Source of the DNA: Thermodesulfobacteriota bacterium
GTDB taxonomy: Bacteria > Desulfobacterota > BSN033 > UBA1163
Assembly (NCBI GenBank): GCA_049513055.1
Contig: JBEKWN010000006.1
Location: 160 to 64,159 of the forward strand
Direction of reading: 5' to 3'
Length of the DNA: 64,000 nucleotides
In this document: positions 1 to 64,000 of the stretch, piece after piece
How the letters are laid out: every line of letters begins with the position of its first letter
Numbering within the stretch: the stretch's first letter is position 1
Program-made: the position numbers and the translations under genes
Notes under the pieces: model-generated
The model's database searches: none
What the model was told of the DNA's origin: nothing
What the model saw: the letters and a program-made list of their open reading frames with translations, nothing else

Positions 1-642
1 CCAAATTACTATTGCAGCGATTACCACAATCAAACCGATTGCCAAACCTATAGTGGCCTTCTGCCATTGTCTGGGTTTAATCTTTTTCTCGCCGATTACT
101 TTACCAGCTGCCTCGGGCTCCATTAGGACTTGATATACCCGAACTGGTTTTGCGATGTTCTTAACAGCCTGTTCTCCAAGATACTGATATCCAAGAGATA
201 ATTTATTCTCCACCTGATCATAAGCAGTTCCAGAGATACAGATGCCTCCTGCTTCGGATAGACTCTCCAATCTTGCTGCGATATTGACCCCGTCTCCCAA
301 GATCTGCTCTCCATCCTCGATCACATCCCCCAGGTTGACACCGATCCGAAATTCCATCTTTCGATTTTCAGGAAGATCAGCATTTCGAGTTTTCAGTTCC
401 TTCTGAATCTCGACCGCACACTCAACCGCATCCACTACACTGCCAAACTCAGCCAGCACATTATCTCCTGGAGCATCAACTACTCTACCACGGTGCTGTT
501 GGATGAGGTTTGTCATGACTTCTTTGTAAGCATTAAGGGTTCGGACGGTGCCCTTCTCATCTTCCCCCATGAGACGGCTGTAACCTTTCACATCCGCACT
601 GAGGATGGCAGCGAGTTTGCGTTTAACTTCTTGTGTGGTCAT
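1..642 (-). CDS. Class III adenylate/guanylate cyclase (CHD domain) followed by a TM segment; gene continues beyond window start (3' partial)
   Basis: Reverse-strand translation from ATG at 640-642 (GGGGGA RBS upstream): MTTQEVKRKLAAILSADVKGYSRLMGEDEKGTVRTLNAYKEV...GDGVNIAARLES...KATIGLAIGLIVVIAAIVIW; typical cyclase catalytic motifs; no stop before coordinate 1. Confidence 0.65.
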   Translation of the reverse strand, partial: MTTQEVKRKLAAILSADVKGYSRLMGEDEKGTVRTLNAYKEVMTNLIQQHRGRVVDAPGDNVLAEFGSVVDAVECAVEIQKELKTRNADLPENRKMEFRIGVNLGDVIEDGEQILGDGVNIAARLESLSEAGGICISGTAYDQVENKLSLGYQYLGEQAVKNIAKPVRVYQVLMEPEAAGKVIGEKKIKPRQWQKATIGLAIGLIVVIAAIVIW

Positions 643-846
643 GGAATCCCCCAAAGGTCAGTTGGGAGGTTGGTAAAACCCTATATTTGGTAAGAGTCTA
701 CTAATTTGGGAAGGAAACATCAACAAGAATTATTGATTAGCACTTGAAAGGTTGTATGGTGGGATAAAAATGCAAAAACAACATTTCAGGAAGAAATCAC
801 CATCACACTTGACAATGTCCGTATAGTCAAATCCTGACTTCCACAA

Positions 847-1164
847 CTAAATCAATGAAAGGCTGTCGGCTATTGCAAGGCCGGTCTGGGTAGGATACAG
901 GTGGCCATCCTGGATTGAGATAAATCCTTCTTCTTCGAGTTTGTCCAATATTTCCTTTTTTTCCGTTAAGAGATCGTAGTGATAATGGTTCTCAAAATCC
1001 TGGAGGGAAACTCCTTTTTTCGTCCGGAGACCGAGGTAAAGCGCCTCCAGTCGTAGTTGCTCCATCGTCAGAATTTCTGTCTCTTCAATCGGAAGATTCC
1101 CCGCGTTGATGGCAGCAAGGTATTGATCAAGGGAAGGATGGTTCCACCAGTAAAGGCGAGAGGG
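847..1164 (-). pseudogene. hemW: HemW/HemN-like radical-SAM protein, C-terminal ~105 aa remnant only (N-terminal radical SAM domain absent)
   Basis: Frame is open only from the TGA at 1165-1167; translation PSRLYWWNHPSLDQYLAAINAGNLPIEETEILTMEQLRLEALYLGLRTKKGVSLQDFENHYHYDLL... resembles the HemW C-terminal domain; no upstream continuation. Confidence 0.5.
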
Positions 1165-1200
1165 TCAGGTCTTGCAATATAACAGTATGGGAGAGCAGGT

Positions 1201-1229
1201 TTGAAAGAGATGGTTGCGTTTTGTGGGTT
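1201..1229. repeat. 29-bp direct repeat copy 1 (ttgaaagagatggttgcgttttgtgggtt), extended similarity ~55 bp
   Basis: 27/29 identity with 1975-2003; flanks the brnTA cassette. Confidence 0.8.
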
Positions 1230-1298
1230 AGATTGCTATGAGTGTGGAGCCTTTTTGGCAACAAAGGAGAGGGATGGAGACCTGGTGTCAGATCGTTA

Positions 1299-1532
1299 TT
1301 ATTGGATTAAGTGGTAAGGAATCCCTTCTTCCAGTGCTTTTTTCTGAATTTCTTCCAAATCTTTGCTTGCAATTCGAATATTAATCCTCTTATCTTTTCT
1401 TATGGTTGCTTGGGCAATTTTCTGATAATGATTGATCTCTGTTTTTAAATTCTTGACTGATTTCCATTCCCCTTTTTCATAGGAATCAAGTAGGTTCTTT
1501 TCTTCTTTCGTCATCCTTGGCATTTTAATCAT
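1299..1532 (-). CDS. brnA: BrnA-like antitoxin (RHH/CopG-type) of the BrnT/BrnA type II TA pair
   Basis: 77 aa; C-terminal KRINIRIASKDLEEIQKKALEEGIPYHLIQ typical of BrnA; overlaps upstream toxin gene by 8 nt. Confidence 0.7.
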   Translation of the reverse strand: MIKMPRMTKEEKNLLDSYEKGEWKSVKNLKTEINHYQKIAQATIRKDKRINIRIASKDLEEIQKKALEEGIPYHLIQ

Positions 1533-1842
1533 CTCCTCTCAAATAGTGTTTTGTTGCCTTACGGCTTGGAATAATGGTTTTTAAAATGATTTCATTTTCC
1601 TTCTCAACAAATGGGACCAGATAGACATAATCCTCGACTTGGATTACAAATATGAATTGGTTTGGATATTTTTTCTTATTCGGGTGTTCCAGAATGTCAA
1701 GAACTTGTCCCCTTTCAATATAAAAGACAATCTCTTCAAAGGATATATTTCGCTCAGCCTTGAGTTTTTCATTTTTCTCAGGATCCCATGAGAAATACTT
1801 CATATTTAGATGAGTATCACATTGTGTGCCTATTGTCAACAC
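1525..1842 (-). CDS. brnT: BrnT-like toxin (DUF497 ribonuclease family); likely true start at MKYFSWDP (~1803)
   Basis: MKYFSWDPEKNEKLKAERNISFEEIVFYIERGQ... matches the DUF497/BrnT N-terminal signature (W-D..K...N..KHG.SFEE); toxin-first gene order typical of brnTA. Confidence 0.75.
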   Translation of the reverse strand: MLTIGTQCDTHLNMKYFSWDPEKNEKLKAERNISFEEIVFYIERGQVLDILEHPNKKKYPNQFIFVIQVEDYVYLVPFVEKENEIILKTIIPSRKATKHYLRGDD

Positions 1843-1850
1843 GGAAACCT

Positions 1851-1870
1851 AGAAAAAACTAGAAAAAACT
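1851..1870. repeat. 10-bp tandem repeat agaaaaaact x2 in the brnT promoter region
   Basis: Direct reading of sequence. Confidence 0.7.
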
Positions 1871-1974
1871 ATATTGAAATGGGAACGAATTTGGATGTAG
1901 AATAAATAAGTTTAGATTATACTTTTGGAATTTCGAGCTTAGCTATTGCAACATGACAGCATAGGAGCTCAGAT

Positions 1975-2003
1975 TTGAATGAGATGATTGCGTTTTGTGG
2001 GTT
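1975..2003. repeat. 29-bp direct repeat copy 2 (ttgaatgagatgattgcgttttgtgggtt)
   Basis: 27/29 identity with 1201-1229. Confidence 0.8.
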
Positions 2004-2045
2004 GGGGTTTCATGAATGCGGGCCATTCTTAGGGTAAAAGGAATT

Positions 2046-2062
2046 GGGGTCATCCATAAAAA
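2046..2062 (+). promoter_or_regulatory. 17-bp motif GGGGTCATCCATAAAAA, copy 1, 20 bp upstream of the DJ-1/PfpI start
   Basis: Identical 17-mer at 3146-3162; near-identical at 3842-3859; each upstream of a plus-strand accessory gene. Confidence 0.5.
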
Positions 2063-2081
2063 CTAAAGAAAGGAGTTAAAT

Positions 2082-2663
2082 ATGGCTGCGAAGAAGATTT
2101 TGATGATTGTTGGTGATTTTGTAGAGGATTATGAGGTGATGGTGCCTTTTCAGGCATTACTGATGGTCGGTCACACTGTCCATGCCGTTTGCCCTGGGAA
2201 AAAGGCTGGTGAAAGGGTTCGGACAGCAGTCCATGATTTTGAGGGAGATCAGACATACAGCGAGAAGCCTGGCCATAACTTTACACTGAACGCAACCTTT
2301 GATGAGGTCAAGCCGGAAACTTATGATGCCCTGGTAATCCCTGGCGGACGAGCGCCGGAATACATTCGCCTGAACGAGAAGGTGCTTGAGGCGGTCCGAC
2401 ACTTTGCCAAGGCGAATAAGCCTATTGCCGCCATTTGCCATGGAGCGCAAGTCCTGGCGGCGGCGGGGGTGATTGCGGGCAAAGCGTGTTCAGCTTATCC
2501 AGCCGTAGGACCCGATGTGAAAACTGCGGGTGGCAAGTTCGTTGATATACCAGTGGATAAGGCTCATGTGGATGGCAACCTCGTCACCGCACCCGCCTGG
2601 CCAGCCCATCCTGAGTGGCTGGCGAAGTTCTTAAAAGTGTTGGGGACAAAGATTGAACCATAA
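2082..2663 (+). CDS. DJ-1/PfpI family protein (class I glutamine amidotransferase-like)
   Basis: 193 aa; conserved nucleophile elbow [10 protein letters not shown], overall PfpI/DJ-1 architecture; RBS aaggag upstream. Confidence 0.85.
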
Positions 2664-2727
2664 GGGAGTTTTTCCCTTACGCCCTCGGCTGCTGGAAGAA
2701 ACGTATCGAGCAGGGGAGAGAAAGAAG

Positions 2728-3054
2728 ATGAATCAGAGTAACCCTCGATGGGTGATTTTTGCATTGTTTATTTTGATACTCACCACGGCTTTTGGATGTT
2801 CCTCTGACAAAGCATTCAAGTCTGGAATTACCTATACATGCGATGGAGGAAAGAGTTTCGTGGTAGAGCTTTACGAGAAGGTCGATATCGCTTTCCTTAA
2901 AATAGACGGGAAGAGGTTTTACCTGCCTCGTGTACCTTCTGCATCAAGGACGAAGTATAGTGAGGGAAATGTAACGCTTTGGATAGAAGGAGAAAAGGCC
3001 TCCGTCGAGATTGAGGGTAAAACCGAATTCAAGAACTGTTCGGTAAAACCTTAA
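2728..3054 (+). CDS. MliC-family lipoprotein (membrane-bound lysozyme inhibitor of C-type lysozyme-like)
   Basis: Lipobox LTTAFGCSS after signal peptide; YTCDGGKSF...SASRTKYSEGNVTLWIEGEKASVEIEG...KNCSV matches the MliC pattern (Y.C...S.SG..Y....W.KG.EA.L...C); start chosen at MNQSNP with RBS. Confidence 0.6.
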   Translation: MNQSNPRWVIFALFILILTTAFGCSSDKAFKSGITYTCDGGKSFVVELYEKVDIAFLKIDGKRFYLPRVPSASRTKYSEGNVTLWIEGEKASVEIEGKTEFKNCSVKP

Positions 3055-3096
3055 ATAAAATTTGGAACTGTTCGGTAAAACCTTAAATAAAATTTG
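3033..3096. repeat. Perfect 32-bp tandem duplication x2 (gaactgttcggtaaaaccttaaataaaatttg) duplicating the last codons plus stop of the MliC-like gene
   Basis: Direct reading of sequence; copies at 3033-3064 and 3065-3096 are identical. Confidence 0.9.
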
Positions 3097-3145
3097 GGTG
3101 CCAGGTTTTTAATCTTAATGATCAGCTTAAAATGGTGAAATTTTC

Positions 3146-3162
3146 GGGGTCATCCATAAAAA
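3146..3162 (+). promoter_or_regulatory. 17-bp motif GGGGTCATCCATAAAAA, copy 2, ~100 bp upstream of the lipoprotein gene
   Basis: Identical to 2046-2062. Confidence 0.5.
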
Positions 3163-3260
3163 GATTGTCTTTCCAAAATGAGAAGTGTATCCTTTTTGAG
3201 ATTGGGATGTTTCCTTATCTTTTTATTTTTATTCTAAAGGCTTGAGGAAAGGAGGAGATC

Positions 3261-3827
3261 ATGAAACGGTATCTCAAGAGTATTCCTTTAATTCTTTTTG
3301 TCTTAATGACTGGTTGCGCTGGCTCGAGCCAATATATGGTAAAGGCCACACCCACTGCAGCCTTCCCACCTGAAAAAGCCCTGGTTTATTTCATGCGACC
3401 GTCAGGCATGGCCTTTGCCGTTAATTTTCAAATATGGGATAGCGATCGTTTTGTTGGTTTGAGCCAGGCGAAGTCCTATTTTGCCTACGAATGTGACCCG
3501 GGTAAGCATCTATTTTTGGGATTTGCTGAAAACAAAGTAGGCGTTGAAGCGGATTTGGAAGCGGGGAAATCCTATTATATTGGCACAAATGTCAGGATGG
3601 GAGCATGGAAAGCCCGTATGGATTTTACACCCGTAACTCGAGGTTCCCAACTATGGGGTCAGGTGGAAGAGTATAAGAAAAACTTAAATTTTATTGCCAT
3701 AAAAGAAGAGGAGAGGGCAAAGTGGGAAGCTGCAAAGAAACAAGAGGCTCAAAGATTCATTGATTATTTTTTGACAGGAGAAGGAAAGTCACAAGTTTTA
3801 AGACTGAATAATGAAGATGGAAGGTAA
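3261..3827 (+). CDS. Lipoprotein, DUF2846-like
   Basis: Lipobox LMTGCAGS; ALVYFMRPSG...GKHLF pattern recalled from DUF2846 proteins; strong RBS aggaggag. Confidence 0.5.
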   Translation: MKRYLKSIPLILFVLMTGCAGSSQYMVKATPTAAFPPEKALVYFMRPSGMAFAVNFQIWDSDRFVGLSQAKSYFAYECDPGKHLFLGFAENKVGVEADLEAGKSYYIGTNVRMGAWKARMDFTPVTRGSQLWGQVEEYKKNLNFIAIKEEERAKWEAAKKQEAQRFIDYFLTGEGKSQVLRLNNEDGR

Positions 3828-3841
3828 AGGTGGCAAATTGT

Positions 3842-3859
3842 GGGGTTATTCATAAAAAA
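3842..3859 (+). promoter_or_regulatory. Motif GGGGTTATTCATAAAAAA, copy 3 (2 mismatches)
   Basis: Variant of the 17-bp motif, upstream of hypothetical gene 4042-4440. Confidence 0.4.
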
Positions 3860-3911
3860 GTAGGGTTTTTGGTGATGGATATCATCGGGTTTCTTAAAAA
3901 AAAGGGAACAA

Positions 3912-4041
3912 AGTGGCCCTTTAAGCCAAAGACCCCGACCTCCGCCAGCTTTCCCGTCGGGCCATATAATTTAGACAGTGGCCCTTTAAGCCAAAGACCC
4001 CGACCTCCGCCAGCTTTCCCGTCGGGCCATATAATTTAGAC
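3912..4041. repeat. Perfect 65-bp tandem duplication x2 immediately upstream of ATG 4042; unit contains a TATAAT-like hexamer
   Basis: Copies 3912-3976 and 3977-4041 identical (gtggccctttaagccaaagaccccgacctccgccagctttcccgtcgggccatataatttagaca). Confidence 0.9.
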
Positions 4042-4440
4042 ATGCAAATTGCCGGGCTAAGCGGATTGCGTGAGCTTTCAAAAATCGAATATAGAGCGGT
4101 TACGCGTCAATTTAAAGGAGAGAGGATCTACCATGCTTTAGATGTTGATTTTTTAGATTACCATTGGAAACTCATGATAAGCGTCGTCAATGGTAAGGTC
4201 TATAAAATTGCGGCATACATAGAAACACAGGATAGGGATTTGGCTCACGTCGCTGCAATGACAACATTTTTATATTGTAAGGGACAAATAGGAGAACCAA
4301 CCAAACAGCGAGGTGAAATGTTTATCTGGGATACGATTGACGGCGATGTTGCACTTCAAACAACACAGATAAAAGAAGAATTTGGAATCAACTTATTTTT
4401 AACCTCTCATGCCGTTCGTCACTTCACCCGATTACGGTAA
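4042..4440 (+). CDS. Hypothetical protein (132 aa), no recognisable domain
   Basis: Intact ORF directly after the tandem repeat; no family recognised by eye. Confidence 0.45.
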   Translation: MQIAGLSGLRELSKIEYRAVTRQFKGERIYHALDVDFLDYHWKLMISVVNGKVYKIAAYIETQDRDLAHVAAMTTFLYCKGQIGEPTKQRGEMFIWDTIDGDVALQTTQIKEEFGINLFLTSHAVRHFTRLR

Positions 4441-4500
4441 AGGCCTTTAATTTGGAAGATTGGGGTCAGGCAATTGTAATAAGCTATTGATACGTTCGAC

Positions 4501-4560
4501 GGCGCCAAACCCCGATTTTAAAATCGGGGTTGAAAGCGCCGCTCAGTATCAACCCTGAGC
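4501..4560. other. Cluster of stable hairpins (10-bp perfect palindrome ccccgatttt/aaaatcgggg nested in ggcgcc...gcgcc; then gctcag...ctgagc)
   Basis: Direct reading; lies in a 325-bp gap between convergent genes. Confidence 0.5.
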
Positions 4561-4765
4561 ATACCCCAGGCTTCAGACCGGGGAGTCGAATGGGTTGATT
4601 TCGATTTATGGGACAGTAGGAAAGAAAGGGTATCAGATCTACACAATTGATAAAATAAATTTTCTTCTAATAATTCATATTTTAAAATCTTGTCAAAATG
4701 TAGACCAGGCAATCAATCGATCTTTCATCTCCAATTTCATTTTTCCAAAGTAACGTCCACAAAGC

Positions 4766-5996
4766 CTATTCTTTGCCCATTCTTTTCAAAATTTCATTTC
4801 CAGCCAATATCCCGCTGATCGAAGCTTGCATCAATCCTCGCGTAATCCCAGCTCCATCACCGATCAAAAAGAGATTCTGTATGTCCGTTTCTAAGGCTGG
4901 TGAGATTTTTACCCGATTGGTATAGAACTTTACTTCCACCCCATAAAGGAGAGTATGCCTGGAAAAAATGCCGGGAGTTATTCGATCCAATGCCTCGAGC
5001 ATCTCGATGATGCTCTTCAAATGTCGATAGGGAATGACAAAACTGAGGTCACCTGGAGTGGCTGAAATCAGAGTAGGTTGAGTAATGCATCGATTGATCC
5101 GATCGGGTGTGGATCGCCTTCCATCGAGTAGATCTCCCAATCTTTGAATGATCACTCCATTCCCAAGAAGATTAGCCAGTCTCGCAATATATTTACCATA
5201 GCCAATGGGGTCGTTGAAGGGTTCGGTAAAGGTGTTGGAAACGAGTATGGCAAAATTGGTATTCTCAGTTCTTTTATTAGCGTAACTATGGCCATTGACT
5301 GTGACAATCTCATCAGCCAGGAGCTTCCACACGAACTCCTATATCGACTGGACTTGGCATAGAAGGGATTCCCAAACGCTGTACTTCGTTCTTGATCCAT
5401 TGAGCTCCCACACGGCCGGGACCACAAATCACATAGTCGGCGCTCACCTGGGTCCCATTCTCAAGCAATACCCCAAGGACCTTTCCATTCCGAACGAGAA
5501 TCTCTTTCACTGGGGTATTAAAGAAGATGTCCACTTTTTTCTCCAAGGCATTTCGGATCTTCTTCAAGAGAGGCACGCAGTTTTCAGTTCCCAGATGTCT
5601 GATTTCCATGGGAATGAATTCTAATCCTGCCAGTTTCGCTTCCTGGTATAGGGCTTCAGTTTTATCAGAGGATTGACCGAAGACCTCTTTCGGGGCACCA
5701 AATGAGAGGTAGATCTCATCAGCTTTTCTGAGGAGATTCACCAATTGGGGCTGGGGAATAAAGTCGCCTAAGAACCCGCCAACCCTTGGTGAAAGAGTCA
5801 GCTTACCATCACTGAAGGCACCTGCTCCTCCCCAGCCACACAGGAGTTCCATTCCCCTCCCCCTTTTCCTCTCATGGATATCCTTTCCTCTCTCAAAAAT
5901 CGCCATATCTTCCATGCCACCCTTCGACAAGGTGAGAGCGGCAAAAATGGCTGATGGACCGGCCCCAACAATCACCACTTGATATCGCTTTTTCAT
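4766..5996 (-). pseudogene. FAD-dependent oxidoreductase (COG2509-like, GxGxxG + G.GGAG.FSDGKL motif) interrupted by a frameshift near 5313-5332
   Basis: ORF 5313-5996 (MKKRYQVVIVGAGPSAIFAAL...GWGGAGAFSDGKLTL) and ORF 4766-5332 are consecutive parts of one protein in different frames with a 20-nt overlap. Confidence 0.6.
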
Positions 5997-6240
5997 CGTT
6001 CCCTATTACCCATTCTCGCTTTGATTCCGTTATCCTCTTATCCTTAAATTTTTACATGGCCAATCAGAGAATTTCAATAGAATTCTATTGATCACAACAT
6101 ACCACAAGAAGAGCTTAAAGTGTTATTCTTAATAAATTGACGATATAGATGCCGGCGACATTGCCCCCGACCTAAGGATATAGGTTCAGATCCAAATCTT
6201 GAATCTTGACATTTGGTAGTCTAACCGAGAGGGTTAAAAG

Positions 6241-6510
6241 TTAGCAACAGCATTCGTCGGAGCAGTCAAAACACGATTCGTAACACGCACTGCAATCTTC
6301 GGAAGTTATTTCTTCGGAATCTCCATAGTCACAGTATCCTTCGCGAATGGCTGATCGTGCTTTATTGTAGAACTCCTTTGAAAATCTTTGGATGCCATGT
6401 ATGGCGAGCACGTGTTGACCCAACTTGCTAAGTGTTTCCTCCTCGGTCTCACCACAGGCCAAAAAATCGCAATCTAAACCAATGTCTCTGCAATAAAGTT
6501 CTTTATCCAT
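6241..6510 (-). CDS. DUF1059-family small metal-binding protein with a Cys-rich C-terminal extension (CSACYESCFDCSDECCC)
   Basis: MDKELYCRDIGLDCDFLACGETEEETLSKLGQHVLAIHG matches DUF1059 core; start placed at MDKELYC. Confidence 0.6.
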   Translation of the reverse strand: MDKELYCRDIGLDCDFLACGETEEETLSKLGQHVLAIHGIQRFSKEFYNKARSAIREGYCDYGDSEEITSEDCSACYESCFDCSDECCC

Positions 6511-6757
6511 TTGAAGTCTCCTTGAAAATGTTGACTCGCTAAATTTCCTCCTCCACAACCTTTCAACTTAAATATAATTACTCTCTTTCAATTTGTAAAA
6601 CCGCAAAGGGCATGGTGCATAGCGCATAGCGCAAAGTGTAAGGAACCTCTTAATAATTACATTGCAGATCGCCTGATCAATAATTATCTTTAAATCCAAA
6701 GGGTAAAAAGGCTTTTATAGACAAGAGTCAATTAAATTAACGCTAAAGGAGGGTACC

Positions 6758-7564
6758 ATGAAAAGCTTATTAATAAAACTTGCTGTATTTACATTGGTTT
6801 TAGGGATAGTAAGCGTTGGAACCGCAGAACCAAAAATTGCGGGGAAAACTGTCGAGTACAGCGCTCAGGGCGTGGTCATGAAGGGTTACCTGGCCTACGA
6901 TGAGAGTATTAAAGAGAAGCGTCCGGGAGTGATGGTGGTTCATGAATGGTGGGGACTTAATGATTATGCACGCAAGCGGGCACGAATGCTGGCGGAGTTG
7001 GGATACACCGCCCTTGCTGTGGACATGTATGGTGAAGGCAAGGTAGCGATGCATCCTGATGATGCAGGAGGATTCGCATCAGAGCTTATGAAGAATTTCG
7101 ATGTTGCCAAAACACGCTTTATGGCGGCCATGGACTTCTTGAAGCGACAGGAGACTGTTGACCCTACCGTTATTGCAGCCATTGGCTATTGTTTCGGAGG
7201 TGGCGTTGTGCTCAACATGGCACGTGAGGGCGTGGATCTCAAGGGGGTTGCAAGCTTTCATGGAGGATTGACTGCAGTCAATCCTGCCCAGCCAGGATCC
7301 GTCAAGGCGAAGATCCTCGTGCTCAATGGTGGGGCTGATAAGTTTACGACTCCAGAACAGATCAAGGCATTCAATCAAGAGATGAAAGCTGCCGGTGCCG
7401 ATTTTAAGTTCATCTCCTATCCGGGCGCCACGCACAGCTTTACCAATCCCGAGGCCGATGCATTGGGAAAGAAATATAACATGCCCATTGCTTACAATGC
7501 TCAAGCAGACAAGAAATCGTGGGATGAGCTGAAGAAGTTTTTGAAGATGATTTTTAAGAGTTAG
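6758..7564 (+). CDS. Dienelactone hydrolase family protein, secreted (signal peptide)
   Basis: 268 aa; N-terminal signal peptide; HEWWGLNDYARKRARMLAELGYTALAVDMYGEG and C-terminal catalytic His region typical of DLH. Confidence 0.85.
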   Translation: MKSLLIKLAVFTLVLGIVSVGTAEPKIAGKTVEYSAQGVVMKGYLAYDESIKEKRPGVMVVHEWWGLNDYARKRARMLAELGYTALAVDMYGEGKVAMHPDDAGGFASELMKNFDVAKTRFMAAMDFLKRQETVDPTVIAAIGYCFGGGVVLNMAREGVDLKGVASFHGGLTAVNPAQPGSVKAKILVLNGGADKFTTPEQIKAFNQEMKAAGADFKFISYPGATHSFTNPEADALGKKYNMPIAYNAQADKKSWDELKKFLKMIFKS

Positions 7565-7656
7565 AAAGATATGGTCTGCCCCAAGACTCCCTGACCACAG
7601 AGACGGGACGACGGTTGTAGCACACCCATTATGTCCTTCTGAGGAAGGTGAGGACA

Positions 7657-8433
7657 TTATTCCTCTAACCAGATGAAATCACCTATCCGCGAGCGCTCCT
7701 TCATGGGCAGGTCCCCAACATATGAGGCGAAGGTTATGACGGCAACTTTAAGCTCGGGATGGTTCTTCTGGAGCTGATTGGGTATGCCGAGATGGTAGTC
7801 GGAATGAAAGTGGCCGCAGCAAAAGAGTATTCGGTGGTCTATAAAGGGCTCAAGTGAGGCGGCCATTACAGCATCCTTAAGAACCTGTGCCTTGAAAAGA
7901 GCCTTTACATTCATACCTTTCATCGGAGTTGAATGCGGCATTATTTCCATATCGGCCACAAAGCGCTTGTAATATTCCTTTGAATCAAGGCGCAAGGTAT
8001 TGGGAAGGTATACGCTGTCTGGTCCCACTACTTTAGATGAAACCTTATTTGCCATAGCCACTGCTGCGGCTGCCCTGCGCGGCACGTTGGCTGCGATCAC
8101 AGGGATTCCTTTCTTCTTCGCAAACTCAATGAGCGGCCGGTAATCCTCCAGATAGTTCGGCCAAGGACGGGCTTGCTCAAGAAATTTATCTTCAGGGATA
8201 GTTCCTTTGAGGTAGGCATCAAGGGTATTTTGGACATCGCGCTCGAACATCTCGAGAGCGAGCACAAGACTCGAATCCCGTTCGGCCAATCCTGTAAGAA
8301 TGGTAAGTTCTGTATCATGGGATATGCGGGAGCTATGTTCTTCTCCAATGAAGATGGCGTTATAATCCAGTAGGATTTCAAAAGCATCTTCTACATCGAA
8401 GAGTTTACCTTTATTGGTCATTAAATAGGGCAT
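7657..8433 (-). CDS. ChaN-family protein (haem-binding uptake, Tiki/TraB-like fold)
   Basis: IFIGEEHSS...LALEMFERDVQ...W.NY...IPVIAANVPR pattern recalled for ChaN/PF04187. Confidence 0.6.
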   Translation of the reverse strand: MPYLMTNKGKLFDVEDAFEILLDYNAIFIGEEHSSRISHDTELTILTGLAERDSSLVLALEMFERDVQNTLDAYLKGTIPEDKFLEQARPWPNYLEDYRPLIEFAKKKGIPVIAANVPRRAAAAVAMANKVSSKVVGPDSVYLPNTLRLDSKEYYKRFVADMEIMPHSTPMKGMNVKALFKAQVLKDAVMAASLEPFIDHRILFCCGHFHSDYHLGIPNQLQKNHPELKVAVITFASYVGDLPMKERSRIGDFIWLEE

Positions 8434-8477
8434 TTGGATTTCCTACGTCATTTTCCGTTACGGTTGCATAGTAACTG

Positions 8478-9050
8478 TCAACGGATATAAGTCGTCTTTT
8501 CTTTCACCTCTTTTCGGTGAACGGGAGTAGGGGGACTCCCTGGCTTTCCAATGCAGATCAGCGCCAGAGGTGTTTTCTCAGGAGCCATGGCAAGTATTTC
8601 TCTCATGGCTTTCTTATCAAATAAAGTGAACCACAAGCTGCTAAGACCTAACGCATAGGCGGCAAGATGCATATTTTGGATGGCGGCTGCGCAGGCTGCT
8701 TGATAGCCCATCGGGCCTTCTTCCGTAAACATGTCGACTCCAGTCTTCTTAGGATCTCCGATCACAGCGATGATCACAGGGGCCAATCTCAAAAAGTCGA
8801 GCTGGTAGGATCCCAACCACTTCCAACCGCTTTTTTCAAGGGCCCACTTTCGACATCTTTCCCCTTCAGAAAAGATCTTTTCTTTTAATTCCTTATTGGT
8901 GACGACAACGAATTCCCAGGGCTGGCTGTTGAGTGGAGATGGTGCCCAAGTGGCCGCCTCGAGAATCTTTTCAATGGTGGCCTCCTCTAATTGATCTGGG
9001 AGAAAATTCCTGCAGCTTCGCCTTTCTTTCATTGCTGTAAAAAGATCCAT
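8478..9050 (-). CDS. Nitroreductase family protein
   Basis: RRSCRNF...WAPSPLNSQPWEFVVV motif. Confidence 0.8.
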   Translation of the reverse strand: MDLFTAMKERRSCRNFLPDQLEEATIEKILEAATWAPSPLNSQPWEFVVVTNKELKEKIFSEGERCRKWALEKSGWKWLGSYQLDFLRLAPVIIAVIGDPKKTGVDMFTEEGPMGYQAACAAAIQNMHLAAYALGLSSLWFTLFDKKAMREILAMAPEKTPLALICIGKPGSPPTPVHRKEVKEKTTYIR

Positions 9051-9251
9051 CTCCCTCCTCCTTTCTGAGAAAGAAAAATTTATAAAGGTTGATCTTAACC
9101 CACCTCACAATGACAAATAAATATTATCCCTTCTCCAGATCCCTTGTCAAAATAAATCCAAATTTTCAGAAGGAGGTGCTTGAAAATGGTTAAGCGACTT
9201 GGTAAAATTTTGTTGAACAAGGAAATATCTTTAGGAAAGGGAGGGTGGCCT

Positions 9252-10880
9252 ATGAAAAAGCTTTTAAAGATAGCCATCGTGGTGGTAGGGGTCCTGGTCC
9301 TTTTATTCATTGGACTTACACTTTTTGTCAAGAGTTATCTCTCCAGCGATCGTCTCAAACCGATCATCCTTCCAAAGGCTGAAGCCGTGACAGGGAGAAA
9401 GGTCCAATTAGATGAGATCAACGTTTCTCTCTTTAAAGGAATTGTAGCAAAAGGATTGAGCGTCAAGGAAAAGGACGGACAGAAAGATTTCCTGAAGATA
9501 GGGAGGTTTGTCCTCTCCTACCGCCTTTTACCCCTTCTGAAGAGACAACTCGTCATCAGCAAGATCGAAATTGTTTCTCCCTCGCTTTCCATCAAGAAGG
9601 AGAGGGAAAGAAGATATAACTTCAGCGACATCACGGAAAAGCGCTCCCAGGAACCCCAAAAGCCCTCTCGGCCCGAACGTCAAGCGCTTCCTGTCTCCAT
9701 CATTGCAGATCGGTTGTTTATCCGAAATGCCAGTTTGACGTTTGTCGATGAAGAGAAAGCATTACCCGATGTCTCCATTACTTTAGATGCAGAGTTTAGG
9801 GGATCAGTGGAAAAGGATGGTACCCCGCGTATGGATTTCGGGCTCATCTCCCTTAAGGAAATCAAAGCTAAGCTTAAGGATAAGGAAATTAAGGTTTCAG
9901 GTAAGATCGACATGGATGCGAAGGCCCTCCGAGCCAATCTTCAGGCCATGATCGGAAAGGATAACATTGAACTCTCTGCAACGGTCAAAGATTACCGTTC
10001 GGCACCCGATATCGTCGCCAATATCCACGCCAAAACGCTCGACCTTCATCAGCTGATGGGTTTAAGCGGTGGAAAGAAAGTGCAGGGAGATCATCCTCAA
10101 CGGAAGGAGGAAAAAGCAGAACCCTCTGAAGGGGGCATGATGCAGAAACTCAAAGCTTCAGGGGAGATCGTGGTGGATAAAGCCAGATATCAAGATTACA
10201 CCCTGAAAGATGTCCGCATCCATTACCAGTATGCAAAAGGGATGGTGAGGGTCGATCCTCTTGGACTACAGTTTTCTGGAGAAGGGTCCTTCACGGCCGA
10301 GGGATCTCTGAATGGGAACCTTCAGTTTGCCATAGAGGAGACATCTACTATTCAAAAGACTTTGAAAGGGACAGCCGTGGCAAAACTTGGGAGGGGGGAA
10401 ATCAAACAGTCTCAAATTTTTGATGCCGTTGCGCTGCTCACCGGCGTTCCTTCCTTGAAGAATCCTGGTTTTGACGAAGGCCTATTCAATTTTGAGGTGA
10501 AGGATGAAAGGGTATTTCTCGATGGCTGGATACGCTCCCCTCTTTTCAAGGTCAGTCCGAAGGGTGTGGTTGACTTTGAGAAGAGGCTGGATGTACCAAC
10601 AGAACTTAAGCTCTCGCCGAGCCTTACAGGAAACCTAAAGGGGAAGCTCGCTGCAATAAAACTCCTCGACGATGAGCAGGGGTGGAAAGTCATCCCCCTC
10701 AGGATCAAAGGCACGACGGAGAAGCCCAGTGTCAATCTTGATGAGGAAGCCTTAGGTAAACAATTAGGCCGTGGTTTGACAAAAGAGATCGAAAAGCGTC
10801 TCTTCGAACGAACGCCCAAGGAGTCAGGGAAACCCTCCAAGAAGTCAAAAGACATTTTGAAAGAACTCCTCGGAGAATAA
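9252..10880 (+). CDS. AsmA-like envelope biogenesis protein (N-terminal TM anchor, long periplasmic domain)
   Basis: MKKLLKIAIVVVGVLVLLFIGLTLF anchor then repetitive beta-rich domain; overall resemblance to AsmA family; start chosen at second in-frame ATG. Confidence 0.5.
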   Translation: MKKLLKIAIVVVGVLVLLFIGLTLFVKSYLSSDRLKPIILPKAEAVTGRKVQLDEINVSLFKGIVAKGLSVKEKDGQKDFLKIGRFVLSYRLLPLLKRQLVISKIEIVSPSLSIKKERERRYNFSDITEKRSQEPQKPSRPERQALPVSIIADRLFIRNASLTFVDEEKALPDVSITLDAEFRGSVEKDGTPRMDFGLISLKEIKAKLKDKEIKVSGKIDMDAKALRANLQAMIGKDNIELSATVKDYRSAPDIVANIHAKTLDLHQLMGLSGGKKVQGDHPQRKEEKAEPSEGGMMQKLKASGEIVVDKARYQDYTLKDVRIHYQYAKGMVRVDPLGLQFSGEGSFTAEGSLNGNLQFAIEETSTIQKTLKGTAVAKLGRGEIKQSQIFDAVALLTGVPSLKNPGFDEGLFNFEVKDERVFLDGWIRSPLFKVSPKGVVDFEKRLDVPTELKLSPSLTGNLKGKLAAIKLLDDEQGWKVIPLRIKGTTEKPSVNLDEEALGKQLGRGLTKEIEKRLFERTPKESGKPSKKSKDILKELLGE

Positions 10881-10947
10881 AAGCTAAATTGTCCGGAACG
10901 ATACTTAATCTGACAGAGGGTGCCAAACCACCTTTTGGCTGTTACAC

Positions 10948-12600
10948 CTACTTATCTTCAATAGAAAGTTGCTCTTGGAGTTGATGTTTACTGGTAGAAA
11001 TGTGCATGATCAAAAGGGGGAAAATATTGTCCCGCCTCCTTTCTGCAATCCCATGGAAACAAAAAGGAGGTATCCGCGGGCGAAGGGAACCTGGGCTTCG
11101 ATCTGACGCTACGGTCTGGTTGGGATTATCGGCAAGCCGGTCGATTAGCGCTGCCAATGTTCTCACTTTCTGCGCCGTCCGGTTCCGGTAGAAACTAACC
11201 TCTCCTTGGGGGCCATCCAGTGGGAACCCATCATGTGGCTGATAGACGATGATCTCGCGGTTGCCTACTAAGCTGAGGGCCTCCACCATGGGTAGATGTA
11301 TACTGCTTCTCGCGACATCAGCTTCTTTCATTGGTCCAGTAAACCAGAGGCTCCATCCCAGAGCAAAGAGGACAGCAATACAGGTAGAAGTCCAACGAAG
11401 ATCGTTTCGTCGGATTGAGAGTACGCAACCCGCGACGGCGAGCACAAAAACAGCACCGGCTGTTGCTACGGAAAGAGCTGATCCTCCCCGGATACCAGTC
11501 ACCCCCACCATACCGCCGGCGATAAGGATAGCCGCCGTTGTTATGATCCAGGTAAGAATCTTGACACCACGTCCCGAAGACATCCATCCTTTCGCGATGC
11601 TCCAGGCAACAAGCATGGCCAGCACCGGGTGTACAGGAAGAAAATAAACCGAATCCTTGGCCAAAGAGGTCGAAAGAAGTACTAAAGGGCCAATAAAGAA
11701 GGCGAGAAAGAAGATCCCAGCTCGATTCTGCCATTCTTTCCGAGTCTTCCAGGCCATCCAGATCGCCAATGGGAGCAAGACCGACCCTGGCGCAAATGCC
11801 GGCCAGATGTTGAGGAGGTAGTAGTAGATAGCCCGTGTGTGGCTCAGGTATCCGAGGAAGCGGCCGATATGGTTCACGATGAAGAATTCCTGAATAAGGT
11901 TAGACGAAGCTTGTAAAAGGAACGGGAAGACCCAACTCAGAACTGGAACCAGAAAAGCAATGACAGGAAACGGCCTTAAAATCTGCCGAAGCTCACCGAA
12001 CCGCCTGCTCAGGATAAGATAGAGAAGGAATCCTGAACCGAAGATGGCGGGGCCGACGAACCCCTTGAAGAGGAAGCTCACCCCGAGTGAAAAACCCGCT
12101 GCAGCATAGGCACGGCGTTTTTTGCATACGTCAGTGTTTTCGAGAGCGATCCAGGTGAAGAGGACAGTAAAGGCAACCCCAGCGGTCAGGGCATTGTCAA
12201 GAAGGACGTTGTGCGCGGTTCGGCAGAACCGCATGGAGAAAGACAGAATGGCCGCCGCCAGAGAACCTCCTTCGACCCCTAAGATACGCCACCCAAGAAG
12301 GAACACAGCAGTGAGGGACGCGAGAGCGAAGGCCGCCGCGGTAAGACGTGCGGCTGCGGCACTCGGCTTGCCAACGATTCGGTACGCTGTGGCTACTACG
12401 GCTGGGAAGCCAGGTGGCTTCTCAACAAATGGGAGCCCCCCGAGGTGAGGCACGATGTAATTGCCTCCTTCGTACATCTCCCGGGCAACCTCCACCTCAC
12501 GAAGGTCATCCGGAGGCAGAAGCTCACGACCTATCTGTCCAATGAGAATAACGATCGCACTCGCCAGAAGGAGAAAGGTTACACGGATTCGCATATCCAC
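10948..12600 (-). CDS. GT-C fold glycosyltransferase, ArnT/PMT_2 (GT39/GT83)-like, compositionally atypical (GC-rich)
   Basis: DDLREVEVAREMYEGGNYIVPHLGGLPFVEKPP signature (DExRYA...EKPPL), multi-TM; Ala-rich; local GC well above neighbours; AT-rich C-terminal tail looks like read-through. Confidence 0.75.
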   Translation of the reverse strand: MDMRIRVTFLLLASAIVILIGQIGRELLPPDDLREVEVAREMYEGGNYIVPHLGGLPFVEKPPGFPAVVATAYRIVGKPSAAAARLTAAAFALASLTAVFLLGWRILGVEGGSLAAAILSFSMRFCRTAHNVLLDNALTAGVAFTVLFTWIALENTDVCKKRRAYAAAGFSLGVSFLFKGFVGPAIFGSGFLLYLILSRRFGELRQILRPFPVIAFLVPVLSWVFPFLLQASSNLIQEFFIVNHIGRFLGYLSHTRAIYYYLLNIWPAFAPGSVLLPLAIWMAWKTRKEWQNRAGIFFLAFFIGPLVLLSTSLAKDSVYFLPVHPVLAMLVAWSIAKGWMSSGRGVKILTWIITTAAILIAGGMVGVTGIRGGSALSVATAGAVFVLAVAGCVLSIRRNDLRWTSTCIAVLFALGWSLWFTGPMKEADVARSSIHLPMVEALSLVGNREIIVYQPHDGFPLDGPQGEVSFYRNRTAQKVRTLAALIDRLADNPNQTVASDRSPGSLRPRIPPFCFHGIAERRRDNIFPLLIMHISTSKHQLQEQLSIEDK

Positions 12601-13290
12601 CCTTCCTTTTGTTCAAAAAATTCACCTTTTGCTTTAATAATTGGTCATGTGTGTGAGAACGCTGCCATCAGGAGAACTGGAATTATTATTACAAATAGTC
12701 TGCGAAAGGGCAATGAGGCATTAAGAATTCTATACGTCTTTGGTGAGTACTTTTTTGGCTTCTTTTCCTGCATTATATTCATTGACGGCCTTCTATCGAT
12801 ATATACGATCCATAGATCAGCAAATCTCTCTTTGTAAATAAGTAAGTAATTTTCGAAAAGAAAGATCAAATGGACATTAAATTTTGACGAAGATTTTCTA
12901 ACCTTGAGAAATAGAATTTTAGGTTTTTAAAGAGGGCAATTACGTGGTGAAGTTTGAATCTTGACTCAACTCAGCAAACTTCAATTCTTCCATATCGATG
13001 GGATCCAATTTTTCCTATCGTAGGGTCAAGGAATGGTGAATTACCTTAGTTTTACCTTGGCTGTATTCGGCGGTTCCATTTTCGTGCCCGTTTAGGTTCG
13101 CCATAGCACTTCTCCATTCCCTGACACATAGTTAGGAGATTATTGATTATTAGTTGAAATCTACACTTCTAATTGAGAGCTGTTAGACCTCGATTACAGG
13201 AAGGAAGTGTTACCGGACTTGACAGTGTCTGTAAGATCAAACTCCGACTTTCACATCTAAATTTTGTTGAATCTCTTGCTTCATAAAAAA

Positions 13291-13320
13291 AGCCCAGGCC
13301 ATCTTGGGTTTTTTCTTCAG
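13291..13320 (+). terminator. Intrinsic terminator (AGCCCAGG-CCAT-CTTGGGTT + TTTTTCTTC), better formed on plus strand (two G-U pairs)
   Basis: Direct reading; on the minus strand the same pairs become A-C mismatches. Confidence 0.5.
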
Positions 13321-13384
13321 GCGACGAAATCTAAATGGTGAGACCTGACTCTTGACCGTAGAGTCGTCTCGTTTTCCCAATATC

Positions 13385-13966
13385 CTACCTTACCAATTTG
13401 GTAAACTTGGCGCCTTCAACCGTGACGTTTGCCATCAAACCCTTCTGACCGAACATGAATGCCACAATAGGGTCCTTGATGTTCACAGTGTCCAGGGATT
13501 TCTCCTTTCCAACATCGATGAAGGCCACTGACCCATCTACTCCTGCCTTCCAGCCAGAACTCCTCAGGAAATTTTTAAGAGCCTCTTCTTGCATGAATAC
13601 AAGGACTAAGTTTGTCTTCTGAGCGCCAATCTGAAATCCGACCGAACCGGCTGCGATGCTATAATATTTGACCGTCTTTCCTCCAATCCTCATGGCACCC
13701 TCACCATACTCGCCTCCCACGCCAAGTCCTGCCTTCGCAATGTTCGGGATGACGAGCACACCCTTTGCGGCATTGAGGAACTCTTTTCCACCTTTTACGT
13801 GCTGGGAGAAAAGCTTCAGAGCCGCATTGACCTCCGAGTTAATCTCTTTGGCCGTTTTAGCATAGGAAGTTGTGGCATAAAAGACTCCTGTGACAAGTGT
13901 GAAGCATGCGACGAAAACTAAAACCGTGGAAACTCTTTTACTCATTTGCATTAATGGTTTTTTCAT
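13385..13966 (-). CDS. SYLF (Ysc84-like, DUF500) domain protein with signal peptide
   Basis: 193 aa; signal peptide; G-rich beta pattern GLGVGGEYGEG...GSVGFQIGAQ typical of SYLF. Confidence 0.6.
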   Translation of the reverse strand: MKKPLMQMSKRVSTVLVFVACFTLVTGVFYATTSYAKTAKEINSEVNAALKLFSQHVKGGKEFLNAAKGVLVIPNIAKAGLGVGGEYGEGAMRIGGKTVKYYSIAAGSVGFQIGAQKTNLVLVFMQEEALKNFLRSSGWKAGVDGSVAFIDVGKEKSLDTVNIKDPIVAFMFGQKGLMANVTVEGAKFTKLVR

Positions 13967-14227
13967 AGGATTCCCCTCCTTTTTTAGAGATTTATTTTAT
14001 AGTAAACTCCTTTTTTAGCGCCCCCGATCTTATCAGAGACAGAATAGACACCAATGGGAGCTTTTATTAAAAATATAGTTATCTATAGGGGGAAGTCAAG
14101 GAGAAGAGGCCATTAATGGCATCTATCAAGATTGTAGATGGGATCTTATAGGATGAATCTTTGGACAAATTCCTGCCCAGTCAGAGGCGTGAAGGTTAAA
14201 TAAAAGATTGGGCACGCCCCTATTTTT

Positions 14228-15022
14228 CTAATTACTTTTTTTGATTCGATCCGTCTTCTCAATAAATTGTTGAAGGGATTTAAAATAGTCCACGAAGCCA
14301 ACGATCATGATGTCATTATGGGTAGCTGAGGGGATGACGAGGAGTTCCTTTTCCTGCCCCCCAAGATTCTGATAGATATCTTTCGCATTTTCGAGAGGAA
14401 CGAGGCTATCCTGTTCACCATGAATGATCAGGGCAGGGATGAATATCTTTTTGATCCTCTCCAGACATTCCTGATCAATCTTTTCGAGACCCATAACCTG
14501 AGTGGGGATTCCAAGATGAAACATGATCCTCACCACACTGGGGAAACCACTTTCAATGATGAGCCCTTTCATCTCTCCTTGATGGTGATAGGCTAACTCC
14601 AGGGCAGAAATACTTCCCAGAGACCTTCCCATCACCCACAGGTCTTTTCGTAGATTTCTTCTGGAGAGCTCTTCTCTGACCTCTTTAAAGATGACATGGG
14701 CATCCTGAATAAGATCGGTGAGGGTAGGGGTCCCGCTACTGGCTCCATAACCCCTGTAATCGGCCACGACTAAGTTAATTTTCTTTTGATGGTAAAAAGG
14801 AGACATCTCATCATAGTCGCTTACCACCTCACCATTGCCATGGAAAAATAGAATCCATGGCCATTCGTGATGCCCCATGTAAAAGCGGCAAGAGATGGAG
14901 ACGCCGTCCCCCACCCATACGGAGAGGTCGAAGGCATTTCCAGGGCATGGGGTGAATTCCTCACGAGGATAAAAAATAGATTGTAATAGAAAGGGTTGGT
15001 CGATAAGAGAATAATCAATCAT
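14228..15022 (-). CDS. Alpha/beta hydrolase
   Basis: HG-NGE oxyanion region, nucleophile elbow GRSLGS, 264 aa. Confidence 0.8.
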   Translation of the reverse strand: MIDYSLIDQPFLLQSIFYPREEFTPCPGNAFDLSVWVGDGVSISCRFYMGHHEWPWILFFHGNGEVVSDYDEMSPFYHQKKINLVVADYRGYGASSGTPTLTDLIQDAHVIFKEVREELSRRNLRKDLWVMGRSLGSISALELAYHHQGEMKGLIIESGFPSVVRIMFHLGIPTQVMGLEKIDQECLERIKKIFIPALIIHGEQDSLVPLENAKDIYQNLGGQEKELLVIPSATHNDIMIVGFVDYFKSLQQFIEKTDRIKKSN

Positions 15023-15096
15023 TACTTTATCACTCCTTTTTCAGGGGAATGGCTATCTGATCGAATTTACCTGCAAACCTTCGAAAAATTCACTTT

Positions 15097-15432
15097 TTAG
15101 TGGCGCCCCACCTCTGAGTGGCCTCCTGCAATGATGTATATGGCGTCAGATTCCCCTTGGTTTTCAAAAAAACATTCTTGGTCCCCTTCAAGGTGAAGAG
15201 CAAAACCTTCTTTCAAATCTCCTGAATAAAAGCCTGTCACCTCCAGATCCCCTTTCATCGCCAGGAAAATTTCCTCGTGTCCTGGGCCCGGTTTCACGGA
15301 CCTTGCTTTTTCTTTTGACTTCAGGATGCCATAAATCATATAGCAAGCATGACTGTTAGTCTCCTGAACGCCGAGTAAAAATTCTCCTCTTTTCGAATGG
15401 ATTGCCTTGTTTTTAACATCAAATATCCTCAT
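15097..15432 (-). CDS. Cupin domain protein
   Basis: 111 aa with G.G.HEE...G motif pattern of cupins. Confidence 0.55.
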   Translation of the reverse strand: MRIFDVKNKAIHSKRGEFLLGVQETNSHACYMIYGILKSKEKARSVKPGPGHEEIFLAMKGDLEVTGFYSGDLKEGFALHLEGDQECFFENQGESDAIYIIAGGHSEVGRH

Positions 15433-15630
15433 CCTGAATTGCTCCTTTTGATGATAGGGAGAATTTATTGTCCAAATCTAAAACCCGTTTCCCATCAGCG
15501 CCACCTCGATATTATAATCCCTTTCGTCGTTTGGCAATCCTTTTTAAAAAGAAGAGGCCGAAGCTAAGAAAATATAGGATTGCAAATTGAAGGAGAATGT
15601 ATCATTTTATATATTAAAAGGAGGGTCTCC

Positions 15631-16644
15631 ATGAAGAAGACAAGAAAAATTAAGAAAATATTAAAAAGTAAACCAACCCTTGAAGGAGCGGGTGTCCATT
15701 TAAAGAGGGCATTCGGATTTTACCAGGTCCCTTTGCTCGACCCCTTTCTCCTTCTCGATGATTTCCATTCTGATCATCCCGATGACTATATCAGAGGTTT
15801 TCCATGGCACCCTCATCGAGGGATCGAGACGATTACCTACGTGCTTTATGGCAAGGTTGAACATGGAGACAGTATGGGGAACAAGGGGATCACTTCTTCA
15901 GGAGATGTCCAATGGATGACGTCTGGGAGCGGGATCATTCACCAGGAAATGCCCAAAGGGCAGAAGGATGGATTGATGTGGGGCTTCCAGCTCTGGGCAA
16001 ATCTCCCAGCTTCTCATAAAATGATGGACCCCCGCTATCGGGATGTCAAAAGTAAACAAATCCCGGAAGTGACATTGGATCATGGGATAAAGGTAAAAAT
16101 TATTTGTGGGGAAGTAAACCCCGTTAGAAATTCCAGCGGGGCATTAAACCCTGACGGAATTATTCTAAAATCTAACCCCGCTGCAGAGCAGCGGGGCATT
16201 ATTTCTAACGGGGTAAACGGTGTGAAGGGTCCGGTGCAGGACATTGTTATCGATCCTGAGTATTTGGATATTACTGTTCCGTCAAAATCTAATTTTACAC
16301 GCCCTGTGAAAAGGGGCCATACAGTCTTCGCCTATGTGATAGAAGGGAAGGGATACTTTGATCCCGGACGGGACTCGTACGCTTATGAGGTGGAAGGGGC
16401 GAATTATTTCGATTTTAAGAGAGATTGCTTCATGGGTTCGGAGACTTTGATCCTATTCGATGATGGGGATGAAGTGGTGATTTCCACTGAGGAGAAACCG
16501 GTAAGATTTCTTCTCATATCAGGAAAACCCATTGGAGAACCAGTGGCCTGGTATGGGCCTATCGTGATGAACACCCAGGAGGAGTTGAGGATCGCCTTTG
16601 AAGAATATCAAAATGGAACTTTCATCAAATATAAAAAGAAGTAA
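15631..16644 (+). CDS. Pirin family protein carrying a 35-aa in-frame insert (16114-16218)
   Basis: HPHRGIETITYVLYG...DVQWMTSGSGIIHQE pirin motifs; start set at MKKTRK after GGAGGG RBS. Confidence 0.8.
   Translation: MKKTRKIKKILKSKPTLEGAGVHLKRAFGFYQVPLLDPFLLLDDFHSDHPDDYIRGFPWHPHRGIETITYVLYGKVEHGDSMGNKGITSSGDVQWMTSGSGIIHQEMPKGQKDGLMWGFQLWANLPASHKMMDPRYRDVKSKQIPEVTLDHGIKVKIICGEVNPVRNSSGALNPDGIILKSNPAAEQRGIISNGVNGVKGPVQDIVIDPEYLDITVPSKSNFTRPVKRGHTVFAYVIEGKGYFDPGRDSYAYEVEGANYFDFKRDCFMGSETLILFDDGDEVVISTEEKPVRFLLISGKPIGEPVAWYGPIVMNTQEELRIAFEEYQNGTFIKYKKK
16114..16218. repeat. 105-bp palindromic element (terminal inverted repeats gtaaaccccgttagaaat / atttctaacggggtaaac; internal cagcggggcatt x2 and aaccccgctg) inserted in-frame in the pirin gene
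   Basis: Direct reading; 105 = 35 codons, same frame as pirin, encodes VNPVRNSSGALNPDGIILKSNPAAEQRGIISNGVN between conserved pirin segments. Confidence 0.7.
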
Positions 16645-16659
16645 TCATCGGAAAGGAGT

Positions 16660-17247
16660 GTGACGATGGGAGAAAAAATACCAACACGCCAGGAAGCCTT
16701 AGAGCTTCTGCATCAATATAACGAAACCGATAGCTTGCGCAAACATGCCTATGCCGTCGAAGGGGTGATGCGTTATATTGCCAGAAAGCGTGGCGAGGAC
16801 GAAGAGAAGTGGGGAATCGTCGGGCTTATCCATGATCTCGATTATGAAAGGTTTCCCGACCAACACTGTTCTAAGACAGGGGAGATCCTACGAGAACAGG
16901 GGTGGCCAGAGGAATATATTCGGGGGGCTGTCTCTCACGGATGGGGGATATGCTCGGACGTCATGCCCCAGACAGATTTGGAAAAGGTCCTCTACGCCAT
17001 CGATGAGCTTACCGGACTCGTGGTGACCACAGCCTTAATTCGTCCCTCAAAAAGTGTCCTGGATGTTCGGGTGAAGTCGGTGAAGAACAAGTGGAAGGAT
17101 AAGAGGTTTGCAGCCGGCGTGGATCGGTCGATCATCGAAAAAGGGGCGGAGATGCTGGGAGTTGGATTGGATGAACTGATTGAGGATACGATCAAAGGGA
17201 TGCAGGAAGTCGCCGAAGCCATCGGACTTAAGGGCAATCCAGGATAA
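16660..17247 (+). CDS. HD domain phosphohydrolase
   Basis: HAYAVEGVMRYIA...GLIHDLDY HD motif. Confidence 0.75.
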   Translation: MTMGEKIPTRQEALELLHQYNETDSLRKHAYAVEGVMRYIARKRGEDEEKWGIVGLIHDLDYERFPDQHCSKTGEILREQGWPEEYIRGAVSHGWGICSDVMPQTDLEKVLYAIDELTGLVVTTALIRPSKSVLDVRVKSVKNKWKDKRFAAGVDRSIIEKGAEMLGVGLDELIEDTIKGMQEVAEAIGLKGNPG

Positions 17248-17358
17248 AGTTATCTCTGTCTGTCTCAATCCAGTTTTTGGGTAAAGTCAAGAATAAAGAT
17301 TGGGTCCCTATTTTCTCGATCACCCTATAAAATTTAGGCTTGGTTTCGAATACCAATT

Positions 17359-18462
17359 ATGCGCGTCATCCTCTTTATCAGTATTGTTCAATCGATCCTC
17401 TTTTTGGGACACTGGTTTTTATACAGAACCCTGGTACGATTTTTTGGAGTCACCCATCCCTCCAGGCTTTTAACCTTGAAAATTGGCCTGGCTTTATTAT
17501 CCGTGAGCCTTGTCCTGACCTCTTTTCTCGCCTTCCGTTATTCCAATCTTCTGGTGCGATGCCTTTACACGGCGGCGGCATCCTGGTTAGGAATTTTTTA
17601 CCTTTTCATTCTCGCGTCCATTCTTTGCTGGGTCTTCTACGGTTTGGCCAAATTATTTCACCTCCATTTGGATGGAAAAATATTGATCGAGATTTTGATC
17701 GGGATCGCCCTGATAGCAAGCCTGTATGGATTCATCAACGGAGGGGTGATTCGCATTACACGAATCAATCTTCGGCTTCCTAATTTACCGGGCCAATGGA
17801 AAGGCAAAACTGCTGTCTGGGTGAGTGACACACATTTAGGGCAGGTAAGAAATTATGGGTTTGCCCAGCATATCGCCACCCAGGTAAAGAACTTACATCC
17901 GGACATTGTTTTTATTGGCGGCGATCTCTACGATGGTCAGGCAGTCGATCTGGATAAGGTGATCGAACCTTTCTCGAGAATCTCCGCTCCTTATGGTATC
18001 TATTTTATCACCGGGAATCATGAAGAATTCTATGATAACACCCAGTACCTCCAGGCTGTTCGTCGTGCGGGGATACGGGTTTTATATAATGAAAAGGTTG
18101 TTCTGGATGGGTTGCAGATTATTGGAGTGGATTACAGGGATTCAAGAAGGGAAGAGCAGTTCAGAACGATTTTACAAAAGATGGGGATCGACCGTCATCA
18201 ACCCAGTATTTTGTTGAAGCATGCCCCTTTACAATTGCAGGTCGCCCAGGAAGAGGGAATTTCGCTCCAGCTTTCAGGTCACACTCACCAGGGCCAGGTT
18301 TTTCTTTTTCGATTCATCACCTCAAAGGTCTATCATGGGTATGACTATGGATTAAAATGGTTTGGCGATCTTTTAGTTTATACCTCCAGCGGGGCTGGCA
18401 CGTGGGGTCCTCCCATGCGCCTCGATACCCAGCCGGAGATTGTGGTGATCACGCTAATATAA
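17359..18462 (+). CDS. Membrane-anchored metallophosphoesterase (calcineurin-like)
   Basis: N-terminal TM helices, then VWVSDTHLG, GGDLYDG, GNHE motifs. Confidence 0.8.
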   Translation: MRVILFISIVQSILFLGHWFLYRTLVRFFGVTHPSRLLTLKIGLALLSVSLVLTSFLAFRYSNLLVRCLYTAAASWLGIFYLFILASILCWVFYGLAKLFHLHLDGKILIEILIGIALIASLYGFINGGVIRITRINLRLPNLPGQWKGKTAVWVSDTHLGQVRNYGFAQHIATQVKNLHPDIVFIGGDLYDGQAVDLDKVIEPFSRISAPYGIYFITGNHEEFYDNTQYLQAVRRAGIRVLYNEKVVLDGLQIIGVDYRDSRREEQFRTILQKMGIDRHQPSILLKHAPLQLQVAQEEGISLQLSGHTHQGQVFLFRFITSKVYHGYDYGLKWFGDLLVYTSSGAGTWGPPMRLDTQPEIVVITLI

Positions 18463-18537
18463 GGCATCCGGTTATCGAAAACCTCGGGTTTTAACTCATT
18501 GGCCTATAGTGTATAATTAATCTACAGTGGAGGGGAT

Positions 18538-19680
18538 ATGGCAATCCTATTGGGTGTTATTGGGGCAGCCCTCATCCTGATTGTTTTAGGGGATGCTTTT
18601 GAGACAATCGTTCTTCCCCGCCGGGTGACACGGCCGATCAGTCTTGCCCGCCTTTTTTACCAAACTACCTGGCTTGCCTGGTCCGGAGCGGTTCGTTCGA
18701 TATTTTCAAGCAAACGTCAGGAAACTTTTTTAAGCTGGTACGGTCCCCTTTCTTTGCTTCTTTTGTTGATCCTTTGGGCGACCTGCCTGATCATTGGATT
18801 TGCTCTCGTGCATTGGGCATCCGGTTCCATCATCAAATCGCAGTACGGGACGGTCAATTTCGGCACCTATCTTTACCTGAGTGGCACCACCTTCTTTACA
18901 CTAGGAATGGGAGATGTTGTGCCTCGTACCACGTTTGGAAGAGGGCTTGTCGCGTTTGAGGCGGGAATGGGCTTTGGTTTCCTGGCCCTTGTCATTGGTT
19001 ACCTCCCCGTGCTGAATCAATCTTTCTCCCGGCGCGAAGTAAATATATCACTCTTGGATGCGCGTGCAGGTTCACCCCCTACTGCCGCTGAGATGTTACG
19101 CCGGCACAGCCATGACCATGGGATGGAGGAACTTCGGCAACTTTTTCATGAGTGGGAACGCTGGTCAGCGGATTTACTCGAAAGTCATCTCTCCTATCCG
19201 GTGCTCGCTTATTTTCGTTCTCACCATGACAACCAGGCCTGGTTGGGAGCCCTCACCGCCATTCTGGATGCAAGCGCTTTTGTCATCGTCAGCTTGGAAG
19301 GTCCCTGTGAGCGCCAAGCCCAACTGACCTTTGCGGTCACACGACATGCCATTGTCGACCTCGCTCAAATCTTCAACTGCCCTCCTTGTGAGCCAGAACA
19401 GGATCGCCTTTCATTGGCACAATTGAATTCTTTACGCACCACTCTGACCTCAGCTGGTTTGAAACTTCGCGAAGGAAGTGGTGTCGATCAAAAGCTCACA
19501 GAGCTTCGCCGCATGTACGAGCCTTATGTCTATTCCCTTTCCAACTACCTGAACATCACTCTCCCGCCCTGGATTCCCGAACCCGGTCGCATCGACAACT
19601 GGCAGACGACTGCATGGGGACGCAGTACTGGTTTTCAAATAGAAGATCTGCCGGAGGAACACCACGACGAACATTTTTAG
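18538..19680 (+). CDS. Potassium-channel family protein (2TM pore domain, non-canonical filter TLGMGD) with ~220-aa C-terminal domain of unknown type
   Basis: Pore helix + TTFFTLGMGDVVP; two flanking TM helices. Confidence 0.6.
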   Translation: MAILLGVIGAALILIVLGDAFETIVLPRRVTRPISLARLFYQTTWLAWSGAVRSIFSSKRQETFLSWYGPLSLLLLLILWATCLIIGFALVHWASGSIIKSQYGTVNFGTYLYLSGTTFFTLGMGDVVPRTTFGRGLVAFEAGMGFGFLALVIGYLPVLNQSFSRREVNISLLDARAGSPPTAAEMLRRHSHDHGMEELRQLFHEWERWSADLLESHLSYPVLAYFRSHHDNQAWLGALTAILDASAFVIVSLEGPCERQAQLTFAVTRHAIVDLAQIFNCPPCEPEQDRLSLAQLNSLRTTLTSAGLKLREGSGVDQKLTELRRMYEPYVYSLSNYLNITLPPWIPEPGRIDNWQTTAWGRSTGFQIEDLPEEHHDEHF

Positions 19681-19739
19681 GACCGATCTTTTAGGACCGG
19701 ATATCAATGGTTGTCAATGACTCAGGTGGAAAAATCCAC

Positions 19740-20645
19740 TTAAGCTTTTCCTTCGATCACACTGGCGATGTGTCGCACCATCTGGCGATATACATCGAGA
19801 AAGATTTCGGGAGAGAGGAAATAGGAGGGATTTTCTTCGTAAAAGGAAGAGATCAGTTTCTGGGCCGCGACATCAATGTCTCGAGTGGAACGGTAAACTT
19901 GCTCCATCCGGGCACGGTTTTTCTTTGCCATTTCGATTGAATTGGAGATGAACTCCCTGGCCTCCACCCCAATGACATACCCATAGTGGTCAGCACAGTA
20001 GACCTCCACTTCAAGGTCCTTTAGCCTTTCGAGGCTTTGCTGATACTTGGAGTAATTGGAATTTCCTGAGGTGACGATCGTCTCGTTGAATGGAATGCCC
20101 CCTCCGTCTGTGGGAAATAAAGCCTTTAGCTCGGGGACATAAGCCGCAATACAGCACGAGGAATGGCCTGGAGTTTCCAGGATCGAGACCTCCAGATTTC
20201 CTAAATTAATTCGGTCTCCTTCACGGATGGTTTTGCCAGAGACATCATTTCTCCACTCTAAGTCGTATGTGGAATAGACATCCTCCTTTTTCATCCTCTT
20301 TGTCACATTTCGGCTGAACTCATTGATCGTAAGAATGGCCTTATCCATCTGAAGGATCTTCCAACCCCTTTCCGAGGCATAAACTTCGATCTCAGGATAA
20401 CGTCGCTTGAAGAAGGGAACAATGCCCACATGATCGAAGTGGGAGTGGAGGATTAAAAGTTTTTTTATCCGGTTCTCCTCAATGCCAAATTCCTTGAATT
20501 GCTGGAGCAGGTCTGACACGATATAGCTCATGCCTCCGCTCACGATCATGGAGCCATTGTTTCCCTCCAGAAGATAGATCCCGGATTCCTCTCGGCCCAA
20601 AAACCAAATTCGCTCATTTACTTTTCCCGGTTTTCGAATTCTCAT
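19740..20645 (-). CDS. MBL-fold metallo-hydrolase
   Basis: LILHSHFDHVG (HxHxDH) motif. Confidence 0.8.
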   Translation of the reverse strand: MRIRKPGKVNERIWFLGREESGIYLLEGNNGSMIVSGGMSYIVSDLLQQFKEFGIEENRIKKLLILHSHFDHVGIVPFFKRRYPEIEVYASERGWKILQMDKAILTINEFSRNVTKRMKKEDVYSTYDLEWRNDVSGKTIREGDRINLGNLEVSILETPGHSSCCIAAYVPELKALFPTDGGGIPFNETIVTSGNSNYSKYQQSLERLKDLEVEVYCADHYGYVIGVEAREFISNSIEMAKKNRARMEQVYRSTRDIDVAAQKLISSFYEENPSYFLSPEIFLDVYRQMVRHIASVIEGKA

Positions 20646-22207
20646 CTCCTATTTTCCTTAAGTTTAATGTTTTTAGATTTTTGAAATAGGGCGTACGCGA
20701 GCAGGAAAATTGACAAAACAGAACAACACCATGCGAAAACATCGCCGTAAAGGGTATAAAAAGTTTTATTCTTCGAGAGTCGGATCGTTCCGTTCATTGA
20801 CTCTTCCGTGAAAATCTCTCCCCCTTTTAAAATCTTTCCTCTTGGATCGATGAAGCCGGTGATCCCAGTATTAGCCGCTCTGGCGACAAAGACTCGATTT
20901 TCAACGGCCCTGAACGTCGCCATGGAGAAGTGCTGATAAGGGGCAGAGGTTCTCCCAAACCAGGCATCGTTTGTGATCGTTATTAGAAAGTTTGCACCCC
21001 TTTTGACGAATCTTCGGCAGAGATCCGGAAAGATGATTTCAAAGCAAATGAGAACACCAAATTTACCTTGAGGTAAGGAGAAATTGAAAATCTCTTTTCC
21101 AGATTTAAAGTCTCCAATACCTTCCCCCAAAGATCCGATAAAAAAGAGAAGGTCTTGCATGGGGACATATTCACCAAAAGGGACGAGGTGGATTTTGTCA
21201 TACTTTCCTACCAGTTCCCCTGAAGGAGAGACCAGGTAAGCACTGTTAAAATGGTTCACTTCCCCTTTCTGGATTTTATAAGAAGGGGTTCCGAAAAGGA
21301 GAAAGGCATTTGTCTTCTTCGGAATATCTAAGACAAAGGGTTGGTATTCTTTGGAGTCCTGAAAAAAGAAGGGAGTGGCTGTTTCAGGCCAGATAATAAG
21401 ATCCGGTTTTTCCTCTGCCACCCTTGAAGAAAGCTTCTCATAAATCTTTAAGGTCTCTATCTGAAAAGATTTATCCCATTTTATTGACTGATCGATATTT
21501 CCTTGAACCAATCCAATCTTCAAGGGAGGGTTTTGGATCATTTGCCGATCTATAACCCCCATCTTTAAATATCCATAGATCAGGAAGCCGAGAAGGATGA
21601 CGGCTGTAACGATTACTTCCTTAAATGGAAAGACCCTTTTTGACCATTGATGGAGCACCCCAAAGAGTGTGGCATTCACCAGAAGGATGACAAAGGAGAG
21701 ACCATAGGCTCCTGTGATATCTGCCATCTGAATAAAAGGGAGATTGAGATATTGAGAATAGCCTAAGTTTGCCCAGGGAAAACCCGTCAGAAGGAAAGAG
21801 CGGAGGTATTCTAAGGCCACCCAGAGGAACGGGGTGAAAAGAGTGAATTGAAGTCCTGATCGTATCTGAATGAATCGGGTTAGGTATGTGAAGGCGCCGA
21901 TAAAGAGGCTCAGGTAGACTACTAAGAGCAAGAGAATGAAGCCGCTCAGGATCAGAGGGACGTTACCATATGTGTGGACCGCCACAATGATCCAATAAAG
22001 AATTCCGAGAAAAGAGATGATGCCTGTCAAGAACCCGAGTTCAAAACTACGGACTAATCCCTTTCCCTCTATGGAGTAGAAAAGAGGAACCAGAGCAAAC
22101 CAGGCGAAAAATTCGAGATCAAAATTAGGGAAGGAGAGGATGAGGAGAATTCCGGAAAGGAGACTTAGCAGGATGTCTCTTTTTTTCATGGTTTTCATCA
22201 TAAGCAA
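20642..22207 (-). CDS. lnt: Apolipoprotein N-acyltransferase
   Basis: Multi-TM N-terminus plus CN-hydrolase domain (WPE..., CFEIIFPDL) of Lnt length (521 aa). Confidence 0.85.
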   Translation of the reverse strand: MLMMKTMKKRDILLSLLSGILLILSFPNFDLEFFAWFALVPLFYSIEGKGLVRSFELGFLTGIISFLGILYWIIVAVHTYGNVPLILSGFILLLLVVYLSLFIGAFTYLTRFIQIRSGLQFTLFTPFLWVALEYLRSFLLTGFPWANLGYSQYLNLPFIQMADITGAYGLSFVILLVNATLFGVLHQWSKRVFPFKEVIVTAVILLGFLIYGYLKMGVIDRQMIQNPPLKIGLVQGNIDQSIKWDKSFQIETLKIYEKLSSRVAEEKPDLIIWPETATPFFFQDSKEYQPFVLDIPKKTNAFLLFGTPSYKIQKGEVNHFNSAYLVSPSGELVGKYDKIHLVPFGEYVPMQDLLFFIGSLGEGIGDFKSGKEIFNFSLPQGKFGVLICFEIIFPDLCRRFVKRGANFLITITNDAWFGRTSAPYQHFSMATFRAVENRVFVARAANTGITGFIDPRGKILKGGEIFTEESMNGTIRLSKNKTFYTLYGDVFAWCCSVLSIFLLAYALFQKSKNIKLKENRR

Positions 22208-22220
22208 TCAGAAGGCAATT

Positions 22221-22248
22221 TTCAAGAAAGATTTGAATTTCTAAAAGG
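22221..22248 (+). promoter_or_regulatory. Box copy upstream of the response-regulator gene (ttcaagaaagatttgaatttctaaaagg)
   Basis: 20/22 match to 24337-24356; shares AAGATT(T)GAA core with four other intergenic sites. Confidence 0.5.
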
Positions 22249-22268
22249 ATTTGTTAGAATAAGATCCG

Positions 22269-22946
22269 ATGAGAATTTTATTGGTTGAAGATGACAAAGG
22301 CATCGTTCGATTCGTTAAGAAAGGGCTGTTAGAAAATTCTTTTTCTGTAGATGTGGCCATCAATGGAGAAGAGGGGGTAAACTCTGCCCTTCATATGAAA
22401 TACGATCTGATCGTCCTCGATATCCTGCTTCCGAAAGTGGACGGGAGAGAGGTTTTGAAAAGAATCAGGTCCATGGATATTCAAACCCCTGTGATCTTTT
22501 TGACGGCCAAGGATTCGGAGGGCGACATTGTTAATGGTTTAAATTTAGGGGCAGATGATTACTTAACCAAACCTTTCTCTTTTAATGAATTGCTGGCCAG
22601 GATTCAGGCTATCCTTAGAAGGGGCCAGGCAGTCACCTCCCCTTCAAGATTACAAGTGGCAAACCTCGTTTTAGAGCCCGATGGCCATCGGGTTTTTCGG
22701 GAAAAAACGAAGATCGAACTCACCCCGAAAGAGTATGCCCTTCTCGAATTCTTCATGAGACACCCAGGTCAGATCATCACCCGGACCATGATCTCTGAGA
22801 AGGTCTGGGATTACCACTTCGATACCGTTACGAATATCATTGATGTCCATGTCTCTCATCTTCGGAATAAGATCGACAAGGATTTTGAACCGAAACTTCT
22901 TCATACCGTGAAAGGGGTTGGCTATGTCCTGGAAGATCGGGGGTAA
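22269..22946 (+). CDS. OmpR/PhoB-family response regulator (receiver + winged helix)
   Basis: DLIVLDILLP...D receiver motifs; C-terminal winged-helix region. Confidence 0.9.
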   Translation: MRILLVEDDKGIVRFVKKGLLENSFSVDVAINGEEGVNSALHMKYDLIVLDILLPKVDGREVLKRIRSMDIQTPVIFLTAKDSEGDIVNGLNLGADDYLTKPFSFNELLARIQAILRRGQAVTSPSRLQVANLVLEPDGHRVFREKTKIELTPKEYALLEFFMRHPGQIITRTMISEKVWDYHFDTVTNIIDVHVSHLRNKIDKDFEPKLLHTVKGVGYVLEDRG

Positions 22947-24348
22947 GTTTTACCGAAGGACCGATTTCAAAATGACCCTCTGGTATGTATTTACCTTCTT
23001 AATCTCTGCTCTGATCATCTGTACGTTTCTTTACTTAGGTCTGAGGCATCGACTCCTCAAAGAGATTGACCAATTTCTCCTTGATGAGACGAAAGAAATG
23101 GAGAAGGTTTTATCCCAGGAACCCCAAGAGACAAAATTTTTGATGAGATTCGAAGACGAAATCATGAGGAGAAAGTATTACCCTTTCTTTTTTCAGATCT
23201 TGGACCCAAATGGAAAACCTCTCTACGTTTCAAAAGGCTTTCAGGAAATCGGATATGAACTCAAAGATAGGGTGTTGATCAACGCCGGGAATAGGAAAGA
23301 GACCCTGGAGGAAATTCAATCTTTTGGAGGAAGAATAACATTTCATCTCATCAGCACCCCCGTTTATCGGGAGGGAAAACTCACTGAAATCATTCAACTG
23401 GGGACCCAACTTCATTATGTGATAAAGAACCTATCTCATTTTAGAAATAATATATTGATAGCCCTTCCTATCATATTGATATTAGGGGCACTGGGAGGGT
23501 GGGTACTCGCCAGGAGGTCTCTTTCTCCGATTGGCTATATTGCTGCGAAGGCTCAGAGCATTACCTCTCAAAACCTCAGCGAGAGACTCACTCCAAGAGG
23601 AACAGATGATGAGATGGACGATCTCATCTGGACTATCAATGAAATGATTGCCAGATTAGAGAGTTCTTTTAAGCGAATGGCTGAATTTACCGCAGATGCT
23701 TCTCACGAATTGAAGACTCCCATTTGTGCAATGAGGGGAGAAGCAGAGGTTCTACTTTTGAAAGGAAGAACGGCCGAAGAGTATCAGGAAGGGTTGGTCC
23801 ATTTTGTAGAAGAATTTGATCATCTGAATCAGATGGTCAATAATTTACTTCTCCTTTCTAAATTTGACACCACCCAGGGGGGGGTGAAGATGGCTCCCCT
23901 TCGTTTGGATCTTCTGATTCAGGACCTGTGCAATCTCTTCCAAGTCCTTGCTGAACAGAAAAATATTGCCTTAGAAATAGGTACCATTGAAGAGGTCACA
24001 GTGATAGGGGATAAGGTCCGTCTTCAGCAACTCTTTACCAACCTGATTGACAATGCTATCAAATATACTTCGAAAGGGTCCATTCATGTCACAGTTGAAA
24101 AGAATGAAAGTGCTGCTCTGGTTAAAATAAAAGACACTGGAATTGGCATTCCCAAAGAGGAGCAAGAGAGGATCTTCAGACGTTTTTATCGAGCGGATAA
24201 ATCTCGATCGAGGGAAACGGGTGGGGTGGGGTTGGGACTGAGTATCGCTGAATGGATCGTACATGCCCACCACGGGAGGATCGAGATCGATAGTGAATTA
24301 AATAAAGGTTCCACCTTCACCGTCTATTTGCCCATTCAAAAAGATTGA
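22918..24348 (+). CDS. Sensor histidine kinase (2TM periplasmic sensor, HAMP, HisKA, HATPase_c)
   Basis: H-box ADASHELKTP, N/G1/G2 boxes; overlaps RR gene end. Confidence 0.9.
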   Translation: MAMSWKIGGKFYRRTDFKMTLWYVFTFLISALIICTFLYLGLRHRLLKEIDQFLLDETKEMEKVLSQEPQETKFLMRFEDEIMRRKYYPFFFQILDPNGKPLYVSKGFQEIGYELKDRVLINAGNRKETLEEIQSFGGRITFHLISTPVYREGKLTEIIQLGTQLHYVIKNLSHFRNNILIALPIILILGALGGWVLARRSLSPIGYIAAKAQSITSQNLSERLTPRGTDDEMDDLIWTINEMIARLESSFKRMAEFTADASHELKTPICAMRGEAEVLLLKGRTAEEYQEGLVHFVEEFDHLNQMVNNLLLLSKFDTTQGGVKMAPLRLDLLIQDLCNLFQVLAEQKNIALEIGTIEEVTVIGDKVRLQQLFTNLIDNAIKYTSKGSIHVTVEKNESAALVKIKDTGIGIPKEEQERIFRRFYRADKSRSRETGGVGLGLSIAEWIVHAHHGRIEIDSELNKGSTFTVYLPIQKD

Positions 24349-24392
24349 ATTTCCATTCCTCAGGATTAAGGAATCTTCATCTAAATTTAATC
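24337..24392 (+). promoter_or_regulatory. Double box (aaagattgaatttcc + aggattaaggaatctt + catctaaatttaatc) overlapping the HK stop and preceding the orphan HK
   Basis: Shared motif, see finding. Confidence 0.5.
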
Positions 24393-24529
24393 TCCGTTTA
24401 ATCGTCTTTTCTTAATATTTATACAGGAAAACAAAGGGGTAAAGCCCGCGGTTATAGGGGATTGTAGTCAATATTCATGGCGGACTCCAGCTGCAAGATG
24501 AATATCCACCCGAGTTTTAAGATAAAAAA

Positions 24530-25528
24530 ATGAAAGGCAATTTAGCCCTGGAGGATAGAAGCAGGGCCAGGACATTCAGAGACTTGGTTATCATCTCTGT
24601 AACTGCCGTTTTGGCGTTTGCCATAGCCTATGTTTTTAATCTATTTGAGATGATCGCAGATTTGTCACGGAAACATGTAGGATGGAACATTGATGAATTC
24701 ATTATTGTCCTTGCGATCTTAGCATTCGCTTTTGGGATTTTTTCATTACGGAGGTGGAGGGAATTGAAAGATGAAATTGCTGAGCGCAGGCGGGCGGAGA
24801 AGGAGATCAAAAAGCTGAATGAAGATTTGGAACGCCGGACCATTGAGCTTGAAGCAACCAACAACGAATTGGAAGCATTCAGTTACTCTGTCTCCCATGA
24901 CCTGCGCAACCCGGTGCTGGCCATTGGCGGTTTTTCGCGTCTCTTGTTAGAAAAATACTCAAGCCATCTCGATGAAAAAGGGCATCATTATTTAAATATC
25001 ATACTGTCGAGCACACAAAACATGTGCCAGTTCATTGATGATATTCTTGCTTTCTCTCATTCAGGGCACCGACAAATTGAGTTCTCAGACATTGACATGG
25101 GGGAACTTGCCAAAGCCTTATTTGAGGAACTCAAAGGCATCACCTTAGGACGAATGCTGCGATTGAACCTTAAACCCCTTCCTCCTGCCCGTTGTGATCG
25201 GGCAATGATTCGGGAAGTCCTCATGAATCTGTTGTCCAATGCCATTAAATTTACAAGGGACAAAGAAACTGGTATCATTGAGATGAGTGGGTGGATTGAG
25301 AAAAATCAAAACATCTATTATGTCAAGGATAATGGTGCTGGGTTTGATATGCAGAATGCAGATAAATTATTCGGTGTTTTTCAACGGTTGCACAACACAG
25401 AGGAATTTGAAGGAACGGGTGTAGGGCTCGCCCTTGTCCAGCGCATTATTTATCGACACGGTGGACGAGTGTGGGCTGTAGGGAAAGTCAACGAAGGTGC
25501 CACCTTCTTTTTTTCGCTTCCAAGATGA
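24530..25528 (+). CDS. Orphan membrane sensor histidine kinase (2TM, coiled coil, HisKA, HATPase_c)
   Basis: SHDLRNPV H-box; HATPase motifs; no adjacent RR. Confidence 0.85.
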   Translation: MKGNLALEDRSRARTFRDLVIISVTAVLAFAIAYVFNLFEMIADLSRKHVGWNIDEFIIVLAILAFAFGIFSLRRWRELKDEIAERRRAEKEIKKLNEDLERRTIELEATNNELEAFSYSVSHDLRNPVLAIGGFSRLLLEKYSSHLDEKGHHYLNIILSSTQNMCQFIDDILAFSHSGHRQIEFSDIDMGELAKALFEELKGITLGRMLRLNLKPLPPARCDRAMIREVLMNLLSNAIKFTRDKETGIIEMSGWIEKNQNIYYVKDNGAGFDMQNADKLFGVFQRLHNTEEFEGTGVGLALVQRIIYRHGGRVWAVGKVNEGATFFFSLPR

Positions 25529-25658
25529 GATTAAAATTCGATGAAAGAAATGTATCCGAATTCCTTTTTGTTGAAGACAATCCAGACAAAGTTTAACTTA
25601 CACACATAGAGATAGAGAGATATCGTTTTGCCAAGGAAGTGTTTAAGGACTTAATCCG

Positions 25659-25704
25659 ATTTCTTGCTCCTCAAGATTGAAGAAATTTTCATCTAAATTC
25701 ATCT
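25659..25704 (+). promoter_or_regulatory. Box copy upstream of the GNAT module (cgatttcttgctcctcaagattgaagaaattttcatctaaattcatc)
   Basis: Shared motif. Confidence 0.5.
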
Positions 25705-25725
25705 CATTAAACCCCTGTCTTATTA

Positions 25726-26856
25726 ATGGAAATGGTCGAGGTGACATACAAAATTTTAGATTCGGTTAGTAAAATCAATAGGAATGATTGGGATTCCGTA
25801 TTCGGAAGTATTCCCGAAGGATATGAGTTTTACCATACGCTTGAAAAGTCAGACCTTAAAGAATTCTCTTTTTACTACTTACTCCTTTATCGAGACGGGA
25901 ATATTCTTTCCATTGCGCCCCTCTTTGTTACTGATTTTTATTTGGATATTGTTTTGGAAGGATTTATTAAAAATGTCATCGGTTTTATCCGTCATTTTGT
26001 ACCCAAATTTTTTATTTTAAAGACGTTATTTTGCGGTTCCCCTTTCAGTGAAAATGGTGTTTTGGGTATCACGAAAGACGTTGGGGATGCCCGTATTCTT
26101 ATTGACGAAATCGTTCAAGTCATGCAAAGATTTAGCAGAGGGAATAAGGTCCCCTTCATTATTTTTAAGGATTTCTTAAGAGAAGATACTTCCCTTTTAG
26201 ATTCCCTTAGACACAAGGGATTTCTTAAGGTTGACAGCTTTCCCTTAGTCAGGATGGAATTGAATTTTAATTCCTTAGAAGAGTATTTTGGAAGTTTAAG
26301 CACTTCCACAAGAAAGGATTTGCGTCGTAAGATAAAAAAAGCTTACTCCAAGGATAAAATCAAAATAAGAGTTGTGGATGACATCGAAGATATCATCGAC
26401 GATGTCTATCCCCTCTATTTAAACACCTATCACGCCGGCGAGGTAAAATTTGAGTTTTTAACCAAAGATTTTTTTATCAATGTCTCAAAAAATTTAAAAC
26501 CGCACACCAAATATTTTCTTTATTATGTGGAAGATCAACTCGCTGCCTTTAACCTCTGCTTTGTATATGATCATTTACTGATCGATAAATTCATCGGTTT
26601 TGATTATGAGATCGCCCATCAATATTCTTTGTATTTCGTCAGTTGGTGTTTTAATATTGAGTGGTGCCTGAAAAATTCGATACGCTACTACCAAGTGGGG
26701 CAAACGGATTATGAACCAAAGTTAAAATTAGGCGGAAGTCTCGTCCCCTTATTCGCCTATTTCAAACACAAAAATTTATTTTTTAATTTAATTATAAAAT
26801 TACTTGCGATATGGCTACTCAAACCAAATTCTTCCATCAGGAATGCAGAAAATTAG
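25726..26856 (+). CDS. FemAB-like / GNAT-fold acyltransferase (PF04339/PF13480-like)
   Basis: 376 aa; N-terminal region resembles FemAB_like proteins; family assignment from memory, moderate. Confidence 0.45.
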   Translation: MEMVEVTYKILDSVSKINRNDWDSVFGSIPEGYEFYHTLEKSDLKEFSFYYLLLYRDGNILSIAPLFVTDFYLDIVLEGFIKNVIGFIRHFVPKFFILKTLFCGSPFSENGVLGITKDVGDARILIDEIVQVMQRFSRGNKVPFIIFKDFLREDTSLLDSLRHKGFLKVDSFPLVRMELNFNSLEEYFGSLSTSTRKDLRRKIKKAYSKDKIKIRVVDDIEDIIDDVYPLYLNTYHAGEVKFEFLTKDFFINVSKNLKPHTKYFLYYVEDQLAAFNLCFVYDHLLIDKFIGFDYEIAHQYSLYFVSWCFNIEWCLKNSIRYYQVGQTDYEPKLKLGGSLVPLFAYFKHKNLFFNLIIKLLAIWLLKPNSSIRNAEN

Positions 26857-27273
26857 ATGCCGAAGCGTAAATTGACCCTAAAAATATTTTTATTTCTTAT
26901 TCTTTCTGATGTGTTAGAGACGTTTCACCAATTTTGTTTTAAGAAAAGCGCTTTATTTGAGGAGGATCCTCCACTCACCGGTTTTTATGACCTTCTCCTA
27001 TTTTTCAAAGTAGTCTTTTCTTCTCCGTTTTTCTGGATTGGTCTCCTCTCCTTAATCATCATGTTTATCATCTGGTCAAGCATCCTTTCAAAAATAGATT
27101 TAAGTATGGCCGTTCCCATCGCCAGTTTCAGCTATATCCTTGTTGCTTTGGTTTCCATCCTTTTTCTCCATGAGACGATCACCCTCCTCAGGTGGATGGG
27201 AATATTTTTAATATTGACCGGCGTGATATTCGTCTCCGTGAGCAGCCGTGTTAAAGAGAGCACTTTGACATGA
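26857..27273 (+). CDS. Small 4-TM DMT/EamA-like half-transporter (ArnE/ArnF-like)
   Basis: 138 aa, four hydrophobic helices; paired with a second similar gene overlapping by 4 nt. Confidence 0.55.
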   Translation: MPKRKLTLKIFLFLILSDVLETFHQFCFKKSALFEEDPPLTGFYDLLLFFKVVFSSPFFWIGLLSLIIMFIIWSSILSKIDLSMAVPIASFSYILVALVSILFLHETITLLRWMGIFLILTGVIFVSVSSRVKESTLT

Positions 27274-27653
27274 AAGAAGGCCAGCTTTTTATTCTAAGTT
27301 TAATTGTATTTACAAGCCTCTGTGACACGTTCAGGGAGCTCTTCTTGAAATCAGGGGTGAATGTTTTAAATCAATTCAATCCCGGGAATATCAAAGAAGT
27401 GATCCTTTTTATTTTGAAATTAATCAGGACTCCGAGGGTGTGGATCAGTTTGCTTTTTGGTTTTCTTTCTTTATTTATTTGGCTCTTTATTTTATCAAAA
27501 GTCGATTTAAATTTTGCTTTCTCCTTAGACAGTATGCACTATATCTTTATTGCCTTGGCCTCTCAGTTCCTATTAAAGGAAAAAGTGAGATTGACGCGCT
27601 GGGTGGGTACCCTCTTCATCGTATTGGGAATCACCTTGGTCACCCTGAGTTAA
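27270..27653 (+). CDS. Small 4-TM DMT/EamA-like half-transporter (ArnE/ArnF-like), partner of previous
   Basis: 127 aa, four TM helices, same architecture. Confidence 0.55.
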   Translation: MKEGQLFILSLIVFTSLCDTFRELFLKSGVNVLNQFNPGNIKEVILFILKLIRTPRVWISLLFGFLSLFIWLFILSKVDLNFAFSLDSMHYIFIALASQFLLKEKVRLTRWVGTLFIVLGITLVTLS

Positions 27654-27664
27654 TTGAACCTTCC

Positions 27665-28906
27665 ATGAGCCTATTCAGAGAAATTCCCCCCACGGCTGGT
27701 TTCCCCCTCTATTGGAAAGATATTTTGTCCGTCTTTAAGGTAAAAGATCCCGAAGACGTTTTGGAGAAGGATTTCAAAAATTACCTTAACGTTGAATATG
27801 CAAAGGTAACATGTTCGGGGACAGTCGCTTTATACCTTATCCTTGAGACCTTGAAAGAATTATCCCCTCGTAAAACGGTCATTATCCCTTCTTTTATATG
27901 CCCTCTCGTTCCCTTGGCCATTCAAAGAGCAGGATTAACTGTAGAGATATGCGACATCAACAAGGGTGATTTTAATTTTAACTTTGAAGCATTAGAGGAA
28001 TTATGCTTAAAAAACCCAGATATCTTAGCAATCGTTCCCGTACACCTGGGAGGGATCCCACTCGATTTTGATCCCATTAAAAATATTTCCAATCCATACG
28101 GGATATTTGTTATTGAGGATTGTGCCCAATCCTTAGGGGCAACTTATCAAGAGAAGAAGGTGGGGACGCTGGGAGATTTTTCTTTTTTCAGCCTCTGTCG
28201 TGGCAAAGGATTAACCCTCTATGAAGGAGGAGTGGTGGTAACCCATCGGAAAGATTACGGCGCTGTGTTGGGAAAAAAGATAGATCAGTTCGTCAAGGAT
28301 GATTTTATTTTGGAAAGCCTGAGAGTCCTCGAATTATTTGGATACTGGCTTTTATACCGCCCCTCTTTTTTCTGGTTTGTTTTCAGCCTCCCCCAAATTT
28401 TCTGGAATCTACAGGGCAAGAAATTCAAAGCCTTCATGGAAGACCTCACCATTGATTTTCCTATTCATCAAGTATCCAAGATGAGAAGATTAATAGGACA
28501 TGTCCATTTCCATCACTTAGAGGAAGAGATAGAGAAACAAAGCCAAAAGGCATCTTATTATATAGAAGGGCTTAAAAACATCGAAGGGGTTCAAGTCATC
28601 AAGGCCCCTGAATATGGCAGGGGAAACTATCCTTATTTAACTTTAATTTTTGATACCCCCGAGAAACGGGAGATGGCTTTAAAACAATTTGAAAATTCTG
28701 GCTTGGGGGTCTCCCAGATTTATGTCTGTGCCATTACGGATTATGACTATCTCAAACCCATCCTCCCTGATCGGCCCTGTCCGAACGCCCGTTATCTGGC
28801 AGAGAGGGAAATCACTTTATCTACCAGTACTTTTTTGAAGGAGGTAGATTTAGATTCGATTTTAAATATATTAGGAGATTTATTAGGAGCTGGCCGGAGG
28901 CGATGA
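27665..28906 (+). CDS. DegT/DnrJ/EryC1/StrS-family PLP aminotransferase (ArnB-like)
   Basis: CSGTVALYL, ...IEDCAQSLGATYQ..., FSFFSLCRGKGL motifs; start ATG 27665 just after the upstream gene stop. Confidence 0.85.
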   Translation: MSLFREIPPTAGFPLYWKDILSVFKVKDPEDVLEKDFKNYLNVEYAKVTCSGTVALYLILETLKELSPRKTVIIPSFICPLVPLAIQRAGLTVEICDINKGDFNFNFEALEELCLKNPDILAIVPVHLGGIPLDFDPIKNISNPYGIFVIEDCAQSLGATYQEKKVGTLGDFSFFSLCRGKGLTLYEGGVVVTHRKDYGAVLGKKIDQFVKDDFILESLRVLELFGYWLLYRPSFFWFVFSLPQIFWNLQGKKFKAFMEDLTIDFPIHQVSKMRRLIGHVHFHHLEEEIEKQSQKASYYIEGLKNIEGVQVIKAPEYGRGNYPYLTLIFDTPEKREMALKQFENSGLGVSQIYVCAITDYDYLKPILPDRPCPNARYLAEREITLSTSTFLKEVDLDSILNILGDLLGAGRRR

Positions 28907-29830
28907 GTGGAGAAGTTCTAAGATGCTGAGATTTGTCCTTTCGTTTATTTCGTTTACCAAAGCATCGGATAGATATTTTGTCTTCAGGTCCTCGGGATGG
29001 TCCAAATACGAAATAAATTTCTTGAGCTTCCCCTTCACTGAAATCTCTGAATAATCTCCGACGATATCCAACCCGATAAGATCCACATGGCCCATGATCA
29101 GTTTTAGCATCCAAAGCAATTCTTTTAAAGAAAGCATTCCTTCTTCCCAATTCGTTAAGGCGTATTCGTTTCTTAAACAATCTTTATCGATGGAGAGGTA
29201 AACCCTTGGGGTGGGGAGACGTTTCAGGATGGAGAATAAATGGTTCATCATGTCTTTCCCCTTCAACTCATTCCAGCTAATCTTATTTACGAATAGGCCC
29301 TTCTTCATTTTGATAGAGAAATTCTCTGGGATCCTTTTGAAAAAGGTAAATGAGGGACGGTGTGAATAAGGATAGATCTCTACCCTATTTCTTTTCAAGG
29401 ATTTCATATTTCCAGTCTGAATCCAGGGACTCGATAGATCCTTGGAAGAAGTCCCTATGAGAATAAACTTCAAAATATTCTTGTTTCTTAAACTCTCGGC
29501 CACCCAAGAACCGCAACCCAGACGGGGGGGCAAGATGTCCCAGTCCGGATGAAAATCGAAAAGGATGACGCAAATCGGTTCGGCAAACTGATTGATTAAA
29601 ATATGGCTCACCTGATGAAAATCACCAGAGCCTAAGAAAGTGACGGAGTTCTTAGCCGAACCGTCGATTCGTTTTTCGATTTCTTTCTTTGTCTTTTTAT
29701 CCAACCAGATTCTTGCCCTGGGTCCAAGATCTTTTAGGTCTATGATTTCGGTTTGATATCGGGAGATGAGGTTTTGTTGTTTGATCAGGCTGTCATCGAA
29801 ATTTAATATGCGAATGGATTTACTTAACAT
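28883..29830 (-). CDS. Arginase/agmatinase-fold protein with degenerate metal-binding motifs
   Basis: LGSGDFHQVSH (cf GGDHS), DFHPD (cf DAHAD), SIDKDCL (cf SxDxDxxDP). Confidence 0.4.
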   Translation of the reverse strand: MLSKSIRILNFDDSLIKQQNLISRYQTEIIDLKDLGPRARIWLDKKTKKEIEKRIDGSAKNSVTFLGSGDFHQVSHILINQFAEPICVILFDFHPDWDILPPRLGCGSWVAESLRNKNILKFILIGTSSKDLSSPWIQTGNMKSLKRNRVEIYPYSHRPSFTFFKRIPENFSIKMKKGLFVNKISWNELKGKDMMNHLFSILKRLPTPRVYLSIDKDCLRNEYALTNWEEGMLSLKELLWMLKLIMGHVDLIGLDIVGDYSEISVKGKLKKFISYLDHPEDLKTKYLSDALVNEINERTNLSILELLHSSPPASS

Positions 29831-29835
29831 AAGAC

Positions 29836-30201
29836 TTATCGATGAGGCGTTTCGTCCTTGGAGGTGGAAGGAATGAAATCCTTTTCAGGAGGAGACTTCT
29901 CAGATGAAGCGGGAGCCTCTTTTGGCGCTGAGGTTTCAGGTGTTCCAGGGCTGTCTGTCATGGAATTGGAAACCGACACGGCCAAATCAGCCAAGAGATT
30001 CTCCCGGGGGAGAGTGCTTTTTATCTCTTGCAAATCCTTCGTTTCAGCCTCAAAACTTCCCTTCATTTCTTCGGTCGATTTTTTGAACTCCTTGATCGCC
30101 TTACCGAGAGCCTTACTAAGCTCTGGAAGTTTTTGCGGCCCAAAGACAATTAAAGCAATGACCAAGATGACCAGCAATTCCGGCAACCCAATATCGAACA
30201 T
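29836..30201 (-). CDS. TatA/TatB-family Sec-independent translocase subunit (longer, TatB-like)
   Basis: N-terminal [28 protein letters not shown] + amphipathic helix. Confidence 0.8.
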
Positions 30202-30275
30202 AAATCCTCCTTTTGATTAAATCCCGAAGGATACTATTTCTCGATGATCAATGGCGTAAAATAGTCTTCGAATTT

Positions 30276-30473
30276 TTATTTTTTCCCTTCAGAAATTTCT
30301 TCGGTATTTTTGGGATCGATACCCATTTTCCCCTTTTCTTTGATGTTCTTCTTGAAGTTCTGAATTCCTTTTCCAAGCCCTTCACCGATCTGGGGAAGTT
30401 TATTGGCACCAAAAATGATCAAGACGATAACCAAAATGACAAGTAGCTCTGGCATTCCTATTCCGCCAAACAT
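30276..30473 (-). CDS. tatA: TatA
   Basis: 65 aa; [30 protein letters not shown]. Confidence 0.85.
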
Positions 30474-30545
30474 ATTTTCCTCCTTTAAAAATATTAAAAA
30501 CCGCCACCTCTCCCGCTTGGGATGGGATAGGATTTTCAGAATATG

Positions 30546-31217
30546 TTACCGGTCACGATAGGTATCTGCAAAGGTTCTATCGGGACGATGGCGTTGCCGT
30601 AAAAATTCCATCACACCGGGTAAAATTGAAATAACAATAATCAGGTAGATAATCAGAGTGAAGTGTTTTTTGACAAAGAGAAGATTACCGAAATAAAAAC
30701 CCCCGAAAACAAAAGCGGCAATCCAGGCAATCCCTCCTGAAATGTTATAAGTAATAAAATGTCTGTAAGTCATCTTCCCAATCCCAGCCACAAAGGGGGC
30801 AAAGGTACGGATGATGGGAATGAATCTTGCTATGATAATAGTTTTCCCTCCATACTTCTCGTAGAACCGATGGGTACGGTCCAGATACTCCCTGTTCAGG
30901 AAACGGACTTTTTCCTTATGAAAAACCTTCGGTCCCACAAAGTATCCTATCCAGTAATTCACTGTATCTCCTGCTACTGCCGCAACGCTGAGAATGGCGA
31001 ATAACCATCCGGCTTTCAGCGAGCCGCTGGCCGCAAAGGTACCTGTAGCAAAAAGGAGAGAATCACCCGGAAGGATGGGAGTCACTACCAGACCTGTTTC
31101 ACAAAAGATGATGAGAAAAAGCAATAGATATGTCCAAACACCATAATTTTGAATGACCCAATTAAGATGCTCACCCAGGTGAATAAAAAGGTCGGTGAAT
31201 CTTGTAAACAGTTCCAT
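30546..31217 (-). CDS. DedA family membrane protein
   Basis: [15 protein letters not shown] motif, multi-TM. Confidence 0.85.
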
Positions 31218-31255
31218 AGATTCTTAATGCGGATTCATTCTGTTTATGGGTAAAC

Positions 31256-32056
31256 CTAAGGGGAAGGGAATATCTGATCCCTAAAAAATTTTATCGTTTC
31301 TTCGGCCACCCGGTCCTTCTGGTTATCGATCGTCATCATGTGATAACTGTCATCCAGAATAATCTTTCGAACGATCTGGGAACCAATTTTCTTTTCGACA
31401 AAATCCGGGTTCTTGGTGCTAGTCAGATCATCTTCTCTGGAGTGGAGGATCAAGGCTGGAGTCGTGATAGCAGGGAGTTCTTTCTTCACCTCTCTGATCA
31501 ACTTGAACAGTTCGTGCATACTCGCAGCCGGAGTCTTTGTATAGGCAATCGAGTCATTTTTCATAAGATTGACAATCCGTTCCCTCAGTGGTTTGTTCTT
31601 TATTCCATATGGCTCTGTCTCCGAATACGAATAAATATATCTAAATGGAATGTAATAGGCGACGGGTAGCAGAAATTTAAACCAGGGGAGGCTCCAGCCA
31701 TCATAAAAAAGAGTCGTCGAAATCAGAGATAAGGCCGCCACTTCTGAACCAAACTCATAGGAGAGGTGAAGGGAGAGAAGGGCCCCCATACAAAGGCCCA
31801 CGACAGATACCGTATCAAAAGATTTCTTCATCTCTATAAAGCTTTTATGGACTGACCGGTACCAATCTTCCCAGTTGGTTTTAGAAAGATTCTTAAGGGT
31901 TGTACAGTGCCCCTCCAGGCAGGGGCCTTTGACGGTGAACCCGGCTTTGTTTAATTTTCTGGCAAGGTATTTCATCTCGAAAGGACTCCCCGTCAGACCA
32001 TGAATGAGCAGCACTGAATGATTTCCGCCAGAGAGGTCTATCTTGTGATCGGACAT
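31256..32056 (-). CDS. Alpha/beta hydrolase (lysophospholipase-like) with Cys in the nucleophile elbow (GLCMG)
   Basis: LLIHGLTGSP oxyanion region; VVGLCMGALLS elbow. Confidence 0.7.
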   Translation of the reverse strand: MSDHKIDLSGGNHSVLLIHGLTGSPFEMKYLARKLNKAGFTVKGPCLEGHCTTLKNLSKTNWEDWYRSVHKSFIEMKKSFDTVSVVGLCMGALLSLHLSYEFGSEVAALSLISTTLFYDGWSLPWFKFLLPVAYYIPFRYIYSYSETEPYGIKNKPLRERIVNLMKNDSIAYTKTPAASMHELFKLIREVKKELPAITTPALILHSREDDLTSTKNPDFVEKKIGSQIVRKIILDDSYHMMTIDNQKDRVAEETIKFFRDQIFPSP

Positions 32057-32066
32057 TTTAAGTTTC

Positions 32067-33437
32067 CTATGCTTTCTTACACTTGCTTATCAGTTGGTCA
32101 AAGAGTTCGACGGCCATCTCCATTTCCCCTCGGGTGATGTGAAGGGAGGGGGCAAGCGTAAATACATTCTTATAATATCCTCCTATGTCAAGAACAAGTC
32201 CATATTTCGATCCCTTATGGCTCAACGTTCCTTTCAACCCTTCAAGAAACATTTTCTCTGCCAATTCCCTGTCAGGGGTAAAACTGTCTGATTTGCAGAT
32301 TTCCACCCTGAAGGCAAGGCCAAGGCCATCCACATCTCCTATCTCCCGGTGTTTCTTCTTGAGATCTTGAAGTAATGAGAGAAAATAAGTTCCGCTTTCT
32401 GAAACTTTCTTTTCATAATCTTCCTCATCAAGCATCGCCATCACCTCAAGGGCAATCCTTGTGCCGAGAGGATTTGATGAAAAAGTCGAATGGGTTGAAC
32501 CAGGAGGGAAGACTGAAGGACTGATCAGAGCTTCTCTGGCCCAGATTCCTGATAAAGGGTTTAGGCCATTGGTGAGTGCCTTTCCAAAAACGATGATATC
32601 TGGACTGACCTCAAAATTCTCGATCGCCCAGAGTTTTCCTGCTCGACAGATCCCCATCTGAATTTCATCATCCACAAACAAGATTCCCCAGTCGTCGAGG
32701 ACTTTCTTAAATCTCTTAAAATAACCCTTGGGCGGCACGATATAGCCTCCTGTCGCCTGGATGGGCTCTACGAAAAAAGCGGCATACTCGGACTCTTTCA
32801 CCTTGGTATCGATGATGGAGTAATACTCTGTCTCAAAAAGCTTTTCAAACTGGGAAATGCAGTAGAAATCGCAATCCTCCCGCTTCTTCCCATAATAACA
32901 ACGAAAGCAGTAGGGATATGGAATAAATTGGGCTCGATCTGAAAAATGGCCATACCTTCTCCTGTAGCGATAACTGGAAGTGATCGCAGAGGCCCCCAGC
33001 GTCCGTCCATGATAGCTCCCCATAAAGGCAAACATCAGATTCTTTCCCTTGGCGTTTCGGACGAGTTTTAGGGCGTCTTCAATGGCCTGGGCGCCGCCAA
33101 CGTTAAAAAGTATTCTGCCCTTTTCTTTGAACCTCCTCATATTCGCAAGACAGATTTTTTCTGCAAGAAGGACCTTCTCCTCATGAAGGTATTGGCAGGC
33201 GAGTTGGGGGAGGGTGTCTATCTGAGTCTTGAATACCTCGCCCAGTCTCGGGTTTTTATATCCAAAACTTGCAGCGGAATACCACATCTGGAGATCAAGA
33301 TAGGGAATATTCAAGCTGTCATAAAGGAAGCTTCCTTCGCATCCTCTGAAGATTTTTGGAGGCTCTGCATAATGGACTGTATCTCCATAGGAACAGTAGA
33401 TCGAATCTTTCTTGATCAGTTCCTCGTCTTTAACCAT
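32067..33437 (-). CDS. Class III (omega) aminotransferase
   Basis: LFVDDEIQMG...FGKALTNG PLP-lysine motif; 456 aa. Confidence 0.85.
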   Translation of the reverse strand: MVKDEELIKKDSIYCSYGDTVHYAEPPKIFRGCEGSFLYDSLNIPYLDLQMWYSAASFGYKNPRLGEVFKTQIDTLPQLACQYLHEEKVLLAEKICLANMRRFKEKGRILFNVGGAQAIEDALKLVRNAKGKNLMFAFMGSYHGRTLGASAITSSYRYRRRYGHFSDRAQFIPYPYCFRCYYGKKREDCDFYCISQFEKLFETEYYSIIDTKVKESEYAAFFVEPIQATGGYIVPPKGYFKRFKKVLDDWGILFVDDEIQMGICRAGKLWAIENFEVSPDIIVFGKALTNGLNPLSGIWAREALISPSVFPPGSTHSTFSSNPLGTRIALEVMAMLDEEDYEKKVSESGTYFLSLLQDLKKKHREIGDVDGLGLAFRVEICKSDSFTPDRELAEKMFLEGLKGTLSHKGSKYGLVLDIGGYYKNVFTLAPSLHITRGEMEMAVELFDQLISKCKKA

Positions 33438-34137
33438 TCCGGGTTCCCCTTAGGCCATGATGGATGAAAGCTCTTTGGGATACAAAACGCTCTTGCCCTA
33501 TTTGATTCCTCAACCATGCAATGATGTCTCCAAATTCCCTGTGCTCACCATGGGGAATTTTTTCAACCCGGCAAAAATCTAAGAGGTCTGATTTGGCGAA
33601 GGTCAAGTCCGCTTTGCCTGCGATGCAAAAATCAGAGCGACCATCGCCTACAAGAATGTTGGTTCCCTCTGGACTGGAAAGTTCTTCCATAATCTTACAC
33701 TTGCAGATGCCGCTTCTGCTCAAACAATCCTCCTGGAAATAGGGGAAGTACATCTCATAGCTCCCGTTTGTAGACCCCAAACTGTTTGAGAACACCCTGA
33801 TATCGTTCAATCCATATCGTTTCAGTATGGATTTTATGAACAGGTCGATCCCATCGCTGAGGATAATGATTTCAAAGGCTTTGCTTCTACAGTACCTTGC
33901 GAAATCGATAAAGGTTTCGTCAATTTCGATCCCTTCCACAAAATCGAGAAGATCACATTCTTTCGCTTTGATGAGCCTGGTCTGCATGGCCAGGCAGTCG
34001 CGGGAACCCATCTCTCCTCTAACCCAGGATTGCTCTATCTCCATCCACGTGGGGTCGGCAAATTCTTCTAAAATCCTGTCGATCACATCCTCCTTCGTGA
34101 TCGTTCCATCAAAGTCACAGAAGAACATATATTTCAT
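33430..34137 (-). CDS. HAD-IB phosphatase (phosphoserine phosphatase / MtnX-like)
   Basis: FFCDFDGTIT motif I; translationally coupled to flanking genes. Confidence 0.7.
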   Translation of the reverse strand: MKYMFFCDFDGTITKEDVIDRILEEFADPTWMEIEQSWVRGEMGSRDCLAMQTRLIKAKECDLLDFVEGIEIDETFIDFARYCRSKAFEIIILSDGIDLFIKSILKRYGLNDIRVFSNSLGSTNGSYEMYFPYFQEDCLSRSGICKCKIMEELSSPEGTNILVGDGRSDFCIAGKADLTFAKSDLLDFCRVEKIPHGEHREFGDIIAWLRNQIGQERFVSQRAFIHHGLRGTRNG

Positions 34138-34138
34138 A

Positions 34139-35377
34139 CTACCCCTCCGTCTTCCTGGCGATGAGAACTGCATTGGTCCCGCCGAAAGCAAACGAATTTG
34201 ACATCACCGTATTCACCTTCACCCCTTTACGACCAATGTTTGGGACATAGTCGAGGTCGCACTCCGGGTCAGGCTGATCAAGATTGGTCGTAGGGGGAAT
34301 GGCTTGATTTTTTATTGCAAGCAGTGAAACAACAAATTCAATGGCCCCGGCCGCTCCGATCGTATGGCCATGCATCGATTTCGTAGAACTCACAGGAACT
34401 TTGTATGCATAATCGCCGAATACCTTCTTGATCGCCTGTGTCTCCAAAAGATCATTCCACTGAGTTGCAGTCCCATGAGCATTGATGTAGTCTATATCTT
34501 CAGAAGAGATCCCGGCCTCTCTGATCGCTTCTGATATGGCTTGTGCCTGTCTTTCAAAAGAGGGTTTGGTCATATGAAAGGCATCGGAGGTAGAGCCATA
34601 GCCAAGGATCTCGGCGTAGAGTGGCGCTCCATGACGGACAGCCCTTTCCATCTCCTCAAGCACTACTACGGCGGCTCCCTCACCCAGCACTAATCCGGAA
34701 CGGTTTTTTGAAAATGGCTTGCAAGACTTCGATGGGTCATCAGGGTCTTCCATAGCCAGGACCCTGAGGGCCTCCCAACTTCGGAAAACCCCATAGGTCA
34801 AAAAGGCCTCGGTCCCTCCTGCGAGCATCACGTCCGCATATCCATCTCTGATCTGTCGAAAGGCCTCACCAATCGCGTTTGAGGACGAAGCACAAGCGGT
34901 GGATACAGTCAAACACGGCCCCGTAAGTCCATACTCTATGGAAAGATAAGAAGCAGAAGCGTTACTCATGATCATCAAGACAGATAATGGTTTCACCCTA
35001 TCTGCGTTTTCCTTAAACAAGCGTACGTACCCATCCTCTATGGCATTCGCACCACCTAACCCTGTCCCCATATATACTCCCGACCGTTCCTTTTCTTTCG
35101 CATCGAGAGATAGCTTTGCATCCTTCCAGGCTTGCGAAGCAGCGGCTAAAGCGAATTGGTTGACGCGGTCCAAGCTGGACACCTGTTTCTTGTTGAAATA
35201 ATCGAAAGGATTAAAATCGACTTCGGCTGCAACTTTTACCGAAAGAAGGTTTGAAAATTCCGAAGAGATTCTTCTGACTCCAGACTTGCCAGCCATGATA
35301 TTGGCTGAAAAATCATTGATATTATTCCCACAAGAGGAAATAACGCCCAGTCCGGTAACCGCGACTCTCCTTCTCAT
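34139..35377 (-). CDS. fabF: Beta-ketoacyl-ACP synthase II-like (KAS)
   Basis: Active-site Cys (TVSTACASS) and His motifs (HGTAT, HGHTIGAAG). Confidence 0.85.
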   Translation of the reverse strand: MRRRVAVTGLGVISSCGNNINDFSANIMAGKSGVRRISSEFSNLLSVKVAAEVDFNPFDYFNKKQVSSLDRVNQFALAAASQAWKDAKLSLDAKEKERSGVYMGTGLGGANAIEDGYVRLFKENADRVKPLSVLMIMSNASASYLSIEYGLTGPCLTVSTACASSSNAIGEAFRQIRDGYADVMLAGGTEAFLTYGVFRSWEALRVLAMEDPDDPSKSCKPFSKNRSGLVLGEGAAVVVLEEMERAVRHGAPLYAEILGYGSTSDAFHMTKPSFERQAQAISEAIREAGISSEDIDYINAHGTATQWNDLLETQAIKKVFGDYAYKVPVSSTKSMHGHTIGAAGAIEFVVSLLAIKNQAIPPTTNLDQPDPECDLDYVPNIGRKGVKVNTVMSNSFAFGGTNAVLIARKTEG

Positions 35378-35414
35378 TTAAATAGAATCCCCACATTCGT
35401 CTCCATGCTCAGCT

Positions 35415-35681
35415 TCAAGTGCTCATCGCTAGATTTGGAGAACTTAACAACTGTTCAGATACGAATCGGTCAATCGCATCAACCATATCTTGTATCGTTG
35501 TCACTTTAAACTCTTGGTCAGGAATTTTTATCCTAAACTCGTTTTCGATATCGAACATGAATTCAATCTTATCGAGAGAATCGAGACCCAAATATTCGAG
35601 CGTTGTTTCAGGTTTAAGTTCTTCAACATTAAAATCAAACTTATCGATAAAAAGTTTTTTAAGTCTCTCTATTGTAGACAT
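35415..35681 (-). CDS. Acyl carrier protein
   Basis: LGLDSLDKIEF phosphopantetheine-attachment motif; 88 aa. Confidence 0.8.
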   Translation of the reverse strand: MSTIERLKKLFIDKFDFNVEELKPETTLEYLGLDSLDKIEFMFDIENEFRIKIPDQEFKVTTIQDMVDAIDRFVSEQLLSSPNLAMST

Positions 35682-35762
35682 CCCTACCTCCTTTTTGGTA
35701 AAAAGATAATTCTTGGCCCTTTCTGCTATGATAAAATTTGAATATTAAAATATCGTTAAAAC

Positions 35763-35784
35763 AAGATTAATTTCCCTTAATCTT
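35763..35784. promoter_or_regulatory. Perfect inverted repeat AAGATTAA-N6-TTAATCTT in the divergent promoter region
   Basis: Direct reading; shares the AAGATTAA half-site with the boxes. Confidence 0.5.
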
Positions 35785-36000
35785 ACTATTATATAGTATA
35801 GAAAAAGGTAAGACAAGAACCCTCACTTAGATTTTGATTGCCTTTTATTTAGCAACGGTAGGTTCTTTTTTTTGGCAGATAATGGATACCACATAAAAAA
35901 TATCACCTTAATTCTAAAAAAGCAAGAAAATTCAATGAAACAACATATTCTCGTTACTGAGGAAATCTAATTTTTATAATTTTGACCTCAATTTCTTCTC

Positions 36001-36044
36001 CAAGATTAAGAAATCTTAATGGAAACTTCATCTATGTTTAATCA
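36001..36044 (+). promoter_or_regulatory. Box copy upstream of GT-C paralog 1 (caagattaagaaatcttaatgg ... cttcatctatgtttaatc)
   Basis: Shared motif; contains IR ATTAAGA-AA-TCTTAAT. Confidence 0.55.
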
Positions 36045-36164
36045 TTTTTTGTGTTATATTAAGAAACTAAAAGTTTATATACTTTTGAAGTGTTCATTTC
36101 GACGGATTGATAAGCTTTTTATATCTTGTTATATAAGTATCGATTTAGAAGGGACTTTAGGTTG

Positions 36165-37766
36165 ATGGATGTGAGGAGAAAATATATCTTTGGGTTACTC
36201 GCCATAGGGATGGTTCTCTTCTTTTTCAATTTGGGAGGAAGGGATCTCTGGGAACCCGATGAAACCCGGTATGCCGTGGTGGCCCGCGAGATGGTGCAAA
36301 GCGGGGATTGGATTTTACCTCATTTCAACAGGGAGATTTATGCAGAAAAACCTCCTCTCTTTTTCTGGTTGGTCAATCTCTCCACTTTCTTTCTAGGAGA
36401 AAACAACGAGTTGTCCAATCGCCTTCCTTCTGCCCTGGCAGGGTTGATGACCCTTTTCATCACATTTCTTTTTGGAGAGAGACTCTTTAATCTCAGAGTC
36501 GGATTCCTTTCCGCTTTGGTGCTGGGGACATGTATTTTGTTTCCCCAATTATCGCGTTGGATGATGCTCGATTCATTGTTTACCCTTTTTTTACTCTTGA
36601 GCCTTTTTTATTTTTATCTTGGTTACGAGAAAGAGGGGAGTCGCCGGAAATATTACTATCTCGCCAGCCTCTTTATGGGGCTGGGGGTTTTAACGAAAGG
36701 GCCTATTGGTTATCTTCCTCTTCCCATCCTCCTCCTCTTTGCCTTTTTTCAAAAAGACGTTAAGAAATTTTGGAATCGCGATTTGCTATGGGGATGTCTC
36801 CTCTCCTTGATTCTTGTATTGATCTGGTGGTTACCTGCTTGTTGGATTGGGGGAAAAGAATATATCTATTGGCTCTTGTTTAAGCAAGCCGTTGGAACTT
36901 ATGTAGAGGGGGGAAGACATTTTCATCCTGAGTCATTCTATTTCTACTTTGTCCGTTTCCCGATAGAATTTTTTCCGTGGATCGTTTTTTTGCCCACCGC
37001 ATTTGTTTTAGGGTTACGAAGGGACTTTCGCAAAAGAAAAGAATTCGTATTTCTCTCCATCTGGTTCTTTTTCATTTTCCTTTTCTTTACCCTCTCCAAA
37101 GGGAAGAAGGATAATTACCTTTTACCCCTTTACCCAGCTGCCGCCATGATGGTCGGGAGTCTATGGGATTTTGGGGTTCAGTCAGGGGAGGGGAAGAAAG
37201 GATTCCTATCTGGACTTCTTCTTTTAACCTTTCTGTTTCTCGCCGGCCTGGTTCTGTTCCTATCAAAAATGCCACAACAGTCCTATCCAGACATGACGGC
37301 CTATTCTTCTTTAGGGCTTTCCATTCTCTCTTATATCCTGCTTGGGTCCTTTTTCTCTCTGTTGTTTTTTATTAAGAAAAAGAAACAGGCCTCGTTCATC
37401 AGCCTTATGATCGCTTTCGCTCTTTTCCATCTTCATCTCTCCTATTCTCTTCCGCCAAAACTCAATCCCCAGAGGTCAGCCAAGGCATTTTCAGAGAAAG
37501 TTCTAAAGAGAATGGAGATGGGGGATGAACTTAAAACTTATTCCCTTAAGTCTAATGGATTGCTTTTCTATACCCAGAAACCCTATATAGAGAGTATTCA
37601 AAGCAAAGATCGCTTTTTTGAAATTCTCAACTCCTCCCAACGAGTTTTTGTTGTGTTTTATCCGGAAGTCCTTAATCAACTTCAGAAAGAAACAGGAGTT
37701 GAGTTCACTCCTCTTGAACAGGTGAAGGTAGGCCATTGGAAATATGTTCTCATTTCAAATCATTAA
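36165..37766 (+). CDS. GT-C glycosyltransferase, ArnT/PMT_2-like, paralog 1 (full length with C-terminal periplasmic domain)
   Basis: DETRYAVVAREM...AEKPPLFFW signature; 12+ TM; ORF could start at 36126. Confidence 0.8.
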   Translation: MDVRRKYIFGLLAIGMVLFFFNLGGRDLWEPDETRYAVVAREMVQSGDWILPHFNREIYAEKPPLFFWLVNLSTFFLGENNELSNRLPSALAGLMTLFITFLFGERLFNLRVGFLSALVLGTCILFPQLSRWMMLDSLFTLFLLLSLFYFYLGYEKEGSRRKYYYLASLFMGLGVLTKGPIGYLPLPILLLFAFFQKDVKKFWNRDLLWGCLLSLILVLIWWLPACWIGGKEYIYWLLFKQAVGTYVEGGRHFHPESFYFYFVRFPIEFFPWIVFLPTAFVLGLRRDFRKRKEFVFLSIWFFFIFLFFTLSKGKKDNYLLPLYPAAAMMVGSLWDFGVQSGEGKKGFLSGLLLLTFLFLAGLVLFLSKMPQQSYPDMTAYSSLGLSILSYILLGSFFSLLFFIKKKKQASFISLMIAFALFHLHLSYSLPPKLNPQRSAKAFSEKVLKRMEMGDELKTYSLKSNGLLFYTQKPYIESIQSKDRFFEILNSSQRVFVVFYPEVLNQLQKETGVEFTPLEQVKVGHWKYVLISNH

Positions 37767-37919
37767 GGGTCAGATGAGTTTTCTGGAAAGATAGGTATCC
37801 AAAAAAGGAACGGAGTAAAATAAAAACGATGAGGATCCAAGGGGAGTAAAGAGGGATATGATATCATAGGCTCATTAAAGAAATGGAATGGAAGATCCTC
37901 TATCGATTGAAATGAAAAG

Positions 37920-38564
37920 GTGCCGATCATGTATCATGTAAAGGTTATGTATCAAAATAAGAAATATGCGGCAGGCTATGAGAAGACAAGGTTCAAGGGG
38001 ATCTACGGAAGATTTAAGAATTGGAATACCAAAAGGGTGATTTCAAAACTGATTGGGTTTACAGAGAGAAAAGGTTTCGCCCTTGACCTTCCCTGCGGGA
38101 CAGGGAGATTAGGCCGCCTGATCTTAAAGAGTGGGTATAAATGGATCGGCGCGGATATCTCGTTAGAGATGATGATGGAGTCAAGAAAAAGGATGAACGG
38201 CTTTGAAGACTCATTCTGGAATATCCGCCTGGATGCAGAGACGATGTCATTTAAGGACAATAGTATTGACTGCCTCTTCTCCATTCGATTTATCTATCAC
38301 ATCCCCGTTGAGATAAGATATCGGATGCTTAAAGAGATGAGGAGGGTCACCAAGAAATGGCTGATCATCGATTATAATTATCCAAACAGGTTTAAAGAGT
38401 TGGCTCGCAGGGTAGGATCCTTATTAAGCAAAAGGCCGATCAAGAAAAGAATGATGCTCCAAGAGATATCGAGAGAGCTACGGGAGAATGGCTTAAATGT
38501 TTATAAAGCCATCCCTACATCAAGATTATTTTCCGATAATATATTATTGTTATGTCATAAATAA
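37920..38564 (+). CDS. Class I SAM-dependent methyltransferase
   Basis: LDLPCGTGRLG motif I. Confidence 0.75.
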   Translation: MPIMYHVKVMYQNKKYAAGYEKTRFKGIYGRFKNWNTKRVISKLIGFTERKGFALDLPCGTGRLGRLILKSGYKWIGADISLEMMMESRKRMNGFEDSFWNIRLDAETMSFKDNSIDCLFSIRFIYHIPVEIRYRMLKEMRRVTKKWLIIDYNYPNRFKELARRVGSLLSKRPIKKRMMLQEISRELRENGLNVYKAIPTSRLFSDNILLLCHK

Positions 38565-38677
38565 GGCCGCCGCCATTTTTTATCTGAAGGACTTATTCTG
38601 TTAATTCCTTTGTCGCCTCTTTAAAAAAAGGAAAAATGGAGGGGCATGAGAAATCTTAAGGAGAGTTAGGGAGGGAT

Positions 38678-39655
38678 ATGAAGCTTTTATTGATTGGCGT
38701 AGGAAGGTGGGGCAAGAACCATCTGAAGGCTCTGGTGAACCTCGTCGACGAGCTTTATGTGGTGGACTACGATCCGAGTCAACTGAAAGTCTGCAAGGAA
38801 TACTCAATTCCTGAAGATCATCTTTCCACCGATTATCGTGATTTTCTTGATCGCGTGGACGGGGTAGACATCGTTACGCCAGCGGATGGCCATCTGGGAA
38901 TTTGTAAGCACTGCTTTGAAAAGGGGAAGGATGTCTTTGTAGAAAAACCGATTGCCCTGACCACCCAAGAGGCAAAAGAGATGATCACTCAGGCCAAAGA
39001 GAATGGGATGATTCTACAGGTAGGCCATCTTTATCGGTATCATCCAGCCGCTTCGAAAATAAAACAGATCCTTGAGGAAGGGAAATTGGGCACCATTCAA
39101 TACGCCTATGGTCATTTCATGGGATTCAAAAGACCTAGAACGGATGTCGGCGTGACCCAAACGGATGCGATCCATTATTTCGATCTTTTTAATTATCTCT
39201 TTCATGAGCCCCCTCAAGCGGTCACGGCCGTTGTAAAAAATTACCTTCACCTTTCTCTTGATGATACCTCTGTCTCAGTCTTGGACTATCATGGAAAGAT
39301 CGTTTTTGTCGAAGCGGGGTATATGCCCCCTGAAAAAAGAAGAGATATTGCCATGGTTGGAGACCGAGCGAGCCTTTATTGCGACTTCCAAAAAAATTCC
39401 CTTCTCTTCTGTGAGAATCGACACGAGAGACAAGAGGGAAAATGTGTCGCTGTGGAAGGAGAAGCCCGAGGCATTCCCATAGAGCTTGAAGAGCCCCTGA
39501 CGATAGAATTAAAAGCGTTTCTCAATTCGATGAAGAATCGGTCCAAGCCCTTAGCAGATGGGCAGGCGGGCTTTGAGGCATTGAAAATTGTTGAAGTCTG
39601 TTATGAGTCCTCTCGGAGTGGAAGGAGATTGGAGATTGAATGGGAGAAAATCTGA
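38678..39655 (+). CDS. Gfo/Idh/MocA-family NAD(P) oxidoreductase (sugar-nucleotide dehydrogenase-like)
   Basis: MKLLLIGVGRWGKNHL Rossmann N-terminus; EKP motif. Confidence 0.85.
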   Translation: MKLLLIGVGRWGKNHLKALVNLVDELYVVDYDPSQLKVCKEYSIPEDHLSTDYRDFLDRVDGVDIVTPADGHLGICKHCFEKGKDVFVEKPIALTTQEAKEMITQAKENGMILQVGHLYRYHPAASKIKQILEEGKLGTIQYAYGHFMGFKRPRTDVGVTQTDAIHYFDLFNYLFHEPPQAVTAVVKNYLHLSLDDTSVSVLDYHGKIVFVEAGYMPPEKRRDIAMVGDRASLYCDFQKNSLLFCENRHERQEGKCVAVEGEARGIPIELEEPLTIELKAFLNSMKNRSKPLADGQAGFEALKIVEVCYESSRSGRRLEIEWEKI

Positions 39656-39676
39656 CATTCAGGGAAAGGAGTTAAA

Positions 39677-40792
39677 ATGAAGGTTCCTCTTTCTAAACCT
39701 TACATCGATAAAGAAATGAAAGATCGCGTATTAGAGGTGATTGATTCTGGACAATATATTTTGGGAGGCCAATGCAAAGACTTTGAAAAAGAGTTTGCCC
39801 AATTCATCGGAGTGAAACACGCCGTCCTCACCTCCTCAGGAACCTCCGCCATTTTTTTGTGTCTCAAGGCTTTGGGGGTCAAAGAAGGCGATGGCGTTTT
39901 GGTTCCCTCTCTCACCGCCTTTCCCACCATCGAACCCGTGTTTCATGTTGGAGCCAGACCCATTTTCATCGATATTGATGATACCTTTACCGTCGATCCA
40001 AAACATATCGAATCGGTTTTAAAAAATAGGAACCAGATATCGGGGGTCAAGGAGATCAAAGGAATTATTCCTGTACATCTTTACGGTCACCCTGCCCATA
40101 TGGATTCCCTTCTTGATCTGGCAAAGCGTTATGGACTTTTCGTTTTGGAAGATTGCTGTCAAGCCCATGGTGCCAAATATAAAGGGAAAAGGGTAGGATC
40201 AATGGGAATTGGCGGTTGTTTCTCTTTCTATCCTTCGAAAAACCTGACCGTTTTTGGAGATGGTGGAATTCTTGTCACCCCGGATGATGAGATGGCCAAG
40301 ACCTGTCGAATGCTGAGAGATCACGGTCGAAAAGAGAAGTATGAACATGAACTGGTTGGATATAATTTGAGGTTTAACGAAATCCAAGGGGCAGTGGGTC
40401 GCCTCCAACTTCGAAGGTTGGACTGGTTTAATGAATCGAGAAGGCGCATCGCTCAATGGTACAGCGATGGATTAAAGGGAATTCCAGTGACTACACCTCA
40501 GGCAAGGGATTGGGCTGAACCTGTCTATCATCTTTATGTCATCCAAACTCCCCATCGGGATGAGCTGGCTGATTTCTTAAAAGAGAAAGGGATTCAGTCA
40601 GGGATTCATTATCCTATTCCAAATCATCAACAACCAGCCGTTCGGAATGCTCTCGGTCAGCAGCCCAAACTGGAAAAGACAGAAGATACGGTCAAGAAAA
40701 TTCTCTCCCTGCCCATCTACCCAGAACTCGAAAAAGAGAAGGTGGATTTTGTGTGCGCCACCATCAGAGAGTTCTTTCATCAAAAAAGTTGA
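39677..40792 (+). CDS. DegT/DnrJ/EryC1/StrS-family sugar aminotransferase
   Basis: SSGTSAIFL, EDCCQAHGAKYKGKRVGS, FSFYPSKNL motifs. Confidence 0.9.
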   Translation: MKVPLSKPYIDKEMKDRVLEVIDSGQYILGGQCKDFEKEFAQFIGVKHAVLTSSGTSAIFLCLKALGVKEGDGVLVPSLTAFPTIEPVFHVGARPIFIDIDDTFTVDPKHIESVLKNRNQISGVKEIKGIIPVHLYGHPAHMDSLLDLAKRYGLFVLEDCCQAHGAKYKGKRVGSMGIGGCFSFYPSKNLTVFGDGGILVTPDDEMAKTCRMLRDHGRKEKYEHELVGYNLRFNEIQGAVGRLQLRRLDWFNESRRRIAQWYSDGLKGIPVTTPQARDWAEPVYHLYVIQTPHRDELADFLKEKGIQSGIHYPIPNHQQPAVRNALGQQPKLEKTEDTVKKILSLPIYPELEKEKVDFVCATIREFFHQKS

Positions 40793-40813
40793 GATCAGAA
40801 GGGAGATCGTCTT

Positions 40814-41539
40814 TTGGGAGAAAACTATCAGATTGATATTTCAGTGGTGGTTCCGGTCTACAATGAAGAGGAGAATCTTCCCGTTTTGATTCCTCAACTC
40901 CATGACGTGCTCCGGGGGTTGGGAAAAACGTATGAGATGATTTTCATTGATGATGGGAGTACGGATCGTAGCCGTCGTCTTCTTAAAGAGATGGTTCCTC
41001 CGTATCCTGAAATACGAGTCCTTGGATTTAAGAGGAATTGCGGTGAGACAGTGGCAGGCGTAGCAGGGTTAAAAGAGGCAAGGGGAGAGATTGTCATCAC
41101 CATAGATGCTGACCTCCAGAATGACCCCAAGGATATCCCCAGGATGTTGGAATACCTGAAAGATTATGACATGGTAACAGGATGGCGTCAGAAGAGAGAA
41201 GATTCTTGGGTCAAACGGATCACATCAAAGATTGCTAATAGGATTAGGAACAGCTTGAGCGGAGAGGAGATCCGGGACAGTGGTTGTACCTTCCGGGCTT
41301 ATAAGAGGGAGTGTCTTCAAAATCTCAAATTGTACAAGGGGATGCACCGCTTCATGCCAACCCTGGTAAAGATGGAAGGATTTCGAGTGATTGAAATACC
41401 CATTGCCCACCATCCCAGGAAATTCGGAGTATCGAAATATACCACCTGGAATCGGATGTGGCGTGCCTTCATCGATCTTCTGGCTGTGAAATGGATGAGG
41501 AGTCGCCATATCCATTATGACATTGAGGAAAGGATCTGA
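40814..41539 (+). CDS. GT2 polyprenyl-phosphate sugar transferase (ArnC/DPM1/GtrB-like), TTG start
   Basis: SVVVPVYNEEENL, DDGSTD, DADLQNDP motifs. Confidence 0.85.
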   Translation: MGENYQIDISVVVPVYNEEENLPVLIPQLHDVLRGLGKTYEMIFIDDGSTDRSRRLLKEMVPPYPEIRVLGFKRNCGETVAGVAGLKEARGEIVITIDADLQNDPKDIPRMLEYLKDYDMVTGWRQKREDSWVKRITSKIANRIRNSLSGEEIRDSGCTFRAYKRECLQNLKLYKGMHRFMPTLVKMEGFRVIEIPIAHHPRKFGVSKYTTWNRMWRAFIDLLAVKWMRSRHIHYDIEERI

Positions 41540-41540
41540 A

Positions 41541-41897
41541 ATGGAATGTTTTTCATTTTTTAGTTTCGTGACCGATTTCTTGCAAGACCTATCTGTGCGA
41601 TATCCAAAATTTCAACTTGACTTCTGGGTGCTTTTCGGTTTTATCGGCCAGACGATGTTCACGATGAGGTTCATTGTCCAATGGATTGCGTCTGAGAAAA
41701 GGAAAGAAAGTATCATTCCGGTGGCCTTCTGGTACTTCAGCTTAGGAGGAGGGTTGATTCTCTTGGCCTATGCGATTCGCCAGATGGACCCAGTTTTTAT
41801 CGCTGCCTATCTTCTCAATCCTATTATCTACTTTAGGAACCTGTACTTCATTTATAAGAAAAAACCCAATCCAGAAACTTCTCACCCGAACCATTAA
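41541..41897 (+). CDS. Small membrane protein with LAB_N (lipid-A biosynthesis N-terminal, PF07578-like) domain
   Basis: RFIVQWIASEKRKESIIPVAFWYFSLGGGLILLAYAI; start overlaps GT2 stop. Confidence 0.6.
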   Translation: MECFSFFSFVTDFLQDLSVRYPKFQLDFWVLFGFIGQTMFTMRFIVQWIASEKRKESIIPVAFWYFSLGGGLILLAYAIRQMDPVFIAAYLLNPIIYFRNLYFIYKKKPNPETSHPNH

Positions 41898-41927
41898 AAA
41901 GGAAGATGTTGCGCAGGCTGGAATGGG

Positions 41928-43406
41928 ATGGTTAGACTGCAATGGTTCTTAAATAGAGAAAGGGTTCTATCATTCATGGAACGCGGGTGTTTTAAATTTT
42001 ATCAGCAAAAGTGGACTCAGATCGTTCTGCTCTTAGGATTCTGTTTCGTACTTTACTTTCTTAACTTAGGTCAATGGGAGCTTCGAAAACCGGATGAAAT
42101 CCGTTATGCTCAAGTCGCCCAGGAAATGGTTGAAGGAGGGGATTGGATCGTCCCGCGTCTCTGGCCATCTCATCCATTTCATGGGGAACCCTACATGGAA
42201 AAACCCCCCCTTTTTTTCTGGCTCATTGCACTTTCCTCTTATCTATGGAAAGGTTTTAACCCTTTTTCGGCGAGGTTTCCTTCAGCCTTTTTCGGGACCC
42301 TCACCGTGTTGTTTACCTTTTTTATTGGAAAGAATCTCTATAATTCCAGGACGGGATTCGTTTCCGGTCTCATCCTTGCTACAAGCTTTTTTTTCGCCCG
42401 TTTTTCTACCCGGGCCAATATCGATGCCACCCTGACTTTTTTTATCACAGCCTCCCTTTTTTGTTTTCTCCAATGGTACCAGGGGCGCAGAGAGGGATCA
42501 GATGGGCAGAAGGATATCCGGAGGCTATCCATCTATGGATTTTATGTGGGGATGGGATTGGCCACCCTCACTAAGGGACCAGTGGGTTTTTTCCTTCCCC
42601 TGCTGGCCAGTCTGGTCTATCTCCTGATCCAAAAGGATTGGAAAAAGATCAAGAGAATGAGGATTCTTTCGGGAATGCTCCTATGTTTAGCTATTGTTTT
42701 ATCCTGGTACCTTCCTGCGATACTCAAGGGAGGGCAAACGTACCTCAATGAAACGCTCTTCCATCAAACAATCGATTATTATTCAAAGGGATGGGATCAT
42801 CCCAAACCCATCTATTTTTATTTACGCAACTTTCCTGTAGATTTTTTACCCTGGATACTTTTTTTACCTGGGGCAATGGTTTATGGTTATTCCAAAGAGG
42901 CTTTTGGGAAAAGGAAAGAGTTTCTTTTCCTTCTGACCTGGTTCATTGTGATCTTTCTCTTTTTCTCTTTTTCCAAGACGAAGAGGGACCTCTATCTTTT
43001 ACCTCTTTATCCAGCCGCATCGCTCATGATTGGCAAGTTTTGGGGAGATTTTATTTTTGAACGGATAGAACATTTTCGAAAGGAATGGATCTCCTTACCG
43101 CTTTATGGTTTTATGGGATTGTCTTTGGCAGCAGGTCTAATCATCTTTTGGGAGGTCTCTAAAAAATTTCCTTCTTATTTGCTCTATACTCTGCCCATTA
43201 CCTGTTTCCTGGTCGGAGGTAGCATCGTATTGTTCTTTTTATATCGCTTTAAAAAATATGGAATCATCTTTTTTCTATCTATTTTGATGGCAGCAGGGGG
43301 ATTCTTTTATATAGAAAATATTCTATTTCCTTTGGAAAAGCGACTTAAATCTCCTCGTTCTATTTCCCATGAGATGAAGAATGAAATTAGTTTGGTCTCC
43401 CCTTAA
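41928..43406 (+). CDS. GT-C ArnT/PMT_2-like paralog 2, lacking the C-terminal periplasmic domain present in paralogs
   Basis: DEIRYAQVAQEM...MEKPPLFFW; ends ...ISHEMKNEISLVSP where paralogs continue ~100 aa. Confidence 0.75.
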   Translation: MVRLQWFLNRERVLSFMERGCFKFYQQKWTQIVLLLGFCFVLYFLNLGQWELRKPDEIRYAQVAQEMVEGGDWIVPRLWPSHPFHGEPYMEKPPLFFWLIALSSYLWKGFNPFSARFPSAFFGTLTVLFTFFIGKNLYNSRTGFVSGLILATSFFFARFSTRANIDATLTFFITASLFCFLQWYQGRREGSDGQKDIRRLSIYGFYVGMGLATLTKGPVGFFLPLLASLVYLLIQKDWKKIKRMRILSGMLLCLAIVLSWYLPAILKGGQTYLNETLFHQTIDYYSKGWDHPKPIYFYLRNFPVDFLPWILFLPGAMVYGYSKEAFGKRKEFLFLLTWFIVIFLFFSFSKTKRDLYLLPLYPAASLMIGKFWGDFIFERIEHFRKEWISLPLYGFMGLSLAAGLIIFWEVSKKFPSYLLYTLPITCFLVGGSIVLFFLYRFKKYGIIFFLSILMAAGGFFYIENILFPLEKRLKSPRSISHEMKNEISLVSP

Positions 43407-43494
43407 AGGGAGAATCCTTTCAGGCAAGCTGCGAATCTCGGTAAAAGCTTCTGGAATTATTTGCGTTTTAGGCGATAAAAGGAGGATTTTCAGG

Positions 43495-45153
43495 TTGTTA
43501 GAGAAGCGATTAACAAAAATCTATTCCCGGAAATGGGTTCAGATTGCCTTCCTCTTAGGATTCTGTTTTGTTCTTTACTTTTTTAATCTGGGCCGATGGG
43601 ATCTCTGGAATCCAGATGAGCCCCGTTATGCACAGATTGCCAGGGAGATGGTGAATGGAGGGGATTGGATTCTCATGCATTTTAATGGAGGCGTATACGG
43701 AGACAAACCCCCCCTCTTTTTCTGGCTGATTGCTCTTTCATCCTACTTGTGGCAAGGTTTCACTTCCTTTTCAGTGAGATTTCCTTCAGCCTTTTTCGGG
43801 ACACTCACCGTTCTCCTCACTTTCTTCCAGGGCGAAAGACTTTATTCATCCCGGACGGGATTCTTCTCCGGCCTGATCCTGGCGACCAGCCTTCATTTCG
43901 CCCATCTTTCCACCCGTGCCAATATTGATGTCACCCTCACCTTTTGTACCACCGCTTCGCTTCTTTGTTTCTTTCTATGGTATCCATATGGCCAGAAGGA
44001 GGGAATTCATCACAACCGGACTATCAGGAACCTTTTGATTTATGGATTTTATGTGAGCATGGCCTTTGCTACCTTAGCCAAAGGGCCGATTGGATTCATC
44101 CTTCCCCTTTTGGTGAGCCTCATCTATCTTTTAATTCAAAAAGATTATAAAGAAATTAAACGGATGAAACTGCTGCCTGGGATTCCCTTGCTTCTGGCCA
44201 TTGTCCTGGCATGGTATCTTCCCGCTGTATTCTTGGGGGGGAAGACCTACCTTGAGGAAAATCTTTTAAGGCATACTACCGAGGCTTATGGCACAGGATG
44301 GACCCATCCTCGCCCGCTCTATTACTATTTCTATAATTTCCCCTTGAGCTTTTTCCCCTGGACCTTCTTTTTGCCCGCTGCAATTGTTTATGGGTGCTCC
44401 AAAATGACAATCGAAAAGAGAAAAGGGTTCCTTTTTCTTTTGGTATGGTGTCTCGTCATCTTCACATTTTTTTCCCTATCCAAATCAAAAAGGGCCCTTT
44501 ACCTCTTACCTCTCTATCCGGCTGCGTCTCTCATGGTCGGGAAATTCTGGAGTGATTTTATCTCGCACCCATTGGATCAGTTTAGGCGTGGATGGATTAC
44601 TTTCCCTCTCTATGGATTCATTGGGCTTGGTGTGATCGCAGGGGCTGCTACTCCGTGGGTGGCCTCAATAAAATTTCCCTCTTATCTGTCTTATAGTCTC
44701 CCCATCGCTCTCCTCTTGTTCGGGGGCAGTATGGTCATGATGATCTTCTGTCGCTATAAAAATTATAGGGCTATCCTGTTTCTCCTCATCGGGATGATGG
44801 TTGCGGGATATTTTTATGCGTTTAGGGTTATTTTCCCTCTTGCCAATCCGCAAATGTCGGCCCGTTTCATTTCGGAAGAAATTACATCGCGGATTCAACC
44901 AGGTGAAAAATTAGCAATTTATGGAGGGCTTGGAACCGATCCTTATAATTATTACACTGGGGTCGTACCCATTATAAAATTTGATAATAGAGAAGCTTTT
45001 CTTGATTTTATAGGATCTTCAGAAAGAGTATTCTGCCTTCTCAAATTCCGTGATTTTTCTCGATTGTTCAACAGTGAAGGGGAACCGAAGGTCCAATTGA
45101 TCGCCCGGCGCAAGGTGAGAAACGATGATGTTGTTTTGATTTCCAATCGATAA
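43495..45153 (+). CDS. GT-C ArnT/PMT_2-like paralog 3 (TTG start after AGGAGG RBS)
   Basis: DEPRYAQIAREM...DKPPLFFW; full C-terminal domain; ORF-track extension 43381-43494 is an out-of-frame remnant. Confidence 0.75.
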   Translation: MLEKRLTKIYSRKWVQIAFLLGFCFVLYFFNLGRWDLWNPDEPRYAQIAREMVNGGDWILMHFNGGVYGDKPPLFFWLIALSSYLWQGFTSFSVRFPSAFFGTLTVLLTFFQGERLYSSRTGFFSGLILATSLHFAHLSTRANIDVTLTFCTTASLLCFFLWYPYGQKEGIHHNRTIRNLLIYGFYVSMAFATLAKGPIGFILPLLVSLIYLLIQKDYKEIKRMKLLPGIPLLLAIVLAWYLPAVFLGGKTYLEENLLRHTTEAYGTGWTHPRPLYYYFYNFPLSFFPWTFFLPAAIVYGCSKMTIEKRKGFLFLLVWCLVIFTFFSLSKSKRALYLLPLYPAASLMVGKFWSDFISHPLDQFRRGWITFPLYGFIGLGVIAGAATPWVASIKFPSYLSYSLPIALLLFGGSMVMMIFCRYKNYRAILFLLIGMMVAGYFYAFRVIFPLANPQMSARFISEEITSRIQPGEKLAIYGGLGTDPYNYYTGVVPIIKFDNREAFLDFIGSSERVFCLLKFRDFSRLFNSEGEPKVQLIARRKVRNDDVVLISNR

Positions 45154-45287
45154 CGTTACGGGGAAGAAAACGATTGCTCTCAAGAAGCCAGAGAGATGAT
45201 GGTCCGGGCCGATGATATTTTCCCCGCGGCATTAACTGTGTTAAAATACGAGTAATTTTTAGCCAAGCACAGGAAATGTGAGGGTTT

Positions 45288-46247
45288 TTGATTCGACTGA
45301 ATGTATCCATCATAGGGGCGGGTAGAACGAGAAATGGTATCGGCGAGTATATAGGAAAGTATTTCCATCAGCACGGAGCAAAAGTAACCTCGGTGCTGGG
45401 GACGACTGAAAAAACAAGCCTCCAAGCCTCTTCTGCTCTTCGGAAATATGGAATAGAAGCCCATCCCTATACAAACTTTGATGAAATGGTGAGAGGCGAA
45501 AAGCCTGATGCAGTGGTGATCGCCTCCCCTTCTTCTACCCATTATGAATATCTATTGAAATCCTTAAATTCGGGACTCCATATCTTCTGCGAAAAACCCT
45601 TCCTCTGGGACGATCACAAGGATATTCGAAGAAGGATTGAAGATATTTTTGAGAAGGCCCGAGAAAAAACATTAACCATTGCCATGAATTCTCAATGGCC
45701 TTTTTCCATAGACTATTATGAGGAAATCTGCGGAAAGATCAGAATTAAAGAAACCAACAATTTTTTTATACGGATGTCGCCCTTTTCCCCAGGAAAAGTG
45801 ATGATTCCAGAATCCATTCCTCATCCCTTGAGTATTCTTTATTGCCGATTGGGTGCCGGAGAGATACAGAATTTGAATTTTGAATCGGATGGGGAAGGGG
45901 AGATGAGCATCAGATTTACCTATTTGTTTAGAACCTGGGCGTGTGATGCGTTAATAAGGTTGGTACACCAAAAGACCCCGCCCCGTGAGTTTTCTTTTGG
46001 ATTTAATGATAAGATTGTTTTTCGAAGTCTGGATTTAAAAAATTATGAAATCTATTTTCATTATGGGAGTAAAAAATTGAGGATCGTGGACCCCCTTGAG
46101 CTCTCCGTTAAAAATTTTATGGAGGCCGTTGAAAAGAAGACCGAGCCTTTCATCGGGCCTCCTCATATTCTCCATAATATGTCACTGCTGAAAGAGATTT
46201 ATGATGGCTTTGGCGAATTTGGGAAGAGAAATTTATGGAAAAGTTAA
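45288..46247 (+). CDS. Gfo/Idh/MocA-like oxidoreductase
   Basis: N-terminal Rossmann SIIGAGRTRNGIGEY; ...EKP motif. Confidence 0.6.
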   Translation: MIRLNVSIIGAGRTRNGIGEYIGKYFHQHGAKVTSVLGTTEKTSLQASSALRKYGIEAHPYTNFDEMVRGEKPDAVVIASPSSTHYEYLLKSLNSGLHIFCEKPFLWDDHKDIRRRIEDIFEKAREKTLTIAMNSQWPFSIDYYEEICGKIRIKETNNFFIRMSPFSPGKVMIPESIPHPLSILYCRLGAGEIQNLNFESDGEGEMSIRFTYLFRTWACDALIRLVHQKTPPREFSFGFNDKIVFRSLDLKNYEIYFHYGSKKLRIVDPLELSVKNFMEAVEKKTEPFIGPPHILHNMSLLKEIYDGFGEFGKRNLWKS

Positions 46248-47452
46248 AAGAAAGAGAGCACGATTTTAGCTCCAAATTGAGACAGGATGCCACCCTTCAA
46301 AGGCTGAAAGACTATATTCAATGGCAGAGAAACTGTGACGTCAATGCTCCGGATCGAGAGCGACTGATTTTCAGTCCGATCTCCATCAATTTAGATCTGA
46401 CCTCTGCCTGCAATTTCTCATGCCCTTTTTGTGTCGATTCGAAGCTGATCAATGCCGGAAAAAGCTTGACCTTGGAGGAAGTAAAAAAGACGATCCACAC
46501 ACTCCATTCCCACGGTCTTCTCTCCGTTATCTTGATAGGAGGGGGAGAACCCACTCTTCACAAAGATTTTGGGGAGATCGTCCGTTATATCAAAAGTAAA
46601 CGGTTACAAATCGGGATCGTGACCAATGGCTCAAGACTAGAAAAAATTGAAGCAGTGGTCGAAGAACTAAGAGAGAAGGATTGGATCAGGATATCCATTG
46701 ATGCGGCCGGGGAAGGAGTCTTTAAAGATTTACACCTGCCTAAAACGCAAATGACTCTGAGTCGGATATTAGAAAAAGCAAAAAAGGTGAAAAAAAAGAA
46801 TCCCGTGGTTTCGCTGGGATATTCGTTTGTGATCGTCTGGGAAGGCGTGGAGATTAACGGGAAGAGACTCCATCCCAATATGGATGAGATAGCCAGATCG
46901 GTGGAGCTCGCCAGGGAATTCTCCTTTGATTATATTTCCTTTAAGCCCTGTTTAGTCCGATTGAATGAGTCTCAGAGGGAGACGTTGCTTAAAAACGTTG
47001 AAAAAACGAAAGAAGAAGAGATTATCGATAAAATCAAGATGCATCTGCAAGAGGCCAAGCGTTTCGCAGGGGACCAAGTCAAGATTCTTGAAAGCTCAAA
47101 CCTGAAGGCCATGTTAAATCAGGAAACGGATAGGATCAAAAGGCAGCCCAAAAGATGCCACATGCAATTTTTCAGAACCGTGGTGACCCCCTTCGGCATC
47201 TTTCACTGTCCGGCGTTTCGAGGAGTGGAAGAAGCCAGAATTGGAGATCCGGAGGGTTACCTATCGGAAAGAAAATTCAAGGAAAGTCTCAAAAGTACAG
47301 CTAAATCGATTCTGACCTTTGATGCCGAAGAGGAATGTAGAGATGTTGGATGTTTTTACAATCGTACCAACTGGTGGTTAGAAGAGTTCATCCATTCCAA
47401 AGAAGACATCCATGAACTTGAAAAAGTTGAAAATGATAACTTTTTCCTTTAG
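46235..47452 (+). CDS. Radical SAM enzyme (CNFSCPFC cluster; additional C-terminal Cys motifs)
   Basis: Cx3Cx2C at residue ~58; GGGEP; C-terminal CHMQ...CPAF...CRDVGC. Confidence 0.75.
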   Translation: MEKLKEREHDFSSKLRQDATLQRLKDYIQWQRNCDVNAPDRERLIFSPISINLDLTSACNFSCPFCVDSKLINAGKSLTLEEVKKTIHTLHSHGLLSVILIGGGEPTLHKDFGEIVRYIKSKRLQIGIVTNGSRLEKIEAVVEELREKDWIRISIDAAGEGVFKDLHLPKTQMTLSRILEKAKKVKKKNPVVSLGYSFVIVWEGVEINGKRLHPNMDEIARSVELAREFSFDYISFKPCLVRLNESQRETLLKNVEKTKEEEIIDKIKMHLQEAKRFAGDQVKILESSNLKAMLNQETDRIKRQPKRCHMQFFRTVVTPFGIFHCPAFRGVEEARIGDPEGYLSERKFKESLKSTAKSILTFDAEEECRDVGCFYNRTNWWLEEFIHSKEDIHELEKVENDNFFL

Positions 47453-47497
47453 GCCAGGCCTTCGACAGCTTGAATACTTGGGTGGGTTCTGAATAGA

Positions 47498-48661
47498 ATG
47501 AAGATTCTCCATCTTTTCAGCAACTGGAAGTGGACAGGTCCTGCTGATCCAACCTTGAACCTCTGTAAGGGATTGGAGAAACGGGGGCATGATGTCACCT
47601 TTGTCTATCGAAAACCTCCTCTTCCGGTCGAGGATAGTATTGAGAAAAGGGTCCTCCAGGCAGGAGTAAAAGCCACGGATCGATTTCAATTGGACCATTC
47701 GGTGAAGTTTTACCATCTTTCCTTTTTACCGACCCATCTGCGTGACATTTTAGACCTCACCCAATATCTTCGTCAGGAAAAGTTCGATATTCTCAATGTC
47801 CACCACTCCCATGGCCATCTCTTGGGCGGGATCGCTGCCAGGAGGTCAGGCCATCCTGTGATCATCATTCGCACCGACCACAAGCGAGACCCTTTGAAGC
47901 CCAATTTGGGGAATCGCTTTCTCATCTCTCAGTTTACGGATGGAATGATTACTTTTTCCGAGAGGGCCAGGAGAGAGGATGCAGAACATTTCGGCCTTCC
48001 TCTTGAGAGGGTAGGGAAGATCTCACCGGCCTTGGATTTAAACCGGTATGATCCTCAGGGGAAATTTAAAGATATGAGGACTCTCTTTGGAATTGGATCA
48101 AAGGATATCGTTATCGGAATGGTCGCCCGATTTCAAAGATACAGAAGGACGACTGTCTTTTTGGAGGCGGTGAAAAAGATTGCCAGGGAATTTCCAAATG
48201 TGAAGGTTCTCTTGGTTGGCCGATCGAGTCAGATGGAGCAGAGTGTCATCCAGCCCATGAAACAGCTCGGCGTTGAAAAGTGGGTCGTTCTCGGAGGATA
48301 TCGGACGAATGACTATCTCGACACCTTAGCCTGTATGGACATCTTTGTCTTCTTAATGGCAGGTTCTGATGGAACAGCCCGAGCCTTGAGAGAGGCCATG
48401 GCCATGGGCAAACCGGTCATTGTGGCCAATCGGGGGATGCTCCCAGAATTGGTGGAGGAGGGCATTTCAGGTTTGGTGGTGAATGATACCCCTGAAGAGT
48501 TGGCCGGGGCGGTCCTTCGACTGCTTCACCATCCAGAAATGAGGGAGATTTTAGGGAAGGCGGCTTATCAGAAGGCCCATCAGGATTTCCAATTGGATCG
48601 ACAAGTGGAGGGCGTTGAAACGTTTTATCAAGAGATGATTAGACTCGGAAAGCGGAAGTGA
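47498..48661 (+). CDS. Glycosyltransferase family 4 (GT-B fold)
   Basis: N-terminal MKILHLFSNWKWTG; C-terminal E..G.P motif region. Confidence 0.8.
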   Translation: MKILHLFSNWKWTGPADPTLNLCKGLEKRGHDVTFVYRKPPLPVEDSIEKRVLQAGVKATDRFQLDHSVKFYHLSFLPTHLRDILDLTQYLRQEKFDILNVHHSHGHLLGGIAARRSGHPVIIIRTDHKRDPLKPNLGNRFLISQFTDGMITFSERARREDAEHFGLPLERVGKISPALDLNRYDPQGKFKDMRTLFGIGSKDIVIGMVARFQRYRRTTVFLEAVKKIAREFPNVKVLLVGRSSQMEQSVIQPMKQLGVEKWVVLGGYRTNDYLDTLACMDIFVFLMAGSDGTARALREAMAMGKPVIVANRGMLPELVEEGISGLVVNDTPEELAGAVLRLLHHPEMREILGKAAYQKAHQDFQLDRQVEGVETFYQEMIRLGKRK

Positions 48662-48725
48662 AAATTAGAGTAACAACAGTTATCTTTTTTAAAAAGTAAG
48701 GCTAACGGCTTACAACTCTTCCAAG

Positions 48726-50348
48726 ATGGGGACTTCAATTCTTAAAAGAATATCGAAAGGTGAGATCAAGGGTTGGGTGAGAGGGGAAGTGTTGGATAAT
48801 CTTCCTCCCACTTTTTTTGATGACCCCACCTCTTCTGTTCAGGAGATGGGAGGAGAGGTCATCAAGGAGTCAACCTGGAGGTGGGCGGCTATTTTCTGTT
48901 CACCGAATGGTCGGAGGATTTTTTTAAAGAAAGATAAGACAAAGGGCTGGGCAGAGTATATGAAATATCTTTTTTCCCCCTCAAGGGGACAGAAAGAATT
49001 TCTCATCGCTTCCCTATTAGAGAGGAAGAGTCTCAACATCCCTAAACCCTTGGGCTGGATGGAGAGGGTCCGGAGGGGTTTGGTCAAGGAAAGTTATTAC
49101 CTCTCCGAGGCGATTGGAACAGGGGTTTCATTTATCGAGGAGGTTGCAAAATCAAAAACACCTCATTCAATGATTGAATTAGCGACGACCGTGAGGAAGT
49201 TTCAAGAAGTGGGATTATTTCATCAAGATCTTCACGCCGGAAACTTTTTGTGGGATGGCGACTCCTTATTTCTCACCGATTTACATCGTGCCAAAATCGT
49301 AAAGCCCCTCTCCCTGAACCAGAGGTTATGGAATTTATCACACCTCTTCCATTCTTTAAGATCGATGTGGGGAGAAGGGGAACAACTTCAATTCCTGAAT
49401 CAGTATTTTGAGGGGAGATTCGACGAATCTCAAAGAAGAGAAATGTTACATCAGCAGATTCATCCCGTTATGGGCCGCCTTCAAAAGAGGCAGTGGCGAA
49501 GCAGAACAAAACGTTGTCTGAAGGAAAGCACAGAGTTTACGGTTCAATGGGAGGAGGGGATTCGTTATTTTCATCGAAGGGATTTCCCCATGGGTCGTCT
49601 GAAAAGGGTGATGGAAGAGCACCAAGACCTGGTGAGAGAAAGACCCTTTTCCCTAGTCAAAAATTCTCCAGAAGTGATCGTTTCCATATTGAATGATGAA
49701 GGGGAGAAGATATGTTTGAAACAGTTCCGCACCCCTCATTTCTGGGGGCGGATGAAAGAACATTTCCGTCGCTCGAAAGGGCTTAAGTCCTGGATGGCGG
49801 CCAATGGCATGCGGGCGAGGGGCATTCCGTCTCTGAAACCCCTGGCTTTGGTGGAGAGAAAAAACTGGTTAGGATTGAAGGAGAGTTTTCTATTCATGGA
49901 GGCCCTGGCAAATGATCAAGAGATGGATCGATATATTTTAAAAGGGTTTGAAGATTTAAATAAAAAGAGGCTTTTTATTAAAACCTTTGCCCGTTGGCTT
50001 GATAGTCTTCATAAAATGAGTTTATTTCATAGGGATATGAAAACCTGTAATATCCTCGTCTCAGAAAAAGGAAAGACATGGGATTTCCATCTTCTCGATT
50101 TCGAGGATCTCCTCTTGGGGGAGAAGGTGAATCGAAAAAAATTGTTTAGAAATTTTCTCCAACTCAACACCTCCACTCCTAAAGTCATCACGAAGATTGA
50201 TCGCTTCAGGTTTTTTAGAGAATACCTCCGTCTCAACCCCATCATAAAAGACCAAGGGATTTTTCTCCGGGGGTTAATGAGAGAAAGTCGTCGGAGAGGA
50301 TTAGTTTACGTCTCGCCCCAGGGAGTGGTCACAGAAAGGATGGAATAA
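48726..50348 (+). CDS. Tandem two-domain lipopolysaccharide kinase (Kdo/WaaP family)
   Basis: Two kinase catalytic loops HQDLHAGNFLWDGD and HRDMKTCNILV. Confidence 0.65.
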   Translation: MGTSILKRISKGEIKGWVRGEVLDNLPPTFFDDPTSSVQEMGGEVIKESTWRWAAIFCSPNGRRIFLKKDKTKGWAEYMKYLFSPSRGQKEFLIASLLERKSLNIPKPLGWMERVRRGLVKESYYLSEAIGTGVSFIEEVAKSKTPHSMIELATTVRKFQEVGLFHQDLHAGNFLWDGDSLFLTDLHRAKIVKPLSLNQRLWNLSHLFHSLRSMWGEGEQLQFLNQYFEGRFDESQRREMLHQQIHPVMGRLQKRQWRSRTKRCLKESTEFTVQWEEGIRYFHRRDFPMGRLKRVMEEHQDLVRERPFSLVKNSPEVIVSILNDEGEKICLKQFRTPHFWGRMKEHFRRSKGLKSWMAANGMRARGIPSLKPLALVERKNWLGLKESFLFMEALANDQEMDRYILKGFEDLNKKRLFIKTFARWLDSLHKMSLFHRDMKTCNILVSEKGKTWDFHLLDFEDLLLGEKVNRKKLFRNFLQLNTSTPKVITKIDRFRFFREYLRLNPIIKDQGIFLRGLMRESRRRGLVYVSPQGVVTERME

Positions 50349-50353
50349 ACAGA

Positions 50354-52006
50354 ATGAATCAACGATTTTCCAAAATGAGTCCTCAGCCATGGGCCCAGTT
50401 CGCCCTTCTCCTGGGACTCTGTTTCGTCATTTATTTTGTAAATCTGGGTCAATGGGACCTCTGGAGTCCAGATGAGCCCCGTTACGCTGAGGTTTCAAGA
50501 GAGATGGTGAACGGGGGGGACTGGATTCTCATGCATCGCAATGGGGAACTATACACCGATAAGCCCCCTCTCTTTTTCTGGTTCAATGGCATTTCATCCT
50601 TCCTCTGGCAAGGAGTTACCCCGTTTTCAGTAAGATTCCCCTCTGCCCTCTTTGGGACCTTGACGGTCCTTCTCACTTTTTTCATTGGGAGGAGGCTCTA
50701 TTCATCACGCACAGGGTTCCTCTCTGGGCTCATTTTGGCGACGAGTTTTCAATTCGCCTATCTCTCTACACGGGGCAATATTGATACCACCCTAACCTTC
50801 TTTACCACGGCTTCTATACTTTGTTTTATCCAATGGTATCAAAGCAACCAAGAGGGAGAGATTTCCCTAAAGGGGATGAAGGGTCTCTCTTTTTATGGAT
50901 ACTATGTGGGCATGGCTTTGGCCACCTTAGCCAAGGGACCTGTTGGATTTATCCTTCCCTTATTGGTCACTCTTCTTTTTCTTTTGGTTCAGAAGGATTG
51001 GAAAGGGATCAAGGCCATTAGGCTCCTTCCTGGGATGCTCCTGTTTTTGGCCATCGTCCTGTCATGGTATCTTCCTGCCGTTTTAATGGGAGGAAAAGAT
51101 TACCTCAACGCCACCCTGTTGCACCATTCTTTTGATCGCTTTGCAAAAGGATCAGCCCATATTCGGCCCATCTATTACTATCTCTATCAGTTTCCGCCTA
51201 ACTTTTTGCCCTGGATCATTTTTCTCCCTGCTGCCATGGCTTATGGTTTTTCTAGAGCGATGATAGCAAAGAGAAAAGAATTTCTTTTTCTAATGATCTG
51301 GTTCATTTGTATCTTTGGATTTTTTACTCTGTCTAAGGGAAAAAGAGGACTTTACTTTTTACCTCTCTTCCCGGCTGTATCGCTGATGGTCGGGAGGCTT
51401 TGGGAAGATTTTGTCTCTTTTTCGATGAAACATTTTCGGCATGAATGGATCACGATTCCCCTTTATGGATTGATGGGAGTGATTTGTGTGGCCGGTGTTG
51501 CCCTGCCATGGGTGATTTCGGCAAAACTTCCTTCTTACTTTTCCTATAGCCTCCCTGTTGCCTTTCTCTTGGTCGGAGTGAGCATTGGTCTATTTGTGCT
51601 TAACCGGTTTAAGTATTACGGAGCCATTTTTTTACTTCTCATCGGGATGATGGCAGGAGGATTTTTCTATGCATTGAGGGTTGTGTTCCCCCTTGTGAAT
51701 CCCTACAAATCATCCCGTTTCATTTGTCAGGAGATCACTACACGAATGCAACCCGGTGAGAAATTAGCCATCTATGGAGATTTTGAACCGGGTCCTTTTA
51801 ATTTTTATACAGGAATCGTTCCCATCCCGGTGTTGGAGGAGGAAGAGGCCCTCTTGCATTTTTTAAGGTCTCCGGAGAGGGGCTTCTGTCTGCTTAAATC
51901 CAGAGATTTTTTAAAATTTCAGAGCATAGAAGGTAGACCAGAAGTTCAATTGATCGTTCGACGTAGGATAGGCGATGGTGATTTTGTCTTGATTTCCAAC
52001 CGATAA
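50354..52006 (+). CDS. GT-C ArnT/PMT_2-like paralog 4 (full length)
   Basis: DEPRYAEVSREM...DKPPLFFW. Confidence 0.8.
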   Translation: MNQRFSKMSPQPWAQFALLLGLCFVIYFVNLGQWDLWSPDEPRYAEVSREMVNGGDWILMHRNGELYTDKPPLFFWFNGISSFLWQGVTPFSVRFPSALFGTLTVLLTFFIGRRLYSSRTGFLSGLILATSFQFAYLSTRGNIDTTLTFFTTASILCFIQWYQSNQEGEISLKGMKGLSFYGYYVGMALATLAKGPVGFILPLLVTLLFLLVQKDWKGIKAIRLLPGMLLFLAIVLSWYLPAVLMGGKDYLNATLLHHSFDRFAKGSAHIRPIYYYLYQFPPNFLPWIIFLPAAMAYGFSRAMIAKRKEFLFLMIWFICIFGFFTLSKGKRGLYFLPLFPAVSLMVGRLWEDFVSFSMKHFRHEWITIPLYGLMGVICVAGVALPWVISAKLPSYFSYSLPVAFLLVGVSIGLFVLNRFKYYGAIFLLLIGMMAGGFFYALRVVFPLVNPYKSSRFICQEITTRMQPGEKLAIYGDFEPGPFNFYTGIVPIPVLEEEEALLHFLRSPERGFCLLKSRDFLKFQSIEGRPEVQLIVRRRIGDGDFVLISNR

Positions 52007-52027
52007 GGTCTGAAAACCTATAAGGCT

Positions 52028-52753
52028 ATGAAAAATTCTGAACCCATAGAAATCTCTGTGGTGGTGCCTGTCTATAATGAAGAGGGAAACCTTCCACTTT
52101 TAATTCCTAAGCTGGTGGAGGTTTTAAAGGGCCTTGGACGCTCCTACGAAATGATCTTCGTGGATGATGGAAGTTCAGATAAAAGCCGAAGGATTCTGGT
52201 AGAAATGGCCTCTCAATATCCTTCGCTCCGAATCCTTCGTTCTAAGGAGAACCGTGGGTTAAGCACGGCCCTTTTGATAGGAATGAGGGAGGCCCGGGGG
52301 GAGAAAATCGTCACCTTAGATTCAGACCTTCAGAATGATCCTGCCGATATTCCCAGATTATTGGAATATTTAGATTATTATGATATGGCGACGGGGTGGC
52401 GTCAGAAAAGGGAAGATTCATGGCTGAAGAAAATCTCTGCTAAAATCGCTAACGCCGTTCGGAACTGGGTGAGCGGTGAAAACATCCACGACAGTGCATG
52501 TACCCTCCGAGCATTCAAAAAGGAATGTATCCAAGATATCCCGGCCTTTAATGGGATGCATCGGTTTCTTTCTACGTTGGTCAAGATGGAAGGATATCGG
52601 ATCATTGAAGTTCCAGTTTCTCACCATCCGAGAAGGTTTGGGAAGTCAAAATACAATATTCGAAACCGCATGGTACGATCCTTCATCGACCTGCTAGCCG
52701 TGAGATGGATGAAACGGCGCACCATCCACTATGATATTGAGGAAAGGGTTTAA
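52028..52753 (+). CDS. GT2 polyprenyl-phosphate sugar transferase (ArnC/DPM1-like), paralog 2
   Basis: SVVVPVYNEEGNL, DDGSSD, DSDLQNDP. Confidence 0.85.
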   Translation: MKNSEPIEISVVVPVYNEEGNLPLLIPKLVEVLKGLGRSYEMIFVDDGSSDKSRRILVEMASQYPSLRILRSKENRGLSTALLIGMREARGEKIVTLDSDLQNDPADIPRLLEYLDYYDMATGWRQKREDSWLKKISAKIANAVRNWVSGENIHDSACTLRAFKKECIQDIPAFNGMHRFLSTLVKMEGYRIIEVPVSHHPRRFGKSKYNIRNRMVRSFIDLLAVRWMKRRTIHYDIEERV

Positions 52754-52754
52754 G

Positions 52755-53045
52755 ATGGAATGTCTAACGTTTCTGGGTTTCGCGCTCGATTGTTTCAGAG
52801 ATTTCTCAGCCAGATATCCAAAATTCGATTTGGACTTCTGGCTGGTCTTTGGTTTCATTGGATCAGTGATGTTTACCATGAGGTTCATCGTCCAAGGGAT
52901 CGCTTCTGAGAAAAAGAAGGAGAGCGTCATTCCTGTCTCTTTCTGGTATCTCAGTTTAGCCGGGGGATTGATTGTCCTCTTTAATGCCATTCATCGCATG
53001 GATCCGGTTTTCATCCTGGCCTATTTGCCAGGGAATTTTATTTAA
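52755..53045 (+). CDS. LAB_N-domain small membrane protein, paralog 2
   Basis: RFIVQGIASEKKKESVIPVSFWYLSLAGGLIVLFNAI. Confidence 0.6.
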   Translation: MECLTFLGFALDCFRDFSARYPKFDLDFWLVFGFIGSVMFTMRFIVQGIASEKKKESVIPVSFWYLSLAGGLIVLFNAIHRMDPVFILAYLPGNFI

Positions 53046-53116
53046 GAAACCCTTACTTTATTTACAAGAAAAAGAGAGTCTCTCCCCATCTGGTTCAATA
53101 AAAAAGAGAGGATGTT

Positions 53117-53674
53117 ATGGACGACAAGAGGACGTCTTGGCAGAGGAAAGTCCGAAGGATTCCACTTTTTATCGGAGCCTTTTTATTGGTGATCTTTGCG
53201 AAACCCCAATTCCCTGGGATCTTGATTGGGGTGATTTTGATCTTTTTAGGGGAAGGCATTCGTATCTGGGCGGCAGGTCATCTTCAAAAGAACGAGGTTC
53301 TGACGGTGACAGGCCCTTATGCTTATGTCAAGAATCCACTCTACATCGGTTCGATTTTTATTACGGCAGGCTTTTGCATCCTGGCGGACAATATCTATCT
53401 TCTGGCGGCAGCCTTCTTTATGTTCTGCTTCCATTACATTCCCTATAAGAAGAGGGTGGAGGGAGATCGGTTGAGAAAGATTTTTGGGAGCCGATTTGAG
53501 GATTATGACGAGAAGGTTCCGGATTACCTTCCCCGACGGACTCCCTATTCGAACGAAAAAGTCTCCTGGCAATTCAGATGCTTTATTGAAAACAGCGAAG
53601 AGGGAATTCTCCTCATCATCCTTGCTGGAATCGTGCTGATCCTGAGCCGCCCCTATTGGGGCCTCTTATTTTAA
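53117..53674 (+). CDS. Isoprenylcysteine carboxyl methyltransferase / PEMT-family membrane methyltransferase
   Basis: VTGPYAYVKNPLYIGS...R...EE..L...FG..Y..Y...VP motif region. Confidence 0.7.
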   Translation: MDDKRTSWQRKVRRIPLFIGAFLLVIFAKPQFPGILIGVILIFLGEGIRIWAAGHLQKNEVLTVTGPYAYVKNPLYIGSIFITAGFCILADNIYLLAAAFFMFCFHYIPYKKRVEGDRLRKIFGSRFEDYDEKVPDYLPRRTPYSNEKVSWQFRCFIENSEEGILLIILAGIVLILSRPYWGLLF

Positions 53675-53684
53675 AGGAGCGGAA

Positions 53685-54299
53685 GTGAAGCGAGAAGATT
53701 TTGAACACGGGGTTGTCTCCTGTGTCAAGGGAAAAGCCTTTGGGAAACCTGACTTGAATCAGGTCAAGGTGGAAGGTCGGTCCTTGATGGTGAAGGATGT
53801 CCGAAGAAAGAATTTTTTTTTGCGATGGACATTAGGACTTTGGTTAATTCATAAAGAATGGAAGATTTATTCCCGGCTCACCGGGATGAAAGGCATTCCC
53901 CAGCCTGTGGGGCGCATTGACCGCTTTGCTTTTGCCATGGAGTTCATCCCAGGAAGACCCATCCTGAGAGGAGAGCCCCTTCCTTCTTCTTTTTTCTCTG
54001 ATTTAGAAAGAGTGCTCAGAGAAGTTCATGACAGGGGAGTGGTCCACTTGGATTTGAGACATAAGGGGAACATCCTCGTCTCTGAAAACGGAGAACCTTT
54101 CCTCATCGACTTCAATAGCAGTTTTGCTTTTAAAGAAAAAAGATTCCTCCGGCGTTATCTTTTTCCTCTGCTCAGGTGGGTGGATTATGGAGGATTGCTA
54201 AAATTGAAAAAGAGAATTTCTCCTTCCTCGATGACTCCCGAGGAACTTGCCTTCCTCAAAGGGTTTGATCGGCTTCGAAGACTCTGGATCTTCAATTAA
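53685..54299 (+). CDS. Kdo-kinase (KdkA)/lipopolysaccharide-kinase-like protein
   Basis: VVHLDLRHKGNILVSENGEPFLIDFNSS catalytic-loop-like region. Confidence 0.55.
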   Translation: MKREDFEHGVVSCVKGKAFGKPDLNQVKVEGRSLMVKDVRRKNFFLRWTLGLWLIHKEWKIYSRLTGMKGIPQPVGRIDRFAFAMEFIPGRPILRGEPLPSSFFSDLERVLREVHDRGVVHLDLRHKGNILVSENGEPFLIDFNSSFAFKEKRFLRRYLFPLLRWVDYGGLLKLKKRISPSSMTPEELAFLKGFDRLRRLWIFN

Positions 54300-54381
54300 A
54301 CATAACACCGCTCGATCGTTAAGTTCGTTTAGATCGTTCATTTCGTCAAACGATCAAAACGTTCTAAACGGTTGTACCGTT

Positions 54382-54825
54382 CTAACCGGTCTTAATAATA
54401 CACTGGAAGAGTTCCTTCTGCTTGAGGGTCATCTCCCGGGCCCCCTTTTTCGTCCCCTCATGCTCATAGCCAATCAAATGAAGCACCCCATGGACCATTA
54501 GGAGGATGACCATTTCCATTTCATCGAGGCCAAACCGATTCGATTGACGCTTGGCCGTCTCAACCGAAATCACAAGGTCTCCAAGGAGATGGGGATGGAG
54601 GGCCGAGAACTCTCCCTTCCTCATGGGGAAGGCCAGGACGTTGGTCGGTTTATCCCGATGGAGGTATCGCCGATTCAACGCTTGAATCTGGAGATCATTG
54701 ACAAACAGGAGGCTAAGCTCAGCCTCAAGAAGCCCCAATTCGGTCAATATCCTTTGGGCCACCCTTCTTATTTTTCTTAAGTTTAAGGGGATATGTTTTT
54801 GCCGATTTCGAATCCAGATCTTCAT
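54382..54825 (-). CDS. ybeY: Endoribonuclease YbeY
   Basis: HGVLHLIGYEHE zinc motif; start placed at MKIWIRN. Confidence 0.85.
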   Translation of the reverse strand: MKIWIRNRQKHIPLNLRKIRRVAQRILTELGLLEAELSLLFVNDLQIQALNRRYLHRDKPTNVLAFPMRKGEFSALHPHLLGDLVISVETAKRQSNRFGLDEMEMVILLMVHGVLHLIGYEHEGTKKGAREMTLKQKELFQCIIKTG

Positions 54826-57121
54826 CGTTCCTCTTCTTAGGTGATTCCGAGCTTGTTGAAAGGGGATAGTCAATTCTCTGGTGAAAAATAGCTGTTAGAA
54901 TTCGATCAAAACTCTCTTGGATTTTTTGAAGGTCCTTCAGAGTCAATTCACACTCTTCCAGCTGTCCATCCAAAAAGATGTTGTTCGTAATCCGTTGGAC
55001 CAGGCTCTTGATTCGAGAAGGCGTGGGATCGGTGAGGGCGCGAGAGGCGGCCTCTACCGAATCGGCCAGCATGACAATCCCGGCTTCTTTGGTCTGGGGT
55101 TTGGGGCCGGGATAACGGAAATCGTTCTCATTGATCGATTCCATCTCAGGATTTTCTTTTTCCTTGGCCTTTTGAAAAAAGTAGGAAATCAGACTTGTCC
55201 CATGATGTTGTTGAATGATGTGGCCGATTCGTTCCCCCAGACGATTTTCACGAGCCATCTCCACCCCGTCCTTGACATGAGAAATGAGAATGAGGCTCGA
55301 CATTGTGGGAATGAGATGGTCGTGTTTATTTTCTCCCCCCCCAACGTTTTCAATGAAGTAAAGAGGTTTTTTCAACTTTCCAATGTCATGATAATAAGCA
55401 CTGACCCTCGCCAACAAGGGGTTGGCTGCAATGGATTTGGCAGCCGCCTCCACCAGACTTCCGACAATAATGCTATGGTGATAGGTGCCGGGAACCTGAA
55501 GAATAAGGTCCTTGAGGATGGGATGGTCCATATTGGCCAATTCGAGCAGTTTGATATCTGTGGTGTAGCCGAACAAGCTTTCAATGATGGGAGCAATTCC
55601 CAAGACAAGGACCGGAGCAAGAATGCCTCCCAGAAAACCCATCATCAGATCAGAGAGAAGGGTCATTTTGAAAGGATTTCCAGAAATCAGGTTGTAAGAG
55701 ATGATCATGAGGATATTGATCCCTCCCACGGTGATTCCAGCCTTGATGAGGACGCTCCTCTGTTCGCATCGCGCCACCTTATGAGCACCGATCACACTCC
55801 CCACAAAGGTGAAAATGAAATAGAAAAGTTGATTTCCCATCAAGGCGGCTGAGAAATAACTGGCCAGGAGGGAGAAGACGATAGCCACCTCTGAGTTGAG
55901 GACGATCCGAACAAGCATAGCACCCGTGGCGATGGGAAAGAGATAGAGGTAAGAAGAAGAGGGGATGGAGAAAAATTCTCCTCCCAGAACATCCGTACTC
56001 AGTTGGAAAAGTTTGAGTAAGGCAATAATCCCAAGCAGAGCGGTAGAGAAGAAAAGGAGATCTTTCTGGGAAAGGGCGATCTTTCGGATGTTTTGCGTTG
56101 AGAATTGATAGAGGCTGACTAAGATAAGGAAAGTTAGAAGACCCATGCCGATGAGAATGGCCAGGAGGTGTGTTCTTTCCTGTGCCTTCTTGAGAGCCTT
56201 GATTTTTAAAAGATGCTCTTCTTGTACCCGCTCCCCGGGCCTCAGGATCACCTCTCCTCTTTTGACCTGAAAATAGACGGGATTGATCTTTTCTCTTGCA
56301 TTTATTTTTTTCTCTTCGGTTTCATCTTTATTAAAGGTGAGATTTGGCCTCAGAAAATGTTCAGCGATCTTCAGAGCAATGGCTGATGTTTCTTTCCCCA
56401 GAACAGGAGTGAGGAGAGCCGCCTGAGCCCGGAGTTTTGCCCTGGCTTCCTTAAAATCTAAAAAGGTAAAAGGAGGAAAGTTCTTTCTCTCCTCGCGGGT
56501 CTGGATATTCCGGATGACGATTCCTTTTTCTGCATCTGGGTCAAGAAGTTCTTTATCATTGACGATCCCTTTTTTCAGGATGGGAGCAATTATTTTCAAG
56601 GCGGCCTCTCCGATGGCGGGATGGAAGCTTTCCTTTTCCAGAATTTGCCATTCCCTTTGTGTGAGGGGAAAGCGGAGAGAGGAATCCCATTCCTTTTTTC
56701 TTAGAGCATTTTGATCCCCCCCTTTCTCCCTTTTCTGGAAAGAGGCAGCCAGTGATTCAAACGTCGATCGGATTCGATTTTCAGACTCGCTGAGAATAGC
56801 TGGATCGTAGTCATAGACTGAGAGTACAGATCTTTCTGCTTCAGCACGTTTCTCTTGAGTCGACTTTTCATCCTCGACCAGAAGATCCTGCGTGGATTTG
56901 ATCTCCTTGGTAGCGATGTCCCCCACCTTGTATTCTTTAAGATGGAGGGTCAGACTCGGGGAGAGGAGGAGAGTAAGAATGATGGCGATTCCAATGCCAA
57001 CAAACCATTTCTGATAAGAGGGGGTTTTGATCCTCTCCAGCCATGAGCGGTCTCTCAGGCCATTGGTGGTTTTGAGAAAGGGAAGATCGAGGATGAATTT
57101 TTTGATGGAGTTTTTTATCAC
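54725..57121 (-). CDS. 7TM-receptor with intracellular HD hydrolase (PgpH/YqfF-like)
   Basis: Extracellular domain, 7 TM, HD/HDIG motifs (HSIIVG, YYHDIGK); canonical phoH-yqfF-ybeY order. Confidence 0.85.
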   Translation of the reverse strand: MIKNSIKKFILDLPFLKTTNGLRDRSWLERIKTPSYQKWFVGIGIAIILTLLLSPSLTLHLKEYKVGDIATKEIKSTQDLLVEDEKSTQEKRAEAERSVLSVYDYDPAILSESENRIRSTFESLAASFQKREKGGDQNALRKKEWDSSLRFPLTQREWQILEKESFHPAIGEAALKIIAPILKKGIVNDKELLDPDAEKGIVIRNIQTREERKNFPPFTFLDFKEARAKLRAQAALLTPVLGKETSAIALKIAEHFLRPNLTFNKDETEEKKINAREKINPVYFQVKRGEVILRPGERVQEEHLLKIKALKKAQERTHLLAILIGMGLLTFLILVSLYQFSTQNIRKIALSQKDLLFFSTALLGIIALLKLFQLSTDVLGGEFFSIPSSSYLYLFPIATGAMLVRIVLNSEVAIVFSLLASYFSAALMGNQLFYFIFTFVGSVIGAHKVARCEQRSVLIKAGITVGGINILMIISYNLISGNPFKMTLLSDLMMGFLGGILAPVLVLGIAPIIESLFGYTTDIKLLELANMDHPILKDLILQVPGTYHHSIIVGSLVEAAAKSIAANPLLARVSAYYHDIGKLKKPLYFIENVGGGENKHDHLIPTMSSLILISHVKDGVEMARENRLGERIGHIIQQHHGTSLISYFFQKAKEKENPEMESINENDFRYPGPKPQTKEAGIVMLADSVEAASRALTDPTPSRIKSLVQRITNNIFLDGQLEECELTLKDLQKIQESFDRILTAIFHQRIDYPLSTSSESPKKRNDEDLDSKSAKTYPLKLKKNKKGGPKDIDRIGAS

Positions 57122-58122
57122 GGGTCGTTAAGGAGAGTTTTTTGGCGATGGCGCCTTTCCTCTGCTCTTTCATAAGCCTTGATAATTTCCTGAACAAGGG
57201 GATGTCTGACGACATCCTTGTCCGAGAAATAAACAAATTCAATTCCTTCGATTCCTTTAAGGATGCCCTGGATTTCGATCAACCCCGAAACCTTATTTTC
57301 TGGAAGATCTACTTGGGTAATATCCCCTGTAATGACAGCCTTGGAACTATAACCCAATCGTGTCAAAAACATCTTCATCTGTTCTGGCCCTGTATTTTGT
57401 GCCTCGTCGAGGATGACGAAGGAATCGTTGAGAGTCCTTCCCCTCATGAAGGCTAAGGGAGCCACTTCGATCACACCCCTCTCCACGAGTTTGGAGGCCC
57501 GATCAAAATCCATCATATCGTGTAAGGCATCGTAAAGCGGACGAAGATAGGGATTGACCTTCTCAGAAATATCACCAGGAAGGAATCCTAACTTCTCCCC
57601 GGCTTCTACAGCAGGACGGGTCAAGACAATCCTCTCGACCTCCTGTTTCATAAGGCTGGCGACCGCCATGGCCATGGCCAGATAGGTCTTTCCTGTTCCA
57701 GCAGGTCCAATACCAATCACGAGATCATATTTCCGAATGGCATCAATATAACGCTTTTGAGCGAGGCTCTTGGGTGTGATCACCCTCTTCCTGGAAGAAA
57801 TATAAACGGTATCGAGAAAGATATTTTCGAGGTTAACATTCCGATCATCGGAGATCATTCGAATGGCATAATCGATATCGGTTGGGTAAAGGGGGTAGCC
57901 TTTTTTCAGGAGGGCATAAAGATTGTTCAGAACACGTCTTGAAAGATTGACATCCAGCTCTTCACCTTGGATGGTGAGGGCATTGCCTTTGGCATTGATC
58001 TTTACTCCAATGGTTCGGGCAATGCGTCTTAAATTTTCACTGTGAGCGCCGAAAAGGGCATTGGCCATCTGGAGATCATCAAAGATGACCTTTTCGACGG
58101 TTTCCTCTTGCTGTTCTTTCAA
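57118..58122 (-). CDS. phoH: PhoH family ATPase
   Basis: Walker A GPAGTGKTYLA; KH-like N-terminus. Confidence 0.9.
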   Translation of the reverse strand: MKEQQEETVEKVIFDDLQMANALFGAHSENLRRIARTIGVKINAKGNALTIQGEELDVNLSRRVLNNLYALLKKGYPLYPTDIDYAIRMISDDRNVNLENIFLDTVYISSRKRVITPKSLAQKRYIDAIRKYDLVIGIGPAGTGKTYLAMAMAVASLMKQEVERIVLTRPAVEAGEKLGFLPGDISEKVNPYLRPLYDALHDMMDFDRASKLVERGVIEVAPLAFMRGRTLNDSFVILDEAQNTGPEQMKMFLTRLGYSSKAVITGDITQVDLPENKVSGLIEIQGILKGIEGIEFVYFSDKDVVRHPLVQEIIKAYERAEERRHRQKTLLNDP

Positions 58123-58259
58123 AAATAAACCTTCACCCCATGATGACCTGTCTACACCTGCCTGTCGGCAGACAGGGTAGGCAAGAAGGGTTCTTTAATA
58201 TTAACCAATCATATCACCTTAAATCTTGGATTGCAATATTCCTCTCCGGCTATCTCTTT

Positions 58260-59009
58260 TTACCTCGATTGCTTCACTTCTTTGACAATGGAAGGGATGA
58301 TTTCGCCTGCGGAACCAGAGATCAGATAATCTGATATCTGATCTGTCAAGGGAGTGGGTTCCATATTGATTTCAATGACAATGGCTCCTCTTTCTTTAGC
58401 TGTAATGGGGATGGAGGCTGCTGGATAGACAACCGCCGAGGTTCCGATGGAAAGCACCACATCGCATGATTTGGATTCTTTAAATGACATGACCTGAGCT
58501 TCCCAGGGGATGGGTTCTCCAAAAAAGACGACATCGGGTTTCAAAAGCGATGAGCACCGGGAACATCGGGGAGGGAGGTCCTCCATTTTGAGGGAAGTTC
58601 CATCGATGGTGGTCGAACACTTTAAACAGGAGAGTGTCCTGTGAGTCCCATGAAATTCAATCACATTATGGCTACCCGCTGCCTGATGAAGGCCATCCAC
58701 ATTCTGAGTGATGACCGAAGAGAGCAACCCCATCCGTTCCAGTTCAGCCAACCCAATATGGGCGGGGTTTGGCTTTGCGGTCATGATGAGGGCGAACATA
58801 TCCTTGAGCATCAGCCAGACCCGGTCTGGATTTGAATAGAAGGCATGGATATGGGCATATTCCTCGGGATCATATTTTTGCCAGAGGCCCTGAGCCCCCC
58901 TGAAATCAGGAATGCCGCTCTCTACAGAAATACCTGCCCCAGTGAAAGCGATCGTCTTTTTTGAATTGAGAATATCCTTGGCCGCCCTTTGAATTAATTT
59001 GTGATCCAT
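58260..59009 (-). CDS. cobB: NAD-dependent protein deacylase (sirtuin, CobB-like)
   Basis: GAGISVESGIPDFRG; Zn-binding CxxC...CxxC. Confidence 0.85.
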   Translation of the reverse strand: MDHKLIQRAAKDILNSKKTIAFTGAGISVESGIPDFRGAQGLWQKYDPEEYAHIHAFYSNPDRVWLMLKDMFALIMTAKPNPAHIGLAELERMGLLSSVITQNVDGLHQAAGSHNVIEFHGTHRTLSCLKCSTTIDGTSLKMEDLPPRCSRCSSLLKPDVVFFGEPIPWEAQVMSFKESKSCDVVLSIGTSAVVYPAASIPITAKERGAIVIEINMEPTPLTDQISDYLISGSAGEIIPSIVKEVKQSR

Positions 59010-59111
59010 GTTTTACTCCTATTAATAGGGTTCTAGGATTCTAGGGTTCCAGGGTTCAAGTCTCTTTAGGTTTTTATTCGACCGCAAGAACCCTTGACCC
59101 CTTTCAATTCA

Positions 59112-59702
59112 TTAACTCTTTTTTCTAAAAAATTTCTTTACTAATGAGAGGGGACCTGACCGAAGCATCCCATCCCCCAAGGTTTGCCTCCTTACATTGG
59201 ACCAAGACTCCCAATGAACGATCTTCTCCAGCTCAACCCTTGGAGGGACCTCCGCATTCTCATTGGGATAACCCAGCGTGATGAGACCGATTACCTCGAT
59301 GTTCTCCGGGATCTCCAGAATCTCTTTCACCTTTGGCTCATCAAAGGCACCGATCCAACAAGTTCCAAAGCCAAGATCCGTGGCCATGATCATCATATTT
59401 GCTCCTGCTAGAGTTACATCATACCTTCCGTATTTTCCCTTTCGGGTGTCGAAACCTAGAACGAGGACCACAGGAGCCTTTCCCACATGGGATGATTTGA
59501 TAAAGAGGAATCGGGCCACCTCTCCGATTTTTCTTCTCGTCTCTTGATCGGTCACGACAATGAAGTGCCAGGGTTGGAGGTTTGCTCCAGTGGGGGCCCA
59601 CCTTCCTGTCTCGAGAATCTGTAGGAGAAGATCCTGTGGAATGGGTTTGTCTTGGTAAACCCGAATGGACCTTCGGGATTTTAACAGATTTAATATTTCC
59701 AC
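59112..59702 (-). CDS. Nitroreductase family protein
   Basis: RRSIRVY...WAPTGANLQPWHFIVV. Confidence 0.8.
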   Translation of the reverse strand: MEILNLLKSRRSIRVYQDKPIPQDLLLQILETGRWAPTGANLQPWHFIVVTDQETRRKIGEVARFLFIKSSHVGKAPVVLVLGFDTRKGKYGRYDVTLAGANMMIMATDLGFGTCWIGAFDEPKVKEILEIPENIEVIGLITLGYPNENAEVPPRVELEKIVHWESWSNVRRQTLGDGMLRSGPLSLVKKFFRKKS

Positions 59703-59714
59703 TTTAGATTTTTC

Positions 59715-60824
59715 TCAGAGCCGCCTATTTCCGGTGGAACATTCCTCCCGAGCTACAATGTCTTGATACGCCGGGATGATTCCAAATCCCTTTGCTTTGG
59801 TGACAGCTCTTTTGACTGACTCGATTAAGGCTACTTCTCCAAGAAGCCCAATGGTATTCACATCACCTTTTATCTTTCCATAGGAGATGGCAAAGATCAA
59901 ATCCCCATCGAAGGTCGTATGAAGGGGTGAGATGACTTTGGCCAAGCCCGAGTGGGCGATCTGGGCGACTTGATGTAACTCTTTTTTTGTTAGATCGGCG
60001 TTGGTTGCAATCACCCCGAGGGTTGTATTAAAAGCATTGGAATCAGAAGGTGTGATTGCTCCAAACTGTTTCCGAGTCACCCCTTGTTTCATCCACTTCG
60101 ATGAATTGGCCAATTGGGAGCTTTTCTTTGATTTCCTTGCCCCTGCTAAAATTTGATGAGAGAGAGGGTCAAGTACATCGCCGAAGGCATTGACCACAAC
60201 CAGGGCTCCTACAATGAGCCCCTTGGGCCCTTGAATACTCGAAGTCCCGACTCCACCCTTCATCGCCTGTTCGATTCCAAAAAGTTTTCCGACCGTGGCT
60301 CCTGTTCCAGCCCCAACACTTCCTTCTTCTACTTTTTTTGATGCATTAAGACAGGCCTGATATCCCATCTCGCGATCTGGCCTCACACGAAAATCACCAA
60401 TGCCAAAATCGAAAATCACAGCAGTGGGGACGATAGGAATTTTTGTCTTGACCACATCAAATCCCTTTCCCCTTTCCTCCAGATAAGCCATCACTCCTCC
60501 TGCAGCATCTAACCCAAAAGAACTACCTCCTGCTAACAGAATGGCATGGATTTTATCAACGAGATGGAGGTGGGTGAGGGCATCGATCTGCCTTGTCCCG
60601 GTTGCTGTTCCGCGGATGTCAACGGCCCCGATAGCCCCCTCTTTACAGAGGATAACGGTGCACCCCGTCAAAGCCTTGAAGTCACTGGCATGACCAGCCT
60701 TGATCCCTGGAACATCGGTAATGGCATTGAGCCTCTTCATTTGTGGGGATATTATCAAAAAGGAAGAAGCAGTGTCAATGATCCCTTTCTTTTGGAGTTT
60801 CTTCTTCAAATTATCATCGCTCAA
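59715..60824 (-). CDS. DmpA/S58-family peptidase (L-aminopeptidase/D-Ala-esterase-like)
   Basis: ITDVPGIKAGH...GSS autoprocessing-site-like motif region. Confidence 0.7.
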   Translation of the reverse strand: MSDDNLKKKLQKKGIIDTASSFLIISPQMKRLNAITDVPGIKAGHASDFKALTGCTVILCKEGAIGAVDIRGTATGTRQIDALTHLHLVDKIHAILLAGGSSFGLDAAGGVMAYLEERGKGFDVVKTKIPIVPTAVIFDFGIGDFRVRPDREMGYQACLNASKKVEEGSVGAGTGATVGKLFGIEQAMKGGVGTSSIQGPKGLIVGALVVVNAFGDVLDPLSHQILAGARKSKKSSQLANSSKWMKQGVTRKQFGAITPSDSNAFNTTLGVIATNADLTKKELHQVAQIAHSGLAKVISPLHTTFDGDLIFAISYGKIKGDVNTIGLLGEVALIESVKRAVTKAKGFGIIPAYQDIVAREECSTGNRRL

Positions 60825-60897
60825 AATTCTTTGATAAAAAGGATTCTTTCAATTATAATGGCTGAGTATTCAACAGAAGGGAAGGAGGAGATAGATA

Positions 60898-61448
60898 TGG
60901 ATCTGATGGAAGCGATCAAAGGAAGACGAAGCATTCGAAAATACAAGCCTGACCCTATTCCTGAGGACGCACTTCAAAAGATAATGGAGGCAGTTCGATG
61001 GTCTCCCTCCTGGGCCAATACCCAATGTTGGGAGGTGATTGTTGTAAAAGATCCGAAGATTAAATCCGAGTTGGCAACGGCACTTAACAAGACGAACCCA
61101 TCGCTCTCCTCAATGACTGATGCGCCGATTGTAATTGTCCTGTGTGGGAAGAAAGGAGTCTCTGGTTTTAAGAAAGGTGAGGCAGTTACAGTGAAGGGGG
61201 ATTGGGTGATGTTCGATACGGGGATTGCCATGCAGAATCTCTGTTTGGCTGCCCATTCCTTGGGTTTGGGCACAGTGATTGTGGGGAGGTTCGATCATAA
61301 AAAAGCGGAGGAAATTTTGGGAGTTCCTGAAAGCGTAGTAGTGGTGGCCATGACCCCTCTTGGATACCCAGCCACAGAAGGGAGCACTTCGAAGAGGAAA
61401 GAACCATCAGAATTTATTTTTTATGAAAAATATCATGGAACAAAATGA
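60898..61448 (+). CDS. Nitroreductase family protein
   Basis: RRSIRKY...WSPSWANTQCWEVIVV; start after GGAGG RBS. Confidence 0.8.
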
Positions 61449-61482
61449 TGGGGTTTAGATCAGAGGAGGTGGAAAAGAAGGG

Positions 61483-62688
61483 ATGACAAAAGAGGAAGTT
61501 CTTCAATCCCTTGTGGTTCAAACGGAATCGAAGTTGGTGATGGTGGTGATTGATGGGATTGGTGGATTGCCGGTCCGGGGGAAGACAGAGCTGGAAGCAG
61601 CAAAGACTCCGAACCTTGATCGAGTCACTTCAAAAGCCATCTGTGGATTGATCGATCCTGTCTCCTATGGGATCACCCCGGGAAGCGGTCCTTCCCATTT
61701 AGCCCTCTTTGGTTATGACCCGTTTCGATATGAAATTGGAAGAGGGGTGATGGAGGCATTGGGGATCGATATCCCACTGGCCAAGGACGATTTGTCAGCC
61801 AGAGGCAATTTTGCAACGATCGATGAAAAAGGAATCGTTGTCGATCGAAGAGCGGGAAGAATTCCGACCGAAAAAAACCGAGAGATTTGTGAGTTTCTCG
61901 GAAATAAAATCAAAGAGGTCGAAGGGGTTCGCATTTCTATCTATCCAGGGAAAGAGCATCGGTTCGTCCTGGTTTTTCGAGGAGAAGGATTGAGAGATGA
62001 TCTGACGGATGCCGATCCTCAGAAGGATGGGCTTAAGGCAAAAGGGACAGAAGGGCTTTCTCAGGAGGCTCGAAGGACGGCTGAGATCGTCAACCTTTAT
62101 TTGAAGAAGGCGACCGAAGTCCTCAAACCCTTTCATCCTGTCAATACGATCCTGCTCAGAGGATTTTCAAAGATTCCGCATATTCCAACCATGTCAGAGA
62201 GATTTAAACTCCGGCCCGCTGCCATTGCCACCTACCCAATGTATCGCGGACTGGCGAGGTTGGTTGGAATGGAGATTTTAAAGACAGGAGAGACCCTCCA
62301 GGAAGAAGTGGAGACCCTGAAGAAATATTTTGACCGAAATGATTTCTTTTATATTCATTTCAAAAAGCCTGATATGGCTGGAGAAGACGGAAATTTTAAA
62401 ATGAAGGTTAAAGCCATTGAGGAGATAGATCGAATTCTGCCCTTTATTTTCAAACTGAAACCTGATGTCTTAGTCATCACAGGAGACCATTCTACTCCCA
62501 CTTTCTTAAAATCTCACAGTTGGCATCCCAACCCCATTCTACTGTTTTCAAACTATGTCCGGCCAGACAGGATCCGGCGCTTCACAGAGAGAGATTGTCA
62601 GAGAGGACAATTGGGCAGGTTTCCAGCCATGGATGTCATTCCCTTGATGTTAGCCAACGGATTAAAATTAAAGAAATTTGGAGCTTAA
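61483..62688 (+). CDS. apgM: Cofactor-independent phosphoglycerate mutase, archaeal type
   Basis: MVVIDGIGG...TPNLD N-terminus and length 401 aa typical of ApgM. Confidence 0.8.
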   Translation: MTKEEVLQSLVVQTESKLVMVVIDGIGGLPVRGKTELEAAKTPNLDRVTSKAICGLIDPVSYGITPGSGPSHLALFGYDPFRYEIGRGVMEALGIDIPLAKDDLSARGNFATIDEKGIVVDRRAGRIPTEKNREICEFLGNKIKEVEGVRISIYPGKEHRFVLVFRGEGLRDDLTDADPQKDGLKAKGTEGLSQEARRTAEIVNLYLKKATEVLKPFHPVNTILLRGFSKIPHIPTMSERFKLRPAAIATYPMYRGLARLVGMEILKTGETLQEEVETLKKYFDRNDFFYIHFKKPDMAGEDGNFKMKVKAIEEIDRILPFIFKLKPDVLVITGDHSTPTFLKSHSWHPNPILLFSNYVRPDRIRRFTERDCQRGQLGRFPAMDVIPLMLANGLKLKKFGA

Positions 62689-62690
62689 GT

Positions 62691-62848
62691 GGTTGAAATT
62701 CCAATCACCAAATTCCAAATCCCAAATAAATTCCAATTCCCCAATGTTCAAATAACATAAATATTTATTAGTTTTTTGAATTTTGGTCATTGATATTTTG
62801 GTAATTATTTGATGCTTGGATTTTGGAATTTGGTTATTGAGTTTGGAA
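62691..62848. repeat. AT-rich ~150-bp imperfect palindrome (arms caccaaattccaaatcccaa / ttggattttggaatttggtta around aaatattt centre) rich in TTCCAA/TTGGAA units
   Basis: Direct reading. Confidence 0.6.
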
Positions 62849-62898
62849 GTTCAGCGAGTCAATACCCAGGTTGAATCCGCAATCCGGTTACAAATAGG

Positions 62899-63846
62899 AT
62901 GAAGACATATCGTTACCTCTACGGTCCCGTTCCTTCAAGAAGATTGGGGAGATCGCTCGGGATTGACCTCGTTCCCCATAAAATTTGCACCTATGACTGT
63001 ATCTACTGCCAAATTGGAAACACCACGGATAAAACTCTTATAAGAAAAGAATATGTTCCTGTAAAAAAAGTTCTGGAAGAAGTGAGTCGCTTTCTTAAGG
63101 AAGAGACTTCCTCCATCGATCATCTCTCCCTTTCTGGGTCTGGAGAACCAACCCTCCATTCTCAAATCCGTTCAGTGATTGAAGGAATTAAAATCATCAC
63201 CTCCATACCAATCGCTGTTCTCACCAATGGATCTTTATTCTATGAAGAAGAAGTGAGAAAAGATCTCCTCGGTGCAGATATTATTCTCCCTTCGTTAGAT
63301 GCTGTATCGTCAGAAGTTTTTATGATAATCAATCGCCCTTGCTCGGGGATTTCTATTGAAAAGGTGACTGAAGGAATGGTCGAATTTAGAAAGGTTTACA
63401 AGGGTCAGATTTGGCTGGAGATACTATTCTGTAAGGGGGTGAACGACGGCAAAGAAGAACTTTTGAAGATGAAAAAAGCCATTGATCGAATCCAACCCGA
63501 TCGTATCCACCTTAACACGGTCGTTCGACCTCCTTCTGAAAAATGGGCAACCCCTTTGAATCAAAAAGAAATAGAAAAAATCAGAGACTTTTTCGGCGAG
63601 AAGGCGGAGATCATTTCCGAATTCGATCGTCATCCATCATCGGTCTTGGAGAGGGATATTAAAGAAGAGATATTAAAGATTCTGAGAAGAAGACCTCTTT
63701 CTCTATCTGATCTCTCCAAAGGCATGGGAATTCCACAAAATGAACTGGACCAATATGTCAAGCCTCTGACCCGAGAAGGAAAGATTCAAACCAGAATTTT
63801 TGGTGGTTCGATTTACTATGAAATAGGTAAAAATCAAAGAAACTAA
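62899..63846 (+). CDS. Radical SAM protein (CTYDCIYC cluster) with C-terminal putative DNA/RNA-binding-like domain
   Basis: YGPVPSRRLGRSLGIDL...CTYDCIYC N-terminus; SGSGEPTL. Confidence 0.75.
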   Translation: MKTYRYLYGPVPSRRLGRSLGIDLVPHKICTYDCIYCQIGNTTDKTLIRKEYVPVKKVLEEVSRFLKEETSSIDHLSLSGSGEPTLHSQIRSVIEGIKIITSIPIAVLTNGSLFYEEEVRKDLLGADIILPSLDAVSSEVFMIINRPCSGISIEKVTEGMVEFRKVYKGQIWLEILFCKGVNDGKEELLKMKKAIDRIQPDRIHLNTVVRPPSEKWATPLNQKEIEKIRDFFGEKAEIISEFDRHPSSVLERDIKEEILKILRRRPLSLSDLSKGMGIPQNELDQYVKPLTREGKIQTRIFGGSIYYEIGKNQRN

Positions 63847-64000
63847 GATCTCTGAGTGGCTGATTTAATCACGATCGATCCCTTAGCGACGTCCGAAGAC
63901 TCCTTCCTGAACTCGTGATTCCTGAAAATTACCCCTCTATACAAGTTTTCAAAAGGTAATCCTTAAAAAGATAATTTTCACAAGCTTCTTCATTGATTGA

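Follow-up and report, generated by a model that had tools for sequence, protein, structure and literature searches.

The stretch examined here comes from an uncultured bacterium of peat and wetland and is unremarkable: a group of small genes, variable between strains, that adjoins a deleted lepA-hemW operon. The host is a Syntrophales-like population of Thermodesulfobacteriota. The locus is probably best explained as a neighbourhood conserved in the lineage and now a remnant, on which old fixed changes, population-variable changes and changes private to this sequence (the last being probable join artefacts) are superimposed. The ancestral order, in the orientation of the window (the whole stretch of 64,000 nucleotides that was analysed), would have been hemW(-) lepA(-), divergent D1A, brnA(-) brnT(-), D1B, DJ-1, MliC and the 166-aa ORF. 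The old layer, fixed in the population, would include a ~2.9-kb deletion, the diverged D1 copies and a 17-mer cis-element. The population-variable layer comprises a 745-bp DUF2846 segment and a 103-bp structured element, and the private layer five indels of 32–124 bp at positions 1311 to 11106. The features are as follows.

847..1150, minus strand: hemW 3' remnant, last 100 codons and stop codon; HemN_C match, E=1.4e-11
1151..1161, no strand: putative deletion junction, 11 bp; lepA and the hemW 5' part lie here in L126 and L101
1162..1276, plus: D1A, gene remnant made up of the promoter region and ~22 5' codons of a DUF3795-family member; ATG 1210
1299..1532, minus: brnA antitoxin; CopG_antitoxin and BrnA matches
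1311/1312, no strand: private 66-bp deletion in brnA
1528..1803, minus: brnT toxin, 92 aa; PF04365 BrnT_toxin, E=7.1e-9, above the curated cut-off
1939..2042, plus: D1B, second, more degraded DUF3795 promoter and 5' end; ATG 1984, 17 codons, stop
2046..2062, plus: first copy of the 17-nt motif, which stops 19 nt short of the DJ-1 start codon
2082..2663, plus: DJ-1/PfpI; PF01965, E=2.5e-46; TIGR01382 PfpI, E=8.9e-59
2728..3054, plus: MliC-family lipoprotein; PF09864, E=1.7e-10
3033-3096, plus: private 32-bp tandem duplication, perfect x2, junction 3064/3065
3097..3841, plus: present/absent segment, 745 bp, carrying the DUF2846-like lipoprotein gene and motif copy 2
3146..3162, plus: 17-nt motif copy 2, inside the present/absent segment
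3261-3827, plus: DUF2846-like lipoprotein gene; PF11008, E=1.5e-5, below the curated cut-off
3842..3858, plus: third copy of the 17-nt motif, with 2 mismatches, which stops 16 nt short of the 166-aa ORF start
3875..4440, plus: conserved hypothetical 166-aa gene, here a 5' stub and a 132-aa ORF (4042-4440)
3912-4041, plus: private 65-bp tandem duplication, perfect x2, junction 3976/3977, splitting the 166-aa ORF
4487..4599, plus: structured miniature element, 103 bp (4492-4594), flanked by the 5-bp direct repeat TTGAT
4766..5996, minus: FAD-dependent oxidoreductase, split into 4766-5332 and 5313-5996
5315/5316, no strand: private 124-bp deletion breaking the FAD-oxidoreductase
11106/11107, no strand: private 73-bp deletion in a PMT_2 glycosyltransferase gene, outside the coordinates of the finding

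All features listed in the initial annotation of this DNA are present, in place or within a few bases. Public contigs match the window at 99.99-100% identity without gaps over 14530-35528, 33381-55153 and 47118-64000; compared with L001 and L002 over 1-13287, its only differences are the five indels and the DUF2846 haplotype, and substitutions are absent. The related metagenome contigs used for comparison have 80-97% nucleotide identity. The BrnT protein is identical in 23 contigs, and identical copies of BrnT and MliC are annotated in an NCBI Thermodesulfobacteriota MAG.

The hemW remnant and its junction

Homology to intact hemW runs exactly from the stop codon at 847 to 1150, with 90-97.7% identity to the 3' ends of the gene in L096-L108 and L126. 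Because it stops at 1150, the remnant amounts to 100 codons and the stop codon; the earlier description of a tail of ~105 codons at 847-1164 was right in that only the 3' end survives and slightly too long in extent. The remnant contains a 72-aa ORF (start Met 1065). The truncation is identical in L001 and L002 and is fixed in the population.

Between the equivalents of window positions 1150 and 1162, L126 and L101 carry lepA and the 5' portion of hemW. Their loss is most simply accounted for by a single deletion of ~2.9 kb, which would have removed hemW codons 1 to ~280, lepA and the lepA leader and would have joined the 304-bp hemW tail to D1A. The first ~31 bp of D1A are retained directly upstream of lepA in L101, and comparison with L104 and L102 identifies the sequence just downstream of the remnant as native hemW flank. 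The 11 bp of the junction itself have no match in any relative. The truncation is explained by deletion, and the proposal that the patch of small genes had replaced hemW does not stand: brnTA, DJ-1, MliC and the 166-aa ORF adjoin an intact lepA-hemW pair in L101, L105 and L126. With L106 included, DJ-1, MliC, the 166-aa ORF and/or brnTA are found in this position in four relatives; the neighbour proteins beside intact lepA-hemW are 72-95% identical to those of the window (94-95% for DJ-1 near lepA in L101, L105 and L126), and MliC is kept downstream of DJ-1 in L101 and L105. In seven relatives the FAD-oxidoreductase is located downstream of hemW, but in the window and L105 it follows the 166-aa ORF, so the full history needs more than one rearrangement.

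It could also be supposed that the hemW tail is a displaced target copy, left behind by DNA that integrated at the hemW 3' end and supplied a replacement 3' end; the whole block between the tail and an intact hemW elsewhere would then be inserted material. An arrangement of hemW, a gene X and a partial hemW 3' copy does recur in relatives. In L097, L125 and L135, gene X encodes a DEAD helicase and precedes a 72-aa HemN_C ORF, the hemW copy of L125 surviving as two pieces only; the same helicase and HemN_C ORF pair is found in L183 and L182 (cut by the contig end in L182), contigs that do not reach the upstream hemW. In L106 X is the FAD-oxidoreductase with a 181-bp hemW copy, and in L102 it is a 3' fragment of this gene with a 41-bp copy. 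Displacement is nevertheless improbable for the present remnant: the 64-kb window contains no intact lepA-hemW pair, the intervening genes are of housekeeping type, and no integrase is associated with the hemW site. Moreover, the remnant is directly adjoined by D1A, and in L101 and L126 lepA has D1A as its native neighbour on the upstream side; a simple internal deletion therefore explains the junction.

Direct repeats, the 17-nt motif and gene order

Repeats in the patch exceed chance and are of mixed origin: besides old paralogous sequence they include one mobile element and several features confined to this sequence. The direct repeats flanking brnTA, which had been taken for insertion scars, are real and longer than described, with similarity over 102 nt at 73% identity (1167-1268 vs 1941-2042); their 23-nt core has no further occurrence in the window (chance expectation 0). 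Their interpretation as scars was rejected, as both are 5' ends of a DUF3795 gene that is intact in L126, where it encodes a full DUF3795 protein (E=1.3e-18). D1A is 87-88% identical to the start of this gene and to the L108 copy, and matches Pfam DUF3795 at profile positions 1-23/26 with E=0.0007-0.001. D1B is 73-76% identical to D1A, and its counterpart upstream of DJ-1 is kept at the equal position in L101 and L105. The two are old, diverged copies of one promoter and 5' coding end, and their placement around brnTA could reflect an old insertion-linked duplication.

The 17-mer GGGGTCATCCATAAAAA has exact copies at 2046 and 3146 and a third, with 2 mismatches, at 3842; as many matches were reached in 0 of 100 shuffles. 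The motif noted earlier before three genes is hence genuine, with the third copy imperfect; its use as a mark of cassettes is not upheld. Its core GGGGTYATCCATAA is kept upstream of DJ-1 in L101 and L105 and is conserved in the same two contigs upstream of the 166-aa ORF; the position of copy 3 carries the variant GGGGTGATCCGTAAAAA in L001 and GGGGACATCTATAAATA in L101 and L105. The 17-mer was rejected as a cassette boundary, the core being kept at equal positions in species without such a boundary. It would be a promoter-proximal cis-element of the DJ-1, DUF2846 and 166-aa ORF units with a putative regulatory role.

Movement of these units by integron- or Xer-like site-specific recombination at the motif, by a recombinase supplied from another part of the genome, is very unlikely, though each of the three units starts with the motif. 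The DUF2846 gene, the only gene-sized polymorphism, has one copy ~50 bp inside the left end of its segment and another immediately after the right end, and the spacer before the left copy resembles that of the haplotype without DUF2846; since the unit ends near motif copies, an origin by motif-based recombination may hold for it. Against this, the core stands upstream of the same genes in relatives with only ~80% nucleotide identity across this region and nothing inserted there, the motif in the haplotype without DUF2846 is no mixture of the two copies that flank the gene, and MliC has no motif in front. The wider search that had been suggested found the full motif, including its A-run, absent from ~2 Mb of other fetched loci. 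The search for an integrase or attC-like structures was equally negative: the precomputed Pfam annotation of called genes, which spans most of the window, contains no integrase or transposase domain, none is among the protein families seen at least 2 times in the 123 ORFs located downstream of hemW across 51 relatives, and the repeat regions form no inverted repeats, no significant single-strand hairpins (z near 0) and no attC-like ones. The same neighbours stand beside intact hemW in relatives, which speaks against cassettes, yet the locus does vary between strains; most of the cassette or integron reading falls and its strain variability remains. The content adjoining hemW also differs among related lineages, which agrees with the initial reading.

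Polymorphic and private differences

Variability of the locus is borne out by two elements, each present or absent among near-identical contigs. The DUF2846 segment is present in L003-L009, is replaced by 37 bp in the otherwise identical L001 and L002, and is absent from L101 and L105; this is real variation within the population. The hairpin cluster reported at 4501-4560 was confirmed, the region 4480-4610 folding at -55.3 kcal/mol (z = -6.0). The 103-bp element in it has inserted between the 166-aa ORF and the FAD-oxidoreductase with duplication of the 5-bp TTGAT; empty sites with a single TTGAT are seen in L004 (same species) and L105, and its presence or absence is genuine within-population variation. 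Its right half is homologous to an in-frame insert of 34-42 aa in hemW of 12 relatives.

The five private indels all lie in the first 11 kb and are missing from contigs otherwise 99.99-100% identical. The 3' end of brnA is altered by the 66-bp deletion (the extra 66 bp are present in L001, L002, L101 and L106), and the resulting 77-aa product is absent from ~15 billion protein sequences. The 166-aa gene, which has no Pfam hit and no PDB fold match, is split by the 65-bp duplication; the 65-mer is single-copy in L001-L009, the intact product is called on the contigs that are long enough (L001, L002, L004 and L005), and its length is retained in ~30 of 42 related protein clusters. The FAD-oxidoreductase, reported as frameshifted, is indeed split in the window; the cause is the private 124-bp deletion, and the split is probably no trace of recent recombination at the locus. 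All other contigs have the gene whole (451 aa), and the missing segment is retained in L101, L105, L106, L108 and L126. Neither the half-products of this gene nor those of the 166-aa ORF occur among the ~15 billion sequences, and in total none of six indel-altered products was found there; unaltered neighbour proteins are in 12-23 contigs.

Most likely, these indels are assembly artefacts and not mutations. The 32-bp unit, single-copy in each of L001-L009, is exactly the last 32 bases common to the haplotypes with and without DUF2846 before they diverge. The 65-bp unit, unlike it, is not at a haplotype boundary and begins 57 bp past the rejoining point. Both duplications bracket the DUF2846 insert and are therefore probably contig-join artefacts, so the perfect tandem repeats cited as signs of recent recombination are present and probably owe nothing to it. 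The indels would have arisen where short contigs were butt-joined, either retaining their overlap or closing a gap, in a part of the assembly that mixes several strains.

It is less probable, but should be considered, that the indels are genuine, very recent mutations of one clone, produced by error-prone end-joining or replication template switching in a local hotspot pseudogenising brnA, the 166-aa ORF, the FAD-oxidoreductase and the PMT_2 gene. All five fall within the first 11 kb, and the ~50 kb compared past 11,107 contain none. The region with the indels also holds two real polymorphisms; the window differs from reference contigs by a few substitutions and therefore comes from an independent sequence. 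We regard this as unlikely, since five indels of 32–124 bp accompany 0 substitutions in 13 kb, the altered products are in none of dozens of assemblies of the population, and the deletions have only 0-1 bp of junction microhomology. In addition, the end of one duplication coincides exactly with the haplotype branch point, and bracketing of the polymorphic insert by both is not expected biologically, other contigs with DUF2846 being without the duplications.

Comparison with known systems

The brnTA pair resembles BrnT/BrnA type II toxin-antitoxin systems in its adjacent, overlapping small genes, in a toxin passing the Pfam BrnT cut-off and in an antitoxin with a CopG/BrnA-type ribbon-helix-helix C-terminus. 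Among the differences, the toxin is encoded upstream of the antitoxin, the antitoxin is below the NCBIfam BrnA cut-off, and the private 66-bp deletion changes its C-terminus here.

A second comparison is with MITE/REP-like palindromic elements, among them the Rickettsia palindromic elements, which reportedly insert in frame into genes. The 103-bp element shares with them a strong structure (z=-6), a 5-bp flanking direct repeat, empty sites in close relatives and, in HemW of some relatives, a related in-frame insert of 34-42 aa. On the other side, it is single-copy in the 64-kb window with one related copy inside hemW per locus at 12 loci, which does not show a high copy number; the two insertion sites have only the right half in common, and the terminal inverted repeats are short (by eye, ~8 bp with 1 mismatch).

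Integron cassette arrays and integrase-less attC clusters share with the locus several short same-strand genes, an oppositely oriented toxin-antitoxin pair and a short repeated sequence between some units. The repeat in the window, however, is 5' of genes near start codons and is not a 3' imperfect palindrome; it forms no single-strand hairpin, there is no intI gene, and the units are in fixed order across species.

Strain-variable genomic islets, a flexible gene pool with toxin-antitoxin modules and remnants of genes, are a further comparison. Unlike in such islets, most of the accessory genes (DJ-1, MliC and the 166-aa ORF) keep their order in related species and were not recently acquired, and no integrase, tRNA or att site is present here. 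Like them, the locus has small genes of accessory or stress type together with truncated ones, and it also holds a type II toxin-antitoxin pair and a miniature repeat element; one of its genes is present or absent among near-identical strains, and its content beside conserved hemW is variable across related lineages.

Gene content of the locus and its counterparts in other assemblies

The source organism is an uncultured Thermodesulfobacteriota bacterium, which recurs in dozens of peat and wetland metagenome assemblies on contigs of 60–109 kb; the BrnT and MliC proteins of the locus are identical to the NCBI MAG proteins MGA2315120 and MGA2315122, respectively. The locus is a strain-variable islet in which gene remnants and a MITE-like element accompany a toxin-antitoxin pair. 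The genes, repeats and hairpin region described in the initial annotation are all present at the positions listed below. Of its interpretation, the variability of the locus is supported; the cassette or integron mechanism and the replacement of hemW are not.

Features of the locus (window positions)
850–1164, minus strand: HemN_C-matching ORF fragment, the hemW remnant (HemN_C, E=1.4e-11)
1167–1268 and 1941–2042: direct repeat, 102 nt, 73% identity
1299–1532: CopG/BrnA-like antitoxin gene, adjoining the BrnT gene
1528–1803: BrnT toxin gene (PF04365)
2046 and 3146: 17-nt motif, with a third copy at 3842 (2 mismatches)
2082–2663: DJ-1/PfpI gene
2728–3054: MliC gene
3033–3096: perfect tandem duplication, 32 bp
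3261–3827: DUF2846-like gene (weak family resemblance)
3912–4041: perfect tandem duplication, 65 bp
4042–4440: ORF of 132 aa, no family match
4480–4610: hairpin region (fold -55.3 kcal/mol, z=-6), containing the 103-bp element (4492–4594)
4766–5332 and 5313–5996: FAD-dependent oxidoreductase, split in two

The regions 14530–35528, 33381–55153 and 47118–64000 align gap-free with contigs of the same population, with 3, 1 and 0 mismatches, respectively. The first 13.3 kb, compared with two long population contigs (L001 and L002), consists of 100% identical blocks with six discontinuities between them. One of these reflects two haplotypes: the window and the short population contigs L003–L009 carry the DUF2846 segment, which L001 and L002 lack. 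The remaining five are indels seen in no other contig. The order of DJ-1, MliC and a 166-aa ORF is constant in relatives that share ~80–93% DNA identity with the window over this group of genes.

This 166-aa ORF is encoded when the 65-bp unit is present in single copy, and its length is retained in ~30 of 42 related protein clusters; the 132-aa ORF of the window thus represents the 3' four-fifths of this gene, which the duplication has split. No match to the 166-aa ORF was found in Pfam, NCBIfam or PADLOC. Its AlphaFold model has a mean pLDDT of 65; no PDB match from Foldseek had an E-value under 0.014, and TM-scores were ~0.3 or lower. The product is hypothetical, restricted to the clade, and its model shows no recognisable fold.

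BrnT scores 36.3 bits with PF04365 (cut-off 34.5, E=7.1e-9), which places it among the BrnT (DUF497) ribonuclease-fold toxins. The intact antitoxin of L001 reaches 30.0 bits with CopG_antitoxin (cut-off 28) and 19.9 bits with the NCBIfam BrnA model (cut-off 60); the window antitoxin, altered at its C-terminus, reaches 21.4 bits and is under the cut-off. The two genes are predicted to form a BrnT/BrnA type II toxin-antitoxin pair. PADLOC found nothing among the genes of the islet, and ARAGORN found no tRNA or tmRNA, hence no tRNA-type attachment site. The sole match in the Rfam scan of 600–6300 was a chance snoRNA (E=0.68), and the counts from the sigma-70 promoter and terminator scan were not above those in shuffled sequence.

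A class III nucleotide cyclase of 243 aa is encoded beside the hemW remnant (1–642, minus strand, running left of the window; 91–822 in L001) and weakly matches cyclases of the Pycsar defence system (PycC, E=8.5e-10). The left ends of the four placeable long contigs (L001, L002, L012 and the 109-kb contig) lie ~165–180 bp left of the window start, perhaps because of a repeat or strain variation at that point. Several PMT/PMT_2 glycosyltransferase paralogues occupy 36126–52006, with two similar sub-clusters (PMT_2, Glycos_transf_2, LAB_N); within this stretch 42198–42481 and 43702–43986 are 77% identical. Short imperfect intergenic repeats with periods of 8, 14–18 and 15 bp were reported by Tandem Repeats Finder at 59026–59057 and 62696–62806.

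Decay of the lepA-hemW neighbourhood

The hemW remnant retains HemN_C alone; the N-terminal radical SAM domain is absent, so that the fragment does not have the two domains of a HemW. Its homologues lead to relatives with the order lepA, hemW. Scanning metagenomes with the hemW C-terminus as anchor gave 80 loci in which the C-terminal half of the gene is intact, and the proteins and DNA of the window were mapped onto them. The gene orders in three related lineages are given with hemW on the plus strand.

Gene order in related loci
L101: 166-aa ORF(-), MliC(-), DJ-1(-), D1B, brnT, brnA, lepA, hemW, FAD-oxidoreductase
L105: FAD-oxidoreductase, 166-aa ORF(-), MliC(-), DJ-1(-), D1, lepA, hemW
L126: DJ-1(-), ribbon-helix-helix gene(-), intact DUF3795 gene(-), lepA, hemW, FAD-oxidoreductase

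Protein identity to relatives is 94–95% for BrnT, BrnA and DJ-1 and 72–76% for MliC and the 166-aa ORF. The order in these loci makes the accessory genes long-standing neighbours of lepA-hemW. The proposal that they had replaced hemW is thus not borne out, as they adjoin lepA-hemW in relatives and the junction in the window fits a deletion.

The repeats on either side of brnTA are not fresh insertion scars or attachment sites. They turn out to be remnants of DUF3795 gene starts, each with the promoter and 5' end of the gene (D1A, 1162–1276; D1B, 1939–2042). Their conserved core encodes M(V/I)AFCGL.C.ECG, the Cys-rich N-terminus of PF12675 (DUF3795). This identity rests both on a profile match (D1A ORF, profile positions 1–23/26, E=0.0007–0.001) and on homology to an intact member, the full-length D1 homologue of L126 (E=1.3e-18). 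D1A and D1B are 73–76% identical to each other, D1A shares 87–88% identity with its L126 and L108 counterparts, and D1B closely matches the L101 and L105 copies, which occupy the equivalent position upstream of DJ-1. The D1 duplication therefore predates these lineages.

The radical SAM half of hemW and lepA, present in relatives, are absent from the window locus and from L001 and L002; because it is common to these contigs, the truncation of hemW is real and fixed. In the window, homology to the hemW tail stops at 1150 and D1A begins at 1162, with 11 bp between. The first ~31 bp of D1A in L101 lie directly upstream of lepA and are joined straight to the brnA flank, and in L126 the D1 sequence begins the DUF3795 gene, divergent from lepA. 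A single deletion of ~2.9 kb (hemW codons 1 to ~280, lepA and its leader) would explain the 1150/1162 junction, and comparison of the junction sequence with L101 and L126 supports such a one-deletion history. The 65–130 bp that follow the stop codon of the remnant are the native downstream flank of hemW, according to L104 and L102. The FAD-oxidoreductase follows hemW in L096, L101, L102 (3' fragment only), L103, L106, L108 and L126, and follows the 166-aa ORF in L105 and the window; since its placement differs between lineages, the history includes at least one further rearrangement. A scan of genome contigs with the intact FAD-oxidoreductase gave best matches of only 61% identity, and none of the 14 other query genes was present there.

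Some relatives show a recurrent pattern in which hemW is followed by another gene and then by a second, incomplete hemW 3' end.

Partial hemW 3' copies in relatives
L097 11850–12059; L125 2776–2986 (degraded); L135 3910–4125: DEAD helicase, then a 72-aa HemN_C ORF
L183 2889–3107; L182 111–329: pair of DEAD helicase and 72-aa HemN_C ORF
L106 4891–5071: FAD-oxidoreductase, then a 181-bp hemW copy
L102 1163–1336: oxidoreductase fragment, then a 41-bp hemW copy

The pattern suggests either that duplicative insertions readily occur at the hemW 3' end in this clade or that a standalone HemN_C mini-protein is conserved. Residue conservation in the 72-aa ORF is compatible with a standalone conserved protein, and the ORF may be one, a reading weakened by ascertainment bias and by its recurrence as a partial copy after inserted genes. 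The remnant of the window itself is better explained by deletion than by duplicative insertion. The long-read style contigs L094, L095 and L097 have separate ORF calls for the radical SAM and HemN_C parts of hemW, probably owing to frameshift error in long-read assembly; these split calls gave the impression, in a protein search, of a family of HemN_C-only proteins. As a whole, the locus is a small, well-documented example of decay and variation of the lepA-hemW neighbourhood in an uncultured peat and wetland bacterium.

Private indels, the 17-nt motif and the cassette model

The five indels private to the window are the following.

1311/1312: deletion of 66 bp, 3' end of brnA
3033–3096: duplication, +32 bp
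3912–4041: duplication, +65 bp
5315/5316: deletion of 124 bp, which is the oxidoreductase "frameshift"
11106/11107: deletion of 73 bp, a frameshift at the 3' end of the gene for a PMT_2 glycosyltransferase (552 aa long in L001); outside the patch of the initial annotation and similar in kind to the other four

The tandem duplications and the frameshift had been taken as signs of a recombination hotspot; against independent assemblies of the same population they disappear, and they are probably not biological. The five indels, of 32–124 bp, lie within 13 kb that has zero substitutions, and zero indels were seen in the ~50 kb compared past 11,107. None of the six proteins altered by them was found in a collection of ~15 billion sequences, in which their unaltered neighbours occur in 12–23 contigs. 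The 124-bp segment is kept in the distant relatives L101, L105, L106, L108 and L126, and the 66-bp segment in L101 and L106. Junction microhomology of the three deletions is 0–1 bp. The 32-bp unit is exactly the final 32 bases common to both haplotypes ahead of their divergence, and the 65-bp duplication starts 57 bp past the point where they rejoin, so that the two duplications bracket the polymorphic insert; the insert-carrying contigs L003–L009 have neither.

From these alignments, the private indels are probably artefacts of assembly. They would have arisen if short contigs of a strain-heterogeneous stretch had been butt-joined, with overlaps retained and gaps closed up. With k=33, the duplicated lengths correspond to k-1 (32) and 2k-1 (65), which is at most a hint of de Bruijn-graph joining, the graph overlap being exact at the left join only. 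That the indels are real recent mutations of this strain seems rather unlikely. Since they vanish against independent assemblies, the perfect duplications and the fresh frameshift are not usable as evidence of biology, and the main worth of the case is a caution on apparent recombination scars.

The cassette model was examined for the components of an integron. No Phage_integrase or other recombinase or transposase domain occurs in the Pfam lists of genes called in ~1–13 kb, 14.5–55 kb and 47–64 kb. In 51 relatives, the 123 ORFs lying up to 4 kb downstream of hemW include neither integrase nor transposase in any family represented two or more times; the families found there comprise dehydrogenases, DUF1847, FAD-oxidoreductase, DEAD helicase and PIN and AbiE toxin-antitoxin genes. 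When the 17-nt motif regions, D1A, D1B and the 65-bp unit were folded as single-stranded DNA (z from -0.55 to +0.72), no attC-like hairpins resulted. These searches thus gave neither IntI nor attC, the features that define an integron, and the mechanism is not supported. Variation in cassette content amounts to one unit (DUF2846), present or absent.

The number of matches to the 17-nt motif was not equalled in any of 100 shuffles. The motif is not palindromic and stands 16–98 nt ahead of start codons. Its core upstream of DJ-1 is kept in L101 and L105 as GGGGTYATCCATAA; upstream of the 166-aa ORF it reads GGGGACATCTATAAATA in L101 and L105 and GGGGTGATCCGTAAAAA in L001. These conserved cores are 16–19 nt from the start codon in each case, and similarity among the copies reaches ~15 nt further upstream. 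With its A-run the motif occurs at this locus only and nowhere in ~2 Mb of other fetched loci. The promoter scan did not call it as a sigma-70 promoter; it may be somewhat closer to a sigma-32-type promoter (TTGAAA-N13-15-CCCCATnT). We infer that it is a shared promoter-proximal cis-element. Alternatively, the motif with the ~15 nt upstream of it could be a crossover site that moves promoter-plus-gene units, for example the DUF2846 gene, the integrase being encoded elsewhere or none being used; such motif-driven cassette exchange, if true, would be the truly new part. The 745-bp DUF2846 segment does carry one copy ~50 bp inside its left end and has another directly past its right end; the haplotype without DUF2846 shows no hybrid of these two flanking copies, and we regard a crossover role as very improbable. 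The biology left at the locus comprises a loss, fixed in the population, of lepA and most of hemW, a lipoprotein gene whose presence differs between strains, and a small structured mobile element that in related lineages lies in frame within hemW.

The 103-bp structured element

The region annotated initially as a hairpin cluster is a 103-bp element that folds as a closed multi-hairpin structure, with an ~8-bp stem at its ends, CGTTCGAC...GTCGAATG (by eye; the outer stem of the fold agrees). It is flanked by TTGAT at 4487–4491 and 4595–4599. A single TTGAT and no counterpart of 4492–4594 are found in L004, of the same species (flanks 98.8–99.5% identical), and in L105 (~91%). The element thus has two marks of a MITE-like element, a duplicated target site and close relatives in which the site is empty, and its mobility is fairly well supported. 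No Rfam family matches the element. A tRNA, considered for the cloverleaf-like fold, was rejected, as ARAGORN finds none.

The window has one copy, and each of 12 related loci has one partial homologue within hemW. The right half of the element (4533–4598) is 79–85% identical to the sequence inside hemW of these relatives, where the counterpart is an in-frame insert of 34–42 aa within the radical SAM portion of HemW (L101 4164–4290; also L100, L103, L105, L106, L109, L111, L114, L116, L121, L127 and L133), absent from six other hemW genes. An origin of 4533–4598 as a displaced hemW 5' piece, which would imply an inversion, was rejected: the match covers the in-frame insert alone and ends at the insert boundary. 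The element may represent an undescribed family inserting in frame into essential-type genes (hemW) of Syntrophales-like bacteria. Together with the hemW 3' copies, the in-frame inserts are modest leads for students of miniature elements or insertion hotspots. In its mode of insertion the HemW insert recalls the palindromic elements that enter coding genes in frame.

What the first reader, a model, noticed from the sequence alone, without database searches (positions are those of the whole stretch)
16114..16218. 105-bp palindromic element inserted in-frame into the pirin gene (RPE/Correia-like behaviour)
The element has 18-bp terminal inverted repeats (gtaaaccccgttagaaat / atttctaacggggtaaac), an internal duplicated cagcggggcatt and a hairpin aaccccgctg-cagag-cagcggggc. 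It is exactly 35 codons long. It adds VNPVRNSSGALNPDGIILKSNPAAEQRGIISNGVN between the conserved KVKIICGEV and KGPVQDIVIDPEYLD segments without breaking the frame. In-frame palindromic-element insertions into ORFs are known from Rickettsia (RPEs) but are rare elsewhere. The AAACCCCG/CGGGGTT core also appears in the hairpin at 4507-4532.
Basis: seen in the sequence. Interest (0 to 1): 0.7.

Follow-up and report, generated by a model that had tools for sequence, protein, structure and literature searches.

The report
Small mobile palindrome inside pirin gene
A 95-bp palindromic mobile DNA element (a MITE) has jumped in frame into a pirin gene, adding a 33-residue loop; it has more than 100 other insertion sites, about a tenth of them also in frame in genes, and its end sequences recur in several bacterial phyla.

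Summary
Pirin (15631-16644, +) carries exactly 99 extra bases compared with its closest orthologs. These are a 95-bp element (16119-16213) plus a duplicated TAAA (16115-16118 and 16214-16217).

The element has a perfect 14-bp inverted repeat, two internal hairpins and a 13-nt internal direct repeat. It is not an ancestral pirin segment: about 120 close homologs and the 150 best of 14,233 representative homologs all lack it.

The same element sits at 119 other distinct sites in sediment and groundwater metagenomes. Thirteen copies lie in frame inside ORFs, in the same frame and orientation as here; seven hosts were checked with Pfam, among them QueA, EtfB and a molybdopterin oxidoreductase. An EtfB allele 97% identical in DNA has the empty site, so the element moved recently.

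Its termini (YCCCGTTAGAAAT) flank unrelated 70-125-bp interiors in Patescibacteria, Planctomycetota, Omnitrophota, Thermodesulfobacteriota and others. There, half the copies sit exactly on start codons that the duplication regenerates.

I found no RNA-level selection, no Rfam family, no literature match and no transposase.

Verdict: a new MITE family that behaves like the Rickettsia palindromic elements (RPEs). What moves the element is unknown.

The parts
15631..16644 (+). Pirin gene (337 aa; Pfam Pirin at residues 22-122, Pirin_C at 211-331) that hosts the insertion
   Evidence: ORF list; Pfam; 100% identical protein P0001/P0121 in public data, named a pirin family protein of a Thermodesulfobacteriota MAG
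16115..16118 (+). Left copy of the duplicated target TAAA (with G16114 it reads GTAAA)
   Evidence: Filled versus empty comparison with orthologs L120 and L121; flank statistics in 136 superfamily copies; target logo
16119..16213 (+). The 95-bp non-autonomous palindromic element (MITE); it differs from the family consensus at 2 nt
   Evidence: 99-nt gap in orthologs minus the 4-nt duplication; consensus of 89 canonical copies; 119 other sites
16119..16131 (+). Left terminal inverted repeat CCCCGTTAGAAAT
   Evidence: pair I1; conserved across phyla
16201..16213 (+). Right terminal inverted repeat ATTTCTAACGGGG
   Evidence: pair I1
16129..16161 (+). Internal imperfect hairpin A (AATTCCAGCGGGG / CCCTGACGGAATT). 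It is perfect in the family consensus; two substitutions degrade it here.
   Evidence: pair I4, 77%; consensus fold
16176..16196 (+). Internal hairpin B (CCCCGCTGC-AGA-GCAGCGGGG), 9 bp perfect
   Evidence: pair I7
16134..16146 (+). First copy of the 13-nt direct repeat CAGCGGGGCATTA (3' arm of a possible left-end hairpin)
   Evidence: family D4
16189..16201 (+). Second copy of the direct repeat CAGCGGGGCATTA (3' arm of hairpin B plus 5 nt)
   Evidence: family D4
16214..16217 (+). Right copy of the duplicated target TAAA
16080..16244 (-). 54-aa reverse-strand ORF, which exists only because one reverse frame of the element is open. Probably not a gene.
   Evidence: The same effect on the forward frame yields 166 short 'hypothetical proteins' in public gene calls.

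Best explanation

Anatomy. It is a 95-bp non-coding DNA with 13-14-bp terminal inverted repeats (YCCCGTTAGAAAT) and internal hairpins.

The insertion event. The element inserted into the pirin gene at ...GAA G|TAAA|C GGT... and duplicated TAAA. Element plus duplication is 99 bp, and one forward frame has no stop codon. The gene therefore still encodes a full-length bicupin, now carrying a 33-residue Asn/Pro/Gly/Ser-rich loop between the strand KVKIICGE and the strand YLDITV.

The family. It prefers the target (A)G-TAAA in one orientation. It reaches roughly 3-4 further copies per 100 kb in the DNA around known copies. It is or recently was mobile.

Which copies survive. Copies persist where they do no harm: in intergenic DNA, at stop codons that the duplication preserves, and in frame in surface loops.

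Shown: the insertion, the duplication, the multiple copies, the presence/absence polymorphism and the in-frame hosts.

Inferred: that a transposase supplied in trans moves it (probably a DDE enzyme that makes a 4-5-bp staggered cut), that the longer pirin is made and works, and that the copy has no function of its own.
For: Insertion and target duplication:
- Orthologous pirin DNA 88-90% identical has one GTGAAC or GTGGAC where the window has GTAAAC-[93 nt]-GTAAAC. The gap is exactly 99 nt.
- A second pair gives the same result. EtfB is filled in L197 and empty in L244/L245 at 97% nucleotide identity, again with a 99-nt gap and GTAAA present once versus twice.
- In 136 copies that share the termini, flank positions 2-5 are identical left and right in 113, 99, 102 and 113 cases. 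The terminal Y and R are complementary in 130 of 136.
- The central dinucleotide is a direct repeat only in 87 copies and an inverted repeat only in 7.
- Nine delta-family copies have matched non-consensus flanks such as TGAA/TGAA, TAGA/TAGA and CAAA/CAAA.

Many copies:
- 119 distinct sites in one capped metagenome scan.
- 13 family copies in species-representative genomes, up to 3 in one MAG.
- Mean pairwise identity 91%.

In-frame behaviour:
- 13 of 120 copies are spanned by ORFs of at least 50 codons on each side, all in the pirin frame and orientation.
- Seven hosts tested have Pfam domains. In four (molybdopterin oxidoreductase, QueA, FMN reductase, AAA_22) the hit continues on both sides of the insert; EtfB matches in two stretches.

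Not ancestral.

Tolerated in the protein: the AlphaFold2 model has mean pLDDT 90.5, with the insert at about 50-70 and flanking strands at 95 or more. The insert maps after the VISGE strand of human pirin 1J1L, and metal-binding-domain homology is intact.

No sign of RNA function:
- No Rfam family.
- In the internal stems, G.U mismatches (53) are about as common as A.C (59), and compensatory pairs are almost absent.
- Beyond the 12-bp terminal repeat, pairing is at the random level.
Against: - No autonomous partner or transposase was found in 1.6 Mb of flanking DNA, in plasmids or phages, or more than marginally in viral contigs.
- The target is non-palindromic, yet more than 93% of copies sit in one orientation relative to it. 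Only the left flank shows extra conservation. This is unusual for an element with symmetric ends.
- The left flank varies more than the right: 14 cases versus 2.
- Copies are co-oriented with neighbouring genes, 20 versus 6.
- At two orthologous sites the element is 96-98% identical while the flanks are only about 70% identical.
- Expression of the longer pirin was not tested.
- Only one copy lies in the 64-kb window, and the copy number in this genome is unknown.
Confidence: 0.85

Rival explanations
1. It is the same mobile palindrome, but a strand-specific single-strand DNA enzyme moves it, not a DDE transposase. Candidates are an HUH/Y1 transposase of the IS200/IS605 or RAYT type, or a recombinase that recognises the folded hairpin. 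On this view the left GTAAA is the recognised target and the right GTAAA is the element's own end, so there is no true target duplication.
For: - Fixed orientation relative to a non-palindromic target, with conservation at -7/-6 on the left side only.
- The right flank is almost invariant while the left varies, 14 versus 2.
- Two similar hairpin arms lie in direct orientation (CAGCGGGGCATTA twice).
- Copies are co-oriented with genes. IS200/IS605 elements show this through lagging-strand targeting (my own knowledge).
- Filled/empty pairs fit this model equally well.
Against: - The perfect symmetric 13-14-bp terminal inverted repeats are the only part conserved across phyla. IS200/IS605 ends are asymmetric and REPINs make no duplication (my own knowledge).
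- Matched variant flanks occur in 9 delta-family copies and in many Patescibacteria copies (ATGGAT/ATGGAT, GTGAGC/GTGAGC, ACATAT/ACATAT). An element-borne right end would not produce them.
- No Y1 or RAYT gene was seen near copies, though this was a weak test.
Confidence: 0.1
2. The element is a functional module, not junk. It could be a structured RNA or protein-binding site that regulates the host gene, or a peptide insert recruited for pirin function.
For: - The termini are conserved across phyla.
- In Patescibacteria and others, 67 of 138 copies sit exactly at start codons. A -10-like box precedes the left copy in 30% of 60 tested copies, versus 4% at random positions.
- Interior polarity follows gene direction in 20 of 21 copies.
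- At two orthologous sites the element is better conserved than its flanks.
- The insertion is retained in all 13 members of the pirin cluster.
Against: - Within the family, G.U and A.C mismatches are equally common and there is essentially no compensatory change.
- No stem extends beyond the terminal repeats.
- No Rfam match.
- The same peptide is inserted into unrelated enzymes.
- The insert is predicted to be disordered.
- Within the pirin cluster the insert accumulates indels: +1 aa, +11 aa and a frameshifted allele.
- Empty alleles of the EtfB site are common: 400 member sequences versus 11 filled.
Confidence: 0.04
3. The segment is an ancestral pirin region lost elsewhere, or an assembly artefact.
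For: None beyond the open reading frame.
Against: - It is absent from all close homologs and from the 150 best of 14,233 representative homologs.
- The same DNA occurs at more than 119 unrelated sites.
- The filled pirin allele is found in 13 protein records, one of them on 26 contigs.
Confidence: 0.01

Closest known systems
Rickettsia palindromic elements (RPEs)
   Same: Both are small palindromic repeats of about 100-150 bp that insert in frame into unrelated housekeeping genes and add a peptide thought to be compatible with the fold. The review PMC10969869 describes this for RPEs. Here the same 33-residue peptide sits in pirin, QueA, EtfB, a NuoG-like oxidoreductase, an ABC ATPase, a radical SAM enzyme and a flavodoxin-like protein.
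   Different: The host phylum differs: Thermodesulfobacteriota and others, with no Rickettsia among the hits listed by record title. The ends are clear 13-14-bp inverted repeats with a 4-bp target duplication and a strong (A)GTAAA target. Only about 11-16% of copies are intragenic. Sequence similarity to RPE families was not tested.
Correia elements of Neisseria (a classic bacterial MITE)
   Same: Size is similar (about 100-155 bp). Both have terminal inverted repeats and a target duplication, occur in many copies near or within genes, and are transcribed into mRNAs as hairpins (my own knowledge, and PMC10969869).
   Different: Correia elements duplicate TA and have 26-bp repeats of unrelated sequence (my own knowledge). 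They are confined to one genus, whereas these termini occur in several phyla. Promoter or RNase III effects were not tested here.
ERIC/IRU, QMITE1 of Coxiella and other intragenic MITEs
   Same: In-frame fusions of a MITE-borne open frame with host ORFs are described as 'not unusual' (PMC10969869; PMC5896051 was listed and not read).
   Different: The sequences, sizes and hosts are unrelated. None is reported with termini shared across phyla or with insertions that regenerate start codons. Literature searches with the terminal sequence found nothing relevant.
REP/REPIN elements mobilised by RAYT transposases
   Same: Both are hairpin-forming repeats of about 100 bp built from inverted short motifs and present in many copies.
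   Different: REPINs are extragenic, make no target duplication and are lineage-specific (my own knowledge). Here a duplication is shown, and intragenic copies are common.
Integron attC sites
   Same: Both are imperfect palindromes of variable length (57-141 bp for attC) in which only the base of the stem is conserved. The GTTAGA/TCTAAC core resembles the attC R'/R'' boxes GTTRRRY/RYYYAAC (my own knowledge).
   Different: The order is reversed. Here it is 5'-GTTAGA...TCTAAC-3' on both strands, whereas attC is 5'-RYYYAAC...GTTRRRY-3'. The copies are dispersed singly, not in cassette arrays.

Membership tests
MITE (non-autonomous DNA transposon) | Small size (under about 300 bp) and no transposase coding capacity | tested here: met
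   95 bp here; 70-125 bp across the superfamily
MITE (non-autonomous DNA transposon) | Terminal inverted repeats | tested here: met
   Perfect 14-bp inverted repeat; the same termini in more than 230 copies
MITE (non-autonomous DNA transposon) | Target-site duplication, shown by comparing filled and empty sites | tested here: met
   Two filled/empty pairs, each with a 99-nt gap and a duplicated (G)TAAA; flank statistics
MITE (non-autonomous DNA transposon) | Many dispersed copies at non-homologous sites | tested here: met
   119 distinct sites in a capped scan; 3-4 extra copies per 100 kb around known copies. The copy number in this genome itself was not measurable: there is 1 copy in 64 kb.
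MITE (non-autonomous DNA transposon) | A related autonomous insertion sequence with the same ends that supplies the transposase | tested here: inconclusive
   None found in 1.6 Mb of flanks, or in plasmids, phages or viral contigs. Whole genomes and ISfinder were not available.
Rickettsia palindromic elements (RPE-1 to RPE-10) | Sequence membership in an RPE family, and occurrence in Rickettsia | not tested
   No RPE sequences were compared. The hosts listed by record title are not Rickettsia. Only the behaviour (in-frame insertion) matches.
Correia element | TA duplication and the 26-bp Correia inverted repeat | tested here: not met
   The duplication is 4 bp (TAAA, or TGAA and others), and the repeat sequence is different. 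The Correia features are from my own knowledge.
REP/REPIN | Extragenic location, no target duplication, linked RAYT gene | tested here: not met
   A duplication is present. Copies are often intragenic. RAYT linkage could not be tested.
IS200/IS605-derived palindrome-associated elements | Asymmetric ends with subterminal hairpins, insertion 3' of a fixed tetra- or pentanucleotide, no duplication | tested here: inconclusive
   For: a fixed oriented target and direct-repeat hairpin arms. Against: symmetric inverted repeats and matched variant flanks.
Curated structured RNA family (Rfam) | A match at the family's gathering score | tested here: not met
   No match in the window or in 16 loci. The best sub-threshold hit scores 18.9 bits against a cut-off of 49.5.
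Integron attC | 5'-RYYYAAC ... GTTRRRY-3' order, and arrangement in cassette arrays | tested here: not met
   The order is reversed on both strands, and copies are solitary.

The most novel reading that the evidence does not exclude
The pirin insert belongs to an undescribed superfamily of mobile hairpins that spans phyla. All members share the ends YCCCGTTAGAAAT.

The unknown enzyme that moves them inserts in an oriented, strand-aware way at gene boundaries. Because the element ends in R and the duplication is T-N-N-A, an insertion at A|TGAA rebuilds a start codon (ATG or GTG) downstream. It also keeps the upstream stop codon (TGA or TAA).

In Patescibacteria, where many genes appear to be leaderless, the element would then form the 5' end of the mRNA of housekeeping genes such as ribosomal proteins, RF1, HPF and tRNA synthetases. 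It may have been recruited there as a leader or expression module.
Probability: 0.2. Interest if true: 0.75.

Novelty: new member of a known kind. Interest (0 to 1): 0.5.

Why it matters
The finding shows that Rickettsia-style 'selfish DNA inside proteins' also operates in free-living anaerobic sediment bacteria. It comes with a clean, datable example: filled and empty alleles at 97% DNA identity.

It has a practical consequence for annotation. Copies of this element create 33-residue inserts in real enzymes. They also generate at least 166 spurious 40-72-aa 'hypothetical proteins' in public gene calls.

The shared termini across Patescibacteria, Planctomycetota, Omnitrophota, Thermodesulfobacteriota and others point to a widely exchanged, still unidentified mobilising enzyme. 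The placement of copies exactly on start and stop codons in very compact genomes offers a way to test how mobile DNA survives, or is put to use, where there is almost no spare DNA.

Tried and rejected
- Ancestral pirin segment: rejected.
- Known RNA family: nothing found in the window, in 16 loci, or in a permissive scan of the element.
- RNA-structure selection: not seen. G.U 53 versus A.C 59 and almost no compensatory pairs in 78 unique family copies. No stem beyond the 12-bp terminal repeat in 67 gene-oriented copies.
- Integron attC: I considered it because of the GTTAGA/TCTAAC core and rejected it on box order.
- Link to the hairpin at 4508-4531: rejected.
- Autonomous partner: I looked for long-range end pairs enclosing ORFs and clustered 1,020 flanking ORFs. 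Both gave only ordinary housekeeping genes.
- Plasmid and phage BLAST: no match.
- Viral contig scan: 3 loci, uninformative.
- Literature searches with 10-mers of the terminal sequence: only chance hits. A search combining the MITE term with names of candidate phyla listed no paper that holds the MITE term.
- Peptide search for a census of in-frame hosts: it returned only short ORF calls on element copies, and not even the pirin, so it is not a census.
- First AlphaFold2 run with a shallow alignment: unusable, pLDDT 55.8. A diverse alignment fixed this.
- The Chunjie MITE paper (PMC2516098) is not held.
Full report
**1. The observation**

The window at 16114-16218 reads gtaaaccccgttagaaattccagcggggcattaaaccctgacggaattattctaaaatctaaccccgctgcagagcagcggggcattatttctaacggggtaaac. 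It lies inside a 337-aa ORF, 15631-16644 on the + strand. That ORF has Pfam Pirin at residues 22-122 and Pirin_C at 211-331.

The repeat finder gives three features:
- a perfect 14-bp inverted repeat at 16118-16131 and 16201-16214;
- a 13-nt direct repeat, CAGCGGGGCATTA, at 16134 and 16189;
- a perfect 9-bp hairpin at 16176-16196.

The inverted repeat is the only perfect one of 14 bp or more, with arms less than 300 bp apart, in the 64-kb window. The region folds at -54.7 kcal/mol, z = -4.7 against shuffles. No second copy is present in the window.

**2. It is an insertion, and its limits**

The 120 closest homologs are 287-310 aa long, except one identical record. Ten of them, 83-92% identical outside the insert, lack exactly 33 residues after ...KVKIICGE.

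The best 150 of 14,233 representative homologs almost all match in two stretches that break at query residues about 161-167.

At the DNA level, two orthologous genes 88-90% identical show a single clean 99-nt gap (L120 and L121). They read GGAGAA-GTGAAC-GGTGTG and GGAGAA-GTGGAC-GGTGTG. The window reads GGGGAA-GTAAAC-[93 nt]-GTAAAC-GGTGTG.

I place the element at 16119-16213 (95 bp). The duplicated TAAA lies at 16115-16118 and 16214-16217, for the reasons in section 4.

**3. It is a repeat family**

Thirteen of these copies, from Thermodesulfobacteriota/'delta proteobacterium'/Syntrophaceae MAGs, match the window's element along its whole length.

A metagenome scan with a pattern specific to this 'delta family' again hit the limit. 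It returned 120 copies at 119 distinct flanking contexts.
- 89 copies have the canonical length.
- Mean pairwise identity is 91%.
- The window copy differs from the consensus at two positions.
- Around known copies there are 3-4 further copies per 100 kb.

**4. Ends and target**

I analysed 136 copies that share the core ends.
- The four bases at flank positions 2-5 are the same on the left and right in 113, 99, 102 and 113 cases.
- Positions 1 and 6 agree in only 64 and 55 cases.
- The base next to CCCG on the left (Y) is complementary to the base next to CGGG on the right (R) in 130 of 136 copies.
- The central dinucleotide is a direct repeat only in 87 copies and an inverted repeat only in 7.

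This fits an element Y-CCCG...CGGG-R with a 4-bp target duplication.

In the delta family the target is strongly (A)G-TAAA: A at -7 in 64%, G at -6 in 87%, and TAAA in more than 83-98% per position. The right flank shows no preference beyond the duplication. Nine copies have matched non-consensus flanks such as TGAA/TGAA, TAGA/TAGA, TGAG/TGAG, TCAA/TCAA and CAAA/CAAA. This is what duplication of off-consensus targets predicts.

A second direct test used EtfB. The filled gene (L197) has a relative 98% identical in protein and 97% in DNA with an empty site: AAAGAA-GTAAAG-GTGATT versus AAAGAA-GTAAAC-[93]-GTAAAA-GTGATT. The gap is again 99 nt. The empty allele stands for 400 member sequences and the filled one for 11. 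The element has therefore moved recently.

**5. Behaviour in genes**

Element plus duplication is 99 bp. One of the three forward frames and one of the three reverse frames are open (read from the sequence).

Of 120 delta-family copies, 13 are spanned by ORFs with at least 50 codons on each side. All 13 are in the same orientation and frame as in pirin.

Seven hosts were checked with Pfam:
- a NuoG-like molybdopterin oxidoreductase, QueA, an FMN-reductase/flavodoxin-like protein and an AAA_22 ATPase, where the Pfam hit continues on both sides of the insert;
- EtfB, which matches the ETF domain in two stretches;
- an ABC ATPase and a radical SAM protein, where the recognised domain lies on one side of the insert only.

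Each carries the peptide VNPVRNSSGALNPAGIILKSNPAAEQRGIISNGV(K/N).

In further copies the upstream ORF ends at the TAA of the left duplication (about 18 copies) or at the TAG inside the conserved end (about 12). Forty-five copies have no ORF of at least 50 codons running into them.

This is the behaviour described for Rickettsia palindromic elements. A 2024 review calls in-frame MITE fusions 'not unusual' (PMC10969869).

**6. Effect on pirin**

With a diverse alignment, AlphaFold2 gives mean pLDDT 90.5 and pTM 0.87. Blocks of ten residues score 95-98 on both sides of the insert. The insert scores 70, 53, 50 and 67, and is below 50 at residues 170-173 and 187-195. It lies between strands 154-159 and 210-216.

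Against human pirin (1J1L), the match runs through the N-terminal metal-binding cupin up to ...VISGE and resumes at LYLDF.

I infer a tolerated surface loop. Expression and activity are untested.

Within the 13-member cluster of filled pirins, the insert shows one substitution hot spot (D/A), a +1-aa variant, a +11-aa variant and a frameshifted truncated allele. The rest of the protein shows only scattered substitutions. This is weak evidence for relaxed constraint on the insert.

**7. No evidence for an RNA or other function of the copy**

- There is no Rfam match at gathering score in the window or in 16 loci. A permissive scan gives only sub-threshold noise.
- In 78 unique canonical copies, stem mismatches are G.U 53 versus A.C 59, and true compensatory pairs are almost absent. 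An RNA under selection on one strand should favour G.U.
- In the wider superfamily, pairing beyond the 12-bp ends is at the random level, about 33%.

What is conserved is therefore a sequence-specific terminal site, as expected for a protein-recognised transposon end.

**8. The wider superfamily (beyond the finding)**

The 119 genome loci come from the following groups, by record title:
- many Patescibacteria lineages, including Saccharibacteria, Paceibacteria, Doudnabacteria, Nomurabacteria, Kazan and a closed Campbellbacteria genome;
- Planctomycetota, Omnitrophota, Thermodesulfobacteriota and Nitrospirae;
- KSB1, Stahlbacteria and a few 'Gammaproteobacteria' MAGs.

Only the ends are shared. 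Interiors are unrelated and 40-110 nt long. The three bases just inside the core differ between subfamilies but stay complementary: AAT/ATT, AGC/GCT, GGT/ACC, CCT/AGG.

In 67 of 138 copies, a long ORF starts exactly at the RTG formed by the element's terminal R plus the duplicated TG. Sixty-two of these ORFs have at least 100 codons. From their N-terminal sequences they look like L1, L3, RF1, HPF (five times) and tRNA synthetases, among others; this is my reading and was not tested. Many upstream genes end at the TGA or TAA inside the left duplication. The duplication thus preserves both neighbours.

A -10-like hexamer ends 4-9 nt upstream of the left ATG copy in 30% of 60 such copies. The figure is 4% at random positions and 0% before the right copy. 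Shine-Dalgarno-like motifs are rare at both. I infer that many host genes are leaderless and that the element becomes the 5' end of their mRNA.

Whether this placement reflects targeting, survival of only harmless insertions in very compact genomes, or recruitment is open. I favour survival plus a target preference for R-T-R-A-A-Y.

**9. What does not fit neatly**

- The target is non-palindromic, yet more than 93% of delta copies have one orientation relative to it.
- Flank variation is lopsided: 14 sites with a left variant and right TAAA, against 2 with the reverse.
  - Nine of those left variants raise complementarity to the right copy.
  - One pair of near-identical contigs differs only by TAAA to TTTA (L166/L203).
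  - I read this as template-switch 'correction' of a quasi-palindrome. The mechanism is known (my own knowledge), but applying it here is an inference.
- Copies are co-oriented with neighbouring genes, 20 versus 6 for co-directional pairs, and 13 to 0 for in-frame copies. One possible cause is selection. In the reverse orientation the RNA would carry the strong stem followed by UUUA, which resembles a terminator, and the reverse-frame peptide is hydrophobic and contains Cys. Both points are inferences.
- At two orthologous sites the element is 96-98% identical while the flanks are about 70% identical. This could be repeated insertion at a hot spot, gene conversion or constraint.
- A Patescibacteria class with left flank ACTTGT has no direct repeat.

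These points keep a strand-specific single-strand DNA mechanism alive as a rival for how the element is moved.

**10. What moves it**

Unknown. No long element with these ends and no recurrent transposase-like ORF was found in 1.6 Mb of flanks. Plasmid and phage collections give no match. IMG/VR gives three loci only. A 4-5-bp duplication and ends starting CC recall the IS1380 family, but that is from memory and untested.

**11. Comparison and verdict**

The element meets every testable defining feature of a MITE except a known autonomous partner. It works like an RPE but is not shown to be one. It fails the Correia, REPIN and attC definitions.

I found no description of these ends in the open literature or in Rfam. 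It is a new family of a known kind. Interest is moderate. The cross-phylum ends and the placement at gene boundaries are the parts most worth following up.

Noticed in passing
window 4508-4531: A perfect 24-nt palindrome, AACCCCGATTTTAAAATCGGGGTT, nested in CGGCGCC...GCGCCG. It lies between convergent ORFs 4042-4440 (+) and 4766-5332 (-). It looks like a terminator and is not a copy of the element.
   Followed up: partly
window 62702-62839: An AT-rich inverted repeat with 24-nt arms (88% complementary, 90 nt apart). It lies in the intergenic gap between ORFs 61483-62688 and 62899-63846. It may be another small palindromic element.
   Followed up: no
window 51751-51793: A short hairpin, AACCCGGTGAGAAAT...ATTTTGAACCGGGT, whose arms loosely resemble the element ends (2-3 mismatches). 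Probably chance.
   Followed up: no
P0126, P0122, P0124 (pirin alleles of the same cluster): Variants within the insert: 11 extra residues (AAGPEGLWARR) in the loop of hairpin B, one extra Asn, and a frameshift that ends at the TAA of the right duplication.
   Followed up: partly
P0133-P0252: At least 166 public 'hypothetical proteins' of 40-72 aa are simply the open frame of copies of this element.
   Followed up: partly
L166:4125-4229 versus L203 (reverse strand): These contigs are nearly identical (one other difference in 120 flanking nt) and hold the same in-frame copy. The left flank is GTAAAC in one and GTTTAC in the other. The AA-to-TT change makes the flanks perfectly complementary.
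   Followed up: partly
L185/L232 and L141/L214: These are orthologous insertion sites in diverged genes. The flanks are about 70% identical, but the elements are 96-98% identical. One pair shares a rare 103-nt length variant.
   Followed up: no
L029, L065, L068, L093, L109: In five different Patescibacteria genomes, an element with these ends sits directly on the start codon of a gene whose N-terminus looks like ribosome hibernation factor (hpf; not tested). The interiors are unrelated.
   Followed up: no
L012, L020, L053, L055, L059, L087: A class of copies has left flank ACTTGT (ACCTGT in one), right flank ATG..., and no direct repeat. In five of the six (L012 lacks upstream sequence) a -10-like box lies just upstream of the left flank. 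As RNA, the left flank could pair with the start codon through G.U pairs.
   Followed up: partly
L008:7675-7894, L077:908-995, L102:7796-7889, L045:6201-6286: Tandem or nested copies: elements that share a flank, or a second pair of related ends inside the first.
   Followed up: no

Follow-up and report, generated by a model that had tools for sequence, protein, structure and literature searches.

A 64,000-nucleotide stretch of DNA from a Thermodesulfobacteriota bacterium (hereafter referred to as the window) carries, at positions 25726 to 28906, a compact gene cluster that raises the question of what its products make and where they send it. The first-pass annotation likened the cluster to the flippase/aminotransferase end of an arn operon with an added FemAB-like acyltransferase, acting on an amino sugar. 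Here we report that these genes make up one half of an eight-gene set that is conserved and uncharacterised, and we tentatively propose that this set makes and flips a cationic membrane lipid.

Four adjacent genes and their families

Four tightly packed open reading frames (ORFs) lie on the + strand, as first annotated:

25726-26856, + strand: Fem-like tandem-GNAT transferase, 376 aa (Pfam, AF2 model, Foldseek)
26857-27273, + strand: EamA/SMR-like 4-TM half-transporter, subunit 1, 138 aa (EamA, NCBIfam, family profile)
27270-27653, + strand: EamA/SMR-like 4-TM half-transporter, subunit 2, 127 aa (EamA, NCBIfam)
27665-28906, + strand: divergent DegT-family PLP enzyme, 413 aa (Pfam DegT)

Their junctions are operon-like. 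The stop of the Fem-like gene and the start of the subunit 1 gene abut at 26856/26857, the two subunit genes share a 4-nt ATGA overlap at 27270, and 11 nt separate subunit 2 from the DegT ORF, which ends at 28906 and likely starts at the ATG at 27665. The HMM confirmation that the first-pass annotation had called for was obtained, with Pfam placing all four proteins above its cut-offs (FemAB_like/Acetyltransf_6, EamA, EamA and DegT).

The Fem-like protein scores 47.5 bits against FemAB_like (PF04339; cut-off 27) and 40 bits against Acetyltransf_6 (PF13480; cut-off 22). In a Foldseek search, its AF2 model (pLDDT 89.7) matched best to FemX, Sbb17/Sba18, FemA and MprF synthase domains, and its predicted tandem GNAT fold is superposable on FemX (7z6a; E 2.7e-12, TM 0.56/0.62) and matches Sbb17 with TM 0.55/0.69; the acyl-CoA-using tandem GNATs VipF and a clavulanate-pathway enzyme are also among the fold matches. 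On the Pfam scores and the modelled fold, we assign the protein to the Fem/FemAB_like superfamily. A sequence-level search of the PDB returned no match, a Pfam search returned no match to the aaPGS family or DUF2156, and the protein has no transmembrane segment and is soluble. An invariant lysine (K332), inside a Y-x-P-K-x-K-x-G-G motif, may correspond to the Fem catalytic lysine. Sbb17 and Sba18 are aa-tRNA-dependent synthases that aminoacylate an amino-sugar compound. The aminoacylation raised in the first-pass annotation is plausible, because the fold is of the Fem type and the top matches are FemX and these two synthases. Sbb17/Sba18 and the argolaphos-cluster GNATs AlpF and AlpO, which move an amino acid onto the amine of a small-molecule or sugar acceptor, have their fold class and Pfam clan in common with the Fem-like protein. 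However, they belong to antibiotic biosynthetic clusters, whereas the gene here is part of a regulated envelope set that includes a flippase-like pair, and aminoacyl-tRNA is a candidate donor for its product.

The DegT protein scores 162.5 bits against Pfam DegT_DnrJ_EryC1 (cut-off 19.8), and its conserved PLP lysine, in the motif SLCRGKG, aligns with that of ArnB, placing it by domain and active-site residue among the DegT/DnrJ/EryC1/StrS PLP enzymes. The earlier label 'ArnB-like' holds for the family but not for any special closeness to ArnB over PseC, LegC or perosamine synthase: among NCBIfam models PseC is best (116 bits), followed by LegC (107 bits) and ArnB (82 bits, against a cut-off of 631 bits for the ArnB equivalog PRK11658), and the best PDB match is perosamine synthetase. 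The protein is 23% identical to E. coli ArnB and has two insertions relative to it; with a score below the equivalog cut-off, it was rejected as the UDP-Ara4N aminotransferase. Its subfamily carries the N-terminal motif REIPPTAG.

The two adjacent genes for ~110-140-aa 4-TM proteins have ArnE and ArnF as their closest named families. Subunits 1 and 2 score 36 and 32.8 bits, respectively, against Pfam EamA (cut-off 28.2), and their best NCBIfam models are ArnF (37.5 and 40.8 bits) and ArnE (34 and 33.5 bits). These scores lie below the equivalog cut-offs of 99 bits for ArnF and 92 bits for ArnE, so that 'ArnE/F-like' is a fair name for the nearest relative, and identification as bona fide ArnE/ArnF (34-41 bits) was rejected. 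Against the E. coli proteins, the subunit 1 family profile scores 42 bits for ArnE, 34 for ArnF and 16 for EmrE, and the second family profile of the pair scores 40 and 25 bits for ArnE and ArnF and 6.5 bits for EmrE; SMR models match weakly (NCBIfam EbrB, 18 bits; BcrC, 15.7 bits). A conserved glutamate of subunit 1 (E21) aligns with EmrE E14, and a conserved aspartate of subunit 2 (D19) falls in the same column, where E. coli ArnE and ArnF have S and A. At least 90% of the orthologues keep E21 (n = 33) and D19 (n = 31), and every one of the six aligned pairs has a TM1 carboxylate in one subunit or both; these are the pair from the window, a consensus drawn from 31-33 MAG orthologues, and four pairs from Alphaproteobacteria. 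Central carboxylates are the hallmark of SMR proteins that export small soluble cations, whereas lipid SMRs have swapped the central TM1 glutamate for an uncharged residue (PMC9574504), a pattern that E21 and D19 do not follow. The SMR heterodimers EbrAB and MdtIJ, and Gdx/EmrE, likewise pair 4-TM subunits of ~110-140 aa in which the EmrE E14 position is a carboxylate. By contrast, the similarity of the present pair to EmrE is marginal, Pfam places it in EamA, and its gene context is lipid/envelope rather than drug or guanidine.

The conserved set and its regulatory box

The four genes are flanked by the following features, which include the rest of the set and two-component genes:

22269-22946, + strand: OmpR-type response regulator (Pfam)
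22918-24348, + strand: HAMP histidine kinase (Pfam)
24530-25528, + strand: second histidine kinase (HisKA, HATPase_c), preceded by box copy A
28883-29830, − strand: divergent arginase-fold metallohydrolase, 315 aa (Pfam Arginase)
30546-31217, − strand: DedA family membrane protein (VTT_dom; NCBIfam DedA)
31256-32056, − strand: monoacylglycerol-lipase-like alpha/beta hydrolase, 266 aa (Hydrolase_4)
32067-33437, − strand: class-III PLP enzyme, aminotransferase or racemase-like, 456 aa (Aminotran_3, 232 bits)
33430-34191, − strand: MtnX-like HAD-IB phosphatase (TIGR01489), its real start probably an internal ATG near 34137

The eight genes (HAD-IB, class-III PLP (AT3), arginase-like, alpha/beta hydrolase, DegT, Fem-like and two EamA) co-occur in most Omnitrophota and Thermodesulfobacteriota loci. 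The set recurs in MAGs of these two phyla and in cultured Alphaproteobacteria (Agrobacterium, Rhizobium and Roseomonas), where orthology was confirmed by tblastn; as seven genes, joined by DegT in some lineages, it sits in envelope-charge regulons of at least four phyla. DegT is present in Roseomonas and absent from the set in Agrobacterium, Rhizobium and Aureimonas. Of 20 related loci, chosen for flanks of 6 kb or more on both sides and for a Fem-like protein of at least 45% identity, 19 have DegT, 17 both EamA genes and 16 a syntenic arginase-fold gene, a gene order far above chance. Our literature search found no publication on the set.

The arginase-fold protein is assigned to the ureohydrolases (arginase/agmatinase) on its Pfam score (26.4 bits; cut-off 22) and its H, DxHxD and DxD metal-ligand motifs, with D70, H72, D92, H94, D96, D215 and D217 invariant in 28 orthologues; its profile matches plant arginase (E 3.4e-5), and its substrate is only putative. 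Across all the subgroups, no gene is linked to the Fem-like gene more tightly than the esterase gene, whose product, with the nucleophile motif GLCMG in the window, is nearest in the PDB to a thermostable monoacylglycerol lipase (120 bits). The class-III PLP enzyme is 59-63% identical to Agrobacterium, Rhizobium and Bartonella orthologues and nearest in the PDB to an Ala/Ser racemase (213 bits) and GABA-AT-like enzymes. The HAD-IB phosphatase scores 120 bits against TIGR01489 (cut-off 81.55) and 88 bits against MtnX (2fea), and conserves the DxDxT and GDGxSD motifs. The DedA protein (NCBIfam DedA, 256 bits; cut-off 236; weak UptA matches) is encoded within the convergent operon only in the window and in the related locus L053.

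The set usually lies beside a two-component system, as in loci L001, L006 and L012 and in the Agrobacterium, Rhizobium, Aureimonas and Roseomonas operons. Other neighbours vary. FabF and ACP genes adjoin the set in the window, and one Omnitrophota subgroup has the Fem-like and esterase genes inside a plsX/KAS/ACP (fab) operon. The Rhizobium and A. fabrum operons embed an acyl-lipid desaturase (FA_desaturase) and a CMAS methyltransferase (CMAS, 304 bits), and a Nostoc cluster combines a desaturase, AT3, an SRPBCC protein, the Fem-like gene, an acyl-CoA dehydrogenase, a glycosyltransferase and DevBCA. EptA and DgkA adjoin the set in A. fabrum, an undecaprenyl-diphosphate phosphatase gene does so in Roseomonas, and a canonical arn-like operon does so in L053 and L013.

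The arn analogy holds only in part, and the reading of the four genes as one end of an arn operon is not borne out. The analogy does not account for the HAD-IB phosphatase, the class-III PLP enzyme, the arginase-fold hydrolase and the esterase, and the four genes are not an arn-operon end. Homologues of ArnA, ArnC and ArnD were found neither in the set nor in the window, and neither a GT2 of the ArnC type nor an oxidase or formyltransferase of the ArnA type belongs to the set. Like arn (pmrHFIJKLM: ArnB, ArnC, ArnA, ArnD, ArnT and ArnE/ArnF), the set has a DegT-family aminotransferase, two adjacent 4-TM proteins nearest ArnE/F, ArnT-like GT-C genes in the same regulon and a DedA association. 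It differs in its missing ArnC, ArnA and ArnD, its NCBIfam scores far under the equivalog cut-offs, and the central carboxylates of its transporter pair. Moreover, relatives own a separate, true arn operon: an EamA gene of 120 aa is included in those of L053 and L001, and the pair described here is thus a paralogue.

An nhmmer model built solely from three box copies in L053 finds exactly four matches in the window, all of them intergenic; they are listed here as box copies A to D, followed by the two ArnT-like genes:

24352-24409, + strand: box copy A (match 24356-24404, E 6.4e-11), upstream of the second histidine kinase gene
25664-25720, + strand: box copy B (match 25668-25707, E 4.7e-4), directly upstream of the Fem-like gene, with the direct repeat TTCATCT-N3-TTCATCT
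35992-36049, + strand: box copy C (match 35996-36043, E 5e-5), upstream of an ArnT-like GT-C gene
12857-12916, − strand: box copy D, weaker (match 12909-12862, E 0.0016; E 0.0036 with the other training set), absent from both training sets, upstream of the ArnT-like gene at 10948-12600
36126-37766, + strand: ArnT-like GT-C glycosyltransferase (PMT_2, PMT; NCBIfam ArnT 188 bits, cut-off 567), 28% identical to E. coli ArnT (E 7e-33)
10948-12600, − strand: second ArnT-like GT-C glycosyltransferase (PMT_2; NCBIfam ArnT 123 bits)

Copy B corresponds to the promoter box described earlier (25659-25704), which is thereby recovered by a model trained only on another locus. Its occurrence before this operon, a histidine kinase gene and both ArnT-like genes supports the suggested co-regulation with GT-C enzymes, and in L053 the box also links the operon with a PEMT-PEMT-PMT_2 operon.

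A cationic-lipid reading and its rivals

From these families, fold, residues, neighbours and box copies, we infer a tentative reading, with a probability of about 0.4, in which the two-component-regulated set builds a cationic (amine-bearing) membrane lipid on the cytoplasmic side and delivers it to the outer leaflet, functionally like MprF with different parts. The class-III PLP, HAD-IB and arginase-fold enzymes, joined in this lineage by DegT, would prepare or edit the amine head group, for instance by trimming an arginyl to an ornithyl group with release of urea; the roles given to the first three of these enzymes are guesses. The Fem-like tandem GNAT would then join the head group to the lipid through an amide or ester bond, with aminoacyl-tRNA as the most likely donor and acyl-ACP or acyl-CoA as the alternative. 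The cytoplasmic monoacylglycerol-lipase-like esterase would remove or edit the modification, as do hydrolases paired with aaPG synthases, and the two ArnE/F-like proteins would form a heterodimer that flips the lipid, their TM1 carboxylates binding the cationic head group or coupling transport to protons. The adjacent OmpR-type regulator would turn on the operon and the two ArnT-like genes through the shared box.

We favour the cationic-lipid reading because the set is conserved across phyla; because its context is one of lipids (FA_desaturase/CMAS, the plsX/KAS/ACP operon, FabF/ACP and the MGL-like esterase) and of an envelope-charge regulon (ArnT-like genes, EptA/DgkA, arn operons and DedA); because FemX, Sbb17/Sba18 and MprF synthase domains are fold matches of the Fem-like protein; and because the pair is nearest ArnE/ArnF yet has E21/D19 at the EmrE E14 position. 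It also fits the finding that genes for aaPG synthases typically occur together with one for a dedicated hydrolase and are under two-component control (PMC6103681). With MprF/aaPGS systems (hydrolases AhyD, VirJ/AcvB and PesT), the set has in common a tandem GNAT of Fem/aaPGS fold, a hydrolase alongside, a putative flipping component and two-component control in a surface-charge regulon (PMC6103681). The likeness is at the fold level only, and membership of that family, a DUF2156 synthase fused to a flippase domain, was rejected: the transferase here (PF04339/PF13480) is a soluble protein without a fused domain, a separate SMR/EamA heterodimer stands in for the MprF membrane domain as putative flippase, the MGL-like esterase is cytoplasmic, and the HAD-IB, class-III PLP, arginase-fold and DegT proteins have no counterpart. 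Several points count against the cationic-lipid reading. The Fem-like protein has neither a transmembrane segment nor an aaPGS match, and no aminoacyl-tRNA synthetase paralogue linked to the conserved set was found. DegT enzymes usually act on NDP-keto-sugars or inososes, substrates more in keeping with a sugar intermediate than with a glycerolipid. The desaturase and CMAS genes could share a stress regulon with the set and yet act on a different molecule, and the central carboxylates also mark SMR exporters of small soluble cations (PMC9574504).

One rival is the amino-sugar model of the first-pass annotation, which we consider doubtful: DegT would make an amino sugar, the Fem-like enzyme would N-acylate or aminoacylate it, and the EamA pair would flip it on polyprenyl phosphate for ArnT-like GT-C transfer to lipid A or another envelope acceptor. 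The DegT family membership, the ArnF/ArnE kinship of the small proteins, the box shared with two ArnT-like genes and, in L053, the PEMT-PEMT-PMT_2 operon, and the arn-like operons adjoining in L053 and L013 are all consistent with it, as are Sbb17/Sba18 as top fold matches and the carrier-lipid recycling genes beside the set in two lineages (DedA in the window and L053, undecaprenyl-diphosphate phosphatase in Roseomonas). However, the set has no GT2 for loading polyprenyl phosphate and no oxidase or dehydratase for a keto-sugar, and in ~30 Omnitrophota loci neither GT-C nor GT2 homologues were detected within 10 kb. DegT is dispensed with in three alphaproteobacterial versions, neighbouring arn operons have their own EamA gene, bona fide ArnE/ArnF are devoid of the central carboxylates, and four enzymes of the set (the HAD phosphatase, class-III, arginase-fold and esterase proteins) are left unexplained.

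The fatty-acid neighbours could instead point to an N-acyl aminolipid resembling ornithine lipid, an unlikely product in our estimate. Here the Fem-like GNAT would use acyl-ACP/CoA to N-acylate a PLP-derived amine or amino acid, the arginase-fold enzyme could turn N-acyl-arginine into N-acyl-ornithine, the alpha/beta hydrolase would add or remove a second acyl chain, and the EamA pair would flip the phosphate-free aminolipid. FabF/ACP, the subgroup within the fab/plsX operon, the desaturase and CMAS genes of Rhizobium and A. fabrum, the Nostoc cluster and the acyl-CoA-using fold matches argue for such a product; against it, the best fold matches are all aa-tRNA-dependent enzymes, the Pfam family is FemAB_like rather than OlsB-type, and the set has no LPLAT-type O-acyltransferase. 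Export of a small soluble cationic metabolite (a polyamine-, guanidino- or amino-compound) by the pair through proton antiport, as in MdtIJ/Gdx and with no lipid involved, would account for the TM1 carboxylate typical of proton-coupled SMR cation exporters (PMC9574504), for an enzyme of the arginase fold, members of which act on guanidino compounds, and for a class-III PLP enzyme of a kind that commonly uses diamines and omega-amino acids. We regard it as very unlikely, given that both profiles place the pair much nearer ArnE/ArnF than EmrE, that the context is consistently lipid/envelope, from the esterase, desaturase, CMAS and fab operon to the ArnT-like, EptA/DgkA and DedA genes, and that no Rfam riboswitch was found upstream.

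Implications for envelope-charge regulons

Bacteria defend themselves against cationic antimicrobial peptides and polymyxins mainly by changing the charge of their envelope (Ara4N, phosphoethanolamine and lysyl-PG). The analysis defines an uncharacterised set within envelope-charge regulons, beside ArnT-like genes and arn operons in Thermodesulfobacteriota and EptA/DgkA in Agrobacterium. Culturable Agrobacterium, Rhizobium and Roseomonas mucosa carry it on plasmids and chromids, and it is therefore open to direct genetics and lipidomics; culturable carriers include Agrobacterium larrymoorei CFBP5477, A. fabrum 2788, Rhizobium sp. NZLR1 and Roseomonas mucosa AD2. The pair points to a distinct ArnE/F-like transporter subtype in which the central carboxylate of SMR proteins is retained, and this is relevant to the way in which SMR-type proteins deal with lipids as opposed to soluble cationic substrates. 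In its most far-reaching form, which we hold to be decidedly unlikely, the set would be a widespread, unrecognised lipid-aminoacylation system, in which a free-standing Fem-like enzyme moves arginine or another amino acid from tRNA to a membrane or carrier lipid, the arginase-fold enzyme edits the arginyl to an ornithyl group in place, releasing urea, and a new carboxylate-bearing ArnE/F-type SMR heterodimer flips the product. If true, such a system would represent a second, independently evolved solution to the task of MprF.

A four-gene operon within a larger conserved set

Four co-directional, tightly packed open reading frames look like an operon by their junctions, in which an abutting stop and start is followed by a 4-nt ATGA overlap and then by an 11-nt gap:

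25726-26856, plus strand, Fem-like GNAT protein (Pfam FemAB_like, 47.5 bits; Acetyltransf_6, 40 bits)
26857-27273, plus strand, EamA subunit 1 (Pfam EamA, 36 bits)
27270-27653, plus strand, EamA subunit 2 (Pfam EamA, 32.8 bits)
27665-28906, plus strand, DegT protein (Pfam DegT_DnrJ_EryC1, 162.5 bits; ATG 27665 is the likely start because homologues begin there)

All four Pfam scores exceed the gathering cut-offs, and this HMM check agrees with the families named in the first-pass annotation, whose closer comparisons with Arn proteins held in part. The label 'ArnE/F-like' fits the two small proteins as nearest named relative (ArnF and ArnE are their top NCBIfam models) but not as true ArnE or ArnF, with scores of 34-41 bits against cut-offs of 92-99. 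Similarly, 'ArnB-like' is correct for DegT family membership only: the NCBIfam ArnB model gives 82 bits against a cut-off of 631, and PseC and LegC score higher. The closest solved relatives in a PDB search are perosamine synthetase, QdtB and 2-deoxy-scyllo-inosose aminotransferases. The DegT protein keeps the PLP lysine and forms its own subfamily, recognisable by the motif REIPPTAG at the N terminus and by two insertions that ArnB lacks. The idea that its aromatic insertion is a membrane anchor was set aside, as conservation of the insertion across the Omnitrophota and Thermodesulfobacteriota loci does not extend to Roseomonas.

We scanned one genome per species for Fem-like relatives and obtained 52 loci, all from MAGs labelled Omnitrophota, Thermodesulfobacteriota/'Deltaproteobacteria', Planctomycetota or Chlamydiota. 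In the nearest locus (L001, from a Thermodesulfobacteriota MAG), the neighbourhood proteins are 69-89% identical to those of the window. The four-gene operon is half of a larger conserved set: mapping the window proteins onto the loci revealed a recurrent group comprising a HAD-IB phosphatase, a class-III PLP enzyme, an arginase-family protein and an alpha/beta hydrolase (esterase), together with the DegT, Fem-like and two EamA proteins. In the window, the first four genes lie on the minus strand (28883-34191) and converge on the operon.

Presence of set members in 20 loci with at least 6 kb on either side and a Fem-like protein at least 45% identical
DegT: 19/20
EamA, both genes: 17/20
HAD phosphatase: 17/20
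Arginase-like protein: 16/20
Alpha/beta hydrolase: 16/20
Class-III PLP enzyme: 15/20

Two TatA/B-family genes and a DedA gene (29836-31217, minus strand) stand between the arginase-like and esterase genes in the window and in the related locus L053 only. A flavin amine-oxidase-family gene (497-502 aa) is located beside the esterase gene in two Omnitrophota subgroups (L039, 7407-8900; L045, 7557-9065), in one of which the Fem-like, esterase and oxidase genes lie within a plsX/KAS/ACP fatty-acid synthesis operon. We rejected the oxidase as a set member, as it occurs only in some Omnitrophota and is absent from the window, and also FabF, which is probably housekeeping (493.3 bits against a cut-off of 493.75). 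The idea of an associated aminoacyl-tRNA synthetase paralogue was likewise dropped, with a GluRS-like gene near one locus only (L054).

A tblastn search of PLSDB plasmids with the Fem-like protein returned 51 records, each aligned along almost the whole protein at about 30% identity, from carriers including Rhizobium, Roseomonas, Agrobacterium, Bartonella, Aureimonas, Azospirillum and Nostoc. In Agrobacterium larrymoorei, A. fabrum and Rhizobium sp. NZLR1, the genes start with a response regulator, a histidine kinase, the MtnX-like HAD-IB protein, a class-III aminotransferase and the arginase-family protein, and continue with EamA, (fatty acid desaturase), alpha/beta hydrolase, GNAT, EamA and (cyclopropane-fatty-acyl-phospholipid synthase family), with a convergent MipA/OmpV gene. 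The two bracketed genes, typed by Pfam as FA_desaturase (96 bits) and CMAS (304 bits), are found in A. fabrum and Rhizobium only, among these three. The A. fabrum set adjoins phosphoethanolamine-lipid A transferase and diacylglycerol kinase genes. The set of Roseomonas mucosa AD2, which includes DegT and both small transporters, adjoins an undecaprenyl-diphosphate phosphatase gene and a sigma-54-type two-component system, and Aureimonas has a similar set. Judged by similarity, the genes of cultured bacteria are clear orthologues of those encoding the window proteins.

Similarity of proteins from cultured bacteria to the window proteins
Class-III enzyme (Agrobacterium, Rhizobium, Bartonella): 59-63% identical
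HAD phosphatase: 37-41% identical
Arginase-like protein: E 1e-41 to 1e-49
Alpha/beta hydrolase: 34-41% identical
Roseomonas DegT: 36% identical over residues 3-404

DegT is a lineage-dependent addition outside the core of the set, because the set and reduced cores occur without it in cultured bacteria. A Bartonella sp. HY038 plasmid (L062, 6489-12504) carries a class-III, Fem-like and arginase-like trio beside MBOAT and AlgX-like SGNH genes. On a Nostoc sp. C052 plasmid (L063, 5166-15924), class-III and Fem-like genes lie in a lipid/glycolipid-export cluster that also holds a desaturase, an SRPBCC protein, an acyl-CoA dehydrogenase, a glycosyltransferase and DevBCA.

Enzymes and transporters of the set

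Sequence and profile searches of the PDB returned no match for the Fem-like protein, and its solved relatives were found via the predicted structure only. The AlphaFold model is confident (pLDDT 89.7, pTM 0.86) and matches Weissella FemX (E 2.7e-12), the aa-tRNA-dependent synthases Sbb17/Sba18, FemA and the MprF/aaPGS synthase domains, as well as some acyl-CoA tandem GNATs. The nearest relatives of the alpha/beta hydrolase are thermostable monoacylglycerol lipases and Est30-type esterases. Its gene is the closest companion of the Fem-like gene, and the two stay together even in a distant Omnitrophota subgroup, inside a plsX/KAS/ACP operon. In the window hydrolase (31256-32056, minus strand), the nucleophile motif is GLCMG instead of GLSxG (Cys for Ser), a form present in 2 of 33 orthologues, those of the window and L053. 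The arginase-family protein is very divergent (Pfam, 26.4 bits; profile match to plant arginase, E 3.4e-5), and its metal-ligand positions H72, D92, H94, D96, D215 and D217 are all invariant. The class-III enzyme would be either an aminotransferase or a racemase; among solved structures it is nearest to archaeal amino-acid racemases and GABA-aminotransferase-like enzymes. The HAD protein resembles MtnX and passes the cut-off of the MtnX-like HAD-IB subfamily.

Profiles built from 33 and 31 orthologues of EamA subunits 1 and 2 gave, respectively, 42 and 40 bits for Escherichia coli ArnE, 34 and 25 bits for ArnF, and 16 and 6.5 bits for EmrE; by these scores, the pair is nearer to ArnE/ArnF than to classical SMR proteins. 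TM1 of each subunit holds a conserved acidic residue, E21 (within LET) in the first and D19 (within CDT) in the second, shared by at least 90% of the respective orthologues. This column aligns with EmrE E14, a position taken by S in E. coli ArnE and by A in ArnF; an EamA paralogue embedded in the arn-like operon of L053 also has A. In every alphaproteobacterial pair, this position is E or D in one subunit and D, E or N in the other. Lipid-flipping SMRs usually carry an uncharged residue in place of this glutamate and may not be proton-coupled (PMC9574504). Given that rule, the retained TM1 carboxylates suggest that the pair is a distinct subtype binding a cation or a proton.

A shared intergenic box

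The repeated sequence that the first-pass annotation placed upstream of the Fem-like gene is real. The window has two copies of its 14-15-nt core, CAAGATT(G)AAGAAAT (25672 and 36001), against 0.00 expected, and a third copy of the box lies at 24352-24409. As a cross-check, a model trained solely on three L053 copies, located upstream of that locus's own Fem-like operon, PEMT-PEMT-PMT_2 operon and a GFO_IDH gene, found exactly four window matches, all intergenic:

24356-24404, plus strand, E 6e-11, upstream of the second histidine kinase gene
35996-36043, plus strand, E 5e-5, upstream of the ArnT-like gene 36126-37766
25668-25707, plus strand, E 4.7e-4, upstream of the Fem-like operon
12909-12862, minus strand, E 1.6e-3, upstream of the ArnT-like gene 10948-12600 (minus strand)

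The box holds direct repeats of TT(C/A)ATCT spaced by 10-11 bp, a spacing typical of OmpR/PhoB-type regulators, and we infer that it belongs to the adjacent regulator (22269-22946). No Rfam riboswitch or other RNA family was detected in 24300-36200. A sigma-70 consensus scan found no promoter before the operon, and shuffled sequence gave more sites than the real one. About 20 nt separate the end of the window box from the ATG of the Fem-like gene, compared with 157 nt in L053, where TATAAT and a ribosome-binding site follow it. In 25704-25735 of the window there is no Shine-Dalgarno sequence, and TATTAA(T) immediately precedes the ATG. A leaderless transcript, or one with a very short leader, is therefore possible.

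A second, separate polyprenyl-phosphate-sugar-type module occupies 38678-45153, with genes for a GFO_IDH_MocA oxidoreductase, a canonical DegT protein (393 bits), a 241-aa GT2, two ArnT-like GT-C proteins and a 126-aa LAB_N (Lipid A Biosynthesis N-terminal domain) protein (41517-41897). The two GT-C proteins are among five PMT/ArnT-like paralogues in the window, the others being at 10948-12600, 36126-37766 and 50354-52006. The gene at 48726-50348 lies within a glycosyltransferase cluster, adjoins GT4 and radical SAM genes, and encodes 540 aa with two matches of the Kdo/WaaP LPS kinase type.

A proposed lipid modification and the arn analogy

The first-pass annotation had proposed an arn-like module in which an N-acylated amino sugar on polyprenyl phosphate is flipped for GT-C transferases. 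The theme of that analogy stands: an envelope modification that is regulated and adds an amine, a small pair resembling a flippase, and a regulon including ArnT-like enzymes. The gene content does not. The conserved set is without enzymes to make and load such a donor, four of its enzymes have no explanation in the analogy, the set of Rhizobiaceae does without DegT, and the gene contexts are acyl-lipid ones; a polyprenyl-linked amino-sugar donor is thus a doubtful reading. No homologues of the ArnT-like GT-C or ArnC-like GT2 queries were found within 10 kb in about 30 Omnitrophota loci, nor any ArnA or ArnD homologue in the window. In L053 (1288-9417) and L013 (342-6138), a complete arn-like operon (ArnB, split GT2, formyltransferase, epimerase/dehydratase and NodB deacetylase) directly adjoins the set, with one or more PEMT-like methyltransferase genes alongside; in L053 it further includes a separate 120-aa EamA gene and a PMT_2 gene.

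The design that matches best, by analogy, is lipid aminoacylation, in which a Fem/aaPGS-fold transferase, a dedicated hydrolase and a flippase operate under two-component control in a surface-charge regulon (PMC6103681), although the parts of the set are non-homologous to those of the known systems or unfused. We therefore favour a cationic lipid synthesis-and-flipping module, with a probability of roughly 0.4. An acyl-ACP-dependent N-acyl aminolipid pathway, set beside the plsX/KAS/ACP context and the acyl-CoA GNAT matches on one side and the aa-tRNA-dependent relatives on the other, is unlikely. Export of a soluble cation, to be weighed with the TM1 carboxylates and with the nearness of the pair to ArnE/ArnF, is more improbable still.

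Literature searches on PF04339/DUF482/COG3146, on combinations of the family names and on bacterial ceramide synthase found no description of the set, and database names are generic ('predicted N-acyltransferase', 'GNAT family N-acetyltransferase'). The theme is already known and the machinery is not. Strains of Agrobacterium, Rhizobium and Roseomonas that can be cultured have the set, which makes it directly testable.
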